Source: Candidatus Woesearchaeota archaeon
GTDB lineage: Archaea > Nanobdellota > Nanobdellia > Pacearchaeales > GW2011-AR1
Assembly: GCA_964344105.1 (NCBI GenBank)
Contig: CAYFMD010000002.1
Span: 2,905-66,904 of the forward strand
DNA length: 64,000 bases
Direction of reading: 5' to 3'
In this document: positions 1-64,000 of the stretch, in pieces
How positions within the stretch are numbered: the stretch's first letter is position 1
How the letters are laid out: the number at the start of each line of letters is the position of its first letter
Made by a program: the position numbers and the translations under genes
Notes under the pieces: model-generated
Database searches by the model: none
Seen by the model: the letters and a program-made list of their open reading frames with translations, nothing else
Told to the model about the DNA's origin: nothing

Positions 1-82
1 GTAGCCTTCAAGACTTTCTACGACAAGGTTAGATATAGAGTTTAATAGATAGCTTTATAATCTGTTTCTATTCTGAATTTTT

Positions 83-721
83 ATGGATATTGGATATCAT
101 AATAGAAATAGGATAGTTGACAGTCTTTGTAGTCCTGGGTCTGAATCTGGAAATTTTATTTATATGGTTCATGGGGTAAATAGGAATATTCTTAGAAGTG
201 ACTCCTTGTTAAGGGAAAGATTACAAGATTTAAGGACATCTGATTTCAGGTACAATGCATCATTAGTTGGAAATTTAGGAGATGTTAGTCAAATGTCTAT
301 GATGAATCCTGCTGGAATTATGGTTAAGCCAAGGCCTGAAGATATTTATGTTGCATGGTATGAAGATCTAAGTACTCCTACAAATCAGGGGAGTCTAAGA
401 AAATGGGTCGACCAGCATAAAGGTAAAATTTTAGGGCCTCGTGAAATTATTAACTTTCCACATAGGTATTTTACACATCTTGTTTTGGGAGGGAATCCTG
501 AAATTGAAATCCAATCAATTGTCGCAAGAGAAAATACTCCTCCCGAATATATCGATTCAATAACAAGGGTGCTTTCAGATGAGGGGATAACCGATCTACC
601 AATAACAACTCTAAGGCCTAGATATCCTTTTTGGATGCTACCAGAATCAGACATTCCTATTAAGCAAAGAATGAGAACTTTCCAAGAATGCAAGCCTAAT
701 GAGTTAGCTGCATTGGTTTAA
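83..721 (+). CDS. hypothetical protein
   Basis: 212-aa ORF with no motif I recognise. An internal antisense ORF at 385..693 is ignored. Confidence 0.35.
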   Translation: MDIGYHNRNRIVDSLCSPGSESGNFIYMVHGVNRNILRSDSLLRERLQDLRTSDFRYNASLVGNLGDVSQMSMMNPAGIMVKPRPEDIYVAWYEDLSTPTNQGSLRKWVDQHKGKILGPREIINFPHRYFTHLVLGGNPEIEIQSIVARENTPPEYIDSITRVLSDEGITDLPITTLRPRYPFWMLPESDIPIKQRMRTFQECKPNELAALV

Positions 722-1980
722 ACACTTAAAACAGGCTTAACTTCATAATAATCATGATTAAGTCCTTGCAATACATCCACAACAACTCTTGCAGCATACT
801 CTATCCCATCTAAAGTTCCATAATTGGCCTGCAACCTATCATTATATCTTCCAACACTCCCTGCTAATTCAATAGATCTTTCTAAAGCAGCTTTTGGATC
901 ATCATCTATTACTGCGGCTAGCCCAAACTTTCTCATTCCTCTTTCATTTAACCACATCTCAGGGTCATCTTTAAAGTAATATTTGGGGCTAATGAATCCT
1001 TTACCAGATAAATGGGAGAGCCAAACCGCACTCCAACCAGCTCTTGCATACTGACTAACAATGCTTGGATTATTAACCTTATTTGGAGCTAATGGCAGTG
1101 CCTGATCTCTAATTTTTTCTGGCAGTCCTCCTATAGAAAATGGTGGTGCATAAATTTGTAATCCCAAATCTGTAACTGCATCATACATTCCACTTTCTCT
1201 AATTACATCAATTCCTGTAGCCATTAAGTAAACTCCTTCTCCCCTTAATTCAGTTTCATCCAATTTTGGAGGGTGTATAAAAGGTGGTGTAAAAATCTCA
1301 CCTGCACCTCTGGGCCTTTCAGCATCATAAGAAAAAACTCCGGGATCGTTAGACATAATCATTATTTGATCAGCAATCATCCTCCTTGCAAAAGGTATTA
1401 CTGCTCTCATGGCATCACTATCAATACTAACTCCAGGATCTGCTATAGCTCTTTCCAGTAATTCATCAAATGGGCCGGCCCCTCCTGGGGTGTAAAATTG
1501 TTTAGGTAATCCGGTCTGAACCCGATTATTCAATCCCAATTGGAATTGACAGTCTCTCAAATCAATACTTACTGGCCTTCCATCAAAATACTCTAATTCT
1601 CTAACTCCGCCTAAATGCCTTTGAACACCTACTTCAATTCCATCGTAATCTCTAACTAGTATGCCTAAATTATTTACATAACTAGTTCCATGAAACATTA
1701 ATCCATGTAACAAATCGCCTTGAACTCTATCAATCACAATCTCATCAGGATGATCTTCAAAAAATGTTGGAGAAACATTATTTACAATTTCTTCAGCCAT
1801 AATTCTTTTTTGCCTATCTTTATCCTGATAGACTAATGGAACTACAAACTTCTGCCTAGGTGCCCCTCTTCTTTCAAATTCATCATTTACAGCAATAGCC
1901 CACTCAACAGTTCTAGAATAAGGACCATTTCCATGAGCAAAAGTGGTGTTAAAAACCATGAAAAATCTAACAAAATTCAA
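718..1980 (-). CDS. conserved hypothetical protein of 420 aa, function unknown
   Basis: Long uninterrupted ORF whose start overlaps the upstream gene. No diagnostic motif recognised. Confidence 0.45.
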   Translation of the reverse strand: MNFVRFFMVFNTTFAHGNGPYSRTVEWAIAVNDEFERRGAPRQKFVVPLVYQDKDRQKRIMAEEIVNNVSPTFFEDHPDEIVIDRVQGDLLHGLMFHGTSYVNNLGILVRDYDGIEVGVQRHLGGVRELEYFDGRPVSIDLRDCQFQLGLNNRVQTGLPKQFYTPGGAGPFDELLERAIADPGVSIDSDAMRAVIPFARRMIADQIMIMSNDPGVFSYDAERPRGAGEIFTPPFIHPPKLDETELRGEGVYLMATGIDVIRESGMYDAVTDLGLQIYAPPFSIGGLPEKIRDQALPLAPNKVNNPSIVSQYARAGWSAVWLSHLSGKGFISPKYYFKDDPEMWLNERGMRKFGLAAVIDDDPKAALERSIELAGSVGRYNDRLQANYGTLDGIEYAARVVVDVLQGLNHDYYEVKPVLSV

Positions 1981-1997
1981 CTTTTAAAGACTTATAT

Positions 1998-2606
1998 TCA
2001 AAATTCTATATTTCTCTCTTTCAATTCTTCAACCAACTTATCATATCCAACAAATAATACAGAAGGCCATCCTGCCCTTTCAGAACCTTCAAGATAAACA
2101 GGATCATTATCTATAAACAAAACATCTTCTACATTAACTCCAAGATCACTCAAAACCTTATCATAAATTTCTTGATTAGGCTTTCTACACTTAAGATCAG
2201 TTGAAGTGTAAGCTTTCTCAAAATGATCAAACAATCCATGTTCCTTATTATAATCTGCAATCTCAATCTCAGTATTTGTCAAAGCAACAACCTTATAATT
2301 TTTCTTTAACTTTTCAATCAAATCCAGCATGTCTGGATTTTTCTCTGTAGAAGTCTCCACATAAATCTTAAGATGAAAATCTAATATCTCTTGCGGATCA
2401 ACATTCTTCCCTAAAACTTGAACAATCTCAGCATACATTTCCAAAAGAGTAATCTCTCCAGATGTAACTCTATTTTTCAATTCCTTACTTATTTTCTGGT
2501 AATCTTCCAAACTAACTCCAATCATCTCAGCTATCTTACCAGCTATGTAATCTGCTTTCTCGGCAACAATTACTCCGCCTAGATCAAATATAATCACCTT
2601 TGTCAT
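1998..2606 (-). CDS. HAD superfamily hydrolase (subfamily IA-like)
   Basis: Motif I IIFDLGGVIV, conserved Lys region KCRKPNQEIY, motif III VLFIDNDPVY. Confidence 0.7.
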   Translation of the reverse strand: MTKVIIFDLGGVIVAEKADYIAGKIAEMIGVSLEDYQKISKELKNRVTSGEITLLEMYAEIVQVLGKNVDPQEILDFHLKIYVETSTEKNPDMLDLIEKLKKNYKVVALTNTEIEIADYNKEHGLFDHFEKAYTSTDLKCRKPNQEIYDKVLSDLGVNVEDVLFIDNDPVYLEGSERAGWPSVLFVGYDKLVEELKERNIEF

Positions 2607-2640
2607 AATAATATTTAGAAATAATGTTATTTAATCATTA

Positions 2641-3540
2641 TCATAAAACCTCATAGCCTAATCCTAATCCATCCGCTTCTTCTTTCATAATCCCTACGAC
2701 GCCCTCCCTATACCTTCCAGCATCATCTGTCTTTCTAAATGGTTGCCCATCAGCTCTTTGTCTTGGAACATTAAATGTAACCATACTTTGTTTGTTAGTA
2801 TCGTGGAAAATCGCAGCTTGCTGGTCTCCATATTCAGCACTCCATCTAAACCCAAATTCTGGAAAAATTTCACTTTCAATCCTGCCAGCAACCCTCGTTT
2901 CAAAATCTCCTTTAAGCGCCGACAATAAATCTGGTTCTATTTCATGAACATAATTTTCAGTCCCACCATCAAGTACATTAACATGTATCGCACCAGACTC
3001 CACCAACAACAAATAAGGATGATCAACCACTGCAGAATTTGATAATAATCTTTCATCCAACCCATAGGCCGTTCTAAATTCTTGATTTACTGCTAAAGAA
3101 GATCCTGTCAATACAGTAACATATGGATTACCATCATTTCCCATATCTAATGCAAGTTTAGAAAATCTCGGTCCTCCACTTATATCTCCTCCTTGCTTTA
3201 ACACTCCATCCTTGTCTGAAACTATTAATTCTATACCTCTGTCCCTACACTGGGCATAAAAATCTTCAAATCCATTATAAGCCTCTGAACCAGAGACATG
3301 GCCTCCATGACCTGAGACATATTCTCTAACTTCGCTTTGAGCATTAGCGGGAGCACCAATAAATCCTAGTCCTGAAATTGAAAGCATTGGCAAATCAATC
3401 TTCTCATCTCCGATAACAGCGATTTTTTCCAATGGAATTCCAAATCTATCTACTAATCCTGGAAAACATTCATCTTTTGTAATAATCGCAGCATCAACTG
3501 CTGCATTATTTGCCATAATTTTAATATTTCTATCCATCAC
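2641..3540 (-). CDS. HAD-like domain protein (atypical)
   Basis: IAVIGDEKIDLPML resembles KdsC-type motif III. ELIVSDKDGVL resembles motif I but lies further downstream, an unusual order. Confidence 0.35.
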   Translation of the reverse strand: MMDRNIKIMANNAAVDAAIITKDECFPGLVDRFGIPLEKIAVIGDEKIDLPMLSISGLGFIGAPANAQSEVREYVSGHGGHVSGSEAYNGFEDFYAQCRDRGIELIVSDKDGVLKQGGDISGGPRFSKLALDMGNDGNPYVTVLTGSSLAVNQEFRTAYGLDERLLSNSAVVDHPYLLLVESGAIHVNVLDGGTENYVHEIEPDLLSALKGDFETRVAGRIESEIFPEFGFRWSAEYGDQQAAIFHDTNKQSMVTFNVPRQRADGQPFRKTDDAGRYREGVVGIMKEEADGLGLGYEVL

Positions 3541-4361
3541 TAACCTCCATGATAAAATATTGGATCATTGCCCCAATACTCCGCCATATCCAATCCAACT
3601 GGATTGCGAGTAAATAATTTAAGTGATTGTTTATAAAATCCCCAATTTTCTTCATATCTTAGATCTACATTAGTAATATGAAGTCCTAATTCTCCAGCGA
3701 GCCCTTCGAGGTCTTCAGGGATTCCTGCACAATCAATTAATAATTTTGAATCTTCATGAGCGTAGTTTCTAAATAATTCTAATTGAGACGGTATTTCTGG
3801 GCCCCACGAGTAACTAAAAAATACTTCAACCGCTCCTATGTCCAAACCTAATGCATCGTATGGATCTCTCTCGCTAAAGTCTAAGAGAAATCTATCACTA
3901 AGATTCTCATCACCTCTAGATTCATCCCATGCAGAATATCTTGATTCTCTTCCACTGGGATGGTGTTTTAGAAATCTTCCTGATTCATATCTTGCTGCTA
4001 TGCCTCCATTACCTCTTCCTTCTACATAGTCTCTGGGATAAAAAGATCCCTCAACAAGCTCGCAAACAGAATCTCCTCCCAAATTCATCCCTCTAAGATG
4101 CCTATCATCAGAATCTTCATCTGATTTTGATATCCTAATGTTTTCAATTCCTCGACCAAATACTTCTCTATTAATTTCAATACCATATGCTCTAAAGCCC
4201 GAATTTGCAGCAGCAATAATGCACCTTGCATCCCCTGCCCCCCAATCCATAAAAGAAGAACCTTCTCTAAGAATACCAAACCTAAAAAGCCTATCAAAAT
4301 GTCTAGTCAAATGAGATATGTCTTGATACTTAGAAAATCCTTCAGTAAACTGATTATTCAT
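3540..4361 (-). CDS. class I SAM-dependent methyltransferase
   Basis: FMDWGAGDARCIIAAANSGFRAYGIEI, a Gly-rich SAM-binding motif I followed by an acidic residue. Confidence 0.5.
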   Translation of the reverse strand: MNNQFTEGFSKYQDISHLTRHFDRLFRFGILREGSSFMDWGAGDARCIIAAANSGFRAYGIEINREVFGRGIENIRISKSDEDSDDRHLRGMNLGGDSVCELVEGSFYPRDYVEGRGNGGIAARYESGRFLKHHPSGRESRYSAWDESRGDENLSDRFLLDFSERDPYDALGLDIGAVEVFFSYSWGPEIPSQLELFRNYAHEDSKLLIDCAGIPEDLEGLAGELGLHITNVDLRYEENWGFYKQSLKLFTRNPVGLDMAEYWGNDPIFYHGG

Positions 4362-4393
4362 AAAATTCCAAAAATATAGCCCTATTTAAAGAT

Positions 4394-5281
4394 TCATTTA
4401 GTACTATCAATTCTCTCCCACCCATCCTCATACGCCTTATCCTTAACCTTAGTATCATAGAAAACTCTAACCCACATATTCAATCTGGCTACAACTAATT
4501 TTAATGTCCAGTAAAACTCCATCAAATTATTGGGGTATGTAAACAAATACTTAAGGCCCTTAGATTCATTTGAAAAACTCTTTGTCTTCTCAGCAACTTC
4601 CAAATTAACATACTTACCCAATGTCTCATGAGCCTTACTCGTTCTAATCTTCTGCTTTAACCAATCTTCCCAGTTATCCACATTCTTCACATATACTCTA
4701 GCATTCTCCTCATAACCTATCTTATAGCCCTTCTCATAAAAGAAATAAGGCATCACAGTATCTTCAGCCACATCTAATGGTAAGTCTCCTATAACTCCAT
4801 TCCTAAAAGCCCACAAGTAACCAGAACATTCCAAAAACTTTCCAGAATCAAACAAACTCTTCCTTAAATCATGGGCCGCATCAAACAAGAAATTAGCCCA
4901 ATATCCATATTGATCTCCTCTAGTCTCTTGAGGAACCGGCCTCCCAGTAACACACCCAACCTTTGGATCCTCAAAATGCTTCATGATAGCATTTATCGAA
5001 CCATCAGACATATACACATCTCCATCAGTCAAAATGAAAACATCTCCCCTAAGTTTCTTAAACATAAGATTAAGGGCATAACTCTTTCCTTTCCCAGGAT
5101 CTTTAAACAACTTAATCCTAAAATTTCTGTCCTTATACTTCTTAGCAACAGTCAACGTCTCAATATCTGGCGCACTGACAATAAGTTCATAATCATGATC
5201 AATATCCTGATCAATAATGGACTCGATACATTTTCCAATAGTATCTGGTTCCTTAAATGAAGTTATTATTATTGAAATCAT
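4394..5281 (-). CDS. family 2 glycosyltransferase (GT-A fold)
   Basis: N-terminal ISIIITSFKEP and DxD-like ILTDGDVYM. Confidence 0.7.
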   Translation of the reverse strand: MISIIITSFKEPDTIGKCIESIIDQDIDHDYELIVSAPDIETLTVAKKYKDRNFRIKLFKDPGKGKSYALNLMFKKLRGDVFILTDGDVYMSDGSINAIMKHFEDPKVGCVTGRPVPQETRGDQYGYWANFLFDAAHDLRKSLFDSGKFLECSGYLWAFRNGVIGDLPLDVAEDTVMPYFFYEKGYKIGYEENARVYVKNVDNWEDWLKQKIRTSKAHETLGKYVNLEVAEKTKSFSNESKGLKYLFTYPNNLMEFYWTLKLVVARLNMWVRVFYDTKVKDKAYEDGWERIDSTK

Positions 5282-5847
5282 CTTTTGCTTTCTAAAAATG
5301 CATCCTCAATGAGTTTAGCAAGGATATGTAAAATCAAGAGATGACATTCCTGGACTCTTGCAGTAGAATCAGAATCTATAATGATCTCAACATCCCCTTT
5401 ACCTCTCATCTTTCCACCACCTTTCCCCAATAAATTAATAACCTTTATTCCTTTGATTCTATCAATAGCTTCAATTAAATTTGCAGAATTTCCAGATGTT
5501 GTGAAACAAACTAAAACATCTCCTTTCCTGCCAATTCCCTCTATTTGTCTTTTGAAAACCTTTTCATAACCATAATCGTTTCCTATAGAGGTCATGTGAG
5601 TAGTATCTGTATTTAAACAAACCCCTGCCATAGGGCCTCTATCTTTCAAAAATTTTCCAACTAATTCTCCTGTAAAATGAACAGCTTGTGAAGCACTCCC
5701 TCCATTGCCACAACTCATCACTTTCCCTCCTTTGCGTAAACAATCTATCATGATATTAGCAGCCTCTTCAATTTGGGGCATAAATTTCCTAACTTGAGCA
5801 ACAGTATCCAAACTGCTATCAATCATCTCTGATACATCTTTTTTCAT
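5278..5847 (-). CDS. gmhA: SIS-domain sedoheptulose-7-phosphate isomerase (GmhA-like)
   Basis: CGNGGSASQAVHFTGEL motif, size 189 aa, next to GmhB-like and heptose kinase-like genes. Confidence 0.7.
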   Translation of the reverse strand: MKKDVSEMIDSSLDTVAQVRKFMPQIEEAANIMIDCLRKGGKVMSCGNGGSASQAVHFTGELVGKFLKDRGPMAGVCLNTDTTHMTSIGNDYGYEKVFKRQIEGIGRKGDVLVCFTTSGNSANLIEAIDRIKGIKVINLLGKGGGKMRGKGDVEIIIDSDSTARVQECHLLILHILAKLIEDAFLESKR

Positions 5848-5898
5848 AGAGTGTATACTTAGAACTTACTTTTAAAGATTTATGAGAATTAAAACAAT

Positions 5899-6756
5899 TT
5901 ATCCAAGAAAATGTCTAAGTCCTTCTAAAGTCCCCTCACCCAATTCTTTTTCAGAGACATATCCATTTTCTCTCATGCCCCTCACATACCACTTCAATTC
6001 ATTTTTTGCATTTGCAGGACAAATAGCATATCTTGTTTCTTCAATCAAATATATATCGCTATGGGAACTATCTCCTACTCCTAGTGCATGGGCCGGATCC
6101 ATTCCTAATTCACCAAGTGCATACCTTGTGAAATGGCCCTTATTAATCCCTGCACTAAAATCTAAAGCAGAATCAGTAGGATTTGCAACTAACAACCCTT
6201 CTCCAAATAAATCCTTCATCTGATCTGGAATGTAATTATCCAGTAGAACTTCATATAACTCTTCTCCAGAAATAGGAGGGTTATCATATGGCAAAATTTC
6301 ATATGTAAAAAGGGTCTTTCTATCTGACATAAATCTTAAGGTTCCTTCTGGAACTCCCCATCCTGCCTCAACACTTTTTGTATCTAAACTAGCTTTCCAT
6401 TTCTGTAAAACATTTAATGGTTCCCTTAGATGAGAAAGTTCATCAACAATATCAACTAATAATCTAGAAGTCCCAGTAACCGGATCATAAACAATACCTC
6501 CTCCCTCATATCCTGATGGAGCATTATTTGCTCCAACCAATTCTGCTACCCTTAATCCCGCAGCCATAGATCTATTTGTACAAAGACCAAACGCAACCTC
6601 TCTTCTTTCATCCATAAAATTCCTTACCTCTCTCATTCGATCAAAATCAGGAGATTCGTCAACTTCCAAAGGAGGCCTACTTTTATTCTCATAGAGCAAA
6701 CAACCATCCGCGTCCGCTATTACAGCCCGAATGTCTCTGGAACCTTTTTTCTTCAT
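5899..6756 (-). CDS. HAD-IIB-like sugar phosphatase
   Basis: Motif I AVIADADGCLL and motif III GVGDSSHSD. Confidence 0.5.
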   Translation of the reverse strand: MKKKGSRDIRAVIADADGCLLYENKSRPPLEVDESPDFDRMREVRNFMDERREVAFGLCTNRSMAAGLRVAELVGANNAPSGYEGGGIVYDPVTGTSRLLVDIVDELSHLREPLNVLQKWKASLDTKSVEAGWGVPEGTLRFMSDRKTLFTYEILPYDNPPISGEELYEVLLDNYIPDQMKDLFGEGLLVANPTDSALDFSAGINKGHFTRYALGELGMDPAHALGVGDSSHSDIYLIEETRYAICPANAKNELKWYVRGMRENGYVSEKELGEGTLEGLRHFLG

Positions 6757-6808
6757 AAAATCTCTAGAAAATATCTCTTAAAAAGCGCAGTGTGTAAACA
6801 ACCATACT

Positions 6809-6822
6809 ATTTGGAAAAAGTT
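6809..6822. promoter_or_regulatory. perfect 14-bp palindrome AAAGTTTAAACTTT in the divergent promoter region upstream of the AbrB/PhoU-like regulator gene
   Basis: Read from the sequence about 45 nt upstream of the ATG at 6868. AT-rich TATA-like elements are nearby. Confidence 0.3.
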
Positions 6823-6867
6823 TAAACTTTTAGATATCTTTAAAAACCCCTCCAATTTAGCATTTTT

Positions 6868-7758
6868 ATGGAAAGAAAGCTTGTAAAACATGGATCATCA
6901 ACATTAATGGTAAGTTTACCAAAAAAATGGTCAGACAGTCAGGGACTGGATAGGGGAGATACTGTTCACATAACTACCGTACCAGACAAATTAATTATTT
7001 CAAAAAAAGAAACAAAGAAGAAGATGCTTGAAGGCACTGCATATTTTGAAGAAGCAAGCTATGATCAGATAAGAGAAAAGTTAGGTGATTTATACAGAAG
7101 AGGATATCAGAAGTTAGAGGTAGGATACAAGGATCCAAAATGCTTCTTCCTAATTGAGCTAATTGTGGGGGCTATACAGGGATTCGAGATTGTTGAACAC
7201 GAAGACAGAAAATGCACAATAAAAAATGTAACTTCTGAACTTTCACTAGATACGCAAGAAATAATAAAGAAGATAGCCAGCATAACCAACTTAGAATTTC
7301 TAGTAATAAGAGAATACTTAGTTGATGGTGAAAAAAACAAATCTAGCGAAATAAGGGCTATAAGAGATGATTGCTGGAAATTCAGAAACATGTTGTATGT
7401 TCATTTAAAGGAAACCCTAATGCTTTCTGCATTTGATGACTATCTTGAAGCTCACTTAATAGAATATAATGCAAGTTTCCTATACTGGCTTTATAGATCA
7501 TTCGATAAGAGTAATCTAAAAAAGGTATCCAAAGAATTTATTGAACTATATGACTCAATACATAAATATTTCAACGAGTCAATAAAAAGAATGAGAAATA
7601 AGGATGAAGATTATGTAAAGTTCATAAAAACAACCAGAGATAACCTTCTGAAGTCTTGTGAAGACCATTCTCTTAAAAACTCAAAAGATAGATTCCTAAT
7701 AATTTATCTTAGCATGATAATTCAGAACATCCAAAATCCAAAAAGCCTGGTAGCATAA
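6868..7758 (+). CDS. putative regulator: AbrB/SpoVT-like N-terminus plus helical PhoU-like body
   Basis: N-terminal KHGSSTLMVSLPKKW swapped-hairpin-like motif, then a helical region. A palindromic site lies upstream. Confidence 0.4.
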   Translation: MERKLVKHGSSTLMVSLPKKWSDSQGLDRGDTVHITTVPDKLIISKKETKKKMLEGTAYFEEASYDQIREKLGDLYRRGYQKLEVGYKDPKCFFLIELIVGAIQGFEIVEHEDRKCTIKNVTSELSLDTQEIIKKIASITNLEFLVIREYLVDGEKNKSSEIRAIRDDCWKFRNMLYVHLKETLMLSAFDDYLEAHLIEYNASFLYWLYRSFDKSNLKKVSKEFIELYDSIHKYFNESIKRMRNKDEDYVKFIKTTRDNLLKSCEDHSLKNSKDRFLIIYLSMIIQNIQNPKSLVA

Positions 7759-7789
7759 TAATTATAAACAAAATCCTTCCTAGAAAATT

Positions 7790-8311
7790 ATGGGATTACT
7801 AGATGTGGTAAATATTGCAGATAAGATAATTGGTCATGCAGACTACACAGAAGTCCATAGAAGGGGATTAAGACATCGTTCAGTGAACATCTGGGCAGTA
7901 AATGCCGAAGGACAACTTGCAGTATCAGAAAGATCCGGAGAACAAGAAGTTAGCGCACATAAATACCATCCTTCTGCAGGGGGCCATCCAAGATTAGGAC
8001 AACCTTACGAATGGGCAATGATAGATCAATTACAAGATGAGTTATTCCATGGCGAAAGTCTTCCAGATGATCCAGTAATTACCGAAATAGCAAGGTATCA
8101 AAATGACACGAAAGCTTGGAATAAAGAAAACACCGTTCTTTATGTATTTAATTGGAGCGGACCATTCACACTAAATCCAAATGAAACAAGAGAAATCTTT
8201 TGGAGGAATCCTAGCACAATTATTGATGAACTTGCAGCAAATGGGGATAGATATACTCAAACTTTTAAAAACGCTTTTGAAAAATACTTAGATTGGCTTG
8301 GCGCCTCTTAA
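7790..8311 (+). CDS. hypothetical protein, weak Nudix-like similarity
   Basis: Segment GGHPRLGQPYEWAMIDQLQDELFHGE only loosely matches the Nudix box. Confidence 0.3.
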   Translation: MGLLDVVNIADKIIGHADYTEVHRRGLRHRSVNIWAVNAEGQLAVSERSGEQEVSAHKYHPSAGGHPRLGQPYEWAMIDQLQDELFHGESLPDDPVITEIARYQNDTKAWNKENTVLYVFNWSGPFTLNPNETREIFWRNPSTIIDELAANGDRYTQTFKNAFEKYLDWLGAS

Positions 8312-9025
8312 ACTCATCAAAGTCTTCTTCCACAAATAATCTTCACACCTCTTAATCCTATCAAGAGTCCCCATATCATGCATGAATTCTTCAGAATGAT
8401 ATCCAAATAATCTTAATCCATGATCTAAAGCTTTAGGATAAATATAATTCTCAAAATTAAAAACTTCCTTGTCCATCAACTTGATTATCTTCGGTTCTAT
8501 AATACAAAGTCCAGAATTAGACAAATTCCCAATACCTCCCCTATTTGTTTCATGTTTGGAAACAAACCTACTAACTCTGGATTCTTTATCTAACTGCAAT
8601 ATATCCGAATCATGAGGATGACTAGACTTATGAACAAGAACACTCATATCAGCATCCTTTTCTTCATGAAAACTTACCATCTTTCTTAAGTTTAAATCAC
8701 AAATATGATCCCCAGAAATATATGCAAACCTTCCATCAATATGCTTTTGAGCTAATTTAATTGGACCTCCACTATCTAATGGCTTATCTTCAATAGAATG
8801 ACTTATCTTAATTCCAAAATCCCTACCATCTTTAAAATGATCAACAATTTTCTCAGCTTTGTAACCATTCATCATCACAATCTCACTTATTCCTTGGCCT
8901 TTAGCCCAATCAACTAGATGATGTAAAACTGGCTTACCATAAATTGGAACCATTGGTTTAGGCAAATCTTTAGTTAAATCTCCAAGCCTCAATCCCTTCC
9001 CTCCTGCATTAATAAACAATTTCAT
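8288..9025 (-). CDS. sugar-1-phosphate nucleotidyltransferase (RmlA/GlmU-like fold)
   Basis: N-terminal INAGGKGLRLGDLTKDLPKPMVPI signature. Confidence 0.7.
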   Translation of the reverse strand: MKLFINAGGKGLRLGDLTKDLPKPMVPIYGKPVLHHLVDWAKGQGISEIVMMNGYKAEKIVDHFKDGRDFGIKISHSIEDKPLDSGGPIKLAQKHIDGRFAYISGDHICDLNLRKMVSFHEEKDADMSVLVHKSSHPHDSDILQLDKESRVSRFVSKHETNRGGIGNLSNSGLCIIEPKIIKLMDKEVFNFENYIYPKALDHGLRLFGYHSEEFMHDMGTLDRIKRCEDYLWKKTLMSLRGAKPI

Positions 9026-9585
9026 TTTAGTATTATCTTTTCAACAGCCTCCTTCAAATCTTTAGCAACGAAATCCGGTGTAGCATCATCAAATCCATCA
9101 TCTCCTCCATATCCTGTACCAACAATAATTGTTTTACATCCGGCTCTTTCTCCAGTCAAAATATCTCCCGTACGATCTCCAACCATATAGCATTCACTTA
9201 AATCTTCAATTCCAAAATGATGTTGAGCAGCCAAAATCATTCCAGGTTTGGGCTTCCTGCACTCACATTCTCTTGTATATTTAGGATCATCTCCTTTTGT
9301 AGGATGATGCGGACAATAATACGTTCTAACAATCTTAGCACCCTTCTCGGCCAACATTTTCTTTAAATGAGCATCTACCTCCCTAGTATCTTCTTCTGTA
9401 CAATAACCTCTAGCAACAACTGGTTGATTAGTTATAATAAAAACTGGCCATCCATTATCATTCAACATCTTAATAGCCTCTGCAGAACCTTCTATAAGCT
9501 CCAAATCTTCTTTCTTATGCAGAAAATTAATCTCTGTATTGATAACCCCATCTCTATCTAAAAACACGGCTTTTTTCATAATCAT
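9022..9585 (-). CDS. gmhB: D,D-heptose 1,7-bisphosphate phosphatase (GmhB-like HAD)
   Basis: FLDRDGVIN motif I and zinc-binding CPHHP...CECRKPKPGM. Confidence 0.75.
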   Translation of the reverse strand: MIMKKAVFLDRDGVINTEINFLHKKEDLELIEGSAEAIKMLNDNGWPVFIITNQPVVARGYCTEEDTREVDAHLKKMLAEKGAKIVRTYYCPHHPTKGDDPKYTRECECRKPKPGMILAAQHHFGIEDLSECYMVGDRTGDILTGERAGCKTIIVGTGYGGDDGFDDATPDFVAKDLKEAVEKIILK

Positions 9586-9678
9586 AAATATCCAATCTTT
9601 TTTTAAGTTTTTAGCAATTACAATCTACTCTATCCACAATACAATAATGCTTAAATAAGAACAACAAAGACAGATTAT

Positions 9679-11487
9679 ATGGACGGTGAAAAAAAGAAGT
9701 ACCAGGCCTTAATCCTAGTCGGTGGACTTGGAACAAGGATGGCCCCTCACACTGAACAATTTCCAAAACCTATGATAGATGTAGAAGGCAGACCATTTCT
9801 AGAATTCAAAATTGAAAGCCTAAAAAAATATGGAATAAAAGATTTCATTCTACTTGTTGGACATTTAGGAGAAAAAGTAGAAGAATACTTTGGAGATGGA
9901 AGCAGATTGGGAGTAAACATAAAATATTCTTATGAAAAAGACCAATTACTAGGAACTGCGGGAGCTGTAAAAAATGCAGAACACTTAATTGAGGGAGATT
10001 TCATTCTAGTTAATGGAGATGTTTTCTTAGATATAGATATAGATAAGCTAATGTCCTCTCATGAAAAGGAACAAATGCCCTTCACAATATCTTTATCTCC
10101 TGCAACTCATCCAAAGAATCAGGAATTAGTTAAAATAGAAGGCAATAGAGTACTACAAATATGCAAAAGAAACACTCCCGAACATGAAAATCATCTTATA
10201 ACTGAAACAAATCCATTAGTTAACTCTGGATGTTATATAATATCAAAAAGCTTGCTAAATATAATCCCTCCAAACCAAAAGGTTTCTCTTGAACTAGATA
10301 TTTTTTCACAAATAGCTGATAAAATGAATGCCTACTACCATCCTGGATACATGTTAGACATAGCAAATGAAAGCGATTGGGATGAATTTGTAAAAGACTT
10401 CAGGGGAGGGTTAATCTCTCCGGGAATATCAGGCTATAGGAAGGTGATAAGAAGCCGTGCACCAGTTAGAATAACCTTTGGAGGGGGTGGAACTGATCTA
10501 TCTCCTTACGACAAAGAACATGGAGGGGTATGCATAAATGCAACAATAAACAAATACGTATATTCTTCATTAAAATTAAGAGATGATAGAAAGATAACCA
10601 TAAAATCAGACATAATAAACTTACATGGCGGCTTCGAATCTTATTCAGAAAACTTTGATTCAATAGATCAAATAGGGGTTAGCCCAGAGAGTAAACTAAA
10701 CATAATAAGGGCAACAATCTTAGAAATGAATCCTCCATTTGGATTTGATTTATACGTAAGATCTGAAATCCCTCCCCATTCAGGACTTGGAGCAAGTGCA
10801 TCATTATGCGTATCTGTAATTGGAGTTCTAAATCATCTAAGAAAGAAGAACCGTTTAACAAAGCATGATATTGCTGAAACAGCATTCCGAGTTGAGCAAA
10901 ACAGATTAAATAATATTGGTGGAAGACAAGATCAATACGCTGCATCTTTTGGAGGCATAAACATTTTCGAATTCTATGGGGATTCAAACGTCAGAACAAA
11001 TCAAATAGAAATGCAAAAAGATTACCTATTAGAAATAGAAAAAAATATTCTCTTAGTTTACTCTGGAATGAAAGGAAAATCTTCGGGAGAAATACATAAA
11101 GAGGAGAAAGAAAAAAACCTATATCAGGATATAGAAAAGGTTAAAAGATTGCACCATATTAAACAAACAGGATTTGATGTAGCATTCAATCTTCGAAGAG
11201 GGAACTTGAAGAAGTTTGGAAAATTAATTAAGGAGAGCTGGGATCGAAAGAAACTTTTCAATCCAGCAATATCTAGTATGTACATAGACGCAATAATTGA
11301 AGAAGCACTAAACAACGGAGCAATTGGCGCAAGATTAATGGGTGCTGGAGGTGGGGGCCATGTTCTAATTTATTGTAAACCTGATCAAGAACACAAGGTT
11401 AGAGAAGTTCTAAATGCAAGAGGTGCAAGTGCAGTTGATTTCAGTTTTGATTTTGAAGGGCTAAAAGTTTGGGAGGTTGAAGGATGA
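9679..11487 (+). CDS. bifunctional sugar-phosphate nucleotidyltransferase / GHMP sugar kinase (HddC-HddA-like fusion)
   Basis: N-terminus ALILVGGLGTRMAPHTEQFPKPMIDV (nucleotidyltransferase). GHMP motif PPHSGLGASASLCVSVIG and C-terminal GARLMGAGGGGHVLIY. Confidence 0.7.
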   Translation: MDGEKKKYQALILVGGLGTRMAPHTEQFPKPMIDVEGRPFLEFKIESLKKYGIKDFILLVGHLGEKVEEYFGDGSRLGVNIKYSYEKDQLLGTAGAVKNAEHLIEGDFILVNGDVFLDIDIDKLMSSHEKEQMPFTISLSPATHPKNQELVKIEGNRVLQICKRNTPEHENHLITETNPLVNSGCYIISKSLLNIIPPNQKVSLELDIFSQIADKMNAYYHPGYMLDIANESDWDEFVKDFRGGLISPGISGYRKVIRSRAPVRITFGGGGTDLSPYDKEHGGVCINATINKYVYSSLKLRDDRKITIKSDIINLHGGFESYSENFDSIDQIGVSPESKLNIIRATILEMNPPFGFDLYVRSEIPPHSGLGASASLCVSVIGVLNHLRKKNRLTKHDIAETAFRVEQNRLNNIGGRQDQYAASFGGINIFEFYGDSNVRTNQIEMQKDYLLEIEKNILLVYSGMKGKSSGEIHKEEKEKNLYQDIEKVKRLHHIKQTGFDVAFNLRRGNLKKFGKLIKESWDRKKLFNPAISSMYIDAIIEEALNNGAIGARLMGAGGGGHVLIYCKPDQEHKVREVLNARGASAVDFSFDFEGLKVWEVEG

Positions 11488-12443
11488 AAGCATGGATAAC
11501 TGGTGGCGGAGGAATGATGGGACAACACCTAACAGAATTCCTAATAAAAAAGGGATTCATGGTTCTATCTACTTATTACAGTCCCACAACTGACATTAAG
11601 ACTCTTCACAAAGATTGCATAAAGATGGAATGTGATATGAGGAATAAAGAAAAGGTCTTCTCGATAGTAAAAAAATTTCAACCAGATCATATATACCATT
11701 TAGCAGCACAAAGCTTTCCAACAGTTTCTTGGGAAGACCCTTGGTACACAATGGAAACTAACGTTTTAGGGTCAGTAAATTTGTTTGAGGCTGTAAAAAA
11801 AATAAACCCCAAAATAAAGATACTAAATGCTTGTACAAGTGCTGAATATGGATTTGTAGAACCCCATGAAACACCTATTAAAGAAGACCATGCACTAAAT
11901 CCATTACAGCCCTATGGTGTATCAAAATTAGCCCAAGAAAAACTAGCCTATCAATACTTCAAAAACTTTGATCTAAAACCAGTATCAATGCGTATTTTTA
12001 ATACAACAGGTCCAAAGAAGATAAATGATGTATGTGCAGACTTCACAAAAAGACTTGTTGAAATAGAACTTGGAATAAATCCTGATAAGAAACTTACTGT
12101 AGGGAATGTTGAAACCCAAAGGGCCATAACTGATGTGAGAGACACAATAAGGGGCTTCTACTTAGCTTTAGAAAATGGAGAGCCTGGAGAAGTATATAAC
12201 ATAAGTGGAGAAAACCTTTACAGAATATCTGACATAATAGAAATCTTAAGAAAACTAGTAGATTTTGAATTCACTCTAGAACCTGATCCAAAACTATTCA
12301 GGTCTACAGATGAAGCAGTTATCTATGGGGATTCTACAAAATTCAAGAAAGCAACTGGATGGAAACAAGAGATTCTCCTTGAACAAACTCTTAAGGATAT
12401 GCTAAACTACTGGCGTGAAAAACTAGGTAACAACAATCTATAA
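11484..12443 (+). CDS. NAD-dependent epimerase/dehydratase (SDR, NDP-sugar dehydratase-like)
   Basis: Rossmann motif WITGGGGMMGQHL and catalytic YGVSKLAQEK (YxxxK). Confidence 0.75.
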   Translation: MKAWITGGGGMMGQHLTEFLIKKGFMVLSTYYSPTTDIKTLHKDCIKMECDMRNKEKVFSIVKKFQPDHIYHLAAQSFPTVSWEDPWYTMETNVLGSVNLFEAVKKINPKIKILNACTSAEYGFVEPHETPIKEDHALNPLQPYGVSKLAQEKLAYQYFKNFDLKPVSMRIFNTTGPKKINDVCADFTKRLVEIELGINPDKKLTVGNVETQRAITDVRDTIRGFYLALENGEPGEVYNISGENLYRISDIIEILRKLVDFEFTLEPDPKLFRSTDEAVIYGDSTKFKKATGWKQEILLEQTLKDMLNYWREKLGNNNL

Positions 12444-12467
12444 AAACAAATCCTTCTAACACAAAAT

Positions 12468-14114
12468 ATGGAAAATGAGGTTCCAACTGCAGAACAATTA
12501 TTACCTGATTCAATAGAAGAGAGAAAGAAATCTCTAACTAATTTCTTAACTGGATGGGTAAAAGACAGCTATGATAAGTTATTTCTATTAATCATTTTAG
12601 CAGCATTCATAATAAGAATTATAATTTATACTCAAACAAATGATCAAGCTATTTGGTGGGATGCGGCAGACTATCTTGCAACAGCAAAAAGATGGGCTGG
12701 CTTAAATCCAGAGATGATAGACATTTGGTATTATCGTAGAGGATTTTTGTGGGCATTAATTGGAGCATTTTTCTTTAAGATTGGCCTTGGTGAACTATCA
12801 ATAAGGGCTCTAATAGTCTTTTTTTCAACAGGAATAGTTTTCCTAAGCTATTTCCTAATAAAAGAAATGTTCAACAAAAGACTAGCAATCCTTGTCTCCG
12901 TAGCTGCATCAATGTCTTGGATCTACATATTTTTTTCAGGCCGACCATTGACGAATATCCCTGCAACGTTCTTCCTCTTAGCAGCAACTTTGTTTTTCTG
13001 GAAAGGATACGTAAAAAATCAAGGGAAAAAATTCATCTATCTCTTCGGACTATTTTTCGCATTAACCTGTCTAGTAAGAATGCAGTATGCTATGTTTGCA
13101 GCTCCATTTTTAGTAATGGCAATATGTAAGGAAAAACTAGGATTCTTAAAAAACAAATATTTGTGGTCAGCAGTTTTAATTTTCTTCATAATATTCATAC
13201 CTCAATTCATCTTACATACCCAATATTTCGGAAACCCTGTATTTGATATCTTAAACTATTATTTTGGAGTTGAAGGAATCTCAGAAACTGGAGAGGTAGG
13301 AGGTGTAGGAGACAGCTCTAAACTTTTAGTCTATTTTACAAACCTCCCTTACATCTTAGATGCAAATCAAGCAGGATATTCCACCCTTTTAGTTATTAGT
13401 CCAATATTCATTTTATTTGTAATAGGATCCTTTATGTTCTTCTCAGACTTATTCCTAGGATTAGATAAAATATTTACTAACAAAATAGTTCAGAAGAAAC
13501 TATTCATTCTTTCTTGGATTGTAAGTGCATTCATAATCTTGGGAAGAATTGCACCGCATTTAGAACAAAGATACATAATGCAAACACTACCTTTCCTTTA
13601 TTTAATAGCAATCTATCCTGCAACATATATTTATTCTTATTTTAAAAACAATCAGAAAGTAAAACCTATTGGATTAACCATCTTATTAGCAATAATCGTA
13701 GCATTTCTTTTCATCCCTAATTACAATTTTGGATTTGAGCTTATTGAAGGAAAGAAACATTCTTTTATGGAAGTAAAGCAAGCAGGAGAATGGATAAAGG
13801 CCAACTCAAAACCAGAAGATATAGTTATAACTGCTTCATTGCCTCAAAATTCCTATTATTCAGAAAGGCCCACCTATAATTTTTATCTAGCTCCAAGAAG
13901 AGGGATGGAAAGAAAAAACGGAACCCAATTTTATGAATTCATAGATGAACAAAGGCCGAAATATCTAGTGATCTCGGCATATGAACAACCAGCCCATTCA
14001 ATTTACACTTGGGCTTCAAATTACCCTCAAGATTTCCCAGAAAGAGTCACTCCAGTACAAGTTTACAGACAAGGAGACCAACCAGTTCTAATTGTTTATG
14101 CATTTAATTATTAA
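12468..14114 (+). CDS. GT-C fold glycosyltransferase (GT39/ArnT/PMT-like), polytopic membrane
   Basis: More than 10 predicted TM helices. First loop carries acidic IWWDAADYLAT, resembling the PMT/ArnT DE motif. Confidence 0.5.
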   Translation: MENEVPTAEQLLPDSIEERKKSLTNFLTGWVKDSYDKLFLLIILAAFIIRIIIYTQTNDQAIWWDAADYLATAKRWAGLNPEMIDIWYYRRGFLWALIGAFFFKIGLGELSIRALIVFFSTGIVFLSYFLIKEMFNKRLAILVSVAASMSWIYIFFSGRPLTNIPATFFLLAATLFFWKGYVKNQGKKFIYLFGLFFALTCLVRMQYAMFAAPFLVMAICKEKLGFLKNKYLWSAVLIFFIIFIPQFILHTQYFGNPVFDILNYYFGVEGISETGEVGGVGDSSKLLVYFTNLPYILDANQAGYSTLLVISPIFILFVIGSFMFFSDLFLGLDKIFTNKIVQKKLFILSWIVSAFIILGRIAPHLEQRYIMQTLPFLYLIAIYPATYIYSYFKNNQKVKPIGLTILLAIIVAFLFIPNYNFGFELIEGKKHSFMEVKQAGEWIKANSKPEDIVITASLPQNSYYSERPTYNFYLAPRRGMERKNGTQFYEFIDEQRPKYLVISAYEQPAHSIYTWASNYPQDFPERVTPVQVYRQGDQPVLIVYAFNY

Positions 14115-14709
14115 AACTGAAAAGATACAAATGAGTTATAGTAAAATAATTGAATTTCCTAACAACTTCTAAATTAGCATCCTTCATTATTTGAACAATC
14201 TCCTTTAATGTGGTTATATGATCAGGCACTCTCTCAGGCTTCCCAAAAAGTCTTCTCATTTTCCTAGACAAAAAATTCTCAGTAGGAATGGCCAAAACAA
14301 GATAAAAACTATCATTCATTTTCTTAAAATCTTCGATAATCTTTCTAATCTCTTCTTTAGGAATATGTTCTAAAACATCTAATGATAAAATTTTATTTGG
14401 CTTCAATGTCCTGTAATCTTTAACATCTGAATGTTCAGGAGTAATGTCATATCCTACTGCATTATGCCCCCCTCTCTTTAACTTTTCCTTGAGATAACCT
14501 GAACCACACCCAAAATCTAGAACAACATCTCCTCTCTTTAATCCTGCCATATTAACTGCCAGCTGAGTCTTAACTCTAAAGAAGGTCCTAACTAAAAAGT
14601 TCTTACTCATATGAGTTCTATTCATATCATCAGCTATTTTTTCTACAGGCATAATGTTTTCTCTATTATGATCTGTCTTAAAAAATTTATTTGAATTTTT
14701 TCCTACCAT
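14104..14709 (-). CDS. class I SAM-dependent methyltransferase
   Basis: VVLDFGCGSGYL motif I. Confidence 0.6.
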   Translation of the reverse strand: MVGKNSNKFFKTDHNRENIMPVEKIADDMNRTHMSKNFLVRTFFRVKTQLAVNMAGLKRGDVVLDFGCGSGYLKEKLKRGGHNAVGYDITPEHSDVKDYRTLKPNKILSLDVLEHIPKEEIRKIIEDFKKMNDSFYLVLAIPTENFLSRKMRRLFGKPERVPDHITTLKEIVQIMKDANLEVVRKFNYFTITHLYLFSFNN

Positions 14710-15706
14710 TTGAAATAAGTCCTTTATTCATATAATACTCGGCAGTCTTTCTAACTCCTTCATCAAGTCCAACAACCTGCCTATAGCCAAGATACTCTAT
14801 CTTACTAATATCACTATACCAATAAGGTTCTGTCATCCATTCAACAGTGTTGTGTTTAAACGGGGGATGGAAATTAAAAACCTTTGCAACTACTTCAACC
14901 AAATGACCTAAATATCTGAAGGCAATTCCTGGCAAAAAAATTGGTAAGACCTTCTTATTTTCAGCCTTAGAGATAGAATCAATCAACTGATTAATGCTAT
15001 AATGCTCTCCATTTGAAACATGATAGATTTCTCCCTTAACACCTTTCTCAAGTGCAAGTAAACAAGCCTCAACCAAATTCTCTACATAAAGAAATTCAAA
15101 ACACTTATTATCACTTCTAATTGGAAATAATTTCCTATCAATTATCTTAAACAATCTTAACATCTCAAAATCTCTTGGTCCGAAAACCATTGGAGGCCTC
15201 AATAAAACTACATTCAAACCCCTCTTAACATAATTAAATGCAACTTTCTCTTGTGCCAGCTTACTCCAACCATAAACATCAACTGGCTTACAATCAGTTT
15301 CTTCATTTACAGCATTTCCATCTAAAGAAGGTCCAACTGCAGAAACACTACTCATCATAACTATCTTTTTTACGCCTTCACCCATGCAAGCTTGAAATAA
15401 ATTATCCGTACCTTTTTCATTTATCTCAAAATAATCTTCATCAGGAATTGCCATAGGTCTAGCAATTGCTGCAAGATGAAAAACAACATCAATATCCTTA
15501 ACAGCCTCTATCAAAGAATCATTATCTAAAAGGTCTCCTCTAAATATTTCTACATCCAAGCTAGCCAATAAATCAAAAGCATCCTTTCTCTTGACATGAT
15601 CGTTCTCTCTAACAAATGCTCGGACTTCAAATCCTTCTTTAACAAGCCTTTCAACCAAATGGCTCCCAATAAATCCACTAGCTCCTGTAACTAATGCCTT
15701 AGTCAT
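14687..15706 (-). CDS. NAD-dependent epimerase/dehydratase
   Basis: VTGASGFIGSHLVERL and YGWSKLAQEK. Confidence 0.75.
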   Translation of the reverse strand: MTKALVTGASGFIGSHLVERLVKEGFEVRAFVRENDHVKRKDAFDLLASLDVEIFRGDLLDNDSLIEAVKDIDVVFHLAAIARPMAIPDEDYFEINEKGTDNLFQACMGEGVKKIVMMSSVSAVGPSLDGNAVNEETDCKPVDVYGWSKLAQEKVAFNYVKRGLNVVLLRPPMVFGPRDFEMLRLFKIIDRKLFPIRSDNKCFEFLYVENLVEACLLALEKGVKGEIYHVSNGEHYSINQLIDSISKAENKKVLPIFLPGIAFRYLGHLVEVVAKVFNFHPPFKHNTVEWMTEPYWYSDISKIEYLGYRQVVGLDEGVRKTAEYYMNKGLISNGRKKFK

Positions 15707-16755
15707 AAAAGTTCTTTCTCCTTATACCATTTAATTACATTTCTTATTCCCTCTTCTCTAGAATATTTGGGAGAATATCCCAATTGACTCTCTGCCTTTT
15801 TAGTAGAGCAAATATATTGATCATTAGTAACCCAATCTACAGTCTTCCTAGAAAATAATGGACTACCAATTTCATCTCCTCTAAATGGATAAAATGGCAA
15901 TATTACACTAAGAATTTCCATAAATCTTCCTAACTTATATGCAATAGATTTCGGAATCCTAATTACCCTAATCTCATTACCAATTTCTCTTCCAATAGCC
16001 CTCATAGTTTCAATAATTTTATAACTTTTTTCAGAAATAAAATAGACATTTCCAACAGCCTCTTTCTTAATTCCAACTAAATAAATCCCATAAACTAGAT
16101 TTTTAACATAACAAAATTCAAAGTAAGCATCTCTCTTTCCGAACATCGGAAAATAACCTGATTTAATAACTCTAAATGCTCTTGAAAGCAAAGGACTTCT
16201 TTCACCGTATGTCATTGGAGGTCTCACAATAGCAACATCCATCTTACTATTTTTATTAAAATCTAACAATATATCTTCTGATCTTTTCTTACTAACTCCA
16301 TAAGCATCAGTTGGATGCCTGGAACTTTCTTCTGTTAAATTTTTACCATCTAAAGAAGGTCCTGCAGCCTCAATACTAGAAATGTAAACAAATCTTCCAA
16401 CATTTCTTCTTTCACATTCCTTAGCCAAATTAACACTAGCCTCTGTATTAACTTGAAAATAAACTTCATCTGGTAATCCGTAATATGGATATGCAACACC
16501 TGCAACATGAAACATCACATCAACATCTCTTATCTTATCCGAAAAACTTCCTATATCATTTAGATCTCCTTCAAAGATTTCAGCACCCTTGCTCTTTAAC
16601 ATTTCAATAACTTCTGAATAAACAGTGTCATTATATGCTCTATGCATCTCTCCATCTCTAACCAAAATCTTAACCTTCCAACCTTCATTTAACAACAATT
16701 CAGACAAATGGCTCCCAATAAATCCCGCGCCTCCAGTAACAAAAGCTGTTTTCAT
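15703..16755 (-). CDS. NAD-dependent epimerase/dehydratase
   Basis: VTGGAGFIGSHLSELL and YGVSKKRSED. Confidence 0.75.
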   Translation of the reverse strand: MKTAFVTGGAGFIGSHLSELLLNEGWKVKILVRDGEMHRAYNDTVYSEVIEMLKSKGAEIFEGDLNDIGSFSDKIRDVDVMFHVAGVAYPYYGLPDEVYFQVNTEASVNLAKECERRNVGRFVYISSIEAAGPSLDGKNLTEESSRHPTDAYGVSKKRSEDILLDFNKNSKMDVAIVRPPMTYGERSPLLSRAFRVIKSGYFPMFGKRDAYFEFCYVKNLVYGIYLVGIKKEAVGNVYFISEKSYKIIETMRAIGREIGNEIRVIRIPKSIAYKLGRFMEILSVILPFYPFRGDEIGSPLFSRKTVDWVTNDQYICSTKKAESQLGYSPKYSREEGIRNVIKWYKEKELL

Positions 16756-17909
16756 TTTCTTATATAATCTCCTGATTTATAAGACCCAGAAACATTTTTC
16801 GAAGAAAAATTTTCTTGTATTACCTCCAATGCCCCTTCCATATCTATAATCTTTTTATCAACTTTCTTATTAACTAAAAGAAATCCATTCATCTCGCTAT
16901 CATCAGGATAGCCATGCATCCCCTTATACTTTTGACTCTCAGTTTTCTGATAAAAATTGGGGAAGAAATATCCTCCCTTCTCAACAAACAAAACTAAATT
17001 TCCATAATCTTCATTAAAGGGTATCTTATATTTATCAGCTAGTTCCTTAGTAAGCACCTTTATTCTACTATCTTTGCCAATTTTATCTAGAATTTTAGCT
17101 CTTTCTAATTCATCAACCCAAAAATGGGCAGTAGTCCCCGCAATAAAATGCACAAAACTTCTTTCCTCCGGAAGATATTCTTCTAAGTTAATCACTTCAT
17201 CAATATCTGCAAATCCATGATCCGACCATAAAACTACCTGGCCCTCTGGATGTTCTTTCAAAAATTTATCTACAGTTTTTTCTAATAATTTGTCTGTTTC
17301 TTTCAAGGCAAATTTAGTATTATTACTATTCTTACCATGTTTATGCATCGTTTTATCCATCTTCATTATCTGAATACAATAAATATCTGTATCTACCGAC
17401 AATAATCTACCCAATCTTCTCTCATCATCCTCATAATTCAAAACCAACCTTATATCGGATCTTTTCCTATTTCTCACGGCAAACAACGGCCATTTGTAGA
17501 TAACAAATCCCTTCCCCTTAAAGAAAGGCAACTCCCACAATCCTTCCTTCAAACTAGAATCAAAATTTATCAACTGATCTTGAGGGATCTGATGTGTCCC
17601 AATAACCCACCTCCTTCCTTTAAAATATTGAACTAGTCCTGCAACATTATTTCTTAATTTATTGTTAAATGAAAAAAGGCTAATTAAAAAATGATTAAAT
17701 ATAGAATCCTCAGATTTCTTAAACTCCAACCATTTATTATGTTCCCTAGGACTTTCTCCACTAAAAAAACTATACTCCTCAGTAAATGCAAAAAATGTCT
17801 TAAGGGTCATCAGAGAATTTTCCTTACCATACCTATAAAGAAATGGTGTATCTTCCTTGTTAATCAAATCCTTTCCCAACCCATCGATACATATAATTAA
17901 TCTATTCAT
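16752..17909 (-). CDS. alkaline-phosphatase-superfamily metalloenzyme (phosphodiesterase/phosphomutase-like)
   Basis: N-terminal ICIDGLGKD, and metal-ligand-like WSDHGF and GMHGYP. No C/S-x-P-x-R sulfatase motif. Confidence 0.45.
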   Translation of the reverse strand: MNRLIICIDGLGKDLINKEDTPFLYRYGKENSLMTLKTFFAFTEEYSFFSGESPREHNKWLEFKKSEDSIFNHFLISLFSFNNKLRNNVAGLVQYFKGRRWVIGTHQIPQDQLINFDSSLKEGLWELPFFKGKGFVIYKWPLFAVRNRKRSDIRLVLNYEDDERRLGRLLSVDTDIYCIQIMKMDKTMHKHGKNSNNTKFALKETDKLLEKTVDKFLKEHPEGQVVLWSDHGFADIDEVINLEEYLPEERSFVHFIAGTTAHFWVDELERAKILDKIGKDSRIKVLTKELADKYKIPFNEDYGNLVLFVEKGGYFFPNFYQKTESQKYKGMHGYPDDSEMNGFLLVNKKVDKKIIDMEGALEVIQENFSSKNVSGSYKSGDYIRK

Positions 17910-17924
17910 AATTTTAATCTAAAT

Positions 17925-18965
17925 TTATTTTTTTGTAGGATAGAATAAATAACAATCCTTACACAAATCAGGAGCTTTCCCTTCTTTGATCTGTTTTCTG
18001 AAATCCTTATATTTTTTAGACTTCCAGATAGTTTTCATATCTTGCTCAAAAACATTTCCCAAATTTTTGTTTCCAGCAATATCATCATACTCTCCCCCTT
18101 GATTAATGAAACAACAAGGTAAAACTTGTCCATGAACCGTCATATACATTGAATTAAATGCCCTTCTGCACTCATGCATAGGCCTCTTCTTAATAAATCC
18201 AAAATCTGCAACCACTCCAATCTCCTCTGCCCTTTTTTCAGTAATTGTTCTCATTTCATTGAATCTCCTCATATCTGCTTTGAGATGAGCAGTATCTTCA
18301 GAAGTATTCATGTTAGTTATTGTAACAGTTGGAACTCCTGTCTCTTTAGCAAACTCAATTATCTTAGGCATTTCATGAACATTCCAACTAGATGCTAAGA
18401 ATCTGATTATTGTTTTAGGCTTCCTTCTACCAGACAAAACTCTAAGCTCATTAAATCTCCTAATATTTTCCTTAACTTCCTCAAAATTTCCTCCAACTCT
18501 TATTTTTTCATAAGTTTCTTTACTGGCTCCATCAACAGAAAAGAAAACAACATCAACTCCCGTCTTTATTATCTTCTTAGAAATATCATCGTTCAACAAG
18601 GTAGCATTTGTAGTAAATGTGACTGTCGCTCCCTTTGACTTTAAGAAACCAACTATCTTCAAAAAATCCTTATTCATCAAACTCTCCCCAATTCCAGTAA
18701 GATCAAATAACAACAATCTAGGAAAAACTCTTGCTAGGGGATTGCCTTTCATTACAGAATCAAAAATATGCTTAAATTGTTCAAAACTCATAGCCTTTGT
18801 TTTATTAGATAATATGTTGTGTTCACACATTTCACAAGCTAAGTTACATCTAGTTGTATTCTCTACTTGAATAAACCAAGGAAATCCTGAAAAGTTAGCT
18901 AAAGACACATATAAATCCCTCCCAATCTTCCTCAGCCTCGCCTGATTGATCTGTAATTGCCTCAT
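17925..18965 (-). CDS. radical SAM enzyme with Cys-rich C-terminal (SPASM/twitch-like) domain
   Basis: CNLACEMCEH CxxxCxxC cluster. C-terminal cysteines CRRAF...PCCFIN...CKDC. Start placed at internal MRQLQ to avoid a 64-nt overlap; the ORF track runs to 19034. Confidence 0.65.
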   Translation of the reverse strand: MRQLQINQARLRKIGRDLYVSLANFSGFPWFIQVENTTRCNLACEMCEHNILSNKTKAMSFEQFKHIFDSVMKGNPLARVFPRLLLFDLTGIGESLMNKDFLKIVGFLKSKGATVTFTTNATLLNDDISKKIIKTGVDVVFFSVDGASKETYEKIRVGGNFEEVKENIRRFNELRVLSGRRKPKTIIRFLASSWNVHEMPKIIEFAKETGVPTVTITNMNTSEDTAHLKADMRRFNEMRTITEKRAEEIGVVADFGFIKKRPMHECRRAFNSMYMTVHGQVLPCCFINQGGEYDDIAGNKNLGNVFEQDMKTIWKSKKYKDFRKQIKEGKAPDLCKDCYLFYPTKK

Positions 18966-18970
18966 TTTGA

Positions 18971-20239
18971 TCACAGCTTTTGTAGGAAAAATACTATATA
19001 AGCATTTGCATACTCGACGGTAACCTCCTCCCAAGTTACTCCTTTAGATGGATAAACCCTATTCAAAACCTTCTTTCCCTTATCCAAAATCTTGATATCC
19101 AAACCATCTCTTTTAATACTATCAATAATGAATGGCAGTGCACCAAATATGTAAAGATCAGGTGATCTAAATCCAACATTTAACTTTCTATTCTCAATTT
19201 CCATTAATCTCTCTTTATATTTCTTAATCAAAACTAATCTAACAAAAGGAACAAGGGATCTAGAAATAATTTCATTACTAAACCCTATTTTACTCCTAAC
19301 AATATCATTAATATATGGTACATAAAATTTCTCTCCCATGCCTAATATAGCTCTAGAGAGATCTTCAACACTTTCAATTTTCTTTCCAAGGAATCTACTA
19401 AAAAAATATTTAGAAACCTTTAGCATATTCTCCTTAGCAACAAACCACTCCTCTTCCAAATTTTCAACTTTAGGCTTTTTAGGATCTATCTTCCAATGCA
19501 CATAATCTCTTATTTTATAATGAAGATCTGGAATCTCATCAAAAAGTTCTGGAAAATCTTTATCATAACTATCTAACAATATTTCCATAGAGGTTTTATA
19601 ACCAATTTGATACTTCCCAGAAAGCAGTAGAAGGGAAGTACATGCAGCAACATAAGCCTGCTGAACAAAATAAGATAAACATTCTTGTTCGTACTTGCCT
19701 TCTGAAGAATAGTATTCAATCAACTGACTCATTCTATCTAACAATAACTTAGCACCTTCAGATAATGGCATATCTTTCAAAGAAAAATTAGGAATAACTT
19801 TTCTAATATCCATTCCATAAAGAACCTTAGAATTATTCCTAAGCTCATAATTTCTAATTCTAGGTAATAACTTTCTTAAATCAGAAACCGTATCCCACTT
19901 CAAATCAATATAAAAATTATTGTCAATTCTTTGTTCTTCTTTTCTAAATGGATAGAAATTATCAATTCCTCTATAACCTAGTTTTTTAGAAATCTCAACC
20001 GAAATCTTATCTGCTTCTTCCTTGCCCAATTTTTTCTTAGAAACAATCTGTATGTCATAATCATTATAGGGCAAAACCTTCTCATCAACTAGCTTAACAG
20101 GACCCTCTCCTCTTGAAAATCCTCCTGTCAATATTATGGAAATAACCTCTGGATCTGCTTTTTTTATTTCAGAAACAATAAAATCCATGTCTGACTGAAT
20201 TTTCTTATCCGCCTCATCAGAAACAGTATAAACTCCCAT
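18971..20239 (-). CDS. Pol-beta-superfamily nucleotidyltransferase-fold protein with large helical C-terminal domain
   Basis: ILTGGFSRGEG followed by NDYDIQIV, a G[GS]...DxD pattern, then about 300 aa helical. Confidence 0.45.
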   Translation of the reverse strand: MGVYTVSDEADKKIQSDMDFIVSEIKKADPEVISIILTGGFSRGEGPVKLVDEKVLPYNDYDIQIVSKKKLGKEEADKISVEISKKLGYRGIDNFYPFRKEEQRIDNNFYIDLKWDTVSDLRKLLPRIRNYELRNNSKVLYGMDIRKVIPNFSLKDMPLSEGAKLLLDRMSQLIEYYSSEGKYEQECLSYFVQQAYVAACTSLLLLSGKYQIGYKTSMEILLDSYDKDFPELFDEIPDLHYKIRDYVHWKIDPKKPKVENLEEEWFVAKENMLKVSKYFFSRFLGKKIESVEDLSRAILGMGEKFYVPYINDIVRSKIGFSNEIISRSLVPFVRLVLIKKYKERLMEIENRKLNVGFRSPDLYIFGALPFIIDSIKRDGLDIKILDKGKKVLNRVYPSKGVTWEEVTVEYANAYIVFFLQKL

Positions 20240-20275
20240 CTAACCAGCTATCAAATCCAGTTTAAAAGAATATAT

Positions 20276-20722
20276 TTACTCCAAATCTATCCTATCTTCA
20301 ACCTCTATTGAAGTTGAAGAGTCTGAACTTTCTTCTTTTTCAGAAAGTTCTGAATCTTGTGTATACTTCTTGCCTTCCTTCAAAGCAATGTAAGCCTTCT
20401 CAAGCTCAACTCCCAAATCGAAAGCATGATCCATCATCGTAACCAAATCTTCCTTCAGAATGGCTGTATAGACCTCTATAGGGGTGTCTCCTCTTATTAT
20501 CTTTCTAACCTTATTCTCCTTCAAATCACAAAAAGCAGCCTCTATCTTGCCTAAATCTTCATTAACTCTAATCAAGAAATACCCTGCAGGATCTAATCTC
20601 CAAGGCCTTTCAATGCCTGTAGCATCTATCTCTTCAGGTTTCTCCATAGTTATCTCCTTAAAGCCTTCTTTATCATACTTGCCCAAACTTTTACTCTCTT
20701 CTTCTGTCATACCACTAACCAT
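20276..20722 (-). CDS. hypothetical acidic protein
   Basis: 148-aa ORF with acidic Ser/Glu-rich tail. Confidence 0.35.
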   Translation of the reverse strand: MVSGMTEEESKSLGKYDKEGFKEITMEKPEEIDATGIERPWRLDPAGYFLIRVNEDLGKIEAAFCDLKENKVRKIIRGDTPIEVYTAILKEDLVTMMDHAFDLGVELEKAYIALKEGKKYTQDSELSEKEESSDSSTSIEVEDRIDLE

Positions 20723-20811
20723 CTTATGATCTATTTAAGTTTAATCAATATACTGTCTTATCACCTTTAAACCCAATATATGCTTATAAAACAAAAACAT
20801 GACCTAATATA

Positions 20812-21546
20812 ATGAAGAATGAGGTATCAAAAAAGAGCTTATCTTTGATTATCCCTGCACATAATTCAGAAAGAGTTCTAGAGAAATCTATCCGGGAATA
20901 TCACAAAATTTTCTCAAAAGAATTTGACAATTTCGAAATGATTATAGTTTGCAATGCTTGCCATGACAACACTTATCCATTAGCACTCAATCTGGCAAAA
21001 GAATTTCCTATAAACACAATTAACATTCCCCATAGGGGAAAGGGCAACGCATTAATTAGAGGATTCAAATTAGCTAATTACGATTTAATGGGATTTTTAG
21101 ATGTGGACAACCCTTTTGGATCCGATAGGATTTTAGATATGATAAAAAACATACATGAAGACAAATGCGACATGTCAATAGCAACAAAATATCTAAAAGG
21201 ATCTCTAAAAAATAAAAAAGGTGTTAAAGATTCCCAACAAAGAAGGATCATAGCATTAGGCGGGATGATTTTTTCCAGATTTTTCTTTAACTTAACTTTC
21301 AGAGATACTCAAGCAGGGGCCAAATTCTTCAAAAGATCTGTCTGGGAATCTATAAATAGAAATCTAATCTGCGTGGGATTTGATTTTGATATAGAACTTT
21401 TATACAAAGCAAAAAAGAAAAACTTCAGAATAGCTGAATTCTACACCCCCTTAGTAAAATTTGAGAAGTTCTCAACCGTAAGGGCCAGATATCTTGCGGG
21501 AATGGTCTATAGATTAATTAAACTCAGATTTTTCAACACCTTATGA
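20812..21546 (+). CDS. family 2 glycosyltransferase (dolichyl-phosphate sugar synthase-like)
   Basis: LSLIIPAHNSERVLEKSI and FLDVDNPF (DxD). Confidence 0.65.
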   Translation: MKNEVSKKSLSLIIPAHNSERVLEKSIREYHKIFSKEFDNFEMIIVCNACHDNTYPLALNLAKEFPINTINIPHRGKGNALIRGFKLANYDLMGFLDVDNPFGSDRILDMIKNIHEDKCDMSIATKYLKGSLKNKKGVKDSQQRRIIALGGMIFSRFFFNLTFRDTQAGAKFFKRSVWESINRNLICVGFDFDIELLYKAKKKNFRIAEFYTPLVKFEKFSTVRARYLAGMVYRLIKLRFFNTL

Positions 21547-22361
21547 AATCAATTCTATTAACATTCGATTTAGAAGAATTTGATCTCCCTAGGGAACAAA
21601 ATGCCCATATAGATGAACAAGAAATGTACACCACATCTATGAAAGGTCTAACCAACCTTCTAAATATCCTAAACAAACACAATATTCAAGCAACATTCTT
21701 TACAACGGCAAACTTTGCAAAAAAATATCCTAAAACATTAAAGAATCTAGCAAAAGATCATGAAATAGCTAGCCATGGGTTCTCACATTCTGAACCAGTT
21801 ACACTAGAAAACATGAAAGCAGCCAAAGATCTAAAAGAGGAAATTATAGGAAAACCAGTAAGGGGCTTTAGGGCTCCAAGATTCCAAATAGAACACAATG
21901 AAATTCCCTTATTGGATGAAATTGGATTTGAGTATGATTCTTCAACTCACCCAACAATTGCTCCTGGAAAGTATGTTAAGATAAACCAACCAAGATATCC
22001 TCATATGCTGAAGAACATGATAGAGCTCCCAGTAACAACTCTTCCATTATTCCCCTTCCTAAGAGCGCCCAATAATTGGTTTATGTTCAGGAACATCCCA
22101 AAACCATATCATAGGATCTATCCAAAACTGAACTTCCTATCTTCAGATTATACAATGGCATTATTCCATCCCTGGGAATTCACGGATATATCTAAATTCA
22201 ACATACCAAAACATTTCACAAATAAAACCGGAAAGCCATTAGTAAGAATTCTGGACAGCTACATCAAATTGTGCAAAAACAACAACTTCAAATTCCAAAC
22301 CTGCGAGCAATTTCTAAAGAAACATTTAGTAGCACAATACTTAAAACCACAAACAATTTAG
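21543..22361 (+). CDS. polysaccharide deacetylase (NodB/CE4 fold)
   Basis: LLTFDLEEFD (TFDD motif) and HEIASHGFSHS (His motif). Confidence 0.7.
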   Translation: MKSILLTFDLEEFDLPREQNAHIDEQEMYTTSMKGLTNLLNILNKHNIQATFFTTANFAKKYPKTLKNLAKDHEIASHGFSHSEPVTLENMKAAKDLKEEIIGKPVRGFRAPRFQIEHNEIPLLDEIGFEYDSSTHPTIAPGKYVKINQPRYPHMLKNMIELPVTTLPLFPFLRAPNNWFMFRNIPKPYHRIYPKLNFLSSDYTMALFHPWEFTDISKFNIPKHFTNKTGKPLVRILDSYIKLCKNNNFKFQTCEQFLKKHLVAQYLKPQTI

Positions 22362-22368
22362 AAAACTA

Positions 22369-23313
22369 ATGGCAGATCCCATCTCAGATCCTATAAAAGT
22401 TAATCTTCATGGACATGGCTTACCTGATTATGGCCATAAATGGAAGCGCGCTTGTGGATATGATCCATACGCCAACGTTGCAGAAATAATTTTTGATAGG
22501 TGCGTGGCTGCAGGAATTGGAATCTATACTCTAACCAACGAACCAGAATTTCCTGGATACAGAGAAAAATCAAGATATCTAAGTGTTAATGATTTCGCAA
22601 AAGAACTAGAATCTGGGGGAAGATATGAAAGAACTCCTCTTGATACTAGTGCATTCCATCTAAGAAGAAAAAAGGATGACAAAGAATTAATATTCCTGAG
22701 GGGGCAAAGTCTAAGGGTTACTGATGTTATTCCCAGAAGGAAGGATAAAAGAGAATATGAATTATTAACAGTTGGAAGGGATGATATGGGTAACTTTGAT
22801 TCCTTTGATGCAGCCTTCAATTATTTAAGAGCCCAGGGTCTCCCAGCAATCGGAGAGCATCCTCTAGCCTATGGCCATCATGGGCCTATAGAAAGAGAGA
22901 GATTAGAATTATTCTTGGAAACAAAATTACTAACTGCCGTGGAATGGAACGGAAAACTTGGAATGACAAACTGGTCTTGGTTATTTCCCCCCATTTTTAC
23001 TGGATGGAATAATGGATTAAGAGAAAAAGTTGATCAAGTTCGTGGAGCAAGAAGAAGTAGAAACACCGAGCTAGAAACTCTTGCAATAAAATTTAGAACC
23101 CCTATGATTGCAAATGATGATGCAGATCTTCCAGAACAAATTGGAATAGCTTCAACAACTTTTGAAAGAAGTGCCATAAGAATGGAGACTAGTGGATCTG
23201 AAATAGTAGAAGATATCTATAGGCTAATAAGGGACGGATGGTTTAAAGCAAACAAAGGAGATATAGGCACTCTAGGATTCCTAAGATATGGGCATAAAAT
23301 AGCAACGGTCTAA
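22369..23313 (+). CDS. hypothetical protein, possible metal-dependent hydrolase
   Basis: His-rich N-terminus VNLHGHGLPDYGH. No confident family assignment. Confidence 0.3.
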   Translation: MADPISDPIKVNLHGHGLPDYGHKWKRACGYDPYANVAEIIFDRCVAAGIGIYTLTNEPEFPGYREKSRYLSVNDFAKELESGGRYERTPLDTSAFHLRRKKDDKELIFLRGQSLRVTDVIPRRKDKREYELLTVGRDDMGNFDSFDAAFNYLRAQGLPAIGEHPLAYGHHGPIERERLELFLETKLLTAVEWNGKLGMTNWSWLFPPIFTGWNNGLREKVDQVRGARRSRNTELETLAIKFRTPMIANDDADLPEQIGIASTTFERSAIRMETSGSEIVEDIYRLIRDGWFKANKGDIGTLGFLRYGHKIATV

Positions 23314-24990
23314 TCACTGAATAACTTTCAATTCAACAACTTCAATCTTCTTATGTGGAATAGGTTCTGTAGCTCCTGGTTTCATAGCCGCTAAATCTTG
23401 TCTAGGATTATGTAAGTTAGCTAACATTCTAGCTGTCTGCTCTGGAGTCAAAATCTCATCTTCCACATTTCTTACTTCTGGTTTCCTGCTAAAGTCTTTT
23501 AGATGTCCAAACAAAGCAGTAACGCCTTCAAAGGTATACTTAACATCCTCCCAGCTTCTTATTCTAGATTTGGCATGATGCCAAATATAACTGGGTCTTA
23601 GGTAAGTCATATAATTGTGCTTACAAAGTCCCTGGATTTCTTCAGGTGTCATCTCCATATTCTTCAAAGCAGGCTGATCCATAGCTAACTTCTCATAATC
23701 ATCTTTCTCAAATCTCAGCCAACCTTCCTGAATAGCCTCTTCATATAATGGAGTTCCTGGGTAGGGCATAACAATTGTAGACTGATGGATATCAACTAAT
23801 CCTGCGCTCATCATCTTATCTGCAAGCTCAAAAACCCTCATAGAATCCTGCTTAGTCTCCCAAGGATAACCTACCATCATAGTCAAATGAACAGTTAGCC
23901 CAGCATCTTTGGCATCCTTACAATGTCCAAAAACCTTATCGATATCCGTACCCTTATCTAACTTATCAATAGTCTTCTGACAACCACTTTCCAAACCAAA
24001 CTTCAATAATCTAAATCCGGCCTTCTTCATCAACCTATACATCTCTGCATCAACCCAGCCAAACCTCATGTTACAACTATACATAACCTTCTCATTATAA
24101 CCACTTTCAATCATCAACTCACAAAACTTCTTCAACCAAGGGCCTGGAGGAATTGTTCCTGCATCATCAAAAATTTCTCTAGCTCCAAAATTATCAACTA
24201 AATGTTTAACCTCTTCAAATGTATTCTCCGGAGTCCTCTGCTTGTAAGCACCTTTAGGATATAATGCATGATCCCAAACACAAAAAGTACATTTTCCCCA
24301 AGCACAATCTCTAGCACTCATAATATAGAACTGAGGCCTTCCTTTCAAGTTAAACTCATCCTGATAGTTCATATATTTTGTTAGATTCCTATCTGGAAAC
24401 GGAGCATCATTAATATTCCTGTCAGTCTCTTTATAGAATTCATACCTACCATTCTCAACTACTTCTCCATTTTCATTTCTATACCATACTCCATGAGGTG
24501 CACCTTTCTTGCCTTCATTTAACCATTCAACCAAATCTGAGAAAGCAAAATCATAATACCCTCCATTAATCACATAATCCACCTTACTATTATCTAAAGT
24601 CTCTTTAGGAAGATAACTAACATGATCTCCACAAATTGCTATCTTCATCCATGGAAACTTTTCTTTCATGTGATTAATTCCTTTCCAATGAGCTTTAACC
24701 ACTGGAGCCTTTGTCTCAAACAAGAATATATCTGGCGTTTCCCTCTCAATTATCTTATCAAATTCTTGCCACCCCAAAAATTGAGCAATAGCGTCTTCCC
24801 AGATCACATCATGACCGTTCTCTTTGACCATTGTAGCACCAGTACCTAAAACAACTGGATACAAAAAAGTAGGTTTGTTAAAATACTGAAATTGTCTATT
24901 TTGGCTCAACAAAGGGGTTCCCAAAGGACTTTGCGTAGGCGGAAATCCCACCATTATCTTCATCTTCTTTTTCATATTATCACCATCCAT
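23314..24990 (-). CDS. B12-binding-domain radical SAM enzyme (class B, putative methyltransferase)
   Basis: CAWGKCTFCVW CxxxCxxC after an N-terminal domain of about 200 aa. 558 aa. Confidence 0.65.
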   Translation of the reverse strand: MDGDNMKKKMKIMVGFPPTQSPLGTPLLSQNRQFQYFNKPTFLYPVVLGTGATMVKENGHDVIWEDAIAQFLGWQEFDKIIERETPDIFLFETKAPVVKAHWKGINHMKEKFPWMKIAICGDHVSYLPKETLDNSKVDYVINGGYYDFAFSDLVEWLNEGKKGAPHGVWYRNENGEVVENGRYEFYKETDRNINDAPFPDRNLTKYMNYQDEFNLKGRPQFYIMSARDCAWGKCTFCVWDHALYPKGAYKQRTPENTFEEVKHLVDNFGAREIFDDAGTIPPGPWLKKFCELMIESGYNEKVMYSCNMRFGWVDAEMYRLMKKAGFRLLKFGLESGCQKTIDKLDKGTDIDKVFGHCKDAKDAGLTVHLTMMVGYPWETKQDSMRVFELADKMMSAGLVDIHQSTIVMPYPGTPLYEEAIQEGWLRFEKDDYEKLAMDQPALKNMEMTPEEIQGLCKHNYMTYLRPSYIWHHAKSRIRSWEDVKYTFEGVTALFGHLKDFSRKPEVRNVEDEILTPEQTARMLANLHNPRQDLAAMKPGATEPIPHKKIEVVELKVIQ

Positions 24991-25063
24991 TATCCTTTTA
25001 TTAAGCTTTAAACTCTGTATAATATCTATTATAACGGATATATTTAAACATAACTATAGTTAA

Positions 25064-25246
25064 TTATTCGCTTCCTCTGAACCCTCTATCAGCAAACATT
25101 CCTATAGTAAATCCTATTATTCCTATTAGAAAAGATAATCTCCAACTCAATCCCCAATCAAAATATGGTTTACCAAAAAACACAAAAGATCCAAGAAGGG
25201 GCATAACATATTCAGGTAATCCCATAAAATTCAAACCCTCATTCAA
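25064..25246 (-). CDS. small membrane protein
   Basis: 60 aa with two hydrophobic segments. Confidence 0.3.
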   Translation of the reverse strand: MNEGLNFMGLPEYVMPLLGSFVFFGKPYFDWGLSWRLSFLIGIIGFTIGMFADRGFRGSE

Positions 25247-25265
25247 TATATAAACATTTATTCAA

Positions 25266-25784
25266 TTAAAAATAATCATCAACTTTCAGCTTAAACTGCA
25301 GCCAGAAAATCCAAAAGAAAAACAATCCTGCATCAACTATTGGCAATACTAAATCAGAATGCTCTCCAAAATAATTAATTAAATTAAATCCTATCTCATA
25401 ATTGGAAAAAGGATAGAATGGCATAAGTGTATCTATAAATATTGTATCTAAACCAATATGGATCAAACTACCTGCAGCAAAAATAAAAAAGATGAAACTA
25501 AAACTCATATGTCTCTGCCTCAATCCCTTATGATTCACATCAAACTTCATCGCCAATAATCCTAAAAACAAAAATATTAATGGGATAAACAAAGAATGAA
25601 AAAACAATCTATCATGGTAATTTAGATTTATCAAATATTCTATATCTGGGAAGACTCCTGCTATAGCAGCTAACAAGATATAATATCTAGGAAATTTCCT
25701 ATTATTCTTAAAAAAATATTCTCTAAATAATTCTATTGCTATAATTGCAACCAAAACATGAGTAGTTGTGTATGGCATTTTCAC
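25266..25784 (-). CDS. membrane-bound metal-dependent hydrolase-like protein (YdjM/DUF457-like)
   Basis: Polytopic protein with conserved His/Asp in loops (HSLFIP, HIGLD). Confidence 0.35.
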   Translation of the reverse strand: MKMPYTTTHVLVAIIAIELFREYFFKNNRKFPRYYILLAAIAGVFPDIEYLINLNYHDRLFFHSLFIPLIFLFLGLLAMKFDVNHKGLRQRHMSFSFIFFIFAAGSLIHIGLDTIFIDTLMPFYPFSNYEIGFNLINYFGEHSDLVLPIVDAGLFFFWIFWLQFKLKVDDYF

Positions 25785-25820
25785 CTCTATAAAAATAGGA
25801 ATAAAAACTCTTACTTAAAT

Positions 25821-26873
25821 CTATCTAGAATTCCACCTAACCTTCGCGCCCTTTTCAGACTTAGTAAAGATGCCTTTCAACCATCCAATCCCATAAGCAA
25901 AATGCGTAGAAACACTAACTCCAAAAACAACCATGCTTGTAAAAATATTTTTCTTCAAACTACCTAGGGCCATTAGAATAAAATAAACAGCAAATCCTGC
26001 AAGAATCAAATTACTATAAACTCCATAATAAATTCCCAAAATCCCTAAGATAAAAACTAACAATCCAATTGTGGGGATCATATAATACAGCTTTTCAAAT
26101 GAAAAATTTTCCTTAGACAGCCAAGCAATATCTCTGCTGTAAATATACATCTGCTTGATATGCTTCCATATAGTATCTCTCCTATGATGATTAACTTTAA
26201 CATCTCCTGCATAAAACACTCTAAGGCCCTTCTCCCATACATCAAAACAATACTTTGAATCTTCTGCAGTTAAGAAATTAGAATCATATTCTATTCCCAA
26301 TTTCCTAGAAATAAAATTGCAACTAGGCAATTCCCAAGAGTCTTGGTTCTCAGCCACTTTATATCTTATAGCTGCTTGGCCAGAAACAAAGAAATTACTC
26401 AAAACATATCCAGAAATATGCTCTGCAAAATTAGCTTCTGGAGGGGTTAAATTAGGCCCTCCTACCAACCCGATTTTCTCATCCTCAAAATACTTCATCG
26501 CGTTCTTCAACCAATCTCTTTTTGGATACGCATCGTCATCTATGAAAGCAAAAAATTGTCCTTCTGCAATCTGCATAGCCTTATTTCTCTTCAGTGCAGG
26601 CTTAACCTTGCCAGTCTCAATTATCCTCAACCTATCATCCTTAGACCTCTTATTGCAATGGTCTGGTAAAACAATAACCTCAAAATCTGGATAATCTAAC
26701 TTCAAACATTCTCTTATGCATTTAATACATTGATCGTTAATAGTAATGCAAGGGATAATTATACTCACTTTTTTGCTCAGAGAATTTTGCATAGATGAGA
26801 TTTCCGAAGGAAATTTAGCAAAATTATCTTTTAGGGGGATTGGAAAAACGGAGTTTTTCAAATGTCTCTTCAT
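25821..26873 (-). CDS. family 2 glycosyltransferase with C-terminal TM anchor
   Basis: VSIIIPCITINDQ and FIDDDAYP. C-terminal hydrophobic helices. Confidence 0.65.
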   Translation of the reverse strand: MKRHLKNSVFPIPLKDNFAKFPSEISSMQNSLSKKVSIIIPCITINDQCIKCIRECLKLDYPDFEVIVLPDHCNKRSKDDRLRIIETGKVKPALKRNKAMQIAEGQFFAFIDDDAYPKRDWLKNAMKYFEDEKIGLVGGPNLTPPEANFAEHISGYVLSNFFVSGQAAIRYKVAENQDSWELPSCNFISRKLGIEYDSNFLTAEDSKYCFDVWEKGLRVFYAGDVKVNHHRRDTIWKHIKQMYIYSRDIAWLSKENFSFEKLYYMIPTIGLLVFILGILGIYYGVYSNLILAGFAVYFILMALGSLKKNIFTSMVVFGVSVSTHFAYGIGWLKGIFTKSEKGAKVRWNSR

Positions 26874-26876
26874 AAA

Positions 26877-27818
26877 TTATAGCCTCTTTTTGAAGCTTAA
26901 ATAGATTCCTATGATTGAAGGAATAATTCCAGCTACAACTAATCCTATTATAGACATAGAGAAAACCTTGGCAGCACTAACTCCAAATAATGCAAACAAA
27001 CTAATCAAAGTAGCCTCTCTAGTTCCTAGCCCATTGATGCTAATTGGTATCATAGTAACCAGAGTCCCTATAGGATAAATAGCAAAATAAACCATCAATG
27101 GAACATCTATACCTAAAGAAAGTCCGATATAATATGCAGTAACATAATTCAACATCCAATTAATAAAATTCAAAGCAAAGAAAAGTACAAAATATCTCTT
27201 TCTAGGAACGTGTTCATAAAATGAATTGAAAGTCATCTTTGCCTTTTCTCTTAACCTAGCCGGAATCAATTTTCTATGGAAAAATTTCAAAATAAAATAA
27301 CTCCTTTCTTTCTTTATGAAAAACAAGATTCCCAAAACAAAAAATAAAAATAGGGCACTAAAGAAAGTCACAGGTAGATCTAGGGTATCCTTAAACTGGT
27401 AAGAGAATAACAATGCAATAAATATTATAGCACTAACATCTAATATCTTATCAATAACAAAATTAAACAATCCCTTCCCTATTTTATCATCTGCATATTC
27501 TTTCAAATATTCTGCTCTTATTACTGAACCAACCTTAGAGGGTGTTACAAATCCATAATAATTTTCAACCAAATTAATCTTGAAAGCTTTCTTGAAAGGA
27601 ACTTTCATATCCTGGAATCTTGCTATAGTGAACCATTTCAAAGTTTCAGAAAACAATCTAATAATTATTACTAAAATAGCAATAGAAATAAAATAAATAT
27701 TAACCCTGCTAACTTCTTTAACCACCTCACTAAAATCAATCTTAGCCAATATGTAAACAAACAAAATTATACCAATTATGGGCAAATATTTTTTCCAATT
27801 TCTTATAAAATAATTCAT
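26877..27818 (-). CDS. polytopic membrane protein (flippase-like / UPF0104-like)
   Basis: About 8 TM helices, sitting between a GT2 and the AglH-like gene. Confidence 0.35.
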   Translation of the reverse strand: MNYFIRNWKKYLPIIGIILFVYILAKIDFSEVVKEVSRVNIYFISIAILVIIIRLFSETLKWFTIARFQDMKVPFKKAFKINLVENYYGFVTPSKVGSVIRAEYLKEYADDKIGKGLFNFVIDKILDVSAIIFIALLFSYQFKDTLDLPVTFFSALFLFFVLGILFFIKKERSYFILKFFHRKLIPARLREKAKMTFNSFYEHVPRKRYFVLFFALNFINWMLNYVTAYYIGLSLGIDVPLMVYFAIYPIGTLVTMIPISINGLGTREATLISLFALFGVSAAKVFSMSIIGLVVAGIIPSIIGIYLSFKKRL

Positions 27819-28825
27819 ATTAATGCCCCCTTAAAGATAAAAAAGGCCAATAAACAAATAACAATCTGTATCAGGAAAATAAAATGAACAACATCCTTTT
27901 CATACACCTTCTTTTTATATTTCTTCAATATTAGTAGTGAAAGATGAGTCATTCCATAAACCTTGCTATAAGGTATTTCCAAACTGCCATCCTCATTAAC
28001 TTTAGCAAAAGAAGGCTTCTTCAACCTACCTCTAACTTTCAAAAAAGTCTCAACAATATATGGAATAAAAACAAAAACCGCTATTCTCTCAAAATTACCC
28101 AATATTGCCATAGCGGCTATCAGTGCTCCAATAGAATATGTCAAAACATCTCCTGGGAAAACTTTAGCAGGAACTTTGTTGTACATATAGAAAACGATCA
28201 ATGCCATAACCATGCACAATCCAACTACTGTCAGCCAAGCACTTCCCGTTAGATATGCTATGAGGCTCAAAAAACTAATTATTATAATCCCTTGGCCGCT
28301 TTCCAACCCATTAAATCCTGCTAGAAAATTGTAAGTAGTTGTAGCCCCTGCAATGCCTATTGGAATTAATAATAACGGATAATAGATTCCTAGATCAACA
28401 ACACCCCAAATAGGAATCTCAATAACCTTTGAACCTGCATTAATAACAACCAATGGAATTGAAGCCATAAATGCCAAAAACAACCTAAACTTTATTGACA
28501 ACCCTCTAGATGTCCATCCAAGAACATCATCCACAAAGCCGATCAAACCAACTAATAATATCAAACTCAATAATGCAAATATTTTTGTAACTTCTCCATT
28601 ACCTCCCAAAAAGAATGTCTTCAAAGCAATATAGCTTAAAACTCCTACAACAAAACTTATCACAACAATTATTCCTCCAGAAGCCGCCACAGCCTTCTTC
28701 TTATCAACCTTATTCATATCTTCCCACAACAATCCAACCTCTCTACACTTTTGTATCCATTTAGGCAATGCATAAAAGCACAAGGCAAAACTCAATAACA
28801 TAGATAGTGCCAATAAATTTTCCAT
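27815..28825 (-). CDS. GT4-family (MraY/WecA/AglH-like) dolichyl-phosphate HexNAc-1-phosphate transferase
   Basis: Polytopic protein with NFLAGFNGLESGQG, an MraY-like NxxNxxDGxDGL-type motif. Confidence 0.65.
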   Translation of the reverse strand: MENLLALSMLLSFALCFYALPKWIQKCREVGLLWEDMNKVDKKKAVAASGGIIVVISFVVGVLSYIALKTFFLGGNGEVTKIFALLSLILLVGLIGFVDDVLGWTSRGLSIKFRLFLAFMASIPLVVINAGSKVIEIPIWGVVDLGIYYPLLLIPIGIAGATTTYNFLAGFNGLESGQGIIIISFLSLIAYLTGSAWLTVVGLCMVMALIVFYMYNKVPAKVFPGDVLTYSIGALIAAMAILGNFERIAVFVFIPYIVETFLKVRGRLKKPSFAKVNEDGSLEIPYSKVYGMTHLSLLILKKYKKKVYEKDVVHFIFLIQIVICLLAFFIFKGALI

Positions 28826-28917
28826 TTTTATATTCTCTTTTAAGTACCAAATTATAAGTGTTTTTAATATTATAGGTTAGAAATATCTTCTAGCACTAAC
28901 AGATACCAAAACCAAAA

Positions 28918-31668
28918 TCATAACCTCCAACTCAAATACTTTCTATAATCCCTATCAACATATTCTTCCTTGAGTTCTTCATTTCCAGTATATTCAACTT
29001 CCCAGATCTTTATAGGTCCTTGAAGTCCTTGATAATAAACAAACTCTGGAAGATCCATTCCTCTAGCTCTCAAATCATCTAATATCAATGAAGATTGTGT
29101 ATGTGCCAACTTGAAGTTAGGGAAATTACCAAATGCATCATCCAATATGTAAACTTGTGCCAACATTCCTCTCAATAATCTTGGACTGACATACAACATA
29201 GCTCCTTGCTCTTGCAATGATGCCCTCCCATTTTCCACATTCAATCTCGGAATAACATATGCAACAGCTTCTATTCCCGAACCATAATCAAACAACTGAC
29301 CCTTAAAGTAGATGTATCTTAAGTTAACATCATATTGCTGACCTTGGTATGTCATTATTGCCCTAGGTTGCTCAAACACACCTGTTGCAGTATTAACAGG
29401 AGTAACTATTGCCCCAACACCTGCATTCCCTGAAGGTAATAATATCTCTCTACCATCTTTCTCAATAATCAAATCCTCATCTAACCCAATTCCTCCTGGA
29501 TATACAAATAGTGTTTGACTAGAAGTCTCTTGCGTCTGACTATCATCTAAAACAAAAGGTCTCATGAATGAATATCTATCAAAATTCTCATCACTTCCAA
29601 TACTAGAGAATGCAGTATATTTCCCAATATCTGTACTATCAATCAAAAAGTAATCTACATCATGATTATACAATAATTCTAAAGCATCATGTTGGTTATC
29701 TCCAGTCAATACATGCCTTCCAACGAGATAATTCCAATACACAATAGCATTGCCTCCATCTACCATGGTAGCTCTATCGCCTATACTTTGCACCCAATAA
29801 CCATAGTCCCACCAATGAGAAAAGACCGCATCTGTAGGTGTATTTTCCCTAACCCAATTCATAGCCCTCTGCCATTGCAGATTATATGAACTAGGAACAA
29901 AATTGTAAGCCTGATAACTAATGCTTTGATAATAAACATAGAATGTATAAAGGCTAGCAATCAAAATCAAAATCACTGCAAGTCCTACCAAAACCTTATT
30001 CACGCTTTCCTTTGACTTAGTATATCTATCTACTACTTCTACAACCAAGAATCCAACAAATATTGTGGATATTGGCCCAAGAACCATAATCAATCTAACA
30101 GCTCCTCTAACAGTAAATAGTGTAACTATAAACAAAGAAAACAACAAAATATATTCATATCTAATCTTCATGAAAGCATCATCTCCAGCTTTCTGATATC
30201 TAAGATATGTTCTCAATAACAGGTAAACAAACAATAGAACAGAAACATAATAGAACGCCTTACTTATCAAATTATCTCCATTAAACACACTGCTTGCAGA
30301 ATATCTGGAATAAACCATTCCAGCCAATAAGAACATAAAGCTAAATGTCAAAATCCAGGCATCTTTATTCTTCAATCTCATCAACATCTTCTTGAACAAG
30401 ACTACAGAACCAATTACAAACAACCAGAACATCAAAGCAATGTTCTTGAAGTAAGGGCCAAAGCTTCCACTCCATTCCTGGAAGTTAGGCTGCCTATTTT
30501 CAGCAACAGTTATATTCCATCTACCAAAGATTGGCTTGAAAATTGTCTGATGAATGACCTTTATCTTATCTATTATAAATTCAGGCCCCAATGCAACAAC
30601 ACTAAGAATAGCAATCACAATTATAGCAACAATAAAACTCTTGATTGGCCTAGGAATATCATATTTATTCAACAAACTCCAATTTCTAATTTTAGTATTC
30701 CAAACCAATCTATCTACAATCAAAACCAAGAACACAAAGACAGCACTTCCAGAAGACAATGAGGTTAGTGTAGAAAATAATTTATATCTTCCTGAAAAGA
30801 AAACCAGCATAGCGATAGAACTAATCAACCAAACCCCATAGGCATAAAAATGTCTTTTCTTAACCTTACCAAGTATGAAAGATATTAAGGCTGCAACAGC
30901 CATTGGAATAAACACATAAATTACTCCTCCCCAAATCAATCCCATTAATCCTGTAGAAATACCTGCCAATAATCCCCAAATCACTGATTTTTTAACAGTC
31001 AAAGATTTCCAAGCTTTCAAAAATAGATATAATGATAAAAACAAAAAGAAAAAGGCAGCACTTTCTTTCTCCGGAATTCCTGCAATAGTTCTTGATAAAA
31101 ATACAGGGGTAACTATCATAAAAAACGTAGCTATTAAAGACATAATATTGGCCTTCAAAACACCTTTCTTAGTTTTCCTAACAAACAATTCTCTAACAAA
31201 CAAAAAGAAACTAATTATAGTAAATCCAAACATAATTACTGGAAATATAACTCCTGCAAACTCAATAGGGTAATCTCCAAACCAATTAGCTATTTTATGA
31301 GTATATGCAATCATATACGGGAGCAACTGACTTTCAATGGAATTATCAAACCCCACCGGAACATTCCTCATCATATCAATCGCAGGCAAACTCCCCTCAT
31401 TTACTATAGTCTCCGCACTACGCAAGAACAACCAGGGATCTAAATCTGGACCCAATGTCCATGTCTGTGTAGTAATATCATAAAGCCCAGGATTACCCGA
31501 CTGATGCTCAGTCATTGGAAGAGCACGTATGTACATTCCCAAAATAACCGCAACTATCAACAAAACAACAACCCATCCCTGTCCCTTAGTAAGAAACTTA
31601 AATACCTTCTCTTTCCTTTCTTTCAATATATCACTACTACCTCTCAACTCACCAATTTCATCCATCAA
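28918..31668 (-). CDS. aglB: archaeal oligosaccharyltransferase AglB (STT3 homolog)
   Basis: 916 aa, N-terminal 13-TM domain plus a large C-terminal domain carrying SHWWDYGYWVQS (WWDYG motif). Confidence 0.9.
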   Translation of the reverse strand: MMDEIGELRGSSDILKERKEKVFKFLTKGQGWVVVLLIVAVILGMYIRALPMTEHQSGNPGLYDITTQTWTLGPDLDPWLFLRSAETIVNEGSLPAIDMMRNVPVGFDNSIESQLLPYMIAYTHKIANWFGDYPIEFAGVIFPVIMFGFTIISFFLFVRELFVRKTKKGVLKANIMSLIATFFMIVTPVFLSRTIAGIPEKESAAFFFLFLSLYLFLKAWKSLTVKKSVIWGLLAGISTGLMGLIWGGVIYVFIPMAVAALISFILGKVKKRHFYAYGVWLISSIAMLVFFSGRYKLFSTLTSLSSGSAVFVFLVLIVDRLVWNTKIRNWSLLNKYDIPRPIKSFIVAIIVIAILSVVALGPEFIIDKIKVIHQTIFKPIFGRWNITVAENRQPNFQEWSGSFGPYFKNIALMFWLFVIGSVVLFKKMLMRLKNKDAWILTFSFMFLLAGMVYSRYSASSVFNGDNLISKAFYYVSVLLFVYLLLRTYLRYQKAGDDAFMKIRYEYILLFSLFIVTLFTVRGAVRLIMVLGPISTIFVGFLVVEVVDRYTKSKESVNKVLVGLAVILILIASLYTFYVYYQSISYQAYNFVPSSYNLQWQRAMNWVRENTPTDAVFSHWWDYGYWVQSIGDRATMVDGGNAIVYWNYLVGRHVLTGDNQHDALELLYNHDVDYFLIDSTDIGKYTAFSSIGSDENFDRYSFMRPFVLDDSQTQETSSQTLFVYPGGIGLDEDLIIEKDGREILLPSGNAGVGAIVTPVNTATGVFEQPRAIMTYQGQQYDVNLRYIYFKGQLFDYGSGIEAVAYVIPRLNVENGRASLQEQGAMLYVSPRLLRGMLAQVYILDDAFGNFPNFKLAHTQSSLILDDLRARGMDLPEFVYYQGLQGPIKIWEVEYTGNEELKEEYVDRDYRKYLSWRL

Positions 31669-31706
31669 AATACCTAATCTAGGATGTTTTTAAAGTTATA
31701 GCAAAA

Positions 31707-31719
31707 CAAATCTTTATAT
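31707..31719 (+). promoter_or_regulatory. archaeal TATA-box-like element (CTTTATATAAG) upstream of cysteine-rich gene 31742, in the divergent aglB intergenic region
   Basis: TTTATATA about 28 nt upstream of the ATG, consistent with a leaderless archaeal transcript. Confidence 0.35.
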
Positions 31720-31741
31720 AAGAAAAGTACCTAGGAATTGC

Positions 31742-33262
31742 ATGAAAAAGAGGTCGAAGAAGAAATCTTCAAATAATTTATTTTCAAATAGAAATCTGAT
31801 TATAGCATTAGTAATCTTAGTAATAATAATTTTAATCCCAAAGGGAGGCATAACTGGAAACGTAACCAATGATGCAGAATCTGATGGAGGATTTATTGAC
31901 ACTTTAATAGATTTTTTTACAGGAGGCGAATCTTTTGATGATTTATTCTCAGCATTTTTAGTAGATGAAGAAGATGAGGAATTCCATCTATGCTGTGATA
32001 ATAGAGACGAGTGTACAAGACCAGAGTTAGACAATGCGATAAAAACTTGCTTAAGAAATCAAGAGGGTGGACAAAAATACCATGAGGATTGCGGGGATAG
32101 CGGGATTTGTTTAATAGATTGTTTAGAAGACAGCCATTGTGGAAATGGGGAATTTTGCTGTAATAAAGATGCATTCGGAGAAAATGGCTGTACAGGATTC
32201 CAAGCAGGAAGATGTTTTGCAGATCCAGATGCACCTACAGATGAGGGCAATAATGATGAATCAGAAAATACTGATGATGGAAAAAGATGTTGTGTAGCCG
32301 TTTATACTGAAAGACAGGACTTCCCTTGCGATATTATAACTGACGAACAAACTTGTCTAAACGCAGAAGCTGGAAATGTTGCTTCAGATACTTGTGGATG
32401 GGATGAAAACACATTTACATGCTTTAACAATGAAGCTAAACTATGTGAAAATTCAATGCCTCAAGATTGTGACCAAATAATATGGCACCCTACAGATGGA
32501 AGTCTTTCGGGAGTAAGCCCTACTGACAGCGTGGACATATCTGAACTAGATATTCCAGATGACTGTGGATCTGATATTCACATAGAATATTGTGGACATG
32601 GGGTAACTGATGCTTGTGAAGAATACATTGAATTGGGATTTAATATAGCAGCAATGACTGAGGGCACATGTAATGCAGTTACGCTAGATTCAACAGCTTG
32701 CTACCTATTCTCTGATATTGATGCAGCAATACAAGCAGCAAAACAAGAATGCTTAGCAACAGGAACAAATTGTGAAATTTCAATAACTGCAAACCAATGT
32801 CAAGGGTTCATATGGCCTGATAAATGTACTGAGGTTGAAGGGACTAGTACCGAGGTAACTCTTTGTATAAAAGACGGAGAAGTAACTGTTGACTACAATC
32901 CTTGTCATGCAGTTGGTATAAGTTGCTACAACCCAAGTAGTAGTTGGCAATGCGAGATAACTGATGATAATGGAGATATTAAACTAGTCGAGCAATTCTG
33001 TTGTGGCCAGTTCCAAGGATTTGGAAATTGGCACTATCCAGGCCTGCCCTGCCCGGGCTATGAAGAAAACTCTTGCTTGGAAGATCAACTTTGCACAGAA
33101 ATACAGGAACAAAGTGGAGACACAAGAACCTGTAATGTTCAAGAGAATGGCCAAATAGTTGAGAAGGACCAAATCTGCTGCAAGGAACAAAGGGCTCCTT
33201 CCCCTGGAGAGCCTCTAGAATATGATTATGTCTGGAGGAATCTCGGTGAGTGCTTTGGATAG
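31742..33262 (+). CDS. cysteine-rich secreted/surface-anchored protein, family member 1
   Basis: Leader MKKRSKKK..SNRNLIIALVILVIIILIPKGGITGNVTN, then an acidic domain with about 1 Cys per 8-9 residues. TATA-like TTTATATA about 28 nt upstream. Confidence 0.6.
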   Translation: MKKRSKKKSSNNLFSNRNLIIALVILVIIILIPKGGITGNVTNDAESDGGFIDTLIDFFTGGESFDDLFSAFLVDEEDEEFHLCCDNRDECTRPELDNAIKTCLRNQEGGQKYHEDCGDSGICLIDCLEDSHCGNGEFCCNKDAFGENGCTGFQAGRCFADPDAPTDEGNNDESENTDDGKRCCVAVYTERQDFPCDIITDEQTCLNAEAGNVASDTCGWDENTFTCFNNEAKLCENSMPQDCDQIIWHPTDGSLSGVSPTDSVDISELDIPDDCGSDIHIEYCGHGVTDACEEYIELGFNIAAMTEGTCNAVTLDSTACYLFSDIDAAIQAAKQECLATGTNCEISITANQCQGFIWPDKCTEVEGTSTEVTLCIKDGEVTVDYNPCHAVGISCYNPSSSWQCEITDDNGDIKLVEQFCCGQFQGFGNWHYPGLPCPGYEENSCLEDQLCTEIQEQSGDTRTCNVQENGQIVEKDQICCKEQRAPSPGEPLEYDYVWRNLGECFG

Positions 33263-33299
33263 TCTTAAATACCCCAAAAACATACTAAAATAACAAAAG

Positions 33300-34694
33300 A
33301 TGGTGAAGAAAAAAACTTCTAAAAATAATGTATTATCAAACAAAAACTTACTTATAGCATTGGGATTAGTAATCCTAGCTATAATTCTTTACAACATATC
33401 TGGAATAGAAAATGAATCTGGATTGGGGCAAGCATCTCCTGGATTCAATACTTTTTTCTCAGCTTTCGTAGGTGCGCCTGATGCGGGAGATATGGAAACT
33501 CCTGGGAAGGATGATAGCGTTTCTTGTTCAGGAGGGAGATATTGCCCAAGAGGAACCAAGTGTGTAAAGTCAACAAATAAATGTGTTAAATATTGTGATC
33601 CTGCGCAATTTTATTGTAGCCCTTCAGTAGACGATCCTAATAAAGACGGAATTTGTGACAAGCAAGAAAGAGTTTGTGTTTCTTGTTTTATTAATGAAGA
33701 TGGAGAGAGCATAGGGTGTGATGCAAATCCAAACGGGGAAGTTTGCATAGGCACTCCTGGAAAGCGTGAATGTGTGCAATGTAGTTCAGATGATCATTGC
33801 CCTGTGAGAAATGGAAACCAAGATCATGATTTCTGTGTAGATAATAAATGTGTTGAATGCACCAAAAGAGAGCATTGTGGAGATAAAGAAGTCTGTACAG
33901 AAAACAAGTGTGTCCCAATAACAAGCTGCAGAGGTGATGATGGATTTGGAGATATTGATTTATGTAAGGAGCCTTATGACGTTTGTTATGTTTCAGGTTA
34001 TTCTGGAGGAAGCGACGGTGATCCAAACGATCCAAACGATCCAAACCCTATTTGTGTAGCCTGCGCAAATAATCCTAATGTCCCTCCCAATGGGGTGATT
34101 GTGGGATGCGACGATCCTAGAAAGCCTGCATGTGATTTTGGCCCCGCACTACGCAGATGTGTTGAGTGTACGGGAGATAGTCACTGTCCGAATGATAAAC
34201 CTAAGTGTATGGATTATGAGTGTGTTGAAAGATGTGTAGAAAATAGTGATTGTCCAGAAGGATATTGGTGTGCGAATAATCCTAGAGAGTGTGTTGTACC
34301 TAATTATGAATGTGACCTCGCTAATGGTGATCTTGATTGCCCAAGAGGTTACACTTGCCTCGATCCGGATATTACTGGAGCTAGAGATCCTTATTGTGTG
34401 CCTCTACCAAAAGAGAACGGAGATTTCATAGACTGTAATCCAAATGACCCTGATGCCTGTCCTGCAAATACCAAATGTGGGCCAGTTGGAAATATTGGTA
34501 ATAAATGTAAGCCAAAGGAGTGCACGAATTCTATAGAATGTTCAGACCAATATATTTGTAAGAAGTTTCTTCAAGGAGGCACTCTTAGTGAAAGGGGAAC
34601 TTGCTTACCTCCAGTACCTGCAACAGGAGAATGCACTGGACATAGGGACTGTCCTTTTGGAGCTCAATGTATAAACGACAAATGTGCTGTTTAA
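33300..34694 (+). CDS. cysteine-rich secreted protein with CVECxxDxHCP repeats, family member 2
   Basis: Leader MVKKKTSKNNVLSNKNLLIALGLVILAIIL, about 52 Cys, repeated KCV(E/Q)C(T/S)xxxHCP modules, DPNDPNDPN encoded by a 9-bp tandem repeat. Confidence 0.6.
   Translation: MVKKKTSKNNVLSNKNLLIALGLVILAIILYNISGIENESGLGQASPGFNTFFSAFVGAPDAGDMETPGKDDSVSCSGGRYCPRGTKCVKSTNKCVKYCDPAQFYCSPSVDDPNKDGICDKQERVCVSCFINEDGESIGCDANPNGEVCIGTPGKRECVQCSSDDHCPVRNGNQDHDFCVDNKCVECTKREHCGDKEVCTENKCVPITSCRGDDGFGDIDLCKEPYDVCYVSGYSGGSDGDPNDPNDPNPICVACANNPNVPPNGVIVGCDDPRKPACDFGPALRRCVECTGDSHCPNDKPKCMDYECVERCVENSDCPEGYWCANNPRECVVPNYECDLANGDLDCPRGYTCLDPDITGARDPYCVPLPKENGDFIDCNPNDPDACPANTKCGPVGNIGNKCKPKECTNSIECSDQYICKKFLQGGTLSERGTCLPPVPATGECTGHRDCPFGAQCINDKCAV
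34019..34045 (+). repeat. 9-bp tandem repeat x3 (gatccaaac) encoding DPNDPNDPN
   Basis: Direct reading: gatccaaacgatccaaacgatccaaac. Confidence 0.8.
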
Positions 34695-34835
34695 CTACCC
34701 AAAAACCCTATCCATCTCATCCAATAACTCACTAGCACTACCGTGCTCTTGAAAATCATTCATTCCACATAACTTACACTCACTAATATCTTCAGAATGA
34801 TCTGTACCACAATTCTTACATTTATATGTAACCAT
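34695..34835 (-). CDS. small C4 zinc-ribbon protein
   Basis: MVTYKCKNCGTDHSEDISECKLCGMNDF (CxxC...CxxC). Start placed at internal Met to avoid overlap; the ORF track runs to 34943. Confidence 0.4.
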   Translation of the reverse strand: MVTYKCKNCGTDHSEDISECKLCGMNDFQEHGSASELLDEMDRVFG

Positions 34836-34840
34836 CTTTC

Positions 34841-35701
34841 TTAAAACAATGCAGGAGTTATGAAAACTTCTATCAATGCAGCAACAAATAAAATCAAAAC
34901 AGCAGCAATAACTAGGTTCAAAGAATCCTGTAAAATGGTCCAAAACTTGTCAGACCTCAAATCATGTTTAATTATAGCAATACTTACTATTCCTCCTGCC
35001 AATGCCCCAATAAAATAACTCCCTATCTCTGGAACCCCATGTATCATATACCTTCCTAGTGCCAGAGGCAAATTACTCAAACTTCCCTTAGAAAAGATTC
35101 CTATTGCTGCCGCTATAACGCTAGCATTCCAAGCCAAGATAAATATAGCTCCCGCACCAAATATCAGGGAGAACAGCAAGGTAAATATCAAAACGTAGAT
35201 ATTATTTATGAAAATATTAACAATCTTATCTTTAGCAGATAAAAATCCAGTTGTGCTAGGATCATGGCCTAATCCATAATCAGAAATACACTGCTCAAAG
35301 TTTGTAGGCCTATTAATCAAACAATACGTCTCTATCTGCGCTCTAAAGCTCTGATTCCCATCCTCAAATACAATATACCAGAAACTAAAGGCAACAATAA
35401 ATCCTAAAAACAAAAACATAAGGTAAGTCAAGGCCTTTCCATGTTCTTCTAACAATCGCCAAAAGCCAGTGCTAGTCAAATCCTTCTCCTCTTCATACTT
35501 TATAGCAAAATACAAGAAAGGAATAGTAAACATAACACAAAAAGTAACTATCAGCATACCTGTATATTGTGACAATACTGGATCTCCAGAAAATATCCAT
35601 TGGGTCAAAAACAAAGACACTGTAGCATAGAAAGCTCCAATAAAAAACATCTCCCACGGCCTCTTCTCAGCCTTAACCGGGTTAATTAACATCTCAAACA
35701 C
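34841..35701 (-). CDS. SpoIIM/DUF95-family polytopic membrane protein
   Basis: N-terminal MFEMLINPVKAEKRPWEM, multiple TM helices, MIHGVPEIGSYFIGALAG segment typical of DUF95. Confidence 0.5.
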   Translation of the reverse strand: MFEMLINPVKAEKRPWEMFFIGAFYATVSLFLTQWIFSGDPVLSQYTGMLIVTFCVMFTIPFLYFAIKYEEEKDLTSTGFWRLLEEHGKALTYLMFLFLGFIVAFSFWYIVFEDGNQSFRAQIETYCLINRPTNFEQCISDYGLGHDPSTTGFLSAKDKIVNIFINNIYVLIFTLLFSLIFGAGAIFILAWNASVIAAAIGIFSKGSLSNLPLALGRYMIHGVPEIGSYFIGALAGGIVSIAIIKHDLRSDKFWTILQDSLNLVIAAVLILFVAALIEVFITPALF

Positions 35702-36713
35702 TTTCTTTACCTCCTTTAGTTCTCCTCTTTTGAATAATCGCTAACCTATTTCTTAACACAGGAAGCTCCTGATCTATCTTATGCAATCGGTCTTTATATT
35801 TCTTTACCCTAATGTTATATACAAGTCCTGAGATAGCATTTTTCTTATACCTGTCTATTTGCGTCTTCTTTATCAAACTAATCAACACATTCCTCTCTTG
35901 CTTCATCTTAGCTATCTTTTTCTTCAATATCTTAATACTAACTTTCTTACTTCCATAATATGTGCCTCCTATAATTAGAACAATCAAAACTAGAAGTAGT
36001 ATCCAATATCTCTGAACGAAATTCTTAGCCCCATCTCTAACTCCTGAAATAAAACTACTTCCCTCTCTATCTGATTCTATAGAATCTCTCAACCTATCTA
36101 ATAATTCCTGGGTATCCTGATATCTTTCCTCTCTAAACGCTATATCAACTTCTTCTACAAGATTAACCGTCAACTCACTCGGTTCTTTTAATGACTCAAA
36201 ATCCTCATTTCTCACCTTAATCATATCTTCTAATAACAATGACTTAGTTTCTCTTTCCTTTATCTGATCAGTTAGTTCAATAACCCCCTCATAATATATC
36301 TCTTCCCAATTTACCAATCTAAGTGCCGCTCTGGCTCTAGCCTTTTCCTCCAAATTAGGGCTATTGCTTCTTAGGATGTCTGCAAATTTAGCTCTCTCAA
36401 ATACCCGTCTAGCCTCCAATAAAAGATCTTCAACAAACAACGTATTAAACCCATGCTCTTTCATTATAGATATAGATCTATTAGCCTCCTCTATAGCTTC
36501 TAAGGCCATTTCTTCTGTAACTATAACCTTTTCATCACTATCATTAATTATTGCAAAACCAGTAAACAATCCTCTTCTCTCAATCCCCAAGCTTTCGTCT
36601 ATCAAATCATTCATCTCCGAGTTAGCAATATTAAAAGCTGTATAACTAACAAAACTAACAACTATGAAAATTCCTAAAACCCACAAAAACTTATCACTAA
36701 ATCTCATCTGCAT
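35694..36713 (-). CDS. bitopic membrane protein: extracellular helical domain, TM, basic cytoplasmic coiled coil
   Basis: N-terminal signal anchor, second TM (YWILLLVLIVLIIGG), K/R-rich C-terminal tail. Confidence 0.45.
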   Translation of the reverse strand: MQMRFSDKFLWVLGIFIVVSFVSYTAFNIANSEMNDLIDESLGIERRGLFTGFAIINDSDEKVIVTEEMALEAIEEANRSISIMKEHGFNTLFVEDLLLEARRVFERAKFADILRSNSPNLEEKARARAALRLVNWEEIYYEGVIELTDQIKERETKSLLLEDMIKVRNEDFESLKEPSELTVNLVEEVDIAFREERYQDTQELLDRLRDSIESDREGSSFISGVRDGAKNFVQRYWILLLVLIVLIIGGTYYGSKKVSIKILKKKIAKMKQERNVLISLIKKTQIDRYKKNAISGLVYNIRVKKYKDRLHKIDQELPVLRNRLAIIQKRRTKGGKESV

Positions 36714-39183
36714 CCTCCTTATATTTTAACTCAATCCACTTTCCTTTATAGTCTTGATCCTTCGATTGTTCTTTCAATCTTTCTATTATCTCGTTATCTA
36801 TCATCATAACCCCTCTTTCATCTTTCTTCATTTTCTTAGCAAGCTTAGTAGCTTTATCCTTGCTCTTAGCAAACAAACTCTTAGCGCTATTGCCTAATTT
36901 ATTAAGCTTAGAACCTGCTCTTTCAGACAAAGATGGCTTAGAATCTGGTAATTGATCTCCAAGAGCTTCTTTATTCTTTTTGACAATTTTCTTCTTTTCT
37001 AGTCTTTTTTCAACCCACTTCTTCTCGGGAATATCTTCTATTACCTTTCCTCTATTCTTATTCTTCGACAAACTTAATGTAATCCTGTCATCCTCTATCT
37101 CTGCAAATCTCTCATTCATCTCTTTGAATTCAGCATCATATTCTTTCTGAGAGATATTATGTTTAACAAAATAATCTGTCTGAAGAGTTTTGACTTGATG
37201 TTCTAATTGCTTCTTCTCAATTTCAAGATCATTAATTATTTCAGCCGGAGCCAGTAATTTTATTCTTTTGTTTCTCAATTCAACTCTAGCCTTTCTTAAC
37301 TTAGCTAACTTATCTCTATGGTTATCCATAGCACTCTCAAATTCCTCTGAACTCATCTTCCCGCTATAATATTTAGCCTGAGTTTTTCTAAATAGCCCCC
37401 TAATATTAGCCTCTTCCTTAATACCATCCTCTATCTTCCTACTTATGCTAGTCTTTTGGTATTGCTTAACGCCCATAATACTCAAGAATGTAAATATTAT
37501 TACACCTATCACAACAAAATACCAGTAAAGATAAAGGAACAAACCAACATTCCCTCTTCTCTCTAACAACAACATAACTTGGGCTGATTTAGCCCTTTCT
37601 TCCGCAAGATCATAATCTCCTCTTTCAAAAGCTACCTGGGCCAGATCAACAACTTCTTCTATAGAACTGTCAGCAAATATAGCTTTTCCAGAAATTAAAG
37701 CTCTAACAGGAACCATCTTTCCATCTTCATCTCTAACTTCCTTGGCCACATTCCCTGTAATAAGATTGGTCTTCTTAGGATCTTCCAAAGCCAGTTTAAG
37801 ATTATCAATCAGTTCTTTTACTTCAAATGCTTTATCTTTAATTTTAATTATCCTTTTTGCAATATCTAAAGCAAATTTATTATCTTCCCCAAGGTTTTCA
37901 TTAATCTCTTTAATTAACTCCTCTACAATTTCTACATTGAATAAAGCCTCCTTCATTTCTTCCAGAGCCCTCTTCGCCTTATCAACAAAATCAGTTATTT
38001 CCTCATCACCAACCTCTTCAATAATCAGCTTAATATTTTGAGTTTCTTTATAGGATGTCTCAATTCCCTTAGTAAGTTTGATTCCAGTCACATCTGCTCT
38101 CAAGGTATGCACTTCACGCTCTTCCTTATAGGCAGGAATTTTTATCTTAACATTAAAATATTTTTTATCTTTTGAATCTATTGAATCAATAGTCTTAGGA
38201 TTTATTTCAATATACTGAGCAAAAAAACCACTAATTTCTAATTTTAGATCTTTTAGAATCGTATCTGTAAATTTATTTTCGACTTCAATTTCAAAACTAT
38301 CCTCTTGGCCCCTAACTATTCTAATCTCTTTTGAATAAATTGTAGCTGAGCCTCCCCCACTACTACCTCCGCCTCCTCCGCCACCACTTTCACTACCTCC
38401 TGATTCGACTACTGTGGCTGCAGGACCTGATCCTACATCAACCTCATTTACAGTAACATTCTTGCTGCCGACTTCTATTAGATTTGAGGTTAGGTTTGAA
38501 TCAGTATTGTTTAATCCAGTAACATTAGCATATAGGGTTACCGTTCCCGGAGTAGCCGTAGAATTAATATCTACAGTTAATGTAAAATTATTTTGTTCGT
38601 TTACACTTAATGTGCCAACTGACCTACTTAGTGTTCCTGTAGTGTTAATCCATCCATTAGGCAAGCTAAAATTCATTTCAACATTCTTTGCATTGCCTTG
38701 TCCCTTATTAGTAACCGAGACTATTAATTGAATTCCTGTATTATTTTGTGAAACAATGCTAGGTGCAGTTTCAAAACTTGTGATCAAAAATGGGTTTGCC
38801 GACGTTGCAACAATGTTAGCAGTAAATGTGGCAGAAGCAGGAACACTGGCAACATTGGCATCTGTGTCATTAACAGAGATATTAAATGTTATTAATGTAG
38901 AGCCTTCAGTACTAGGAGTTGTCACATTAACCTGCAAAGTTCTACTATCATTGCCATCAATGTTAGTGTTATTCAAATAAAAAGGAAAAGATGTATTGAA
39001 TGCTATATCTCCTTCAAAATCACTAGTTATATTCAATACGGTTATATTTTTGCTAGTGTGGGTATCATTTATTGTAAGGTTCCCAATAGTTTTATTTACA
39101 TTTAATGCTGTTGCAATATTACCAAAAGATTTCTGCAGATAGTTCCAAACAGTACCAATCAGAAAACTTCTTGTAGAACTCAT
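36697..39183 (-). CDS. large surface protein: sequon-dense extracellular beta-rich domain, Gly-rich linker, TM helix, cytoplasmic K/E coiled coil
   Basis: About 20 N-x-S/T sequons in the first 250 aa. CARDB-like SVTNKGQGNAKNVEMNFSLPNGW, then SGGSESGGGGGGGSSGGGS, TM GLFLYLYWYFVVIGVIIF and a coiled-coil tail. Confidence 0.55.
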   Translation of the reverse strand: MSSTRSFLIGTVWNYLQKSFGNIATALNVNKTIGNLTINDTHTSKNITVLNITSDFEGDIAFNTSFPFYLNNTNIDGNDSRTLQVNVTTPSTEGSTLITFNISVNDTDANVASVPASATFTANIVATSANPFLITSFETAPSIVSQNNTGIQLIVSVTNKGQGNAKNVEMNFSLPNGWINTTGTLSRSVGTLSVNEQNNFTLTVDINSTATPGTVTLYANVTGLNNTDSNLTSNLIEVGSKNVTVNEVDVGSGPAATVVESGGSESGGGGGGGSSGGGSATIYSKEIRIVRGQEDSFEIEVENKFTDTILKDLKLEISGFFAQYIEINPKTIDSIDSKDKKYFNVKIKIPAYKEEREVHTLRADVTGIKLTKGIETSYKETQNIKLIIEEVGDEEITDFVDKAKRALEEMKEALFNVEIVEELIKEINENLGEDNKFALDIAKRIIKIKDKAFEVKELIDNLKLALEDPKKTNLITGNVAKEVRDEDGKMVPVRALISGKAIFADSSIEEVVDLAQVAFERGDYDLAEERAKSAQVMLLLERRGNVGLFLYLYWYFVVIGVIIFTFLSIMGVKQYQKTSISRKIEDGIKEEANIRGLFRKTQAKYYSGKMSSEEFESAMDNHRDKLAKLRKARVELRNKRIKLLAPAEIINDLEIEKKQLEHQVKTLQTDYFVKHNISQKEYDAEFKEMNERFAEIEDDRITLSLSKNKNRGKVIEDIPEKKWVEKRLEKKKIVKKNKEALGDQLPDSKPSLSERAGSKLNKLGNSAKSLFAKSKDKATKLAKKMKKDERGVMMIDNEIIERLKEQSKDQDYKGKWIELKYKEDADEI

Positions 39184-39185
39184 AT

Positions 39186-39887
39186 TTAAGTTATCTTCGT
39201 CTTCTCCAGAAATTTAAAAAGTTGACTAATATACATTCTGTAAGAATCATCCTTTTTCGTAAAGGCACTAGCAATGGCCGTAAGAGAGTCTATTGCTATA
39301 AAGTCTGGATCCTGAAAATCCTTCGGCAAAAAAATGGGATTGATGTCTATAAGTAGTTCTCCCTTTTGTTTAGCCATCATAGCATCAACATTTCTCATTA
39401 TATCAAAAGGATCTGATCTAACTATTCTTAAATTTCCCTTCTTTATCAGTTTCTTTGCAGGCCATCCAAAACCTTCCATATGTTCAATCAATCTCTCTTC
39501 AGACTCCTCCAGGGTCATAATCAAACATTTCTTTCCTTTAGTAGCATGGTGAACCAAAGACTGTAAGCAAGTTATGGTCTTACCACTCCCTGCCCCTCCA
39601 GATATCAATAGGGAACTACCTTTTGGAACCCCCTTAAACAACAATTTATCTAGGCCCTCAATCCCCATCTTTACCGAATTTGCAGAAATAATACTCTTTT
39701 CTTTGATTTTTAACTTTGTCAGGGGGTTTCTTTGTCTCTTAATGCTCCCATTCAACTTATTAGATATAGACTTAAAATCTATCTGAGAGCTATTTTTAAC
39801 AGGAACCTTTCTCGTAACTATCCTATCAGTAGAAACATTTTTTGCCACTCCCTGATCCTTATTAACCAAAACCTCTTTTCTAACCAT
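39186..39887 (-). CDS. KaiC/RecA-superfamily ATPase (single domain) with Lys-rich N-terminal extension
   Basis: GIEGLDKLLFKGVPKGSSLLISGGAGSGKTITCLQ (Walker A) and Walker B-like FIAIDSL. Confidence 0.6.
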   Translation of the reverse strand: MVRKEVLVNKDQGVAKNVSTDRIVTRKVPVKNSSQIDFKSISNKLNGSIKRQRNPLTKLKIKEKSIISANSVKMGIEGLDKLLFKGVPKGSSLLISGGAGSGKTITCLQSLVHHATKGKKCLIMTLEESEERLIEHMEGFGWPAKKLIKKGNLRIVRSDPFDIMRNVDAMMAKQKGELLIDINPIFLPKDFQDPDFIAIDSLTAIASAFTKKDDSYRMYISQLFKFLEKTKIT

Positions 39888-39942
39888 ATGTAATTAAACA
39901 AAAATTATTATTTAAACTTTCTCTATAAAATTTTTTGAAAAA

Positions 39943-40461
39943 CTATTTGCCTTCAGCAAGATCTTCTATTGAAGGCTCTTTGTGATCATGATTGTGATCG
40001 CAACCACAATTTTCATCCCCACAACTATGCGCTTCCTCTCCATGAGCAGCACCTTCTCCACCCTTTGCATGAGCCTCCATCTGAGCTTTCTGGAATTCCA
40101 TGATCATCTTATTCATTTCGTTTTGCAATTCATCTAATCTTCCCATTATCTGATTCTTAGCATCCATCAACTTATCACTTTCCTCATCAACTATCTTCTT
40201 AGTATCACTAACAGATTTCTTAACAAAATTTCCCTTTCCAACTTCAACAATCAAATTCTTATCTCTAATATCTACAGGCAGGAAAATCCTCTTACCCAAA
40301 TTAGCCATTATCTCTTTATTATCATTACTCTCAATCTCTTCCAAACTTGCCTTAAGGTCATTCATCTCAGCAACATTCTGATCAACAACTTTCAGTTGTT
40401 CATTCAACTGATTAGTCTCCTGTTCCATCATCTGAATTCTCATAATTGCTTCTTGATCCAT
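39943..40461 (-). CDS. pfdA: prefoldin alpha subunit with His/Cys-rich C-terminal tail
   Basis: Coiled coil, then beta-hairpin region IFLPVDIRDKNLIVEVGKGNFVKK, then coiled coil. Tail HGEEAHSCGDENCGCDHNHDHKE. Confidence 0.6.
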   Translation of the reverse strand: MDQEAIMRIQMMEQETNQLNEQLKVVDQNVAEMNDLKASLEEIESNDNKEIMANLGKRIFLPVDIRDKNLIVEVGKGNFVKKSVSDTKKIVDEESDKLMDAKNQIMGRLDELQNEMNKMIMEFQKAQMEAHAKGGEGAAHGEEAHSCGDENCGCDHNHDHKEPSIEDLAEGK

Positions 40462-40477
40462 TTTCTATTAAAAATAT

Positions 40478-40717
40478 TTAGTATAGCCCAGTCTCACCAG
40501 CTGCAGCCCTAGCCATTCTCTCATAACCAGACATTGGCTGTCCAGGACCATTGCTCTTTGACATGTGTGGCTCAGAGCTTCCTACAATAGAACTTCCAGT
40601 ACCAGTATCTGTAGCAGTCTCCAATGATCCTCCAGCTACAGGAAGGCTTCTAGCCCTTCTCTGATCGGCTTCCCTTCTTGCAGCATAACTAAATCCTTCT
40701 GTCATAACATCACCCAA
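40478..40717 (-). CDS. hypothetical low-complexity Gly/Ser/Ala-rich ORF in a GC-rich segment (coding status uncertain)
   Basis: Roughly 47 percent GC against a local background nearer 33 percent. The product is low complexity. Confidence 0.2.
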   Translation of the reverse strand: MGDVMTEGFSYAARREADQRRARSLPVAGGSLETATDTGTGSSIVGSSEPHMSKSNGPGQPMSGYERMARAAAGETGLY

Positions 40718-40823
40718 TATTTACCATATATAAAGCTTTCCACCGCTAGATACTATATAATTAACGTCAGATTTATATAATCTAGTAGATTTACCATCCT
40801 GAAAAGGAGGTGAAATCTACAGA

Positions 40824-41117
40824 ATGAAATGTTCTAAATGCAAGAGTAAAAGAATAGTTAAACAGGGTCTGAGAAAAAATCAATCAGGAAATAAACAAAA
40901 ATATCAGTGTTTGAATTGCAAGAATTGGTTTGTTGAAAATGATGGATTCATTAGGATGAGACATGATCCAACAATAATTACCAAAGCGATTCATATGCAC
41001 AAAGATGGTATGTCTTTCTATAGTGTTGCCAATCATCTCTGGCAGTATGATGGTGTGAGGGTGACGCCAATGACTGTTTGTAATTGGACCGTAAAATACG
41101 GTGCTTTTTTAAAATAG
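40824..41117 (+). pseudogene. transposase N-terminal zinc-finger/HTH part (frame 0), ends at TAG just after a T6A4 tract
   Basis: ORF ends ...KYGAFLK-stop at 41115-41117. The T6A4 run lies at 41105-41114. Confidence 0.55.
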
Positions 41118-41748
41118 GATAAATGAGCTGGTTGAACCACAGCTCAAAGGAAGACAACATCTAGATGAAAAGTATGTCAAGCTAAGAGGTAAGCATTACT
41201 ACGATTTGAATTGTATAGATAACAAGAATAAGTACATAACAGCTCATTTGTTCGTCGCTGAGAGAACAAATGAGAAGTGTATAGAATTTTTATCTGAGAT
41301 AAAAAGAAATTGCTACGGCCAGATTCTGTATAGGTATTATATTGAGAAGCATAAAAAAGTAGACGATAGGCAACTTATAACTTTTGTTTGCGATGGATTT
41401 GAAAATTACAGAAATGCGTTCAATAAATTGTTTTATAGAGTTGCTAAATTGCAGTTCGGTGTTCCAATCAAACTGCAGAGATTTGGAGTGAAGCATAACA
41501 ACAATCCAATAGAGAGATATAATGGAAAGTTGAAAGATAGGATCAAGGTTTTGAGAGGAGGATTTGGAAGTTTTGAAAGAGCTAGTGCTTTTATGAATCT
41601 TCAAAGAGTTGTCCATAATTTTGTGAACCCTCATCAAGGTCTGCAGGGAAAGACACCTGCAGAAATGGCTGGGATAAAGTTGAATTTAGGAAGAATGAAA
41701 TTGCTAAACCTGATTAAGTATGTGGCAGAAAACTTACCTGACGATTAG
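41113..41748 (+). pseudogene. transposase DDE catalytic part (+1 frame), open from 41113
   Basis: Frame-1 reading NRINELVEPQLKGRQHLDEKYVKLRGKHYY... continues into the tracked ORF 41206..41748. Confidence 0.55.
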
Positions 41749-41825
41749 TTTAGTGTATCTTGAAGATAGTTCAAAATCTAACCACATAAATCCTTAAAAA
41801 TCACGCTAAAGTTAATTAACCAGAG

Positions 41826-42197
41826 ATGATACAAATACTAGAAAAAAACAGGTGGCTAGCATTAATTTTAACACTAATTTGCACATTTCTTATCTACTTT
41901 ATATCTTCACTAACTTTCTCTGGAGGCGGCGGAAAATCTCCAATGTCTGTCATCTATCACTTCACAGCATTTTCATATCTAACACTATTCTTACTAATTA
42001 GCTTAACAAAAGGAAAACCAAGCAAATCTCTAATAATAGTGGGAATTCTTTTAGCTATAATCTACGGGATCTTAGATGAAATCCATCAAGCATTTGTGCC
42101 TGGAAGATTTCCTTCACATAATGATATAATAGTTAATTCATTCGGAATAATTCTTACAGGACTAGCATATAGTAACTGGACAAACAGAAAAAGATAA
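41826..42197 (+). CDS. VanZ-like family membrane protein
   Basis: ILDEIHQAFVPGRFPSHNDIIVNSFGIILTG, a VanZ signature. Confidence 0.55.
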   Translation: MIQILEKNRWLALILTLICTFLIYFISSLTFSGGGGKSPMSVIYHFTAFSYLTLFLLISLTKGKPSKSLIIVGILLAIIYGILDEIHQAFVPGRFPSHNDIIVNSFGIILTGLAYSNWTNRKR

Positions 42198-42620
42198 TTA
42201 CTGCAAACCAAAACCTTTACTCAAAATTATACTAAAAACTATTGAACTTCCAATATACCACCACAACCAACTCCCAGATAAACTTGTAAGTGCATAAATA
42301 CTCCTCATCCAAGCAAAAACCAACAAGATAGGGATCATTGTAACCAACATCGGCTTGAAGCTCATCTTCATTTGCTCTGGCATATCTTCCAACATCTGCT
42401 GATTGATCTGCATCATCTTATCAGGATTATTCTTATGCTCTTTCATCTCAGCCCTAAGAGCTTTCTGCTTCTCTCTAAGTGCCTTCATCTTCTCCTTATC
42501 CGTCATATAATATCTAACTACTGTAATAAACAAGGTCACTAAGAAACTAATTGCAATTATAGACCCTTTCGGATTACTTATCACCCATGCTTGTATATCA
42601 ACCATTTTTATATTTATCAA
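42198..42620 (-). CDS. DUF106-family membrane protein (archaeal Oxa1/YidC-like insertase)
   Basis: TM, then a K/E-rich coiled coil, then TMs. Sits immediately next to secY, as is common in archaea. Confidence 0.55.
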   Translation of the reverse strand: MINIKMVDIQAWVISNPKGSIIAISFLVTLFITVVRYYMTDKEKMKALREKQKALRAEMKEHKNNPDKMMQINQQMLEDMPEQMKMSFKPMLVTMIPILLVFAWMRSIYALTSLSGSWLWWYIGSSIVFSIILSKGFGLQ

Positions 42621-42635
42621 TAAGACTATTTAAAC

Positions 42636-44000
42636 CTAAACACCCATCATTTTCTTCATCGCAGGGTTCATATCCATTGCATGTTGCTGAGCGATATTCT
42701 GATAGAACTGGAATGTAATCATTATTCCTAACAACAAGGCTGTTCCAGCTACAATAGCTCCAAGAACATCGGCAAGAGCAGCTAACAATCCAATTGCCAA
42801 ACCGCCCATTACTGTCAATGGCATAACATATCTACTTAAGATAGATTCTAAAATTCTATGGTCTTTTCTAAATCCTGGAATCTGTAATCCTGATTTCAAA
42901 ATATTATTTGCTTGAGCACCAGCATCCATTCCACTAGTCTTTACCCAAAACACTGAGAACAATGCACAAAAGAACATATAGAATACAATGTGTCCAAATG
43001 TCTGCAACAATAATGCATTCTCCCAACTTCCAGTGATTATTCTCTCAACAATATTTGTACTACCAATCCAATACAAGAATCCTGAAACTGGCTGACCATT
43101 AACTACATTACCTAGGAAAGTAGGTCTTCCTAACCAATTCTGTAATAATCCTCCAAATAGAGTAAAGTTAGCGATCAATGCACTTGTTAATATAACTGGG
43201 ATAACCGAAGCATAAAGGAACTGCAATGGCCACTTCATACTATATCCTCTCAATCTATCATAACTCAATGGAATCTCTATCTTCAAATTCTGTATCCATA
43301 CAACAATCAAGAATAGTATTATTGTAGCAACTATTGCTGCACCAGCCAACATAGCTCCTTGACTATCGGCATTCATTAAACTAACTACAAATGCAATAAC
43401 TCTTCCAGAAGCCTGGAATTGTCCCTGAGTTCCTAAGAATCCAAAGCTAGCTGTTATCAACTGCCATCCAACTCCTGCTGCGATAAACAAACTAACTCCT
43501 GAACCGAATCCCCATTTCTGGCAAACCTCATCCATAAACAAGATAGCCAATCCACCTAACATTAACTGAAAGATAACTATTCCTGTAAATCCTGGAGCCG
43601 CCTGAATACCCCCCATCATAACATAAATTATAGATTCAAATATTATGAAGAAGAATACCATTAACTTCTGTAATCCTTGAAAAAATTTCTTACCTTCTGC
43701 AGTACTAGTGTCAATATTCAATATCTGACTTCCAACTAATAGCTGCAAGATAATACTTGCCATAACGATAGGACCAATACCTAACGATATAATCGAACCA
43801 AAGTTAGTTCCTAAAATAACTGCTAAGAATTCGAACTGCTCTAAGAATCCTGGATCTGCTCCATAAAGTGCAATGTTGGACATTACAAAAAACGCAACTA
43901 GAATCATTAGAGTCCACTTTAACTTAACATTAAAACTCAACTTCTTTTCAGTAGGCGGAGTTACTTCAGGTAAATTATGCAGTATATCTCTAAGTGCCAT
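42636..44000 (-). CDS. secY: preprotein translocase subunit SecY
   Basis: 454 aa, 10 TM helices, position after uL15, N-terminal MALRDILHNLPEV. Confidence 0.9.
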   Translation of the reverse strand: MALRDILHNLPEVTPPTEKKLSFNVKLKWTLMILVAFFVMSNIALYGADPGFLEQFEFLAVILGTNFGSIISLGIGPIVMASIILQLLVGSQILNIDTSTAEGKKFFQGLQKLMVFFFIIFESIIYVMMGGIQAAPGFTGIVIFQLMLGGLAILFMDEVCQKWGFGSGVSLFIAAGVGWQLITASFGFLGTQGQFQASGRVIAFVVSLMNADSQGAMLAGAAIVATIILFLIVVWIQNLKIEIPLSYDRLRGYSMKWPLQFLYASVIPVILTSALIANFTLFGGLLQNWLGRPTFLGNVVNGQPVSGFLYWIGSTNIVERIITGSWENALLLQTFGHIVFYMFFCALFSVFWVKTSGMDAGAQANNILKSGLQIPGFRKDHRILESILSRYVMPLTVMGGLAIGLLAALADVLGAIVAGTALLLGIMITFQFYQNIAQQHAMDMNPAMKKMMGV

Positions 44001-44025
44001 GTTTTCTTTTATGATCTAATGATAA

Positions 44026-44502
44026 TTACTCACTATCTTCAGCAGCATCATCTTTAACATCACTAGAATCTTCAATCTCTCTTTCAACTTTCAGCTCACC
44101 ACCAGCTTTCTTAATCTTATCTTCAGCTGTCTTGCTAGCTTCTAAGGCTTTAATCTTAACTTTCTTACTAATCTCTCCCTTACCTAAAATCTTATGGTCT
44201 GAAAGATCAATCCATCCATCAACTAACTTGAACTTTCCAGTATTTCTCTCAATATCTCCTACATTAATCTTCTTTCTTCTATCCTTCTCATTCCCTCTAC
44301 TTGTAATACCTTTCTTACCAAAATATTCATTTCCGTAAAGCTTGTTAATCAAAGTCTTCTTATGATCAGCTTTCTTTCCAGTTCCAGCCATTCCGATTCC
44401 ACCCTTATGGCCACTCTTCTTCCATTTCTTTCTAGCACCGTGGCCATGATTAGTCTTTCCTCTCTGACCTACTGCCTTCTTTGTTTTCTTAGTCTTTATC
44501 AT
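44026..44502 (-). CDS. rpl15: 50S ribosomal protein uL15
   Basis: GQRGKTNHGHGARKKWKKSGHKGGIGMAGTGKK. Confidence 0.85.
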   Translation of the reverse strand: MIKTKKTKKAVGQRGKTNHGHGARKKWKKSGHKGGIGMAGTGKKADHKKTLINKLYGNEYFGKKGITSRGNEKDRRKKINVGDIERNTGKFKLVDGWIDLSDHKILGKGEISKKVKIKALEASKTAEDKIKKAGGELKVEREIEDSSDVKDDAAEDSE

Positions 44503-44503
44503 T

Positions 44504-44815
44504 TTAATTTATTAGATCAACCTCCGATAAATATCCTTTCCATCTCCCATATGATCCTATATTTGGGCCAATTACACTTTCATCGCCTTCACTAGTAGTT
44601 AGAACATAATGTCCATTTTGATCAGAAACAGTATATGTCCTAAAAAGCAAATCTGGATTTGCATCATCAGATGAATTTGGAACTGGTGATACCGTTTCAA
44701 CAGTGCTTGTCCCATCAACCTCCCAAACTCTCTCAGTAAGATTGACAATGCCTCCCTTCAATCCCTCAAATCTATCTTTTCTAATCCTAAATTCTATCCT
44801 ACTATCTTCCGTCAT
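44504..44815 (-). CDS. hypothetical small acidic protein inserted between uL30 and uL15
   Basis: 103-aa ORF tightly packed in the operon. Not a recognisable r-protein. Confidence 0.3.
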   Translation of the reverse strand: MTEDSRIEFRIRKDRFEGLKGGIVNLTERVWEVDGTSTVETVSPVPNSSDDANPDLLFRTYTVSDQNGHYVLTTSEGDESVIGPNIGSYGRWKGYLSEVDLIN

Positions 44816-45285
44816 CCTAACATCTTTCCTATCAATTTATTAATATCTTTCTTATTGTTTCCTAAAACTCCATCAGGGTATTGCAACTTACTATTGATTC
44901 CGCCTCTTGGTGGATGTAATCTAAAGAATCCCTTAAGCTTAAAGTCCTTCAATTTCTTTCCATCTAACAATCCCTTAGCAACTTCTCCAGCATTAGCTTC
45001 AACTTTTTGCTTTCTACCTTCCTCACTCTCTGCTCTTTCCTTAACAAGCTTCTCTAAAGTTTTACTATCAATATCTCCGTATGCAACATAGTGCTTAACT
45101 CTCTTCAACATTCCAGCAATATTCTTATCATTACTATCAACAATTACACAAGCATATTTTCTTCTTAATCTCAATCTATTCAAAGTCTCAGCTACATCTT
45201 TCCTTACCTTAACCATTCCTGCAATTCTAATTACAGCAACCATCTTTGGTTCTTTCTTTTCTACTTTAGCTTTTTCTTCTGCCAT
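44812..45285 (-). CDS. rpl30: 50S ribosomal protein uL30
   Basis: VAVIRIAGMVKVRKDVAETLNRLRLRRKYACVIV. Confidence 0.8.
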   Translation of the reverse strand: MAEEKAKVEKKEPKMVAVIRIAGMVKVRKDVAETLNRLRLRRKYACVIVDSNDKNIAGMLKRVKHYVAYGDIDSKTLEKLVKERAESEEGRKQKVEANAGEVAKGLLDGKKLKDFKLKGFFRLHPPRGGINSKLQYPDGVLGNNKKDINKLIGKMLG

Positions 45286-45321
45286 TTTCTTCTATTTCAC
45301 TTCTAATTTTTACGTGGCCTG

Positions 45322-45351
45322 CATCATCTTTAGATGATGTACCTTCATCAT
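45322..45351 (-). terminator. overlapping inverted repeats (CATCATC-TTTA-GATGATG and ATGATG-n6-CATCAT) in the SUI1/rpl30 junction
   Basis: Perfect 7-bp stem read directly from the sequence. Sits in the only sizeable gap (62 nt) in the r-protein array. Confidence 0.3.
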
Positions 45352-45647
45352 GCGACATCTATTGTGTCTTGCGAAAACCCAAGTTTTACCAAGGCTTCCT
45401 TGGCTCTTGTCTGGTGATCTCCTTGAAGCTCAACGGTATTTTCTCTTACCGTTCCGCCACATGCCAGGGCATGTTTAAGATCCTTGGCGACCTGTTTAAG
45501 GTCCACGCCTTCGAACCCTGAGATTACAGTTATAATCTTACCGAATTTTTTCTTTTCGGTAGAGATTTGTATTCTCTGTTCTGTTTTCGCGATTTCTTCA
45601 CAAACACATGCTTGCAAAGGCAATCCACATTTCGGACATATATCCAT
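45348..45647 (-). CDS. translation initiation factor SUI1/eIF1 family
   Basis: 99 aa, N-terminal CPKCG...CVC, SUI1 core ITVISGFEG...LKHALACGGTV. Confidence 0.7.
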   Translation of the reverse strand: MDICPKCGLPLQACVCEEIAKTEQRIQISTEKKKFGKIITVISGFEGVDLKQVAKDLKHALACGGTVRENTVELQGDHQTRAKEALVKLGFSQDTIDVA

Positions 45648-45847
45648 TATTTGTTCTCAACAGGTTTATTTAACTTGTTGAATGTTAATAGCTTAGCTAT
45701 TGTTCTCTTAATCTCTCTAATCTTGATCTTACGGCCCTTAGCTACATTTACTCTTTCCTTCATCAATTCCATTCTAAGCTCATTAACTTTTTCTTCTCTT
45801 TCCTTATTACTCATCTTCTGAATATCTGAATTTTTTATTACTGCCAT
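45647..45847 (-). CDS. rpl29: 50S ribosomal protein uL29
   Basis: MAVIKNSDIQKMSNKEREEKVNELRMELMKER. Start at internal Met just after the uS3 stop. Confidence 0.75.
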   Translation of the reverse strand: MAVIKNSDIQKMSNKEREEKVNELRMELMKERVNVAKGRKIKIREIKRTIAKLLTFNKLNKPVENK

Positions 45848-45848
45848 C

Positions 45849-46778
45849 TTATTCCTTATTAGCCTCCTCTGCTTTATCAATCTTATCATCTAATATAGCC
45901 TGATCGTCTTCAGCACTAACGCCCTCTTCAATTTCTTCCTCAATAGCCATAGCATCTCCTTCAACTTCTGGAGTTTCTCTAACTCCCTTAGTAGTTGGTT
46001 CAGTAGCTTCTTCCATTGTTAGCTTGTCTTTTTCTTCTTCAGCTTTAGCAACTTCTCCAGCAGCCACCGCAACCTTTTCCGCCCCCTCATCTATCTTAGC
46101 AGACTTGCTCTTCGTTCCTTTTGTCGATTTTCTCTTCTTCTTAGGTTCCTCCACTTCTTCAACCATTCCAAGCTTGCTCCTCATCTCATCATCTACATCA
46201 ATCTTATCGAAGATCTTTGCAGTTGGTGGCATTATAGCAACCTTTACTCCAATGATTCCAGTCTTAGTTAATCCAGTAGCTTGAGCTCTATCAACTTCCT
46301 TTGATGAATCTCCAGCTTTCTTCAAATATCCTTCAGCGAATCTCCATGACTTAGCTCTCTCGCTTGGCAACTTACCAGTTAATCTCAATTCACATCCTAG
46401 AGCACCAGCTTTCATAATCTCTTGTAGCTTCCTATATGCAATAACCTTAAACTTCAAGTTACCCATTCTTTCAAGAGCCATCGCAATCTCATCAGCAACA
46501 CCTTGTGCATCAAACAATGGATTCTCAATCTCACTAATTTCTATATGAGGGTTTTCTAACTTGAACCTTTTCTTCAAAACTTCAGTCAACTGCTGGATCT
46601 GTTCACCCTTTCTACCAATAACCAAACCTGGCTTACTAGTTGAAATTATAATCTTCTCTCCAACTGGAGTATACTCAATATCCAAGTTACTAATCTTTCC
46701 CTTACCTAACTGTCTCTTGATATATTCTTTAATTCCAAATTCTTCCTTCTTCAACTTAACGAACTTATATGCTTCCAT
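45849..46778 (-). CDS. rps3: 30S ribosomal protein uS3 with about 100-aa K/E/A-rich C-terminal extension
   Basis: KH domain IISTSKPGLVIGRKGEQIQ and the uS3 C-domain, then an acidic/lysine-rich tail. Confidence 0.85.
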   Translation of the reverse strand: MEAYKFVKLKKEEFGIKEYIKRQLGKGKISNLDIEYTPVGEKIIISTSKPGLVIGRKGEQIQQLTEVLKKRFKLENPHIEISEIENPLFDAQGVADEIAMALERMGNLKFKVIAYRKLQEIMKAGALGCELRLTGKLPSERAKSWRFAEGYLKKAGDSSKEVDRAQATGLTKTGIIGVKVAIMPPTAKIFDKIDVDDEMRSKLGMVEEVEEPKKKRKSTKGTKSKSAKIDEGAEKVAVAAGEVAKAEEEKDKLTMEEATEPTTKGVRETPEVEGDAMAIEEEIEEGVSAEDDQAILDDKIDKAEEANKE

Positions 46779-46779
46779 C

Positions 46780-47538
46780 TTACATCTCCGTTGTTTTACT
46801 TAAAGCATCAATACATGCCTTAGCCAAATTTAATGTTGTTCTTTTCTTCCCTGTTGTAACGCTATAAACGTCCTTTATTCCAGCGATCTTCAAAATCTTC
46901 TTCAACTCATCTCCTGCAACTAATCCTGTACCTTGAGCAGCTGGCATTAACTTAACTCTACAACTTCCAGCCTTACCTTCTACAGTAAACGGAACAGTAT
47001 GTGGTTCACCACAAGTACAGTCAAAACTACTACAAGCCTTCTTTATTTTCATTAAGTTCAACTTAGCCTTTCTAACTGCCTTCGCTCTAGCTGGCAATGT
47101 CTCTTGAGCTCTTCCATAACCAAGACCAATATAACCTTCACTTCCAGCAACTGCCATACATGAGAATGTAGCAACATTACCTTCCTTAGTCTTTCTCTGA
47201 GTTTGTCTCCAAGCTCTTCTCTTTCCACCACCAAACTTACCCTTAGCCTGACCAATATTCAAAATATCTTCCTTAGTCTTCAATAGCGTATCAACTATTT
47301 CTGGCTCCAAGATTCTATGTGTAAGCGCCTCATCAATATCCTTAATCTTTCCAGCCTTAACCTGTTTACCTAGAGCAGTTTTTGGCTTCCATTCTTCAAG
47401 CTCTCTAGCTTGCTGTTCTTTCAACCTTTCTTCCCTAGCTTTCTCTATCTCTGCTTTTGACTTGGGCTTAAAATCCCTTCGGTCATTTCCACGACCTCTT
47501 GGCCTTGCATTTTCCATTGGTTTCTTTTCTTCTGCCAT
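46780..47538 (-). CDS. rps5: 30S ribosomal protein uS5
   Basis: EWKPKTALGKQVKAGKIKDIDEAL and the uS5 core. Confidence 0.85.
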   Translation of the reverse strand: MAEEKKPMENARPRGRGNDRRDFKPKSKAEIEKAREERLKEQQARELEEWKPKTALGKQVKAGKIKDIDEALTHRILEPEIVDTLLKTKEDILNIGQAKGKFGGGKRRAWRQTQRKTKEGNVATFSCMAVAGSEGYIGLGYGRAQETLPARAKAVRKAKLNLMKIKKACSSFDCTCGEPHTVPFTVEGKAGSCRVKLMPAAQGTGLVAGDELKKILKIAGIKDVYSVTTGKKRTTLNLAKACIDALSKTTEM

Positions 47539-48008
47539 TATTTCAATCCTCCCTTAACTTTTTCTACAAAATCATATTTATTAATCATTTCATCAGTAGG
47601 TAATACTTCTTCATTATGTGGAATCTCCAATCCACCTTCAGCAACTCCTTTAACTGCAGCATAAACTCTGCTACCCTTTGTATTAGGAATCAATCCAGTA
47701 TCTAATATTACTTTATCCACATTCTTTGCTTTAGCTTTATTAGCTAACAACATTCCTCCAAGATAACAAGCTGCAAGACTCTTAAGACTTCCAGCCTTTT
47801 CCTTTGGCCATCTGTATCTCAAAAACTCCTTTGTACTAACCTCACAAATTACCTTGTCCTGAGCATTAACACTTTCAACTACTTGCAATAGTATATACTT
47901 GTTAGACTTTCTAACTACTAATCTTGGAATATTTCCTTTTAGTAGGTTCAATCTCTTAGTATAGTTTGTCTTATTCTCTCTTCGTCTTCTTCTGTCTAGT
48001 CTTTTCAT
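47538..48008 (-). CDS. rpl18: 50S ribosomal protein uL18
   Basis: RRRRENKTNYTKRLNLLKGNIPRLVVRKSNKYI. Confidence 0.8.
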   Translation of the reverse strand: MKRLDRRRRRENKTNYTKRLNLLKGNIPRLVVRKSNKYILLQVVESVNAQDKVICEVSTKEFLRYRWPKEKAGSLKSLAACYLGGMLLANKAKAKNVDKVILDTGLIPNTKGSRVYAAVKGVAEGGLEIPHNEEVLPTDEMINKYDFVEKVKGGLK

Positions 48009-48562
48009 TATTTCTTACCTCCAGTCTTTTTAGTTGGATTCTTCTTTGTTTCCTTAACTTCCTTCTTAGCAGTCTTCTTCATCTTATTAGCTTCCATTTT
48101 CTTCTTTATCTTCTTTGTCTCTGGCTTTCTATCTTTGCTTACCTTATCAAAATCAACATCATCATGTGCCTTCAAATAATCTCTCATAGCAGCCTTACTT
48201 CTAAAATCTCTCATTCTAATTTTATTTCTTATCTTCCAATATAATTCTCTATCCAAAACTCCTCTATCTCTCAAACTCATAGCATACTCTCTCAACTTTC
48301 TAGTTATCTTAACATACTCTTGCTTTCTCTTGTTAACTTTCATCTTAATCTTTCCAGGCCCCCTTCTATGCTTTCTCTTAACATTTGTCTTTCTACCCTT
48401 AACAGGCTTAATGCTAATTATTCCTTCACCATGGAGTTGCTTAATATCCTGTCTAGTAATAGCTTCCTTGATCTCATTCAAGTTCTCTGACTTAAACTGC
48501 AGTCTACCTTTACCAACGCCAAGTGCCTTAGCTGCTAGTTCTTTCTTCTTTGCTAGATTCAT
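48008..48562 (-). CDS. rpl19e: 50S ribosomal protein eL19
   Basis: MNLAKKKELAAKALGVGKGRLQF...HRRGPG, K-rich tail. Confidence 0.8.
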   Translation of the reverse strand: MNLAKKKELAAKALGVGKGRLQFKSENLNEIKEAITRQDIKQLHGEGIISIKPVKGRKTNVKRKHRRGPGKIKMKVNKRKQEYVKITRKLREYAMSLRDRGVLDRELYWKIRNKIRMRDFRSKAAMRDYLKAHDDVDFDKVSKDRKPETKKIKKKMEANKMKKTAKKEVKETKKNPTKKTGGKK

Positions 48563-49152
48563 TTCTTCTTCTCCTTAACTTTAGATTTACTTGCAACATT
48601 TACATCAGCCTTCTTTTCTTTTGTTTTATCTTCCAATCCTTCCTTCTTCTCTTCCTTAGCCTTCTCCTTTTTCTCGGCTTCCTTCTTTGCCTTCTCTTCA
48701 GCTTCCTTAGCCTTCTTATCTCTAGCTATCTTGTCAGCCTTTCTCTTATCTTTCTTATCCTTAGCTTCCTTCATTTTATTTTCTAGATCTTTCAAAAACT
48801 TAGCTGCATCAAATCTGTACAACTCAATCTTATCCTTAACAACCCTCTCAGCAATAGCTTTCTTATTCTTGTCCCCAACCTTTCCTAGTATTCCAATCAT
48901 ATCCTTCCCAATTTTACTCAAATCAGTAACATTGAAAATCTTTACAACTTCCTTGCCCTTAACCAAATGTCTACCAGCATTTTCATTCTTAAATCCAACC
49001 TTAACTTTTCTAACTCTTCCAGCTCTATTTAATCTAATCTTGTTATCTCTACCATTAGGGAATCTGTACTTAACTTTCTTCTTTCTTCTAACTCCTAACT
49101 TTGAATACTTATGAGCATCTACTTGTCTAAATACTGGTTTTGCCTTTGTCAT
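48559..49152 (-). CDS. rpl32e: 50S ribosomal protein eL32 with about 90-aa K/E-rich C-terminal extension
   Basis: RQVDAHKYSKLGVRRKKKVKYRFPNGRDNKIR core, then KDKKDKRKADKIARDKKAKEAEEK... Confidence 0.8.
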   Translation of the reverse strand: MTKAKPVFRQVDAHKYSKLGVRRKKKVKYRFPNGRDNKIRLNRAGRVRKVKVGFKNENAGRHLVKGKEVVKIFNVTDLSKIGKDMIGILGKVGDKNKKAIAERVVKDKIELYRFDAAKFLKDLENKMKEAKDKKDKRKADKIARDKKAKEAEEKAKKEAEKKEKAKEEKKEGLEDKTKEKKADVNVASKSKVKEKKK

Positions 49153-49865
49153 TCTAAATAAACCCTCCCTGGTTTTTGTATAATGAAAATTCCATCTTGG
49201 TAAATTCTTCTATCCTTCCCTCTAACCTTTGCACCTTTCTCAATATTGGTTGCAACTTGACCAGCCTTCTCAATATCATGGCTAGTAATAACAACGTCCT
49301 CTCCGTTAACCTTAACATCAACTCCAGGAATGGTATCGATAATTCTATCCTTCTTCTCTCCCAAGAAGTTCTTAATCGTAAACTTATTACTATTCCCATC
49401 AAAACTAACATTCATTGGGAAGTGTACATTTGAAACTCTCAACTTATACTCAAAACCTTCAGTTAGCCCTTTAACCATATTCTTAACATGTGCCTTGAAA
49501 GTTCCGAAAAGCTTTCTCTCTATCTTTCTATTTCTCTCAGCACTAATAACAACCTTATTTCCCTGAACTGCAACATCTAACAAACTAACCAACTTCCTCT
49601 TAATCTCTTTATCATTTTTCTTAACTGTCAATACTCCATCTTCAACACTAGCACTAACTCCTTCAGGTAATTCAATTTCCTCGTACAAACTATCTTTATC
49701 ATCCTTTCTACTGTTAGCTGGATTATTCTCTACAACTTCCTCAATTACTTCTTCCACTGTCTCTTCCTCATTAGTTGATTCGGGAACTTCTTCTTGCTTC
49801 TCTTCTACAGTTTCTTCCATTTTCTCTTCAGTATTCTCAGTAGTTTGCTTTTCTTCTTCTGCCAT
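49149..49865 (-). CDS. rpl6: 50S ribosomal protein uL6 with acidic N-terminal extension
   Basis: About 60 acidic residues, then IELPEGVSASVEDGVLTVKK and the uL6 core. Confidence 0.8.
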   Translation of the reverse strand: MAEEEKQTTENTEEKMEETVEEKQEEVPESTNEEETVEEVIEEVVENNPANSRKDDKDSLYEEIELPEGVSASVEDGVLTVKKNDKEIKRKLVSLLDVAVQGNKVVISAERNRKIERKLFGTFKAHVKNMVKGLTEGFEYKLRVSNVHFPMNVSFDGNSNKFTIKNFLGEKKDRIIDTIPGVDVKVNGEDVVITSHDIEKAGQVATNIEKGAKVRGKDRRIYQDGIFIIQKPGRVYLE

Positions 49866-50236
49866 TAGTACATATAAGCCATTAGGCTTCCTCCCAAATT
49901 TTCTTCTTCAGCTTCCATGTGCTTCTTCAATCCCTTATTGGTTGAAACAACAACAAATCCAAAATTCTTAGCTGGAAGATATCTTCTTACGTAGAAATTA
50001 ATCTTATCTCTCTTCACTGTATATCTTGGCTTAATCGACTTAATCATATTCAAATCCTTGATCTCAACCTTCAACTTAGTTCCATCAACTTCATAATCTA
50101 ACAATCCGCCTTCCTTAGCTAAATCCAAAATGTGCCTCAATAACTTAGAGTGCTTAGTTAGAACTACCTTTGTCTTTCTAGCCTTTTTGGCATTCATTAT
50201 TACATTCAATCCGTCTGCTACAATATCTTGACTCAT
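49865..50236 (-). CDS. rps8: 30S ribosomal protein uS8
   Basis: MSQDIVADGLNVIMNAKKARK. Start at internal Met after the uS14 stop; the ORF track runs to 50272. Confidence 0.8.
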   Translation of the reverse strand: MSQDIVADGLNVIMNAKKARKTKVVLTKHSKLLRHILDLAKEGGLLDYEVDGTKLKVEIKDLNMIKSIKPRYTVKRDKINFYVRRYLPAKNFGFVVVSTNKGLKKHMEAEEENLGGSLMAYMY

Positions 50237-50237
50237 C

Positions 50238-50468
50238 TTAACTATACTTCTTGAAACCAAGGTCCTCCGCAATTTCTCTAAAGCAATGTCTACAAATATT
50301 CAATTCATAGCTACTTATCATAGCCCCAAATCTTCCACATCTTTCACATTTCTTCTGCGCGATTCCAGTAGTTCGATCCTTTGGCTTATTATGCTTGATA
50401 AGCTTGTTCCTCATAGCAGGTTTATTTCTAAACTGCTTCAACTGCTTTCTCCAATCACTTGCTGTCAT
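50238..50468 (-). CDS. rps14: 30S ribosomal protein uS14 (zinc-binding type)
   Basis: CERCGRFGAMISSYELNICRHCFRE. Start at internal Met; the ORF track runs to 50492. Confidence 0.75.
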   Translation of the reverse strand: MTASDWRKQLKQFRNKPAMRNKLIKHNKPKDRTTGIAQKKCERCGRFGAMISSYELNICRHCFREIAEDLGFKKYS

Positions 50469-50469
50469 T

Positions 50470-51060
50470 TTACTTTTTACCCTCCAGTACATTTAGATTA
50501 AAATGCTTCTTCATATAATCAACAATCTCATCTTGAGTAACTTCTTGTCTCTTAGGATACTTTCCTGTTTTAATTTTTCTAAGCTTAACACTCTTACCTT
50601 TTCTCTTGAAAACCAACATAACTTCAAATCCGCTGATACCAATATCTCTATCGTACTCAAGACCAGGAATTTCAATATATTCATGAATTCCAAAACAGAA
50701 TTGATTAGTTGTAATCTGTTTCTTTTTAATTGTATTATCTACTGCAACGAAGAATCTCTCCAATAAATCATGAATCTTCTTCTTATCTCTAATTGTGATC
50801 TTAGCTCCTGACTTCTTTCCAGGACTAATTCCGAAAGTTGGGATTCTTCTAGTTGATCTAACAACATAAATATTATTTCTTCCGGTTATCATTTCTAATA
50901 GTTTTATTGACTTCTCCAACTTATCTTCAGTCCCACCAGTATGCAGAACCATTTTTTCTATTTCAATTTCTTGCATTGGGTTTTTCTTCATGTGACCTGA
51001 ATCAGATTTATCTGATTTACCTACTTCCACTTCAGCTTTAGTTTCTTGTACTTGTTCCAT
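50470..51060 (-). CDS. rpl5: 50S ribosomal protein uL5
   Basis: PMQEIEIEKMVLHTGGTEDKLEKSIKLLEMITG. Confidence 0.85.
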   Translation of the reverse strand: MEQVQETKAEVEVGKSDKSDSGHMKKNPMQEIEIEKMVLHTGGTEDKLEKSIKLLEMITGRNNIYVVRSTRRIPTFGISPGKKSGAKITIRDKKKIHDLLERFFVAVDNTIKKKQITTNQFCFGIHEYIEIPGLEYDRDIGISGFEVMLVFKRKGKSVKLRKIKTGKYPKRQEVTQDEIVDYMKKHFNLNVLEGKK

Positions 51061-51061
51061 C

Positions 51062-51700
51062 TTACATAGCTATAACGTTCTTTACCCAAACGTTAACTTT
51101 CTCCTTATCATGATCTATTACTGCAATCTTCTTTCCACCTTGCTCAATAATATTTGCAATCTTACCTTGAACACCTGTGTGCTTTCCATGAATAACATAA
51201 CCTTCGCTACCCTTATCCATCTTAACAACCTTGCTTATCTTACCATCCTTCAAACTAACAATTGCAGTATCTCCAACAGCAGCTTTCTCCTTAGAGATAA
51301 TATTCTTTCCATCCATCAAGTTAAATTGAATACCCCTCTTACCTAGATTCTTCTTGCCAATAATCTTAAGGACCTTCTTATCAGCATCCTTTGCTTCCTC
51401 AAACTTGAACTTCTTATTTGTTCCAAGAAGAACTCTGAAATCCTTTCCACCAGCACTAACTACATCAAACAAGGCTACTGGATAGTTTGTATCTCTAACT
51501 TCCTTCCCACTTACCTTAACTTGCTTTTCATTCAATGCCTTCTTTAATTCCTTAGTTGTTCTTACCATCTTCAAAACATCCCTCATTACAACACTCAATG
51601 GAATTGAATTACTATTATTGTGGCTACTAGCCGCTACATACTTATTTCCCTTCTTGGCTACAGGCCAAAAATTACCCATGTTGTGTCTGTTCTTATGCAT
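51062..51700 (-). CDS. rps4e: 30S ribosomal protein eS4
   Basis: Position between uL24 and uL5. YPVALFDVV segment and KOW-like region. Confidence 0.75.
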   Translation of the reverse strand: MHKNRHNMGNFWPVAKKGNKYVAASSHNNSNSIPLSVVMRDVLKMVRTTKELKKALNEKQVKVSGKEVRDTNYPVALFDVVSAGGKDFRVLLGTNKKFKFEEAKDADKKVLKIIGKKNLGKRGIQFNLMDGKNIISKEKAAVGDTAIVSLKDGKISKVVKMDKGSEGYVIHGKHTGVQGKIANIIEQGGKKIAVIDHDKEKVNVWVKNVIAM

Positions 51701-51702
51701 TT

Positions 51703-52143
51703 TTACTTCTTAGCCTCCTTGTTTTCTTTCTTATCATCTTTCTTCTTCTCAGTCTTCTTCGTTTCCTTTCTCTCCAAAGCAGCCTTTCTCTTCTTATCAC
51801 TTAAGTCTAATTCCTTAATCATCAAATTACTTGGAGCAAACTTAACGCTAGTCTTTGTTCCATCCTTCTTAGTTCTATAAATACCATCAATCTCAACTTT
51901 CATCTTCTTCAAATCCACATTCTCAATCTTTCCAGTCTTACCTTTAAACTCCCCCCTCATTATTGAAACATTATCTCCCTTTCTAACTGGGAAGCTTCTC
52001 TTCTCATGTTTCTTCCTTAGATCCTTACTTAAAGTTACACTTACCATTTTTCTTCTCAAATGCAATGGAGCATTAGCTACATACTTTCTCTGCTTTCTAG
52101 GTTGCTTACTCCCTGTCCATGATGCTGAAAATTTGTTTTTCAT
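51703..52143 (-). CDS. rpl24: 50S ribosomal protein uL24 with K-rich tail
   Basis: VRKGDNVSIMRGEFKGKTGKIENVDLKKMKVEIDGI (KOW). Confidence 0.8.
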   Translation of the reverse strand: MKNKFSASWTGSKQPRKQRKYVANAPLHLRRKMVSVTLSKDLRKKHEKRSFPVRKGDNVSIMRGEFKGKTGKIENVDLKKMKVEIDGIYRTKKDGTKTSVKFAPSNLMIKELDLSDKKRKAALERKETKKTEKKKDDKKENKEAKK

Positions 52144-52544
52144 TATAGTACAAACCTCGCTATTTTATTTACAAACGGCCATCTTTCACCAGCTTCTTTA
52201 GCTATTGGTCCTTTAATCTGAGTTCCCTTTGGATTACCTTTTTCATCCTTCAATAAAGCAACTGCATTATCTTGGAATGCAACTCTCTCACCAGTGAATC
52301 TTCTGAAAGGCTTCTTCTGTCTGATAACAACCGCATCGAAAACTTCTCCCTTCATCTTAGGATCTCCCTTTCTAACCGAAACTTTAACCCAATCTCCAAT
52401 CTTAGCATATTGCTGTCTACCCTTTCTAGTCTTTCCACCCTTAACACTAACAATCTTAACGATTCTTGCTCCACTATTATCACTAGCTGTACATAGCGTT
52501 CCAATATTCATACTCTTAGTCGCCTTAGCTGCAAATCCTTTCAT
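52143..52544 (-). CDS. rpl14: 50S ribosomal protein uL14
   Basis: NIGTLCTASDNSGARIVKIVSV. Confidence 0.85.
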   Translation of the reverse strand: MKGFAAKATKSMNIGTLCTASDNSGARIVKIVSVKGGKTRKGRQQYAKIGDWVKVSVRKGDPKMKGEVFDAVVIRQKKPFRRFTGERVAFQDNAVALLKDEKGNPKGTQIKGPIAKEAGERWPFVNKIARFVL

Positions 52545-52891
52545 TATTTCTTTCCTCCAGCTTTTGTTTCTTTACTTTCCTTATCAGCTTTACCTGTAAC
52601 CACGAAATGTATTATCTTACTGATAGGCCTGCATTCTTTAATTTCAACATAATCTCCAAGGTTGATGTCCTTAGCCATGCAATCTGGAACTCTAGCATGA
52701 AGCTTAGTCTTTCTCTTTGAGTATCTCTCGTACTTCTTTATGTAAATTGTTCTTTCAAACTCAATTACAATTCTCTTCGGGAATTTCTTAATAACAGTTC
52801 CACTAAAAGTTCTTCCTCTAAGACTTATGTCTCCATGAGTTGGACACGCAAAGTCCTTACATTCTACTTTCTCAGTTTTTGCTGCTGTCAT
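52544..52891 (-). CDS. rps17: 30S ribosomal protein uS17
   Basis: CKDFACPTHGDISLRGRTFSGTVIKK. Confidence 0.8.
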   Translation of the reverse strand: MTAAKTEKVECKDFACPTHGDISLRGRTFSGTVIKKFPKRIVIEFERTIYIKKYERYSKRKTKLHARVPDCMAKDINLGDYVEIKECRPISKIIHFVVTGKADKESKETKAGGKK

Positions 52892-52940
52892 CTTGAATTT
52901 CTTTGAAATTTAAGAACCTGAAATTTTTAATTTCAGGATT

Positions 52941-53567
52941 TTATTTCTTGTTCCCTCCCATTGGTACTAATTTAATTTGAACATGTGATCTCTTGTGCTT
53001 TCCTTGACCGAATCTCTTCATTGGCCTTGAAGCAACATTTGCCATGCAAGTTAGCTTTACCTTCTCTAACTCTAACTCATGGTTAATTGCATTAGCTTTT
53101 AAACTTTTCAGTAACATTGAAAACTCCTTAACTGCATTCAAAGGATATCTTCCACTCATCATCTTACCTTTTCTGTGAGGGATCTCTCCTCTCATTGGAA
53201 CAGCCGCTCTCATCTTACTAACTTCCTCAAGATCTGCTATTGCATCTTCGATGTTCTTGTTCTTGATGAAGTTGCAAACAGCAACCGCATGTTTAGTTGA
53301 AATTCTAAGATCCCTTCCATTAACAACTACCTCAGTTCTCTTTGGGCCTGTACTTTTCTTTTCTGATTTCTTTTTAGTATCTTTAACATCTTTATCACTC
53401 GCGGCAGATTTTTCCTCGTTTCCACTTTCCTTATCCTTCGTTTCCTTTTTAGAGCTACCAGTATCTACAACAGGAGCCTTATCCTCAGTATCTTTAACTT
53501 CAGTTACAGGCTTCTCATTCTTTACATCTTCCATCTTCTGATTATCTATCTCCTTCTGCTCTACCAT
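52941..53567 (-). CDS. rpl22: 50S ribosomal protein uL22 with about 80-aa K/E-rich N-terminal extension
   Basis: uL22 core ISTKHAVAVCNFIKNKNIEDAIADLEEV, preceded by low-complexity KDTEDK... Confidence 0.8.
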   Translation of the reverse strand: MVEQKEIDNQKMEDVKNEKPVTEVKDTEDKAPVVDTGSSKKETKDKESGNEEKSAASDKDVKDTKKKSEKKSTGPKRTEVVVNGRDLRISTKHAVAVCNFIKNKNIEDAIADLEEVSKMRAAVPMRGEIPHRKGKMMSGRYPLNAVKEFSMLLKSLKANAINHELELEKVKLTCMANVASRPMKRFGQGKHKRSHVQIKLVPMGGNKK

Positions 53568-53609
53568 ATTTGAACTTCTCCAAAGTTTAAAATTTTAATT
53601 TTCATCATT

Positions 53610-53846
53610 TTATGCCGCTCCCTCATACCTCCTAATAGCCTCATCTATTCCATCTAAGCCAGCATCGGGATTTCTTCCAAAGTATTGAGCAGAATTAACT
53701 AGAAACGCTGTAGCAGCATCCATCAAATCTCCAACAGGTTCATCGTTAATTGGACAAATAGGCCTGCCCAATTCCTCAACAAGAACTCCCAACTCATAAC
53801 TAAAAGTATCAATTACCAATCTTGCTATATTATCATAATTTGTCAT
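53610..53846 (-). CDS. hypothetical small acidic protein inserted between uS19 and uL22
   Basis: 78-aa ORF. Not a recognisable r-protein. Confidence 0.3.
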   Translation of the reverse strand: MTNYDNIARLVIDTFSYELGVLVEELGRPICPINDEPVGDLMDAATAFLVNSAQYFGRNPDAGLDGIDEAIRRYEGAA

Positions 53847-53847
53847 C

Positions 53848-54258
53848 TTACTTCACGCTCCTTGATGCACTTGACCTTGTAGCTCCAACACCAGCTGATC
53901 CGTGCTTTACTTTATTTCTTGTTAGCGAAAATTCTCCAAGTCTATGTCCCAACATATCTCCAGTAACATCGATTGGAACAAACTGCTTTCCGTTGTAAAC
54001 ATTTATCCTCATTCCAACCATTCCAGGAACAATAACCAAATGTCTCAAGTGAGTCTTAATCTGCTTATTCTTATCTAACTTAGTCTTACAAACGGTCAAG
54101 AACTTATGCAACTCGTCATATTGCCTCAAAGCAGTTCTCTTCTCATTAGACTTCAACAACTTAGCAAACTCTCTAATATCAAGAGCCTTTAGCTCATCCA
54201 GAGATTTACCTCTATAACTGAATTCTTTCTTCCCTACTACTTGCTTTTCATCTGCCAT
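53848..54258 (-). CDS. rps19: 30S ribosomal protein uS19
   Basis: HLRHLVIVPGMVGMRINVYNGKQFVPIDVTGDMLGHRLGEFSLTR. Confidence 0.85.
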   Translation of the reverse strand: MADEKQVVGKKEFSYRGKSLDELKALDIREFAKLLKSNEKRTALRQYDELHKFLTVCKTKLDKNKQIKTHLRHLVIVPGMVGMRINVYNGKQFVPIDVTGDMLGHRLGEFSLTRNKVKHGSAGVGATRSSASRSVK

Positions 54259-54986
54259 TATCTTTTCTTCCTTCCTGTTTTCTTTGGTCTAATATGTCCA
54301 ACCTTTCTTCCTGGCGGTGCGTTTCTCTTAGCAATCTTGCTTTTAATTCTTTTTCCTCTTCCACCACCAAATGGATGATCGATAGCGTTAACCTTAACAG
54401 CACTTGTTCTATGCCACTTTCTACCTTGAGCTTTCATTCTATGGTGCTGCTTACCTGCCTTAACAATAGGTTTCATCTTTCTACCGTCTCCAGCAACAAT
54501 TCCAACAACAGCTCTACAATCTTCATTCAACTTTATCCTTCTTCTTCTAATCAATAATTCAACCTTGCCATTTTCATTTGAAGTAACAGTAGCAGAACTT
54601 CCACCAGCTCTCAATAACTTTCCACCCATTCCAGGAACGCTCTCAACATTGAAAACCTTAGTTCCAGTTGCCAAATCCTTCAACATCAAAACATCTCCAA
54701 CTTCAGGATCCTTATTCTCTGCTCTCTTACCAATACTAATTTCCTGACCTTCATAAACTCCCTCAGCAGCAGGTACAATAAATCTAGCCTTTTCTTTATC
54801 AGAAACTTTAACCTCAATCTCAGCCAATGGGCTAGTATGTCCAGCACTATTGAACAACTTAATTATCTTAGCTTGACCTTCAACCTTCAAAGCAGGATAA
54901 CTAATCTTATGTCTATAAGCTCTAGGCCTAACTCTGAAAGTCATACTTCCCTTTCCTCTAGCCTGTTGTGTTATTCTCTTAGCCAT
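54258..54986 (-). CDS. rpl2: 50S ribosomal protein uL2
   Basis: AIDHPFGGGRGKRIKSKIAKRNAPPGRKVGHIRP. Confidence 0.9.
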   Translation of the reverse strand: MAKRITQQARGKGSMTFRVRPRAYRHKISYPALKVEGQAKIIKLFNSAGHTSPLAEIEVKVSDKEKARFIVPAAEGVYEGQEISIGKRAENKDPEVGDVLMLKDLATGTKVFNVESVPGMGGKLLRAGGSSATVTSNENGKVELLIRRRRIKLNEDCRAVVGIVAGDGRKMKPIVKAGKQHHRMKAQGRKWHRTSAVKVNAIDHPFGGGRGKRIKSKIAKRNAPPGRKVGHIRPKKTGRKKR

Positions 54987-54987
54987 T

Positions 54988-55227
54988 TTATATCATTCCT
55001 AATGTTGTAGCAACATCAACTGCAAGATTGCTTGGATTTAGTTTAGCATAAACATATTTCTTATTCCCTCTAATCAAACTATTAACACTATCTACCTTAA
55101 CGTTGAATCCTTCCTCAATATCCTTCTTAACTTTATCCTTCTTCATTCTTCTATCTACTTCAAACACCAATGTGTTATTCATTTCAATCAATCTAACTGC
55201 CTTTTCTGATGTAACTGGTCTCAACAT
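54988..55227 (-). CDS. rpl23: 50S ribosomal protein uL23
   Basis: MLRPVTSEKAVRLIEMNNTLVFEVD. Confidence 0.8.
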   Translation of the reverse strand: MLRPVTSEKAVRLIEMNNTLVFEVDRRMKKDKVKKDIEEGFNVKVDSVNSLIRGNKKYVYAKLNPSNLAVDVATTLGMI

Positions 55228-56144
55228 TATTCTTCCTTCTCCTCAGATTTACTTTTAGCCTTATTTGCCTTTTTCTTAACATCCTTCTTCTTTCTAGCTT
55301 CATTCTTAACTTTTCTAGCATCAACTTTCTTCTCTTCCTTCTTACCCTCAGCCTTATCCTTCTTACTATCAAAAATCTTCTCCAAATCTGCAACAGCCTT
55401 CTCGCTGAATAGAGTCAATCTAGCTCCACCATCCGCTAAATCACTAACTTGCAAATCATTAACCTTCACAACATCAATTCCGTTAACATTCTTATCCTCA
55501 TCATTTCCAACAACAAATAACAAACCAGCATTTTGCTTATACTTTCTTCCTCTCATCTTACCCTTTCCAGCTCTAACACTCTTCTCTTGAATTGCAACTT
55601 CGTACAAATCTCCTAAGATCTTCTTTAAACTATCCAAGAACTCCTTAGTCTTTAATTCAACAACTTTATCTTCAATAACTAATGGGAAATCTCCAGATGC
55701 TTTATCAACTCTAGCATACTTACTCTCAATCTCCTTTGGAGTTGAAACATAAGTCAATGAACTCAATAGAGCCTTCAACATTTCCTTTCTGTTAACCTTA
55801 ACTAATCCAGTTGATCCCTTTGGAGGATGAGCTCTTCTACCGCCTCTAGTGAATGGAACAATTGCACCTTCCCATGAGAACTGAGTTCCCCTTCTCCAGA
55901 AAGCTTTCTTTGGCATTCTAGCCATTCCTCTTCCTCTGTCCGACTTCCAAGCATGTCTTAGATGTCTAACATTTCCTGAAGCAGATCTATCCATACCTGC
56001 TCTATAAGTATTTGAATAAGGCTGCTTTATTCTCTCAGCCTCTACAACCTTACTAATAATATCAATTCTTACTGGCTCTTCGAATAACTTAGTATCCATT
56101 TCCTTAACCTTCTTACCTTCCTTACTCAATACTTGAACTTTCAT
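55227..56144 (-). CDS. rpl4: 50S ribosomal protein uL4 with K-rich C-terminal tail
   Basis: Position and core, then KDKAEGKKEEKKVDARKVKNEARKKKDVKKK tail. Confidence 0.8.
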   Translation of the reverse strand: MKVQVLSKEGKKVKEMDTKLFEEPVRIDIISKVVEAERIKQPYSNTYRAGMDRSASGNVRHLRHAWKSDRGRGMARMPKKAFWRRGTQFSWEGAIVPFTRGGRRAHPPKGSTGLVKVNRKEMLKALLSSLTYVSTPKEIESKYARVDKASGDFPLVIEDKVVELKTKEFLDSLKKILGDLYEVAIQEKSVRAGKGKMRGRKYKQNAGLLFVVGNDEDKNVNGIDVVKVNDLQVSDLADGGARLTLFSEKAVADLEKIFDSKKDKAEGKKEEKKVDARKVKNEARKKKDVKKKANKAKSKSEEKEE

Positions 56145-57109
56145 CTTAACTCAATAAACTCCATATTTTTCTTAGCTTGATTTTTACTTCCTCTAACTGG
56201 CATTGTAAAAAACAATGGTCTCTTTGAAGGACCAGTCACAGAACCATGAACAATAACATAATCATTCTTAATCATTCCATATTTCTTGAAACCCTTATCA
56301 GGATTAATATTATCTTCCTCGATAGAACCAATCTTCAAAACCTTTCCATTATTGATAACTCTACTAAAGTAACCAGTTTGACCTGCCATTGGCTGAGTAT
56401 ATTCAACTCTAGCTGGATGCCATGGTCCTCCCGATCCAGGACCTCTAACTCCTTTCTCCGACTTATGAGATCTCAACTTCAATCCAAATCTTTTTGTTGG
56501 ACCTTGTGTACCCTTACCAATTGTAACTCCTCTAATATCTACCAAACCACTCTTCATAAAATTCTCATCCATAAACTCGCTAACTTTCATCTCCTTAGCA
56601 GCATTTTCCTTAATCCAATTAATCTTCTCTTCCTTGCTTCCGCTTAAAGCAACCTCAATCATATCTGGCTTCTTTTTAACTCCAGTCTTCTTAACTTGAC
56701 TGTATAAAATAACTCGAACATCGTCGTAATCATCTTCTTTAACATCCTCTATTTTCTTTTTAACTTCCTTAGGAAGCTTAACTTTTTTCTTAACTTCCTT
56801 ATCAATATTAGAATTTAGAACTTCACCCACCACCTTACCATTTTTGTAAAATCTTGTAGAAAAAATCTTAACCGTTGGGAACTCAATAATAGTCACCGGA
56901 ACAGTTATTCTTTGACCCTTAGTCAAAGAGCTTGAGCCATTGTCTCTCACAAAAGCACTCATCATCCCCACCTTATAACCAATAAAACCCAAAAGACCAA
57001 CACCATCTCTATTAAGGGTCTTGAAGCTCGCACTAGGAATAACCTTCGCTGCCCTCTTTCGAGGCCAGAACTGCAAACTTCCATGTCTCATATGTCCACG
57101 ATGTCCCAT
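56141..57109 (-). CDS. rpl3: 50S ribosomal protein uL3
   Basis: HRGHMRHGSLQFWPRKRA N-terminus, internal K-rich insert. Confidence 0.85.
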   Translation of the reverse strand: MGHRGHMRHGSLQFWPRKRAAKVIPSASFKTLNRDGVGLLGFIGYKVGMMSAFVRDNGSSSLTKGQRITVPVTIIEFPTVKIFSTRFYKNGKVVGEVLNSNIDKEVKKKVKLPKEVKKKIEDVKEDDYDDVRVILYSQVKKTGVKKKPDMIEVALSGSKEEKINWIKENAAKEMKVSEFMDENFMKSGLVDIRGVTIGKGTQGPTKRFGLKLRSHKSEKGVRGPGSGGPWHPARVEYTQPMAGQTGYFSRVINNGKVLKIGSIEEDNINPDKGFKKYGMIKNDYVIVHGSVTGPSKRPLFFTMPVRGSKNQAKKNMEFIELR

Positions 57110-57179
57110 ATTCTATCTTTCCGATTTGATTCTCAAATTTCTTTGCGAATTTAGTCACCTCCAGGTATATGATAATTAA

Positions 57180-57221
57180 CTCAGAAAAACGCTCCTGAGC
57201 TACTCAGTAAAAACCGAGCGC
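57180..57221 (-). terminator. nested inverted repeats followed by a T5 run on the transcribed strand, between the 57301 gene and rpl3
   Basis: CTCAG/CTGAG and CGCTC/GAGCG inverted repeats flanking U-runs. Could be a terminator for the upstream gene or an r-protein leader structure. Confidence 0.3.
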
Positions 57222-57300
57222 TATCAAAAACCCAAACCTAAGATACGTCTATCTTAGTATAAACTTGAAATTACCTACAAAAAAGGGTATTTAAAGCTTC

Positions 57301-58041
57301 CTAAACAGTAAATTCCTTCTCAACCACCTTCTCCTCACCATCCACAATTAACTTCCTCAAAACCTTACCTTTCCTCTTAGCATCTTCTTTAATCTTAGCA
57401 TAATCCTCTCCAGCCTCCTTCTTAAGCTCATCACTTACAACAATCTCATCAATCATGTATGTATGTCCTACTGTAACTTCCTTAAAATCCTTAACATCAA
57501 ATAATAAGCTATTAACAAGATCCTTATCATCAGTCTTCAACTTACAAAAATCAACTTTAATCTCAGCCTCTCCCTTACTACTTGGTTTAGCGCTTTTAGG
57601 AGACTTCGGCTTAATCTTCAACTCAGTATTCCCAACTTTAAAACTCAAACCAAAGAAACACTTTGGAAATTTATCCAGAAGCTCAACCATCTTGCTTCCA
57701 GTCATTTCTCTCTCTAAAACATATTTCTTAATTCCAAGAGCATTCTTCTTCTCATCATAATCAAACTGACCATCCAAATCAAGAGTAGTCATAATAACTC
57801 CACTAACCTTAACTTCATCATCTCCAATCTTCTCTGCCAAAAATCTAACCAACTCATTACTATATTCTGCAGTTGTCCCAATTCTAAAAATTCCTTTAGC
57901 CTGGGCCTTACAAGTCACCATCGCCTTATTCTTGAACTCTCCTCGACTAAACTTTACAAACTGCAAGTGAGCAAGATCATCTACCTCATCATCAAATATC
58001 TTGTTAATAAAAAACTTCATAACATAAGATCTTAATTTCAA
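57301..58041 (-). CDS. hypothetical protein upstream of the r-protein operon
   Basis: 246-aa ORF with no recognised motif. Confidence 0.4.
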   Translation of the reverse strand: MKLRSYVMKFFINKIFDDEVDDLAHLQFVKFSRGEFKNKAMVTCKAQAKGIFRIGTTAEYSNELVRFLAEKIGDDEVKVSGVIMTTLDLDGQFDYDEKKNALGIKKYVLEREMTGSKMVELLDKFPKCFFGLSFKVGNTELKIKPKSPKSAKPSSKGEAEIKVDFCKLKTDDKDLVNSLLFDVKDFKEVTVGHTYMIDEIVVSDELKKEAGEDYAKIKEDAKRKGKVLRKLIVDGEEKVVEKEFTV

Positions 58042-58093
58042 TTTATAAACCTTACCTTTAAATAAATAAAATTCCTAAAATAAAAAAGAGAAA

Positions 58094-58519
58094 ATGTTAA
58101 TGCCGCCTATCTTCATACTTTTGCACGTCTTTATTATAGCATTGATTCTAAACCTTGTTTGGGAATTTACTCACGCCATCCTCTATAAAACCTGTCTAAA
58201 AATGAACATTAGAGATGAAGCAAAACTTCTTTACAAAATGTCAACAAAGGATGCAATATTAGTTACAGTATTTTATGTTCTAAGCGGAGTTATATTCAAT
58301 AATATCAATCCATTCATCCATCTCCCACAATTATTCACTTTCATCGGATTTACGATAGTCTTCGCATACTTCGATGAGAGAATCTCAATTAAAAAAGGAA
58401 GGTGGAAATATGCTAAAGACATGCCTCTTCTTCTAAAGGTAGGAATAACACCCTTAGTTGAACTAGCAATAACTGGAACAATCACTTTAGCAATCATATT
58501 TTCATACGTTTCAATATAA
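58094..58519 (+). CDS. membrane protein (4 TM)
   Basis: Hydrophobic 141-aa ORF. Confidence 0.35.
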   Translation: MLMPPIFILLHVFIIALILNLVWEFTHAILYKTCLKMNIRDEAKLLYKMSTKDAILVTVFYVLSGVIFNNINPFIHLPQLFTFIGFTIVFAYFDERISIKKGRWKYAKDMPLLLKVGITPLVELAITGTITLAIIFSYVSI

Positions 58520-58743
58520 TGGAAATCTTCAAAATAATCGGAATCATTGGACTTCTCTTAATAATTTCAGGGGTTCTAATAAAAAAGAAAAACAGAAAAC
58601 TTCGAGATAAAATCTACATTCTCGGAGGCCTTTGTCTAGCCGCCTACAGCTATCATATTATGGATTATATTTTCATAACACTTCAATTAGTTTTCATAAT
58701 AGTAGCAATCTATGATCTGATTAGAATTAATCACAATCCTTAA
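58519..58743 (+). CDS. small membrane protein (2 TM)
   Basis: 74-aa hydrophobic ORF coupled to the previous one. Confidence 0.3.
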   Translation: MEIFKIIGIIGLLLIISGVLIKKKNRKLRDKIYILGGLCLAAYSYHIMDYIFITLQLVFIIVAIYDLIRINHNP

Positions 58744-58773
58744 AATTTTATATTTTTAGGAGATGGAAAATTA

Positions 58774-59892
58774 TCAAAAATTTTCCATATTAATGAACCG
58801 ATGACCTTCTTCAGAAATATTATAATTGATTAACTTAAACTTTCCTTCTAGTTCCGCTCTAACTCTTAACAATATTTCTGGATCTGCAGAATATACCATA
58901 ACTGATCCTCCACCTCCTCCCAGCGGAAAACAAACTGCTCCATGTTTCTTACAAACCTCGTCAATCTGATTAGCCCCCGGACTCATATAATATTCACACA
59001 ATTTTTTTCTAATCGTAACATAATCTTCAACAGGCTTCTCAATAGCCTTCCAATCTTTATTTCTTATAGCCTCTCTATATGCATAAGCTAAATCCATTAA
59101 TTTTCTCTGCAACTTAAATCCTTCAACATTTCTCAATCCTTCTCTCCAAACAGCATTAACATCTGCACTAAATCTTTCTTGACAAAAATATACATCCAAC
59201 CTTTTTCTTAATTCAGGATAATCCTCTTTATTCAAGATAGTTTGTCTAATCGAACTACCATAAAAATTTCCTTCTCCAGGAATTCCATATGGGAACCAAA
59301 TGTAATCTCTCACTCCTCCATAAACCGCACAGCTTTGCTCTTGAGTACCTGTCAAACTAACTCCAAAATCCTCTTCAATCATTGAGGCCATCCCAACTAT
59401 CTGGTCATTATTGTATTTATTTCCAGTTAGCTTATTAGCAAACAACGCAACAGCAGTACTAACTGCAGCACTTCCTCCCATTCCAGCACTCTTAAACTTC
59501 GGATCATGATTTCTTATGGTAAACTTAACGCCATCTAATCCAAAAATGTTCATTAAGACCAAAAGATAATTTTCTTTGTTGTGAGTCACTTCATCCTTTT
59601 TAGCCAATCTAACATAATCATAATCCCAAGACTCTACACATAACATTCCTTTTTCTATTGGACTAGCAACAATATCTGTTCCAACATCAATAGAGATGCC
59701 TACTGTTCTGGGCATCTCTTCAGACCACTTCATCCTTTCATCATTTCTCTCAACATCATTATGCCTGTAATAAATATGCTGCCATGCTCTCATATCTAAA
59801 GTACTTCCCGGACCATCAATTCTCAAGAAAACTGTTATTCCTGGAAGCCTATCTTCCTCTTTGGCTTTCACCAATTTTTCATGTAAGTCCAT
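58774..59892 (-). CDS. GHMP-family kinase
   Basis: KFKSAGMGGSAAVSTAVAL (GHMP motif 2) and C-terminal CFPLGGGGGSVMVY. Confidence 0.6.
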   Translation of the reverse strand: MDLHEKLVKAKEEDRLPGITVFLRIDGPGSTLDMRAWQHIYYRHNDVERNDERMKWSEEMPRTVGISIDVGTDIVASPIEKGMLCVESWDYDYVRLAKKDEVTHNKENYLLVLMNIFGLDGVKFTIRNHDPKFKSAGMGGSAAVSTAVALFANKLTGNKYNNDQIVGMASMIEEDFGVSLTGTQEQSCAVYGGVRDYIWFPYGIPGEGNFYGSSIRQTILNKEDYPELRKRLDVYFCQERFSADVNAVWREGLRNVEGFKLQRKLMDLAYAYREAIRNKDWKAIEKPVEDYVTIRKKLCEYYMSPGANQIDEVCKKHGAVCFPLGGGGGSVMVYSADPEILLRVRAELEGKFKLINYNISEEGHRFINMENF

Positions 59893-59969
59893 GCTAAATT
59901 TACCTAAAATTCATATTTAAGGATTTATGTTTACTAAACATTATTAAATGACATTTAGCTATTACTAGC

Positions 59970-61022
59970 ATGCTAAAAGGGGATAATGTTCGAGACATTC
60001 TAAACTATTTACTAGTAATTGGAATCTTCATACTAGCCTTTCTAGTAATAAGGCCAATATTCTTCGCAATAATTTATGGATTGCTGTTTGCATACATTTT
60101 ATCTCCAATATACAGATTTGTAAGAAGAAAACTGGGAAATGAAAACCTGGCTGCGTTAGTTGTTTGCTTAGGAATATTTGTCCTAGTTACAGTAGTTTTT
60201 GGAATCCTCCTAGGAACCATGTTCAATCAAATAATAAATGTGTATTTTGCCGCTCAAAAAATAAATCTAACTAAAATCTTAGAGGCCATGCTCCCTCTTT
60301 CTTCAGAGATTTCATCTAACTTAGCAAACTCTATTGAGGTGTCTTTCTCAAACCTTCTAACGAGTTATGCTAGCAAGATCGGAGACATAATCTTCAACTT
60401 ACCTAATTTGCTACTTCAACTACTTGTAGTTTTCTTAATATTATTCTATTCTCTAAGAGATGGAGAAAAGGCAACAAAATATCTAAAGGGATTGTCTCCA
60501 ATGAGAAGAGACGTACAAGCAAAATTCTCACAACACTTTAAGGACATCACAAATTCTGTTTTAGTCGGTCAAATTGTTGTAGGGGTTATACAGGGAATAG
60601 TGGCAGGAATTGGTTATTTCATTTTCGGAGTTCCAAATGCTTTGTTAATGACTGTACTAACAATGATCATAGGAGTTGTTCCAATAATCGGCCCTTGGCT
60701 AGTTTGGATACCAATAGATATCTATCTATTCACAGCAGACAGAACTGGAGCAGGTTTGGGGTTATTCCTCTACGGACTTTTCCTAATTAACTGGGTAGAT
60801 ACAATAATCAGACCAATGATAGTATCAAGAAGAACTCAAATCAATCCAGCAATAATCTTAATAGGGATGATCGGTGGACTATACGTATTCGGCCTATTGG
60901 GATTAATCATTGGACCATTAATCTTAGCTTACGTAATACTTGTAATGGAACTTTACAGAAAACAATCTTTCGGAGATGACATTATCTTCAAGAAGATAAA
61001 AGACTACAATCCTTTTAGGTAA
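59970..61022 (+). CDS. AI-2E family transporter (PerM/UPF0118)
   Basis: 8 TM helices with VGQIVVGVIQGIVAGIGYFIFGVPNALLMTVL and PIIGPWLVWIP. Confidence 0.65.
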   Translation: MLKGDNVRDILNYLLVIGIFILAFLVIRPIFFAIIYGLLFAYILSPIYRFVRRKLGNENLAALVVCLGIFVLVTVVFGILLGTMFNQIINVYFAAQKINLTKILEAMLPLSSEISSNLANSIEVSFSNLLTSYASKIGDIIFNLPNLLLQLLVVFLILFYSLRDGEKATKYLKGLSPMRRDVQAKFSQHFKDITNSVLVGQIVVGVIQGIVAGIGYFIFGVPNALLMTVLTMIIGVVPIIGPWLVWIPIDIYLFTADRTGAGLGLFLYGLFLINWVDTIIRPMIVSRRTQINPAIILIGMIGGLYVFGLLGLIIGPLILAYVILVMELYRKQSFGDDIIFKKIKDYNPFR

Positions 61023-61088
61023 AGAATAAATATCTCAATAAAATTACCCAACCGGCCTTATATTAAACTAGATTAAAGAAACTCAAGA

Positions 61089-61823
61089 TCAAGCGCATTT
61101 ATAATCTTCATTACTAAAGTCCCAAGTACAAATCTCATCATCTCTGCACATTTCCTTAACTATTTCATAGGTAGTAGTATCTACACAATCTCCTGCACCG
61201 CAACTGGAAACTGTCCGAACCTCCAAAACTTGAGAGACATCTTCCGAACACTCTGTTGTTACAACTGTTGGACGGCAAAGAACACTATGTCCTTGTTTAA
61301 TACGACATTCTCCTCCAAAACAATGCATGCAGTTAGGATAAATGCTTGGATTACTTGGATCATACTCAGAATCGCAATCTGCATGAGATGAACAAGCTAT
61401 TCCAGTCGAACCAGGGTTCTTCTCAATTGGATCTTCCGGAATCTCCTCTTCAGCACCTTCAGGCCCTTCTTCAACACATATCCCTTCTAAACAAGTACCC
61501 TCATAACCGAAATTATCGTCAGTACATGATTCACCATTATTAACATACTCATCTTTCTCTTCATCACAACACTCATCATCATCAAATGACTTACAAAAAA
61601 TAATTCCCAACTCCTCTTCCTTATCATCTCCTACAAAAAGCTCCCCAAACAATCCTCCCAAGGGTCCTGGGCCAATCGTTCCCAACCCATCTTCGCTCTC
61701 ACCATCTCCACTAAAATTCATAACTAACAAAAAAGCAACTAAAAGAACAACTACTCCAATAACTAAATTCCTATTAAAACCATTATTAGAATTTTTCTTA
61801 TCAACACTCTTTTTCTTAGCCAT
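61089..61823 (-). CDS. cysteine-rich secreted protein, family member 3 (short)
   Basis: Leader MAKKKSVDKKNSNNGFNRNLVIGVVVLLVAFLLV, then an acidic Cys-rich domain. Confidence 0.55.
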   Translation of the reverse strand: MAKKKSVDKKNSNNGFNRNLVIGVVVLLVAFLLVMNFSGDGESEDGLGTIGPGPLGGLFGELFVGDDKEEELGIIFCKSFDDDECCDEEKDEYVNNGESCTDDNFGYEGTCLEGICVEEGPEGAEEEIPEDPIEKNPGSTGIACSSHADCDSEYDPSNPSIYPNCMHCFGGECRIKQGHSVLCRPTVVTTECSEDVSQVLEVRTVSSCGAGDCVDTTTYEIVKEMCRDDEICTWDFSNEDYKCA

Positions 61824-61859
61824 CTTTTCAAAATCTAAAACCCTTTTTATTATTTAAAT

Positions 61860-62723
61860 CTATGGGCGAGGCCCACAATGATTCTCAGAATAGTCCTCAT
61901 CATCCACTACGCACTTTGGATTCTCAAAATCACAACCTATATCAACCAGTTCTGCTCTTAATTCGGGATCAAACCCTCTATCAATAGCTTTTCTTTGATC
62001 ATAAGGTACACAAGAAACACAAACTGGGATTTTTTGAGGATCTGTCTCACCAACCTTTGGATATTCCCAAGGATCTTTTTTATAACAAAATGGTTTATCT
62101 ATTGTACAACCTTTATTTGGGCCTTGAACACTAACTAATGTACCATCTGGAAGTTCTATAGGGGGATTCAAAGGAATGTTTGGTGCAAAATTAAAGTCAC
62201 CTTTTTTACTATTTACTCCATTGTGCAGCTCAGTCTTATAATATCTTTCACCTAGGCTGCAAGTCTGACAATCACCAGGGCAATTAAACATATTTTCTCC
62301 ATAGTTCCTAGTATCGCACCTACCATCATTATTACAGGGGCCTTCAAAGTCATCTCTATCTTCATCATCCTCAGAACAAACGCCATCTAAACATATTCCT
62401 TGACCTCCATCTTCTAATAAGCAAAATGTATAATCTGGAACATTATCTCCTCTCAGCTTGCAACCATCTTCTTCTTCATCCGCCTCTGCAGGAGCATCAT
62501 CAAATAACCAGCCCATAATAGATCTAAGAAAACCAAAGCTCTCTGAAGCCTCTTCAAAAGAAGGCGTGTCTCTTTCATCAGGATCTTCCACACTATCTGC
62601 AAAAGTAGCATTACCAGTTATCCCTCCAGAACTAAAAATAAAGATCCATAGTAAAACTACTACTATCCCCAAGATTAAATTCTTATTAATTTCTTTTTTC
62701 TGACTATTTTTCTTCTTAGCCAT
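61860..62723 (-). CDS. cysteine-rich secreted protein, family member 4
   Basis: Leader MAKKKNSQKKEINKNLILGIVVVLLWIFIFSSGGITGNATFADS. C-terminal module FAPNIPLNPPIELPDGTL..GPNKGCTIDKPFCYKK shared with the next gene. Confidence 0.6.
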   Translation of the reverse strand: MAKKKNSQKKEINKNLILGIVVVLLWIFIFSSGGITGNATFADSVEDPDERDTPSFEEASESFGFLRSIMGWLFDDAPAEADEEEDGCKLRGDNVPDYTFCLLEDGGQGICLDGVCSEDDEDRDDFEGPCNNDGRCDTRNYGENMFNCPGDCQTCSLGERYYKTELHNGVNSKKGDFNFAPNIPLNPPIELPDGTLVSVQGPNKGCTIDKPFCYKKDPWEYPKVGETDPQKIPVCVSCVPYDQRKAIDRGFDPELRAELVDIGCDFENPKCVVDDEDYSENHCGPRP

Positions 62724-62732
62724 TTTTCAAAT

Positions 62733-63692
62733 CTACCTATAAGGCCCACAATAATTTTCTGTAGGATCTTCCTCGCCCTTACAATAGTGTTCTCCTGCTT
62801 TACCTGAGCACCCTATACCCACCTCTGCCTTTGCCCAATTTTTTGGATAATTTCCTTTCCCAATTTTCTCATTTGATGGAACACAAGCAACACAAGTCTG
62901 ACTAGTCTGACCGATCTTACTACTGCCTAGGGGGAGTGGTCCAGTAAATTTCTTATAGCAAAATGGTTTATCTATAGTACAACCTTTATTGGGTCCTACG
63001 ACTGTAATCAAAGAACCATCAGGAAGTTCTATAGGAGGATTCAATGGAATATTTGGCGCAAAAATATTTTCAGGAGTTGTTTTTGAATTCACCTCATAGT
63101 AATTGCCAATCACACAATGCTTACAATCGCTAGGACAATTCTCCATACTTTCTCCGTAAGTCTGGGTATCGCATATACCATCATTATTACATTGCCCACA
63201 ATCATCCGGACAATTCTCCCTAGTTTCAAAATTATCTCTCCACTCACACACTCCATTATTATTACACGGCACTTCATCACCATATTCATTTTCATAATCT
63301 TCATCGCATATGCAACTTTCTCCATAATTGGGATGCTCTTCTGTTCTCCCGGGGTCTTCTTTGCATCTCCATTGCCTAGCACCAACCTCTTTGCATATAG
63401 TATTCAATGAAAGGGGATCTCCATTTTCTCCAAAACATTCCTCACTACATCCCCCTGGAATTTCACTAACTTCATTTTCTGCAGGAGCATCATCAAATAA
63501 CCATCCAACAGCTGCTCTAACCACTCCTTCTAAAAACCCTTCTTCTTCTAACTCTCCAATACTATCTGCAAAAGTTACATTCCCAGTTATCCCTCCTCTA
63601 AAAACAAAAAACAATATAACCAAAACTAATACTACTAACCCTGCAGCTAACCAATTCCTATTCACACCTTTTTTCTTTTTTGCCACAATCAA
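62733..63692 (-). CDS. cysteine-rich secreted protein, family member 5
   Basis: Leader (TTG start) IVAKKKKGVNRNWLAAGLVVLVLVILFFVFRGGITGNVTFADS. 22 Cys. Shares FAPNIPLNPPIELPDGSL..GPNKGCTIDKPFCYKK with member 4. Confidence 0.6.
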   Translation of the reverse strand: MIVAKKKKGVNRNWLAAGLVVLVLVILFFVFRGGITGNVTFADSIGELEEEGFLEGVVRAAVGWLFDDAPAENEVSEIPGGCSEECFGENGDPLSLNTICKEVGARQWRCKEDPGRTEEHPNYGESCICDEDYENEYGDEVPCNNNGVCEWRDNFETRENCPDDCGQCNNDGICDTQTYGESMENCPSDCKHCVIGNYYEVNSKTTPENIFAPNIPLNPPIELPDGSLITVVGPNKGCTIDKPFCYKKFTGPLPLGSSKIGQTSQTCVACVPSNEKIGKGNYPKNWAKAEVGIGCSGKAGEHYCKGEEDPTENYCGPYR

Positions 63693-63776
63693 ACAATAAA
63701 CTAAAACTAATATTTAAATCCATCTATAACTTAAATTTATAAACATCATATCACTATTCTAAAAAGAGGTGAACAA

Positions 63777-64000
63777 TGCAAGATATCTTCCTAGGAATTA
63801 GTTTAGTAATTTTAGTAGTTCTAGTAATATCTTTCGTTATGCGTATCCTCAAACAACCGCTAATTATTGGTTACATTATTTCAGGAATTGTTGTTGGACC
63901 ATTATTGCTAAATATCCTACCAGAAGGTGAAACAATGACTACCTTCGCAGAAATGGGCATAGCATTCCTACTTTTTATCGTAGGTCTACATTTATCTCCC
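63777..64000 (+). CDS. cation:proton antiporter (CPA2/Kef-type), N-terminal fragment cut off by the window end
   Basis: MQDIFLGISLVILVV...PLIIGYIISGIVVGPLLLNILP...GIAFLLFIVGLHLSP, a typical CPA N-terminus. Confidence 0.45.

What the first reader, a model, noticed from the sequence alone, without database searches (positions are those of the whole stretch)
16752..20239. Unusual trio inside the glycan locus: AlkP-superfamily metalloenzyme, SPASM-like radical SAM, and a 422-aa Pol-beta-fold nucleotidyltransferase
The radical SAM has the CxxxCxxC cluster plus a Cys-rich C-terminal domain like SPASM/twitch maturases. It sits between an alkaline-phosphatase-fold enzyme that lacks the sulfatase C/S-x-P-x-R motif and a large nucleotidyltransferase-fold protein (GGFSRGEG...NDYDIQIV) with a helical domain of about 300 aa. 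That protein's motif spacing superficially resembles cGAS/DncV-like and other signalling nucleotidyltransferases. Possible roles are novel sugar or lipid-carrier modification, for example phospho-substituent transfer, or an unrelated embedded module.
Basis: partly seen in the sequence, partly recalled or inferred. Interest (0 to 1): 0.5.

Follow-up and report, generated by a model that had tools for sequence, protein, structure and literature searches.

The report
Conserved nucleotidyltransferase–phosphodiesterase pair in glycan loci
In the surface-sugar gene cluster of a tiny DPANN archaeon, an antibiotic-adenylyltransferase-like enzyme and a phosphodiesterase-like enzyme form an uncharacterised pair that recurs, sometimes fused, across many archaeal and bacterial phyla and probably adds a phosphate-linked decoration to sugar chains.

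Summary
The three ORFs exist as described and lie in one tightly packed minus-strand operon of an archaeal (DPANN) N-glycosylation supercluster. The conserved unit is a pair, not the trio.

- **NTase (422 aa).** It has no Pfam or NCBIfam model. Its high-confidence model resembles aminoglycoside adenylyltransferases (ANT(3'')(9)/AadA, KNTase) and MNT/HEPN, not cGAS/CD-NTases.
- **Linkage.** In 79 related loci from about 20 lineages, both genes were found in 71, always on the same strand. They are fused into one polypeptide in 7, directly adjacent in 49, and 1-2 genes apart in 12. GT2 glycosyltransferases and flippase-like membrane proteins are the usual neighbours.
- **Radical SAM.** It is a BtrN-like twitch enzyme (one auxiliary cluster, not a full SPASM). 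It is an accessory: present near the pair in about 15% of loci, and its homologues also sit in glycan loci that lack the pair.
- **Oddity.** All six metal ligands of the NPP partner are invariant, but no Ser/Thr/Cys nucleophile is conserved across the family.

Best reading (inferred, about 0.4): a nucleotide-dependent tailoring module that nucleotidylates a sugar on a lipid-linked glycan and then resolves the phosphodiester to leave a phosphate-linked group.

The parts
18971..20239 (-). 422-aa Pol-beta-fold nucleotidyltransferase. It is ANT/KNTase-like, with an extra C-terminal helical domain. Catalytic carboxylates are D60, D62 and D112.
16752..17909 (-). 385-aa cytoplasmic NPP/ENPP-type AlkP-superfamily metalloenzyme, the conserved partner of the NTase. 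Metal ligands are D9, D185, H189, D230, H231 and H332. Ala41 sits at the sequence-aligned nucleophile position, and Thr43 sits two residues later at the start of the following helix.
17925..18965 (-). 346-aa radical SAM with a twitch-type C-terminal auxiliary-cluster domain. The mechanical ORF extends to 19034 from a TTG. It is an accessory gene sitting between the pair.
   Evidence: Radical_SAM plus SPASM Pfam hits. C40/C44/C47 and C266, C284, C285, C335, C338 are invariant. The C-terminus matches BtrN at E 1.4e-7. It reaches no NCBIfam equivalog cutoff. Homologues sit in glycan loci.
20276..20722 (-). 148-aa stand-alone PterinBD-DUF4346 protein, the first gene of the operon. It occurs only in the closest relatives.
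   Evidence: PF14251 at 1e-18. Found upstream of the NTase only in L001-L003.
15703..16755 (-). SDR epimerase/dehydratase. Its best model is HpnA-like. It overlaps the AlkP stop codon by 4 nt.
14687..15706 (-). Second SDR epimerase/dehydratase, HpnA-like. It is conserved after AlkP in DPANN loci.
14104..14709 (-). Methyltransf_23 SAM methyltransferase, the last gene of the operon. It is recurrent in DPANN loci and lies between the NTase and AlkP in L004.
12468..14114 (+). PMT_2 / ArnT-like GT-C glycosyltransferase (8 TM), convergent with the operon. It is conserved in DPANN loci.
20812..22361 (+). Divergent pair: a GT2 (244 aa, PpgS/AglJ-like) and a polysaccharide deacetylase (272 aa).
   Evidence: The pair is conserved next to the NTase in L007, L008, L013, L015, L020 and L083.
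23314..24990 (-). B12-binding radical SAM. HpnJ is its best NCBIfam model, but the score is below the cutoff. It lies immediately upstream of the NTase in most DPANN loci.
26877..27818 (-). PF03706 flippase-like membrane protein (HpnL/MprF-type). It is fused to the NTase in L004 and adjacent to the pair in at least 9 loci.
27815..31668 (-). GT4 (AglH-like phosphoglycosyl transferase) and STT3/AglB oligosaccharyltransferase, which anchor the supercluster to N-glycosylation.

Best explanation
The functional unit is a two-enzyme, nucleotide-dependent glycan-tailoring module. It works at the cytoplasmic face of the membrane on a lipid-linked sugar or oligosaccharide, alongside a GT2 glycosyltransferase and before flipping.

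Step 1 (inferred from fold and an intact catalytic triad). The ANT-like nucleotidyltransferase uses an NTP to attach NMP to a hydroxyl, or possibly a phosphate, of a sugar and releases PPi.

Step 2 (inferred from fold, intact two-metal site, and fusion or adjacency). The NPP-type partner binds the resulting nucleotide-phosphodiester or pyrophosphate. It carries out substitution at phosphorus and releases the nucleoside or NMP. This leaves a phosphate-linked substituent on the glycan: a phosphomonoester, or a phosphodiester to a second alcohol.

No Ser/Thr/Cys nucleophile is conserved across the family. The transfer may therefore be direct, with water or an acceptor hydroxyl on the metal site, rather than through a covalent enzyme intermediate.

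The BtrN-like twitch radical SAM between the two genes is a lineage-restricted accessory. It probably oxidises or epimerises the same sugar anaerobically.

Shown: gene structure, folds, catalytic residues, conserved pairing and fusion, and glycan-locus context. Inferred: substrate, order of steps and product.
For: Linkage.
- NTase and AlkP are on the same strand in all 71 loci that hold both. They are fused in 7 loci (Betaproteobacteria, Planctomycetota, Verrucomicrobia/Opitutus, Armatimonadota), directly adjacent in 49 and 1-2 genes apart in 12.

Folds and sites.
- D60, D62 and D112 are invariant, and many aromatic residues in the helical domains are conserved.

Context.
- A GT2 lies directly next to the pair in 26 loci, and AlkP is fused to a GT2 in L066. 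The partner GT2s are glycan-extending types.
- A PF03706 flippase-like domain is fused to the NTase in L004 and adjacent in at least 9 loci.
- Thermoplasmatota and Halobacteriales carry a MOP-like membrane protein, GT2, AlkP and NTase in one operon.
- DPANN loci join the pair to AglB, AglH-like GT4 and a PMT_2 GT-C.
- No TM segment or signal-like start is predicted in either enzyme.
Against: - No substrate, product or nucleotide specificity was determined. All chemistry is inferred from fold.
- Canonical NPPs keep the phosphate on the nucleoside. Leaving phosphate on the glycan needs a reversed binding orientation, as in ENPP6/7.
- About 40% of family members (27 of 65) have no Ser/Thr/Cys near the nucleophile position. 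The partner could be a hydrolase using water, or even a metal-dependent binding subunit.
- No phosphate-bearing glycan is known from any organism carrying the pair.
- The window also holds two conventional sugar-1-P nucleotidyltransferases. Donor synthesis is thus already provided for, but a special donor is not excluded.
Confidence: 0.4

Rival explanations
1. Dedicated donor-supply module. The NTase makes an unusual nucleotide-activated sugar or cyclitol (NDP-X or NMP-X) for the adjacent GT2 or GT-C. The NPP partner clears NDP or PPi by-products, or converts the activated species.
For: The GT2-AlkP-NTase triad recurs, and an AlkP::GT2 fusion exists. All three enzymes would share a nucleotide. 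Hydrolysing an activated pyrophosphate with water would explain why a covalent nucleophile is dispensable. HpnA-like SDRs lie next to AlkP, and enzymes of this class usually act on NDP-sugars.
Confidence: 0.2
2. Transient nucleotide handle. The NTase tags a small intermediate with NMP so that the radical SAM enzymes (twitch and B12-type), SDRs and methyltransferase can recognise and remodel it. The NPP then removes the handle. This is the logic known for Fom1, Fom3 and FomD in fosfomycin biosynthesis (recalled from my own knowledge, not checked here).
For: In DPANN loci the order is B12-rSAM, NTase, twitch rSAM, AlkP, B12-rSAM, SDR, methyltransferase. A twitch rSAM lies exactly between the pair in 6 loci and directly after the fusion in planctomycete L049.
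Against: Most loci with the pair have no radical SAM at all: 66 of 79. In those loci a GT2 and a flippase are the only constant neighbours.
Confidence: 0.12
3. anSME-like maturation. The SPASM/twitch radical SAM post-translationally converts a residue of the neighbouring AlkP-fold enzyme into a catalytic formylglycine.
For: A radical SAM with an auxiliary cluster sits adjacent to an AlkP-superfamily protein. The canonical nucleophile is missing or variable.
Confidence: 0.03
4. Signalling or defence pair. A CD-NTase-like synthase makes a nucleotide second messenger and a phosphodiesterase degrades it, for example to regulate glycan synthesis or act against phage.
For: Pol-beta fold with an intact triad. 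Synthase and phosphodiesterase fusions recall GGDEF-EAL proteins.
Against: PADLOC gives no hit for the NTase or AlkP. CD-NTases and OAS score only Foldseek E 0.3-1.1, against ANT at 5e-4. No effector or receptor genes are present. The genes are embedded mid-operon between glycosyltransferases in about 20 lineages, including reduced DPANN and CPR genomes.
Confidence: 0.03
5. An aminoglycoside or lincosamide resistance nucleotidyltransferase that happens to lie in the locus.
For: The best structural matches are ANT enzymes.
Against: No sequence similarity to any ANT family or PDB chain. The protein carries about 190 extra residues. It is obligately paired with NPP and GT2 genes across phyla.
Confidence: 0.02

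Closest known systems
Aminoglycoside O-nucleotidyltransferases ANT(3'')(9)/AadA, AAD(9) and ANT(4')/KNTase
   Different: No detectable sequence similarity. About 190 additional helical residues. Obligate partnership or fusion with an NPP-type enzyme. A glycan-biosynthesis context rather than resistance.
MNT-HEPN (MntA-HepT) nucleotidyltransferase/toxin pairs
   Different: Here both parts are in one chain with a further helical domain. There is no toxin-antitoxin gene arrangement, and the neighbours are glycosyltransferases.
Nucleotide pyrophosphatase/phosphodiesterases (Xanthomonas NPP, ENPP4, ENPP6, ENPP7)
   Different: Cytoplasmic and without a signal peptide. The nucleophile Thr is not conserved: the aligned column is Gly or Ala, and the next candidate column is S/T/C in only about half of members. 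Always coupled to an NTase.
LicC/LicD (phosphocholine), TarI/TarL and fukutin/FKRP (ribitol-phosphate): nucleotide activation followed by phospho-substituent transfer to a glycan
   Same: Same proposed logic: a nucleotidyltransferase plus a second enzyme installs a phosphate-linked group on a glycan, and both are encoded inside glycan loci.
   Different: Different folds for both steps. There is no LicD or LicC Pfam hit, and no LicD or FKRP among the top structural matches. The transferred group is unknown.
WbdD-type chain terminators (kinase plus methyltransferase) of ABC-transporter-dependent O-antigen pathways
   Same: In some bacterial loci the pair sits with a methyltransferase, large GT4-GT2 polymerase-like proteins and, in L066, what looks like a Wzt-type ABC ATPase (read from a fragment of its sequence; no family search was run on it). 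This layout suggests a terminal phospho(methyl) cap.
   Different: There is no kinase domain. A methyltransferase is present in only a minority of loci. Archaeal loci use flippase or OST routes.
BtrN / NeoN-type twitch radical SAM enzymes
   Same: CxxxCxxC plus a C-x17-CC...C-x2-C auxiliary-cluster pattern. The C-terminal domain matches BtrN at E 1.4e-7. Homologues lie in sugar-modifying gene neighbourhoods.
   Different: Only about 25-30% local similarity. The substrate is unknown, and there is no aminoglycoside pathway.

Membership tests
Pol-beta superfamily nucleotidyltransferase | h-G-[GS]-x(9-20)-D-h-[DE]-h motif plus a third acidic residue on the next strand, and the alpha-beta-alpha-beta-alpha-beta core fold | tested here: met
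ANT aminoglycoside nucleotidyltransferases (sequence families) | Significant match to an ANT/KNTase/AadA sequence family (Pfam or PDB sequences) | tested here: not met
   No Pfam or NCBIfam hit. phmmer and profile searches against PDB sequences find no ANT. The similarity is at fold level only.
ANT aminoglycoside nucleotidyltransferases (function) | Adenylylation of an antibiotic | not testable with these tools
   Needs an enzyme assay or MIC test.
CD-NTase / cGAS-DncV-like | cGAS/OAS-type fold with a helical spine; match to CD-NTase models; adjacent effector | tested here: not met
LicD / fukutin-FKRP phosphotransferases | Match to PF04991 or a LicD-like fold | tested here: not met
   No Pfam hit at E 0.01 or better. 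Absent from the top structural matches.
AlkP superfamily, NPP/ENPP clade (PF01663) | PF01663 above the gathering score; NPP fold | tested here: met
AlkP superfamily, NPP/ENPP clade (PF01663) | Six ligands of the binuclear metal site | tested here: met
   H189, D230, H231 and H332 are in 100%, and D9 and D185 in 94-97%, of 67 homologues from all lineages.
AlkP superfamily, NPP/ENPP clade (PF01663) | Thr/Ser nucleophile at the N-terminus of the helix after strand 2 | tested here: inconclusive
   The profile alignment puts Xac NPP Thr90 opposite Ala41. Thr43 sits immediately before helix 44-50 in the model and is at least 90% conserved in DPANN. Family-wide that column is T24, S7, C3, A17, V3 and others, and 27 of 65 sequences have no S/T/C nearby.
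Sulfatase / formylglycine enzymes | C/S-x-P-x-R motif; sulfatase fold | tested here: not met
Radical SAM superfamily | CxxxCxxC cluster motif; PF04055 | tested here: met
   C40, C44 and C47 are invariant. PF04055 scores 58.5 bits against 29.5.
SPASM (two auxiliary clusters) versus twitch (one) | Seven-Cys SPASM motif including CX2CX5CX3C | tested here: not met
   Only C266, C284, C285, C335 and C338 are conserved, and there is no CX2CX5CX3C. The Pfam SPASM model still matches. The pattern and the PDB hit fit the BtrN twitch type.
anSME or named rSAM maturases (tungsten-cofactor maturase, PqqE, MftC and others) | Score above the NCBIfam equivalog cutoff | tested here: not met
   The best hit, TIGR04317, scores 164.8 against 380. 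All others are far below their cutoffs.
Hopanoid side-chain enzymes HpnJ, HpnL and HpnA (for the neighbouring genes) | Score above the NCBIfam cutoff | tested here: not met
   HpnJ 166 against 578, HpnL 40 against 196, HpnA 160 and 109 against 368. These are the best-scoring models but not memberships, and the organism is an archaeon.

The most novel reading that the evidence does not exclude
The NTase plus nucleophile-variable NPP pair is a previously unrecognised, pan-prokaryotic route for building phosphate-linked glycan decorations. It would work by direct two-metal phosphoryl transfer from a nucleotidylated sugar, with no covalent enzyme intermediate. In DPANN archaea it would be combined with an Hpn-like set: GT2, deacetylase, HpnJ-like B12 radical SAM, HpnL-like flippase and HpnA-like SDRs. 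That set would remodel a dolichol-linked amino sugar into a ring-contracted or otherwise carbocyclic head group. Such a group has no anomeric centre, so it would have to be activated and transferred through phosphodiester chemistry before a GT-C enzyme displays it on the cell surface.
Probability: 0.12. Interest if true: 0.85.

Novelty: new variant of a known kind. Interest (0 to 1): 0.6.

Why it matters
The NTase family is large: about 2,000 representatives of 50%-identity clusters, 1,018 of them at E 1e-10 or better. It has no Pfam or NCBIfam model and no experimental characterisation that I could find.

Its near-obligate coupling to an NPP-fold enzyme predicts a specific and testable piece of glycan chemistry. 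The coupling includes natural fusions and spans DPANN, CPR, Thermoplasmatota, haloarchaea, Asgard, Chloroflexota, Planctomycetota and Verrucomicrobia. Current annotation reduces both genes to 'hypothetical protein' and 'alkaline phosphatase family protein'.

Two wider points follow.
- DPANN and CPR organisms depend on surface contact with hosts, so an unrecognised surface-glycan decoration is biologically relevant.
- An NPP-fold enzyme that keeps its metal site while the covalent nucleophile is dispensable would be an informative natural experiment for alkaline-phosphatase-superfamily enzymology.

The bacterial fusions are convenient soluble targets for biochemistry.

Tried and rejected
2. LicD-like or routine polysaccharide NTase family: no Pfam or NCBIfam hit.
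4. anSME-type maturation of AlkP by the rSAM: rejected.
5. RiPP or peptide maturase role for the rSAM: unsupported, because its homologues lie among glycan genes in the three contexts examined.
6. WbdD-like methyl-phosphate cap as the general function. A strict SAM-motif scan found a methyltransferase within 4 kb in only 9 of 77 loci. The scan is crude, since it missed known methyltransferases in L050 and L066. I kept the idea only as a lineage-specific variant.
7. ORF clusters 6 and 11 'downstream' of the pair in Thermoplasmatota turned out to be antisense artefacts of high-GC DNA.
8. Literature searches for the pair, for DPANN N-glycosylation plus nucleotidyltransferase, and for DPANN radical SAM clusters found nothing describing it.
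9. The AFDB Foldseek library was unavailable.
10. Sequence and profile searches of the NTase against PDB found only noise.
11. tRNA and Rfam scans of the window found nothing.
Full report
**1. Observation**

The window is low-GC (about 35%) archaeal DNA. uL6 and uS5 match the archaeal models and SecY is present. Homologues of the target genes are named Pacearchaeota, Woesearchaeota or Nanoarchaeota, so the organism is a DPANN archaeon.

The three ORFs are at the stated coordinates on the minus strand:
- AlkP, 16752-17909
- radical SAM, 17925-19034
- NTase, 18971-20239

The radical SAM ORF as listed starts at a TTG and overlaps the NTase gene by 64 nt. The ATG at 18965 gives the 346-aa product that is called on the identical public contig. 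With that start the spacers are 5 nt and 15 nt. The three downstream genes overlap by 4, 4 and 23 nt.

The trio is therefore the middle of a seven-gene operon running from 20722 to 14104: PterinBD-DUF4346, NTase, rSAM, AlkP, SDR, SDR, methyltransferase.

- AlkP matches PF01663.
- The rSAM matches Radical_SAM plus SPASM.
- The 422-aa protein has no Pfam or NCBIfam hit.
- The Pol-beta motif residues G39, D60, D62 and D112 are invariant in 33 homologues.

The surroundings are a glycan locus tied to N-glycosylation. It holds STT3/AglB, an AglH-like GT4, a PF03706 flippase-like protein, two GT2s, a deacetylase, a B12 radical SAM and a PMT_2 GT-C.

**2. The 422-aa protein**

A 33-sequence alignment gave a confident AlphaFold model (pLDDT 93, pTM 0.92).

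- Foldseek agrees. ANT(4') with neomycin and AadA with ATP and streptomycin score E 5e-4 to 1e-3. CD-NTases and OAS1 score E 0.3-1.1.
- PADLOC models do not match.
- Sequence and profile searches against PDB chains find nothing significant.

The protein is thus a sequence-orphan member of the ANT/MNT-HEPN branch of the Pol-beta superfamily. It carries about 190 extra C-terminal helical residues. It is not cGAS/DncV-like.

The family is large: 2053 representatives of 50%-identity clusters at E 1e-3 or better, and 1018 at 1e-10 or better.

**3. The AlkP-fold protein**

The six ligands of the two-metal site (D9, D185, H189, D230, H231, H332) are essentially invariant in 67 homologues from all lineages. 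No TM segment is predicted, and the protein begins directly with the first core strand, so it is cytoplasmic.

The nucleophile is the odd point.
- A family-profile alignment to Xanthomonas NPP places the catalytic Thr90 opposite Ala41, in a conserved [AG]-[FY] dipeptide.
- Thr43 lies two residues later, immediately before helix 44-50 in the model. It is at least 90% conserved in DPANN.
- Across the family that column reads T24, S7, C3, A17, V3 and others.
- 27 of 65 sequences have no Ser/Thr/Cys anywhere near. These include most Thermoplasmatota and Halobacteriales ('PPGFAQR') and most fused bacterial forms ('FGF[VA]P').
- A Chloroflexota subgroup keeps a canonical S-x-x-C-H.

A covalent nucleophile is therefore not a family-wide requirement, although the window protein may use Thr43.

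**4. The radical SAM**

C40, C44 and C47 form the SAM cluster motif. The C-terminal domain has only five invariant Cys (C266, C284, C285, C335, C338). This is the C-x17-CC...C-x2-C pattern of a single-auxiliary-cluster twitch domain.

- Its best PDB match is BtrN (E 1.4e-7).
- No NCBIfam equivalog cutoff is reached.
- Homologues at 30-55% identity lie among NDP-sugar and glycosyltransferase genes. One such locus has the pair (L083). Two do not (L084 in Parcubacteria, and L085, which carries an eRF1-type release factor).

I read it as a sugar-modifying radical SAM rather than a peptide or protein maturase.

**5. Comparative genomics**

A pattern scan of one genome per GTDB species gave 78 loci. 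I called ORFs and mapped domains with profiles built from the alignments. With L004, 79 related loci were evaluated.

| Arrangement of NTase and AlkP | Loci |
|---|---|
| Fused in one polypeptide | 7 |
| Directly adjacent | 49 |
| Separated by 1-2 genes | 12 |
| Farther apart | 3 |
| No AlkP found | 4 |
| No NTase ORF captured | 4 |

In all 71 loci with both genes they are on the same strand. The fusions occur in a betaproteobacterium, two Planctomycetota, three Verrucomicrobia/Opitutus and an armatimonadote. Of the four loci with no AlkP, one contig is only 4.6 kb and in two the NTase lies near the contig end.

The carriers include:
- DPANN and CPR (Saccharibacteria, WWE3)
- Chloroflexota
- Bathyarchaeota, Helarchaeota, Nitrososphaeraceae and Archaeoglobaceae
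- Thermoplasmatota and Halobacteriales
- Planctomycetota and Verrucomicrobia
- Proteobacteria, Acidobacteria and others

Gene order differs between lineages (NTase then AlkP in DPANN, AlkP then NTase elsewhere). The linkage has therefore been maintained through rearrangement.

Recurrent partners are as follows.
- **GT2.** A glycan-extending GT2 lies directly adjacent in 26 loci, and AlkP::GT2 is fused in L066.
- **Flippase-like membrane proteins.** PF03706 is fused to the NTase in L004 and adjacent in at least 9 loci. A 9-12-TM MOP-like protein sits in the Thermoplasmatota and Halobacteriales operon.
- **Large GTs and methyltransferases.** Some bacteria add large GT4-GT2 proteins and methyltransferases.
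- **Twitch-type radical SAM.** One lies in 13 of 79 loci. It sits exactly between the NTase and AlkP in six DPANN loci, once fused to a GT2. One lies immediately after the AlkP::NTase fusion of planctomycete L049.

The pair is the core. The radical SAM is a recurrent but optional accessory.

**6. Mechanism**

Shown: both enzymes are cytoplasmic, have intact catalytic metal sites, are genetically coupled or fused, and sit among enzymes that build lipid-linked glycans.

Inferred, and my preferred model (about 0.4):
- The ANT-like enzyme nucleotidylates a sugar hydroxyl, or possibly a phosphate, on the nascent lipid-linked glycan.
- The NPP-type enzyme performs substitution at that phosphorus and expels the nucleoside or NMP.
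- A phosphate-linked substituent is left on the glycan.

The logic resembles LicC/LicD or WbdD, but uses different folds. The variable nucleophile suggests direct metal-assisted transfer or hydrolysis.

Rivals:
- a dedicated supply of an unusual nucleotide-activated donor, with by-product clearance (0.2)
- a transient nucleotide handle for radical SAM tailoring, as in Fom1/Fom3/FomD (0.12)
- anSME-like maturation, signalling or defence, and antibiotic resistance (each 0.03 or less)

The evidence for and against each is given in the structured fields. None of the chemistry could be tested here.

**7. Wider DPANN context**

This was noticed while working and only partly followed up. The neighbouring genes score best against the hopanoid side-chain models, but all fall well below the membership cutoffs:

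| Gene | Best model | E-value |
|---|---|---|
| B12 radical SAM | HpnJ | 1.4e-48 |
| PF03706 protein | HpnL | 3e-10 |
| SDR (14687-15706) | HpnA | 7.6e-47 |
| SDR (15703-16755) | HpnA | 2.9e-31 |

A divergent GT2 plus deacetylase pair parallels HpnI and HpnK. In bacteria, HpnI, HpnK and HpnJ convert a lipid-linked GlcNAc to GlcN and then to a ring-contracted cyclitol ether. A similar radical ring contraction makes calditol in Sulfolobus (PMC13459092).

This raises the possibility that DPANN remodel a dolichol-linked amino sugar in a similar way. The ANT-like and BtrN-like enzymes, both from families that act on aminocyclitols, would fit such chemistry. This remains speculation.

**8. Verdict**

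- What is there is an uncharacterised, widely distributed and sometimes fused NTase-NPP module of glycan loci, with an unusual variable-nucleophile NPP partner.
- It belongs to known superfamilies and to a known kind of process (glycan tailoring), but I found no described counterpart. I class it as a new variant of a known kind, with interest 0.6.

Noticed in passing
window 20812-28825 and 14687-16755: The neighbours form an 'Hpn-like' set. The B12 radical SAM (23314-24990) scores best against HpnJ, the PF03706 protein (26877-27818) hits HpnL, and both SDRs score best against HpnA. A GT2 plus deacetylase pair (20812-22361) parallels HpnI and HpnK. All scores are below the family cutoffs, and the organism is an archaeon. 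This hints at lipid-linked amino-sugar remodelling or ring contraction (PMC13459092).
   Followed up: partly
window 20276-20722 (-): A stand-alone 148-aa PterinBD-DUF4346 protein with an acidic, Ser-rich C-terminal tail is the first gene of the operon. This domain is normally the C-terminus of MtrA or dihydropteroate-synthase-like proteins. It occurs upstream of the NTase only in the closest relatives.
   Followed up: no
window 22369-23313 (+): A 314-aa ORF with no Pfam or NCBIfam hit follows the deacetylase. Homologues are present in other DPANN loci (L007, L013).
   Followed up: no
window 9679-11487 (+): A 602-aa fusion of a sugar-1-P nucleotidyltransferase (NTP_transferase) with a GHMP kinase sits next to a dehydratase-type SDR, a HAD hydrolase (called on the identical contig L001) and a second NTP_transferase (8288-9025). 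This looks like a conventional salvage route to an NDP-sugar in the same locus.
   Followed up: no
L046, L049, L050, L055, L063, L079, L082; L066; L004; L015: Natural domain fusions link the components. AlkP::NTase (765-814 aa) occurs in seven bacterial loci. AlkP::GT2 (783 aa) is in L066. PF03706::NTase (723 aa) is in L004. GT2::radical SAM (619 aa) lies between the NTase and AlkP in L015.
   Followed up: yes
L041, L054, L057, L064, L069, L073 (Chloroflexota and Pirellulales AlkP homologues): This subgroup keeps a canonical NPP-like S-x-x-C-H nucleophile motif ('GYSVTCHASMYTG'). Most other lineages have Gly or Ala and no nearby Ser/Thr/Cys.
   Followed up: partly
window 31742-34694 (+) and 36697-39183 (-): Three large ORFs (506, 464 and 828 aa) have no NCBIfam hit at E 1e-10 or better. 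They lie beside the AglB gene and a ribosomal-protein/SecY cluster.
   Followed up: no
window 1-64000: There is no tRNA and no Rfam family match in 64 kb. GC skew is strongly negative throughout (cumulative -8.8), which fits with most genes being on the minus strand.
   Followed up: no
L084 (Parcubacteria) and L085 (archaeon): These CPR and archaeal glycan loci hold several radical SAM enzymes (one twitch and, in L084, two B12-type) next to NTP_transferase, SDR, GT4 and GT2 genes, without the NTase/AlkP pair. This suggests widespread anaerobic radical tailoring of sugars in these groups.
   Followed up: no

Follow-up and report, generated by a model that had tools for sequence, protein, structure and literature searches.

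The known KaiC-family proteins ArlH, GvpD and the clock KaiC are regulators and scaffolds. ArlH/FlaH, which belongs to the archaellum motor, is a cytoplasmic KaiC-like protein that acts together with a membrane complex, and no member of the family is known to work as a translocase. Very large surface proteins are represented in DPANN archaea by the SPEARE proteins of Nanohaloarchaeum antarcticus, which have been proposed to mediate contact with the host. A survey of archaeal KaiC 'signal-transduction hub' neighbourhoods (Makarova, Galperin & Koonin 2017, as summarised in PMC5847659) places KaiC-like ATPases with inactivated-KaiC (DUF835/MEDS), receiver (REC) and histidine kinase (HK) partners. 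Archaeal SpoIIM proteins (arCOG01994) are mostly stand-alone and have an unknown role, possibly in membrane remodelling (PMC5898192).

In the 64-kb window (the whole stretch of DNA that was analysed), a KaiC-type ATPase gene and a SpoIIM gene occur in a run of five closely packed genes (Table 1). A preliminary description had presented this run as one operon that seemed to encode an envelope-spanning machine. We consider it highly probable that the five genes are two unrelated units, which abut only through the local gene order. The first (36697-39887 plus 35694-36713) would be a deletion-damaged copy of a trio of DPANN genes, encoding an ATPase, a giant surface protein and its small partner; the second (34695-35701) would consist of the SpoIIM homologue and a 46 aa zinc ribbon, belonging with AglB and the downstream N-glycosylation genes.

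Table 1. Features of the locus, with positions in the window
Feature	Position	Strand	Evidence
KaiC-family ATPase gene, 5' fragment, 233 codons (233 aa)	39186..39887	-	Pfam KaiC PF06745; homologue alignment
Putative deletion junction, purine-rich stretch GGAGAAGACGAAGATAAC	39189..39210	-	Homology in two frames
Giant surface-protein gene, 3' remnant, 828 codons	36697..39183	-	Homologue alignment; AlphaFold2
Stalk-TM-tail (residues 389-640) of the giant remnant, paralogue of the small partner	37264..38019	-	hhalign
Small partner, 339 aa, intact	35694..36713	-	Alignment; AlphaFold2; adjacency to giants in DPANN loci
SpoIIM/DUF95 (arCOG01994-type) polytopic membrane protein, 286 aa	34841..35701	-	Pfam PF01944
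C4 zinc ribbon (CKNC...CKLCG), 46 aa, acidic C-terminal helix, ATG at 34835	34695..34835	-	Sequence motif
Window-specific insertion of ~3 kb between zinc ribbon and STT3	31706..34694	+	blastn
STT3/AglB oligosaccharyltransferase	28918..31668	-	ORF coordinates; Pfam STT3 on identical contig; synteny in L088, L090-L115

Gene content and spacing

The five minus-strand ORFs are real, and their junctions are those first reported: a 2-nt spacer (39186/39183), a 17-nt overlap (36713/36697), an 8-nt overlap (35701/35694) and a 5-nt spacer (34841/34835). The domain assignments were borne out in a Pfam profile search, with matches to KaiC (PF06745, 4.4e-29) and SpoIIM (PF01944, 1.4e-17; 64.5 bits against a cutoff of 26.9), and the small ORF has the CxxC...CxxC pattern of a zinc ribbon. 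The tight spacing, which had been taken as evidence of an operon, is the norm in the window and not above chance: 96% of the window is coding, gaps of 17 nt or less are found in 40 of its 61 same-strand neighbour pairs (median 1 nt), and four successive junctions of this kind are expected about 19% of the time.

The truncated ATPase and surface protein

The ATPase ORF retains a basic N-terminal extension, Walker A (GGAGSGKT), the catalytic EE and Walker B (IAIDS), but its RecA core breaks off ~85 residues short of the C-terminus. The Pfam KaiC match spans profile positions 1-157 of 231, and 12 aligned homologues (299-398 aa) run about 85 residues further ('SFLITETEQVPKIFSQTGVEEFLADGVIVLY..RENAIEILKLRGAAHQKKIVAMQIT..VYPEQEVFS'); almost all of the top-scoring homologues measure about 300-410 aa. 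In full-length orthologues, which are KaiC-family ATPases of a single domain, Walker A/B and the catalytic glutamates are intact, and some bear N-terminal wHTH or hemerythrin fusions. The ATPase shares its fold family with ArlH, but the NCBIfam ArlH model, which has a cutoff of 215 bits, scored the window protein at 45 and its full-length orthologues at 41-57. Among the Pfam-annotated neighbours in the loci examined, neither a T2SSE/ArlI-type ATPase nor any other archaellum annotation was found.

Homologues of the 828 aa ORF are 1,035-3,057 aa long, and the ORF aligns only with their last ~700-800 residues, the homology beginning at its residue 3-5. Its closest homologues (1,317-1,446 aa) carry an N-terminal Laminin_G_3 domain, and it shares 51% identity with residues 1060-1777 of the protein of the nearest relative, L088. 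A signal sequence is present in 21 of the 22 full-length giant homologues, the sole exception being cut by a contig end, and the N-terminal hydrophobicity maximum is 0.50 in the remnant versus 2.1-3.25 in the homologues. Since the signal sequence is absent from the remnant, its sequon-rich part cannot be assumed to be extracellular, as had been proposed. The AlphaFold2 model (pLDDT 68) comprises three beta-sandwich domains, one of them NEW3/CARDB-like (NEW3 was also detected by the Pfam search), a Gly-rich linker and a helical stalk; beyond a single TM (about residues 545-570), the cytoplasmic tail is helical and basic. The single TM originally assigned to each of two membrane proteins is found here, whereas the 339 aa partner has two hydrophobic segments.

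The partner's own model (AlphaFold2, pLDDT 86.5) is helical throughout. An N-terminal membrane anchor precedes the ectodomain, and the TM leads into a cytoplasmic helical hairpin, where the motif KKTQxERFKxNxISGLVYNIRxKKYxxRLxxIxxELPVL is conserved. The family has no Pfam domain among 24 aligned members and is matched by 1,834 cluster representatives at E<=1e-3. Its profile aligns with that of the giant C-terminal region (hhalign probability 99.6%, E 8.9e-25), and partner homologues adjoin giant homologues in DPANN loci.

The probable deletion junction and the relatives of the locus

Homology in the KaiC frame ('FLEKTKIT*') stops at the junction and homology in the frame of the giant ('SGEDEDNLNMSSTR'), a different one, starts there, the two meeting within about 20 nt. 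Interior residues ~550-575 of P0122/P0123 ('..FSVEDNDNLNMSSTRNFEIGTVWD..') align at the junction, so that the ATG at 39183 corresponds to a conserved internal Met. Measured against the nearest intact relative, a deletion of ~4 kb would have taken ~85 codons from the end of the ATPase gene, the DNA between the two genes, and ~560-960 codons from the start of the giant, signal peptide included; the ATPase would then stop 2-3 codons beyond the junction and the giant remnant restart 2 nt later at the internal Met. The missing parts of the two genes were not found anywhere in the 64-kb window, including by tblastn for the KaiC C-terminal part. Truncation of both genes by one deletion speaks against the intact five-part machine of the preliminary description.

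The junction lies inside a low-complexity purine-rich stretch and metagenome assemblies are its sole source, as might be expected of an assembly chimera masking full-length genes. Such an artefact is extremely improbable, since the same junction, with the identical 233 aa and 828 aa pair, was found in four places, from three sequencing runs (ERR2281801, ERR2281802 and ERR2281803) and in both ENA and Logan assemblies, and since relatives bear different, independent truncations at the same locus. L088 keeps only residues 105-299 of KaiC, without the P-loop, beside an intact giant and partner. In L090/L091 KaiC is reduced to pieces of 35 and 58 aa, a P-type ATPase gene takes the place of the giant, and of the partner only a 101 aa tail is left. 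In L094 and others the interval between prefoldin and SpoIIM is empty, and most relatives are without any module gene. All the relatives found are too distant for dating the deletion or gauging selection, the nearest having ~80% nucleotide identity (blastn).

The copy of the trio in the window is in all likelihood a decaying remnant, and its ATPase and giant products have most likely lost their function or retain no more than residual expression. The truncated ORFs run without interruption for 233 and 828 codons despite the 35% GC of the genome, with stop and restart 2 nt apart, which may indicate some expression and function of the remnants. Retention of both as working neo-genes would further agree with the conserved internal Met, with the intact partner gene overlapping the remnant by 17 nt, and with L088, where an intact pair beside a P-loop-less KaiC suggests that giant and partner may work without KaiC; the 828 aa protein may be inserted by its single TM or escorted by its 339 aa paralogue, while the KaiC stub may act as a nucleotide-binding or regulatory fragment and the stop-restart may give coupled translation. 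This is nonetheless quite unlikely, because ~540 N-terminal residues would need translocation without a signal peptide, which is not expected in membrane-protein biogenesis, and a RecA core deprived of the strands that follow Walker B would probably fail to fold. In addition, no Shine-Dalgarno sequence lies within 5-10 nt of the 39183 ATG, whereas the next two genes have one, and the module has been wholly lost in close relatives.

The SpoIIM homologue and the zinc ribbon

In relatives the STT3/AglB gene is located directly downstream of the zinc ribbon. In the window the two are separated by the insertion, which holds two genes of Cys-rich secreted proteins (31742-33262 and 33300-34694); by blastn, window position 34696 is joined directly to 31705 in L090, L088, L093 and L095. 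In 37 metagenome loci STT3 comes after SpoIIM on the same strand, with the zinc ribbon between them in 24, and a small CxxC..CxxC ORF occupies this place in L088 too. In contrast to the mostly stand-alone pattern of archaeal arCOG01994 genes, SpoIIM in this DPANN clade consistently has a zinc ribbon of 46-50 aa and AglB after it. A module gene lies upstream of SpoIIM in only 4 of 55 SpoIIM loci, three of these genes being fragments and the fourth a distant KaiC-family gene, and SpoIIM and zinc ribbon beside KaiC, giant and partner were absent from 80 KaiC-anchored GTDB loci. On the evidence of gene order, the pair is a housekeeping unit with AglB and no conserved partner of the KaiC trio.

The co-conservation expected of a five-gene system therefore holds for KaiC, giant and partner and fails for SpoIIM and the zinc ribbon, which occur module-free in ~50 SpoIIM-anchored loci. 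One intact, translationally coupled envelope machine for surface-structure assembly, attachment or division is very improbable when about a third of the RecA core is missing from the ATPase, the giant has lost its signal peptide and 560 or more residues, and close spacing is the genome norm, even though all five genes share a strand with spacers or overlaps of no more than 17 nt, three of them are widely co-conserved, and the order giant-partner-SpoIIM-zinc ribbon, continued by AglB, is repeated in L088 with the same 8-nt partner/SpoIIM overlap. The L088 order may reflect a lineage-specific functional link between partner and SpoIIM.

The trio in other DPANN archaea

Judged by comparative analysis, the trio is widespread and conserved in DPANN archaea. 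It comprises a single-domain KaiC-family ATPase, a signal-peptide surface protein of 1,000-3,100 aa and a stalk-TM-tail paralogue of ~300 aa; intact giants are built of Ig/LamG/NEW3 repeats and are anchored at the C-terminus, where a helical stalk leads through one TM to a basic, helical cytoplasmic tail. A giant or partner gene is located beside the KaiC orthologue in 36 of 67 species-level DPANN loci (median gap 236 nt), and in 13 of the 22 having at least 6 kb on both sides, so the ATPase is not a generic RadA/KaiC paralogue that is unlinked elsewhere. Genes for REC, HK, dCache, PAS and DUF835/DUF7504 proteins occur in 38 of the 67 loci and recur where the giant or partner, rather than KaiC, was the starting point; HK/REC genes neighbour some giant/partner pairs that have no KaiC within 9 kb.

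Compared with the KaiC hub neighbourhoods, the trio KaiC is likewise single-domain with intact Walker A/B, and in relatives the trio is flanked by REC proteins, HAMP-HisKA-HATPase kinases, PAS/dCache sensors and DUF835/DUF7504-type proteins. It differs in its recurrent partner, a giant C-terminally anchored surface protein with a small paralogue, a family without a Pfam model, while the window copy differs in its truncated ATPase and in having no signalling neighbours in the 64-kb window. The trio appears to be undescribed; the literature searched gave no description of a KaiC ATPase paired with a giant and a small stalk-TM-tail paralogue.

Possible function of the intact trio

The histidine kinases, receivers and inactivated-KaiC proteins beside the trio in relatives indicate signalling rather than the assembly or division motor envisaged earlier. 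Gene context and topology make it possible, if somewhat short of probable, that the intact trio is a signalling-coupled adhesin. The giant and its small paralogue would pair via their homologous stalk-TM-tail regions into a surface adhesin or receptor, and the KaiC ATPase with the neighbouring HK, REC and inactivated-KaiC proteins would couple the cytoplasmic tails to a signalling network, for contact sensing or adhesin control.

An ATPase that instead served as an assembly or secretion motor, exporting or anchoring the giant as an S-layer-like coat, would account for its frequent position next to the giant gene (within 300 nt in 19 of 36 loci) and for the nearby AglB in this clade, and the giants resemble archaeal S-layer proteins in their sequons, Ig-like repeats and C-terminal anchor. 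We regard such a motor as rather unlikely, given that the ordinary signal peptides of the giants suggest Sec export, that known KaiC-family proteins have other roles, that signalling genes (HK, REC, PAS, dCache, inactivated KaiC) are the commonest other neighbours, and that some giant/partner pairs have no nearby KaiC or, in L088, only a P-loop-less one.

With the tentative adhesin role in mind, the giants may be compared with SPEARE proteins. Like these, they are large, repeat-rich, extracellular and variable in length, and occur in small-genome, presumably episymbiotic archaea; they differ in their LamG/Ig/NEW3 domains and conserved stalk-TM-tail, and in having a dedicated small paralogue and a KaiC/two-component gene context.

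Organisation of the locus

ORF calls and reading of the sequence bore out the five minus-strand ORFs of the preliminary description, as well as their junctions: in order from the ATPase gene, a spacer of 2 nt, two overlaps (17 nt, then 8 nt) and a spacer of 5 nt. The assignment of the first and fourth products to the KaiC-type ATPases (Pfam PF06745, 4.4e-29) and to SpoIIM (PF01944, 1.4e-17) was also upheld; the 828 aa ORF carries a NEW3 beta-sandwich domain according to Pfam, and the 46 aa ORF two CxxC pairs. The coding share of the 64-kb window is 96%. The tight spacing of the five genes carries little evidential weight, because gaps of 17 nt or less are common in the window (40 of 61 same-strand neighbour pairs, median 1 nt). 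The locus is composite: the remnant of a trio of genes conserved in DPANN archaea (a KaiC orthologue, a giant surface protein and a small partner of about 300 aa) lies beside an unrelated SpoIIM/zinc ribbon pair. Rfam and tRNA scans around the locus gave no match. No component of anti-phage defence was significant in PADLOC, where the ATPase had only weak P-loop matches (E>=4e-4) and the remaining four proteins had none, and a PDB sequence search gave no significant match, the top one being the FadA adhesin (E=0.028).

Features of the locus and its surroundings
Feature	Coordinates	Strand	Remarks
IS6/IS240-like transposase	40824-41748	+	split: 97 aa zinc-finger ORF and 180 aa DDE ORF
79 aa ORF	40478-40717	-	in a stretch of ~47% GC in a 35% GC genome
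Prefoldin alpha	39943-40461	-	unusual His/Cys/Asp-rich C-terminal tail
KaiC-type ATPase, truncated	39186-39887	-	233 aa
Junction of KaiC and giant frames	39189-39210
Giant-protein remnant	36697-39183	-	828 aa
Small partner	35694-36713	-	339 aa
SpoIIM	34841-35701	-	286 aa
Zinc ribbon	34695-34835	-	46 aa
Insertion	31706-34694		specific to this genome, between zinc ribbon and STT3; ORFs 31742-33262 (+) and 33300-34694 (+)
STT3/AglB	28918-31668	-
Further ORFs after STT3	27815-28825, 26877-27818, 25821-26873
SpoIIM-zinc ribbon-AglB string as a whole	25266-35701

Truncated KaiC-type ATPase and giant surface protein

Judged by its alignments, the 233 aa ATPase ORF is a gene fragment. It retains the Walker A motif (GGAGSGKT, residues 97-104), E127/E128 and D200, all in invariant columns of a 12-homologue alignment, and shares 51-64% identity with the full-length orthologues in that alignment. 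Of the 231 positions of the PF06745 profile, its match reaches only the first 157; the strands that follow Walker B (positions 158-231) are missing, leaving the RecA core incomplete. In the 12-homologue alignment the window protein ends with '...FLEKTKIT', and the other sequences run about 85 strongly conserved residues further, through the rest of the RecA-core strands. Nearly all top-scoring homologues, the window's own sequence aside, are about 300-410 aa long. The missing C-terminal part had no match anywhere in the 64 kb window.

The ATPase falls short of the ArlH model: with NCBIfam NF052589 (cutoff 215 bits) the window protein scores 45.5 bits and the full-length orthologues 41-57 bits. 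Circadian KaiC models (TIGR02655 and NF006799) gave 48-140 bits against cutoffs of 408-546, with one domain instead of two in tandem. KaiC-domain models are matched over their whole length by the full-length orthologues, which score under every curated NCBIfam cutoff, that of ArlH included. A conserved N-terminal motif, ID..IA.EIK.EL..EQRKP, is found in the orthologues (alignment A1; proteins P0032 and P0034; 21146-22606 in the related locus L085 and 8511-9749 in L086), some of which have N-terminal wHTH (HTH_24) or hemerythrin fusions.

The 828 aa ORF, by its alignments, is likewise a gene fragment. It aligns solely with the final 700-800 or so residues of homologues of 1,035-3,057 aa, and the homology starts at its residue 3-5. 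The closest relatives (1,317-1,446 aa) have an N-terminal Laminin_G_3 domain, and the match to the nearest relative with an intact giant (L088, 1,777 aa) spans residues 1060-1777 of the latter at 51% identity. The start of the ORF is equivalent to residue ~560 of the homologous proteins P0122 and P0123, or ~960 of the L088 giant. A hydrophobic N-terminal signal sequence was present in 21 of the 22 homologues examined, the exception being truncated by a contig end, and is lacking in the 828 aa ORF (N-terminal hydrophobicity maximum 0.50 versus 2.1-3.25 in homologues). The giant of the trio, with its signal sequence and variable repeat region ahead of the stalk, TM and tail, is therefore not represented in complete form in the window. 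No match to the missing N-terminal part was found anywhere in the 64 kb, and no Shine-Dalgarno sequence precedes the 828 aa ORF.

The 339 aa partner is of full length relative to 23 homologues. It is paralogous to the helical stalk, TM and cytoplasmic tail of the giant (hhalign probability 99.6%, E 8.9e-25); BLASTP of the 828 aa against the 339 aa protein gave only E=0.015, and profile-profile comparison was needed to reveal the paralogy. AlphaFold2 models the partner confidently as all-helical (pLDDT 86.5). The small-partner family (alignment A2) comprises 1,834 cluster representatives (50% identity) at E<=1e-3, and no Pfam model exists for it.

Deletion junction

Homology in the giant frame extends up to ~39204-39210 and homology in the KaiC frame down to ~39189-39198, so that the two abut in different frames within the purine-rich GGAGAAGACGAAGATAAC. 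The interior of P0122/P0123 (residues ~550-575, '..FSVEDNDNLNMSSTRNFEIGTVWD..') aligns across the junction, where the window reads '*ISGEDEDNLNMSSTRSFLIGTVWN', and therefore the ATG at 39183 corresponds to a conserved internal Met of the giant protein. A KaiC origin of the opening 'SFLI' of the 828 aa ORF was considered and rejected, as the alignment places these residues in the interior of the giant protein. The junction is a deletion scar, and the deletion may have arisen at a microhomology. An assembly chimera is unlikely, because the same 233 aa/828 aa gene pair occurs in the assemblies of three sequencing runs, in both ENA and Logan.

States of the module in related genomes

The trio occupies a variable slot between prefoldin and SpoIIM. 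L088/L089, the nearest loci by partner protein (53% identity), have an intact 1,777 aa giant and an intact partner, with KaiC reduced to residues 105-299, lacking the P-loop, behind a ParA-like gene. In L090/L091 (SpoIIM identity 94%, ~80% nucleotide identity) KaiC persists only as pieces of 35 and 58 aa, the giant's place is taken by a P-type ATPase gene and the partner is a 101 aa tail only. The locus L094 and many others hold no module genes in the slot. The lesions differ among these genomes, since it is the N-terminal part of KaiC that survives in the window, and C-terminal parts in L088 and L090. The nearest relatives have about 70-80% nucleotide identity, and synonymous sites are saturated. 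That the trio is truncated in some related genomes, fragmentary in others and absent from still others exemplifies the ongoing gene loss of these reduced genomes. In the damaged stretch of L088 (2001-3593), the gene that stands in place of the KaiC 5' end is ParA/MinD-like; in that of L090 (2729-6948), the gene in place of the giant is a P-type cation ATPase, and the sole partner ORF there is a TM-plus-tail fragment.

We infer that both fragments are non-functional, because RecA strands and the signal peptide are missing, the 828 aa ORF has no Shine-Dalgarno sequence ahead of it and there has been loss in relatives; that these fragments still serve some function is quite improbable. The window copy is a decaying remnant and not a working five-gene machine, and annotation of the 233 aa and 828 aa ORFs as gene fragments is warranted.

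SpoIIM, zinc ribbon and AglB

The SpoIIM ORF scores 64.5 bits with PF01944 (gathering threshold 26.9), and its match spans positions 10-163 of the 163 in the profile. NCBIfam gave no match for this protein or for the zinc ribbon. Homologues of both were absent from all 80 KaiC-anchored loci, so they are not co-conserved partners of the trio; since two of the other genes are fragments, the five can no longer be read as one envelope-spanning machine. The result for the window is thus corrective: the apparent 'machine' is a deletion scar and an unrelated housekeeping pair.

A metagenome scan with SpoIIM yielded 80 loci (94-41% identity) with a common backbone: SecY, prefoldin, the variable slot, then SpoIIM, zinc ribbon and STT3/AglB. 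In 37 loci, STT3 lies downstream of SpoIIM in the same orientation; a small CxxC..CxxC ORF sits between the two in 24 of them. A KaiC, giant or partner match was found in just 4 of the 55 SpoIIM loci with enough upstream sequence, three being fragments and the fourth a distant KaiC-family gene. Archaeal SpoIIM homologues (arCOG01994) are near-universal and mostly stand-alone (PMC5898192). The order SpoIIM-zinc ribbon-AglB hints at a role of archaeal SpoIIM near N-glycosylation, and the arrangement is seemingly undescribed. In this DPANN clade the conserved string contains a C4 zinc ribbon of 46-50 aa, and in L088 it runs on into GT4, LPG_synthase_TM (flippase-like) and GT2 genes.

In the window, the zinc ribbon and AglB lie on either side of an insertion of ~3 kb that carries two Cys-rich genes. 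Their products are predicted secreted proteins with weak DUF7107/EB/Dickkopf-like matches, and the stop codon of the second adjoins that of the zinc ribbon (34694/34695).

The trio in DPANN archaea

Used as a query against the species genomes of GTDB, the KaiC alignment yielded 80 loci, mostly of Woese-, Pace-, Nano- and Aenigmatarchaeota. Genes of the giant/339-aa family are present in 36 of the 67 loci with an orthologous KaiC; the adjacency of the KaiC, giant and partner genes in the window recurs in these 36. Of the 22 loci with 6 kb or more on each side, 13 have such a gene. The gap from KaiC to the giant/339-aa gene has a median of 236 nt and is <=300 nt in 19/36. Other gene families recur in seven loci or fewer, except one large single-linkage cluster that chains KaiC genes with signalling-type neighbours.

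Signalling genes occur in 38/67 orthologous-KaiC loci and include receiver domains, HAMP-HisKA-HATPase kinases, dCache/PAS sensors, hemerythrin, small wHTH proteins and DUF835/DUF7504-like proteins of ~175 aa. Contexts approached from the giant or partner side agree with this picture. Thus, L086 reads REC-REC-two DUF7504/DUF7090-like genes-HK-PAS-KaiC-giant-partner; L171, giant-partner with DUF7504 and KaiC ~3.5 kb on; and L170, HK-REC followed by giant pieces and a partner, with no KaiC within 9 kb. The window gave no tblastn match to REC, inactivated-KaiC, HK, dCache or PAS queries, and its KaiC therefore lacks such a neighbourhood. The inactivated-KaiC-like protein of the relatives had no match in NCBIfam. 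According to PMC5847659, DUF835 is an inactivated KaiC-like domain; a proposal that ATPases of the KaiC family serve as signalling hubs in archaea is cited there too.

Possible role of the intact trio

The trio is widespread in DPANN: a giant surface protein and its dedicated small paralogue are associated there with a KaiC-family ATPase and, in many cases, with two-component genes. In intact loci the giant and the paralogue would pair via their shared stalk-TM-tail, and KaiC and two-component proteins may act on the cytoplasmic tails. A signalling adhesin is a tentative reading of the trio. Somewhat more tentative is the fuller proposal of a previously undescribed DPANN system, in which adhesin and paralogue would form a transmembrane receptor whose conserved cytoplasmic tails are sensed or regulated by a KaiC-family ATPase connected with two-component proteins, for host-contact sensing or adhesion control in episymbiotic archaea, the window recording its loss in one lineage. 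That the KaiC ATPase is instead a secretion or assembly motor seems unlikely. KaiC-family ATPases in signalling neighbourhoods are already known; that they recur together with an anchored giant surface protein and its own paralogue does not seem to have been described, and a literature search on DPANN, giant surface proteins, KaiC and related terms found no description matching the trio. The trio is a concrete candidate for the means by which DPANN archaea recognise and hold their hosts.

Other elements near the locus

The transposase insertion is probably recent, because the stretch had no match in the blastn alignment to L088; the element is possibly defective, and its DDE part scores below Pfam cutoffs. 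The neighbouring 79 aa ORF had no Pfam match, is not conserved in L088 and lies in a stretch without an Rfam match. The tail of prefoldin alpha (..AHGEEAHSCGDENCGCDHNHDHKEPS..) lies outside the prefoldin matches of most relatives.

Follow-up and report, generated by a model that had tools for sequence, protein, structure and literature searches.

A probable deletion remnant of a giant surface-protein gene next to a truncated KaiC-like gene in Candidatus Pacearchaeota

Organization of the locus

The window, i.e. the whole stretch of 64,000 nucleotides of contig CAYFMD010000002.1 that was analyzed, contains at 36697..39183 an open reading frame (ORF) with an ATG start that encodes a protein of 828 aa. 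This ORF and the other features given with coordinates below are located on the reverse strand. It is preceded by a 3'-truncated gene for a KaiC-like ATPase (39186..39887, 233 aa) and followed by a gene for a 339-aa protein with two transmembrane (TM) helices (35694..36713), which is intact and preceded by a GGAGG Shine-Dalgarno motif and overlaps the stop of the large ORF by 17 nt. As stated in the initial annotation, which was made from the sequence alone, the window also encodes AglB: the AglB/STT3 gene (28918..31668; PF02516, E=1.7e-16; PF21436, E=3e-6) is found together with GT4, GT2 and epimerase genes about 5 kb from the 828-aa ORF, and an oligosaccharyltransferase is thus present in the genome. 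In the loci of the full-length homologues examined, the adjacency to AglB is not conserved.

The initial annotation had described a poly-Gly linker, a helical region, one TM helix and a K/E-rich tail, and had proposed to check for a CARDB-like fold; all of these elements were recovered. Residues 1-13 (39145..39183; pLDDT <50) are the orphan last strand or strands of a deleted upstream domain and match the internal ...NLNMSSTRxFxIG of full-length proteins. They are followed by two sequon-dense beta-sandwich domains, domain 1 (residues ~14-126, 38806..39144), as seen from the AF2 strands, and domain 2 (residues ~133-243, 38455..38787). The latter is of the NEW3/NPCBM_assoc (CARDB-like) type according to Pfam (PF10633 at residues 154-221, E=6.4e-9, 36.3 bits vs. 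a cut-off of 24.4) and forms a beta-sandwich in AF2; NEW3/NPCBM_assoc and CARDB-type E-set beta-sandwich domains are among the closest known systems. The Gly/Ser linker SGGSESGGGGGGGSSGGGS (residues 261-279, 38347..38403; pLDDT <50), which is conserved in all homologues, leads to a third beta-sandwich domain without sequons (residues ~282-389, 38017..38340) and to a helical membrane-proximal domain (residues ~393-540, 37564..38007), both delimited by AF2. The hydropathy profile contains a single hydrophobic segment (KD up to 2.34), corresponding to the TM helix (residues ~546-572, 37468..37548; AF2 helix 524-606). The remainder is the cytoplasmic K/E-rich tail (residues 573-828, 36700..37467), which is coiled-coil-like, predicted to be helical, and contains 63 K+R and 48 D+E.

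In the AF2 model of the entire protein, three beta-sandwiches are thus followed by helical parts, namely the membrane-proximal region, the TM helix and the tail. Structure comparisons retrieved nothing beyond generic matches to Ig-like folds and helical hairpins. A search of PDB sequences with a six-sequence family alignment gave matches confined to the LamG region, which is absent from the window copy. An NCBIfam BrnA match in the coiled-coil tail (21 bits vs. a cut-off of 60) was dismissed as compositional. The downstream 339-aa protein as a whole is a paralogue of residues 391-639 of the large protein (BLASTP E=2e-4, collinear over 284 aa), and its ectodomain is the paralogous counterpart of the helical membrane-proximal domain.

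The number of N-x(not P)-S/T sequons in the ORF is 21, of which 20 are located in residues 30-242 and one at residue 676, in agreement with the about 20 sequons originally noted in the N-terminal ~250 aa. Shuffling of residues 1-265 (20,000 shuffles) yielded 9.5 +/- 2.5 sequons and values of at least 20 in only 0.015% of the cases (P about 1.5e-4); because 20 is so rarely reached, the excess is larger than the N/S/T-rich composition explains. In residues 1-266 there are 7.5 sequons per 100 aa, vs. 0.35 in the other 67 ORFs of the window (~21-fold). Twelve sequon columns are common to all six aligned family members, and the window ORF retains 14 of the 17 family-conserved columns in addition to five private sequons.

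No N-terminal export signal was detected in the 828-aa ORF, as the maximum KD of 19-residue windows starting in the first 30 residues was 0.57, vs. 2.8-3.1 in the signal peptides of full-length homologues. The lack of an obvious signal peptide had been noted before, and it is the key point of the present analysis. STRSFLIG was considered as a Tat-like signal and rejected, since only one Arg is present and a hydrophobic h-region is lacking; in the homologues, moreover, the segment corresponds to a conserved internal strand.

The giant-protein family

An exhaustive family search yielded 705 clusters (50% identity) at E<=1e-3, with alignment E values down to 1e-207. Full-length relatives have 1317-2797 aa and a signal peptide, and the 828-aa protein, encoded by the retained 3' part of such a giant surface-protein gene, aligns solely to their C-terminal ~830 residues. 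In the closest ones (1317-1446 aa), which carry LamG lectin domains, the alignment starts at residue ~553-684. The five closest full-length database homologues (P0002-P0006) show 43-49% identity over the whole 828 aa; besides the identical 828-aa form, no protein with >50% identity to the ORF was found among 5.8 billion sequences. The order of the anchor module (two beta-sandwiches, poly-Gly, beta-sandwich, helical domain, TM helix, helical tail) is complete in the window ORF, from which the signal peptide and the head of the family (~100 residues or more, in some members thousands) are absent. The heads are highly variable across the 705 clusters. Full-length homologues have 39-56 sequons upstream of the Gly linker, and 0-3 are found after the TM helix in any homologue; together with the signal peptides, this distribution fits an N-out/C-in glycosylated surface protein.

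All matches listed that reach the N-terminus of the query carry at least 98, and up to ~3900, residues upstream, with P0044 as the sole exception. Short homologues were considered as natural signal-less forms and rejected in all cases but one. The four short matches inspected (P0044, P0087, P0037 and P0054) begin with a residue other than Met and are therefore regarded as contig-end fragments; P0009 is also such a fragment, and P0007 was mis-called, its actual ORF having 2797 aa and a signal peptide. The exception is P0010 from locus L013, a family member in which an ATGA overlap separates the ORF for the head from that for the module, close to the position of the window truncation. This could mean that a signal-less module can exist as a polypeptide of its own. 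The L013 arrangement is also what speaks for a split gene in the window, with the head and the signal peptide encoded elsewhere in the genome and the parts acting as separate subunits. This explanation is very improbable, as the 64-kb window contains no head-like sequence, the simultaneous truncation of the KaiC-like gene (see below) fits a simple deletion, and a module made in the cytoplasm would still be devoid of an export signal.

The syntenic site of the closest relative, L017 (SecY 94%, prefoldin 75%), on the 24.2-kb contig SRR12463106_386120, contains the C-terminal 85 residues of KaiC that are missing in the window, an RHH gene and a signal-bearing gene of 1777 aa, residues ~948-1677 of which match window residues 37-746. 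Stalk, TM helix and tail are the best-conserved part in this comparison (about 60% identity). A relative-rate comparison for relaxed selection, in which lineage and mosaic effects are inseparable, showed a larger divergence of the window protein in the Ig domains. The KaiC of L017 has no Walker A motif. At the syntenic site of another close relative, L018, the locus is missing. A scan of a genome collection for relatives returned the P0003 MAG as the single match.

Family members usually have a small paralogous partner and are often found beside KaiC-like and receiver genes. Orthologues of the 339-aa partner (277-337 aa) directly follow the large gene in L001, L009, L011, L013 and L014; the identity to the 333-aa protein of L001 is 41.5%. 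The KaiC-like gene of the relatives is part of a cassette with REC and DUF7090/DUF7504 (inactivated-KaiC-like, iKaiC) genes, and histidine kinase (HK) or sensor genes are located upstream in several of them; REC, iKaiC and HK genes were not found in the 64-kb window. The literature searched yielded neither a description of the giant surface-protein family or its KaiC linkage nor an association of this KaiC subfamily with a giant surface protein.

The junction upstream of the 828-aa ORF

According to tblastn and direct reading, the homology to KaiC (frame -3) stops at 39201-39204 and the homology to the large gene (frame -2) starts at 39213-39210, which places a deletion junction at 39201..39213. 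The homology to the large gene thus begins 27-30 nt upstream of the ATG of the ORF (39183) and extends over 10 codons up to a stop codon; in the frame of the ORF these codons read *ISGEDEDNLN-M, matching FSVEDNDNLNM in P0003. The last 7-8 codons of the KaiC ORF (LEKTKIT*) are DNA of the large gene read out of frame. An alternative start further upstream was rejected for the 828-aa ORF, as there is no start codon between the ATG and the stop 10 codons upstream. Readthrough of the KaiC stop into the 828-aa ORF in the same frame was rejected as well because of the different frames (-3 vs. -2).

In the KaiC-like ORF the Walker A (GGAGSGKT) and Walker B (FIAIDS) motifs are present, but the ATPase core domain is incomplete, with its C-terminal ~84-87 residues missing. 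The match to Pfam PF06745 (E=4.4e-29) covers profile positions 1-157 of 231, the NCBIfam KaiC/ArlH models are cut short likewise, and in comparison with orthologues of 412-499 aa (51-53% identity) the ORF ends 84-87 residues early. The missing parts of the KaiC-like and the large gene were not found elsewhere within the 64 kb. The TTTAAATA element (39909..39916), which is TATA-box-like on direct reading and located ~25-30 nt upstream of the ATG of the KaiC remnant, is a candidate promoter of the operon. Between the stop codon of the remnant and the ATG of the 828-aa ORF there are 2 nt, and no Shine-Dalgarno motif was found before this ATG; GGAGG-like motifs are present at the 339-aa gene, the SpoIIM gene, many of the ribosomal-protein genes sampled and the large genes of four of the five relatives examined.

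An IS element is located ~1.6 kb from the junction. IS-mediated deletion was considered and rejected, as the junction is free of repeats and IS ends and the prefoldin gene lies between it and the IS240-like element. The junction occurs in identical DNA in four independent assemblies (runs ERR2281801, ERR2281802, ERR2281803 and SRR22722177) from two projects and different assemblers, and all copies of the truncated form found are 100% identical. A metagenome assembly with an IS element nearby might be suspected of a chimeric join or a collapsed repeat, the true genome carrying intact genes. Such an artefact is extremely improbable in view of the recurrence of the junction with different assemblers, the absence of repeats from it, and the fact that, at >50% identity, the database search described above retrieved only the identical 828-aa form.

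Interpretation and comparison with known systems

The 828-aa ORF is likely to be the remnant, after a deletion of ~1.9-4 kb, of a gene for a giant type-I membrane surface protein in Candidatus Pacearchaeota (DPANN): it does not reach the length of any complete homologue, its start falls within a domain, it has no ribosome-binding site, and its neighbor is cut at the same point. The window copy is most likely a recent pseudogene and probably no longer a surface glycoprotein in this strain.

In the intact relatives, the signal peptide would lead the N-terminus out through Sec, and AglB would N-glycosylate the two sequon-dense beta-sandwiches as well as the variable head with its LamG lectin or other Ig-like domains. 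A poly-Gly hinge would connect these to a non-glycosylated stalk (beta-sandwich plus helical domain), followed by one TM helix and a basic helical tail in the cytoplasm. The small two-TM paralogue probably pairs with stalk, TM helix and tail. The link from the tail to signalling is probably provided by the products of neighboring genes, namely the KaiC-like ATPase, receiver domains and histidine kinases. By the deletion, the KaiC-like gene would have been cut at codon ~226 and the large gene at about codon 553, and the two ends fused out of frame, with loss of the C-terminal third of the ATPase, any intervening small genes, and the ribosome-binding site, signal peptide and head of the large gene. 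The 828-aa frame would then start at a fortuitous internal Met just past the new stop of the KaiC remnant; translation, if any, would proceed by termination-reinitiation, which the 2-nt spacing would permit.

The surface location proposed in the initial annotation has to be divided between the family and this copy. It is supported for the family, given its signal peptides and the sequons preceding the linker. It is not supported for the window copy, of which the 5' ~550-900 codons are deleted: because the export signal is lost, the sequon-rich part defaults to the cytoplasm, the very placement that the initial annotation held to be incompatible with its proposal, and should stay unglycosylated, having no route across the membrane. 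Export and glycosylation of the window copy are therefore doubtful. The epithet "major" is not sustained either, since Pfam and NCBIfam contain no matching S-layer family, the heads are variable, and the locus is absent from L018.

A functional, exported and heavily N-glycosylated (major) surface protein is unlikely also if the TM helix is taken as a reverse signal-anchor with N-out/C-in topology. This topology would agree with the larger positive charge after the TM helix, and the excess and conservation of the sequons, AglB at 5 kb and the intact ORF and partner gene point in the same direction; however, it would require N-terminal translocation of 545 residues in the absence of a signal peptide, whereas the complete relatives all have one, and the ORF starts inside a domain at a deletion junction, without a Shine-Dalgarno motif. 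The missing S-layer similarity and the empty site in the close relative also argue against it.

The 828 codons show no secondary decay, neither as internal stops or frameshifts nor as a loss of conserved motifs, and the sequons are kept. The neutral expectation is a first nonsense mutation after ~21 substitutions, corresponding to about 0.8% divergence, so that the intact frame, which as such speaks against a relic, indicates either that the deletion is very recent or that the remnant is still under selection. The uneroded sequons, the intact partner gene, the stop-ATG distance of 2 nt with its option of re-initiation, and the split of L013 at a similar position are further points against a relic. 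Selection might act on a new or residual function that needs no export, such as the pairing of TM helix and tail with the 339-aa partner, the former ectodomain being dispensable; apart from the intact frame, the tight coupling to an intact partner gene and the comparatively strong conservation of stalk, TM helix and tail would fit this. Such retention is nevertheless quite unlikely, because with a cytoplasmic N-terminal part the TM helix would insert against the charge bias and a highly charged tail of 256 residues would be translocated; moreover, there is no Shine-Dalgarno motif, and the search retrieved 100% identical copies and no diverged orthologue with the same truncation. A remnant left by deletion remains the preferred explanation.

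The giant surface proteins of Pacearchaeota/DPANN (KAR52_02010, i.e. P0003, with 1433 aa, and the 1777-aa gene of L017) share with the window the domain order, the downstream paralogous partner and the upstream KaiC-like gene; the window copy differs from them by lacking the first ~550-900 residues (signal peptide and LamG or other head) and a ribosome-binding site of its own. Archaeal S-layer and surface glycoproteins such as Csg of Haloferax volcanii and SlaA/SlaB of Sulfolobus are N-glycosylated via AglB and combine a beta-sandwich-rich ectodomain with a C-terminal membrane anchor. The giant-protein family has the same kind of ectodomain and anchor and is predicted to be N-glycosylated via AglB, but it differs by its long cytoplasmic helical tail (150-310 residues), its variable heads and the lack of a Pfam/NCBIfam S-layer match. 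KaiC-like ATPases, with ArlH/FlaH, are treated as hubs of archaeal signalling (Makarova, Galperin and Koonin 2017, cited by PMC5847659 and PMC4858521). The upstream gene of the window belongs to the same Pfam family, PF06745, and the relatives have the cassette with REC and iKaiC-like genes; the window differs in that its ATPase is devoid of the C-terminal third and these genes, like those for HKs, are absent.

With due caution, it appears possible that the C-terminal module serves as the shared anchor throughout a large and so far undescribed family of giant surface proteins in DPANN, whose heads would be exchangeable. Every member would be paired in an integrin-like manner with a small paralogue and wired to a REC/inactive-KaiC/KaiC-like ATPase cassette, and the whole might serve as an outside-in signalling adhesin system for sensing or holding host cells; the window might then represent one stage of erosion in a Pacearchaeota clade. 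A fast turnover of the locus is evident from its eroded copies in this clade: the copy in the window, the KaiC of L017 without a Walker A motif, and the site in L018, which is empty.

Recognizing the most sequon-rich ORF near AglB as a signal-less remnant avoids its mis-annotation as the major glycoprotein of the cell, and the 828-aa ORF should serve neither as a model substrate of AglB nor as an S-layer candidate in studies of this organism. The family behind it (705 clusters at 50% identity) is uncharacterized; its heads are variable and its anchor is conserved, it has a paralogous partner, and KaiC-like/receiver genes recur in its neighborhood. DPANN archaea depend on contact with host cells, and the giant-protein family is therefore a reasonable candidate for attachment or contact sensing.

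The reading frame and its product

The interval 36697..39183 (-) is a real ORF whose product of 828 aa contains 21 N-x-S/T sequons, 20 of them within residues 30-242. In a composition check (20,000 shuffles of residues 1-265), 9.5 ± 2.5 sequons were expected versus 20 observed, with at least 20 reached in 0.015% of the shuffles; the excess is real and goes beyond composition. Sequon density per 100 aa is 7.5 in residues 1-266 versus 0.35 in the 67 other ORFs of the window. The product further comprises a Gly/Ser linker (residues 261-279), a single hydrophobic helix (residues ~546-572) and a K/E-rich tail of positive net charge; no hydrophobic segment was found at its N-terminus. AglB/STT3, the oligosaccharyltransferase, is encoded nearby (28918-31668), along with glycan-synthesis genes. 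Because ORF, sequon excess, linker, helix, tail and neighbours were all found, the description in the initial annotation (about 20 sequons in the N-terminal ~250 aa, a poly-Gly linker, one TM helix, a K/E-rich tail, no obvious signal peptide, and AglB with glycan-biosynthesis genes in the same window) is correct.

Modelled with AF2 from a 10-sequence alignment (mean pLDDT 65), the protein is predicted to have three beta-sandwiches (residues ~14-126, 133-243 and 282-389), a helical domain (residues 393-540), a helix through the membrane and a helical tail. The second sandwich matches NEW3/NPCBM_assoc, in keeping with the CARDB-like fold considered earlier. Residues 789-828 (36700-36819), following a low-complexity basic stretch, carry a C-terminal motif, RGV(M/L)(M/L)I(D/N)N.I...LK......(K/R)GKWI.L, common only to this protein and the homologues P0002 and P0003.

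Near the glycan-synthesis genes are two genes for radical-SAM proteins (17925-19034 and 23314-24990 (-)), one of which has a SPASM domain. Between AglB and the operon, two genes side by side (31742-33262 and 33300-34694 (+)) encode Cys-rich proteins, 506 and 464 aa long, that begin with signal-anchor-like segments; they gave no firm Pfam family and only weak DUF7107/EB-module matches.

Full-length homologues

A word-indexed search returned an identical protein and five full-length homologues (P0002-P0006, 1317-1446 aa) with 43-49% identity across the shared region. All five have an N-terminal signal peptide and an annotated Laminin_G_3 (LamG) domain, and four have NPCBM_assoc. The alignment is restricted to their C-terminal part, beginning at ...NLNMSSTRxFxIG (~residue 553 of P0003, a 1433-aa Candidatus Pacearchaeota protein). 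An exhaustive HMMER search at E<=1e-3 gave 705 clusters; of the matches listed that cover the query N-terminus, targets extend 98 to ~3900 residues further upstream, P0044 being the sole exception. The four short matches inspected (P0044, P0087, P0037, P0054) all begin with a non-Met residue and are thus regarded as contig-end fragments. As naturally short forms, P0009 (gene cut by a contig end) and P0007 (1063 aa) were rejected, the latter being a partial gene call at L011:1799-10192, where the uninterrupted ORF encodes 2797 aa with a signal peptide. In the locus of P0010 (L013:2640-2880), an ATGA stop/start overlap divides a head ORF (922+ aa) from a 733-aa module ORF at approximately the alignment position where the window ORF starts; the split may reflect a frameshift or an error in sequencing, or be a true arrangement of two genes. 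Database annotation of family members reads 'hypothetical protein', and the papers searched yielded no account of the family or of its link to KaiC.

In every homologue, sequons are dense ahead of the poly-Gly hinge, with 0-6 between hinge and TM helix and 0-3 past it, a pattern consistent with an N-out/C-in protein that is glycosylated distally and bare along the stalk next to the membrane. The window protein keeps 14 of the 17 family-conserved sequon columns and has five private sequons. The hinge-to-TM 'desert' (37549-38340 and its equivalents) has only 0-6 sequons in ~260-320 aa, although it too is expected to be extracellular; it is K/E-rich, like a cytoplasmic protein. The general design resembles that of archaeal surface glycoproteins, but no S-layer family is matched and the cytoplasmic tail is unusually long.

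The junction with a truncated KaiC-like gene

Upstream lies a KaiC-family ORF (39186..39887; PF06745, E=4e-29) whose match takes in no more of the profile than positions 1-157 of 231. Orthologues of 412-499 aa, which in related loci sit immediately 5' of the big gene (the giant surface-protein gene), share 51-53% identity with it and run 84-87 residues further. In tblastn, KaiC homology (frame -3) stops at nt 39201-39204 and big-gene homology (frame -2) begins at nt 39213-39210. Read directly 5' of its ATG, the 828-aa frame gives a stop followed by ISGEDEDNLN-M, matching FSVEDNDNLNM in P0003; the final KaiC-ORF codons, LEKTKIT and stop, are the same DNA read out of frame. These comparisons show that a deletion brought the cut KaiC-like gene, in a different frame, up against the 3' part of the big gene (~60% of it or less). 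Measured on loci of relatives, the deletion spans ~1.9 kb (L008), 2.2 kb (L001) or roughly 4 kb (L017). The missing pieces of both genes were not found across the rest of the window, nor were repeats at the junction. An assembly artefact was rejected, the same junction occurring with 100% identical DNA in four assemblies (runs ERR2281801, ERR2281802, ERR2281803 and SRR22722177). No Shine-Dalgarno motif was found before the ATG; GGAGG-like motifs at -5 to -14 precede the partner gene, the SpoIIM gene, many sampled ribosomal-protein genes and four of five relatives' big genes examined.

The partner gene directly downstream (35694..36713 (-)) encodes a 339-aa collinear paralogue of residues 391-639; five other loci have an orthologue of this partner after the big gene. 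The end of the partner gene overlaps by 8 nt a SpoIIM-like membrane protein gene (34841-35701 (-), PF01944), not found within the cassette of the related loci examined; a small Cys-x2-Cys ORF follows (34695-34943 (-)). In five related loci (L001, L008, L010, L015, L016) the big gene has a KaiC-like gene 5' of it, preceded in each by a REC gene and a gene of ~200-226 aa (with KaiC-like DUF7090/DUF7504 matches in L001 and L008); L001 and L010 also have histidine kinases upstream. The window has no REC gene, no counterpart of the ~200-226-aa gene and no histidine kinase.

An IS240/IS6-like transposase in two pieces, a Zn-ribbon ORF of 97 aa and a DDE ORF of 180 aa (PF13610, E=1.3e-5), sits between VanZ and prefoldin (40824-41748 (+)), 0.9-1.6 kb from the junction and not adjacent to it; the close relatives L017 and L018 lack this element in their syntenic regions.

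Close relatives and interpretation

SecY (42636-44000) is 92-99% identical to that of relatives, those with names being Candidatus Pacearchaeota. An EMC3/TMCO1/YidC-like insertase gene (42198-42620 (-), PF01956) lies directly downstream, an order kept in L017 and L018. L017 (SecY identity 94%) retains the order r-proteins, SecY, EMC3/YidC-like, VanZ, prefoldin, followed by a ParA-like gene, a 74-aa ORF, a KaiC-like gene, a 66-aa ORF, an opposite-strand nitroreductase, an RHH gene and lastly a 1777-aa gene with signal peptide MRKIFLLMLVVLLIGSVSALS, residues ~948-1677 of whose product match window residues 37-746. The L017 KaiC-like gene (L017:5695-6285, 177 aa) keeps the C-terminal 85 residues absent from the window copy and lacks the Walker A half, where the ParA-like gene and the 74-aa ORF stand instead. 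As this copy is truncated at the opposite end, the KaiC partner was damaged independently in two lineages of the clade; the giant gene of L017 is intact. Nothing of the cassette was found after prefoldin in L018 (SecY identity 93%). Given the altered gene order in L017 and the lack of the cassette in L018, the locus is, judging from synteny, a fast-changing island.

In a comparison of 36697-39183 with L017 and P0002-P0016, stalk, TM helix and tail share 60% identity with L017 and 34-57% with other relatives. For beta-sandwich 1 the figures are 21% with L017 and 42-48% with the others, from distant genomes, and for beta-sandwich 2 they are 46% and 51-61%. The protein is a mosaic whose distal part thus has its own history, and this points to an exchange of heads or very rapid diversification beyond the poly-Gly hinge.

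Truncation of the parent gene is hardly in doubt, and loss of export and function of this copy is somewhat favoured; taken together, a deletion relic is probably the best explanation of the 828-aa ORF. The remnant would no longer have its RBS, signal peptide or head, and its product, if made at all, would arise by re-initiation 2 nt after the new KaiC stop. The sequon-rich part would then remain in the cytoplasm without glycans, while the native N-out/C-in orientation would be closed to the TM helix. Against a relic, the 828-codon frame is intact, a first nonsense change being expected under neutrality after ~21 substitutions, and the sequons are retained; the deletion may therefore be recent, or some selection may persist. 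All recovered copies of the ORF are identical. The proposed role as an N-glycosylated surface protein is supported for the homologues, with their signal peptides and N-out/C-in sequon pattern, but not readily for this truncated copy without a signal; a 'major' surface protein finds no support. What the window holds is an ordinary gene remnant, of less interest than the family from which it derives.
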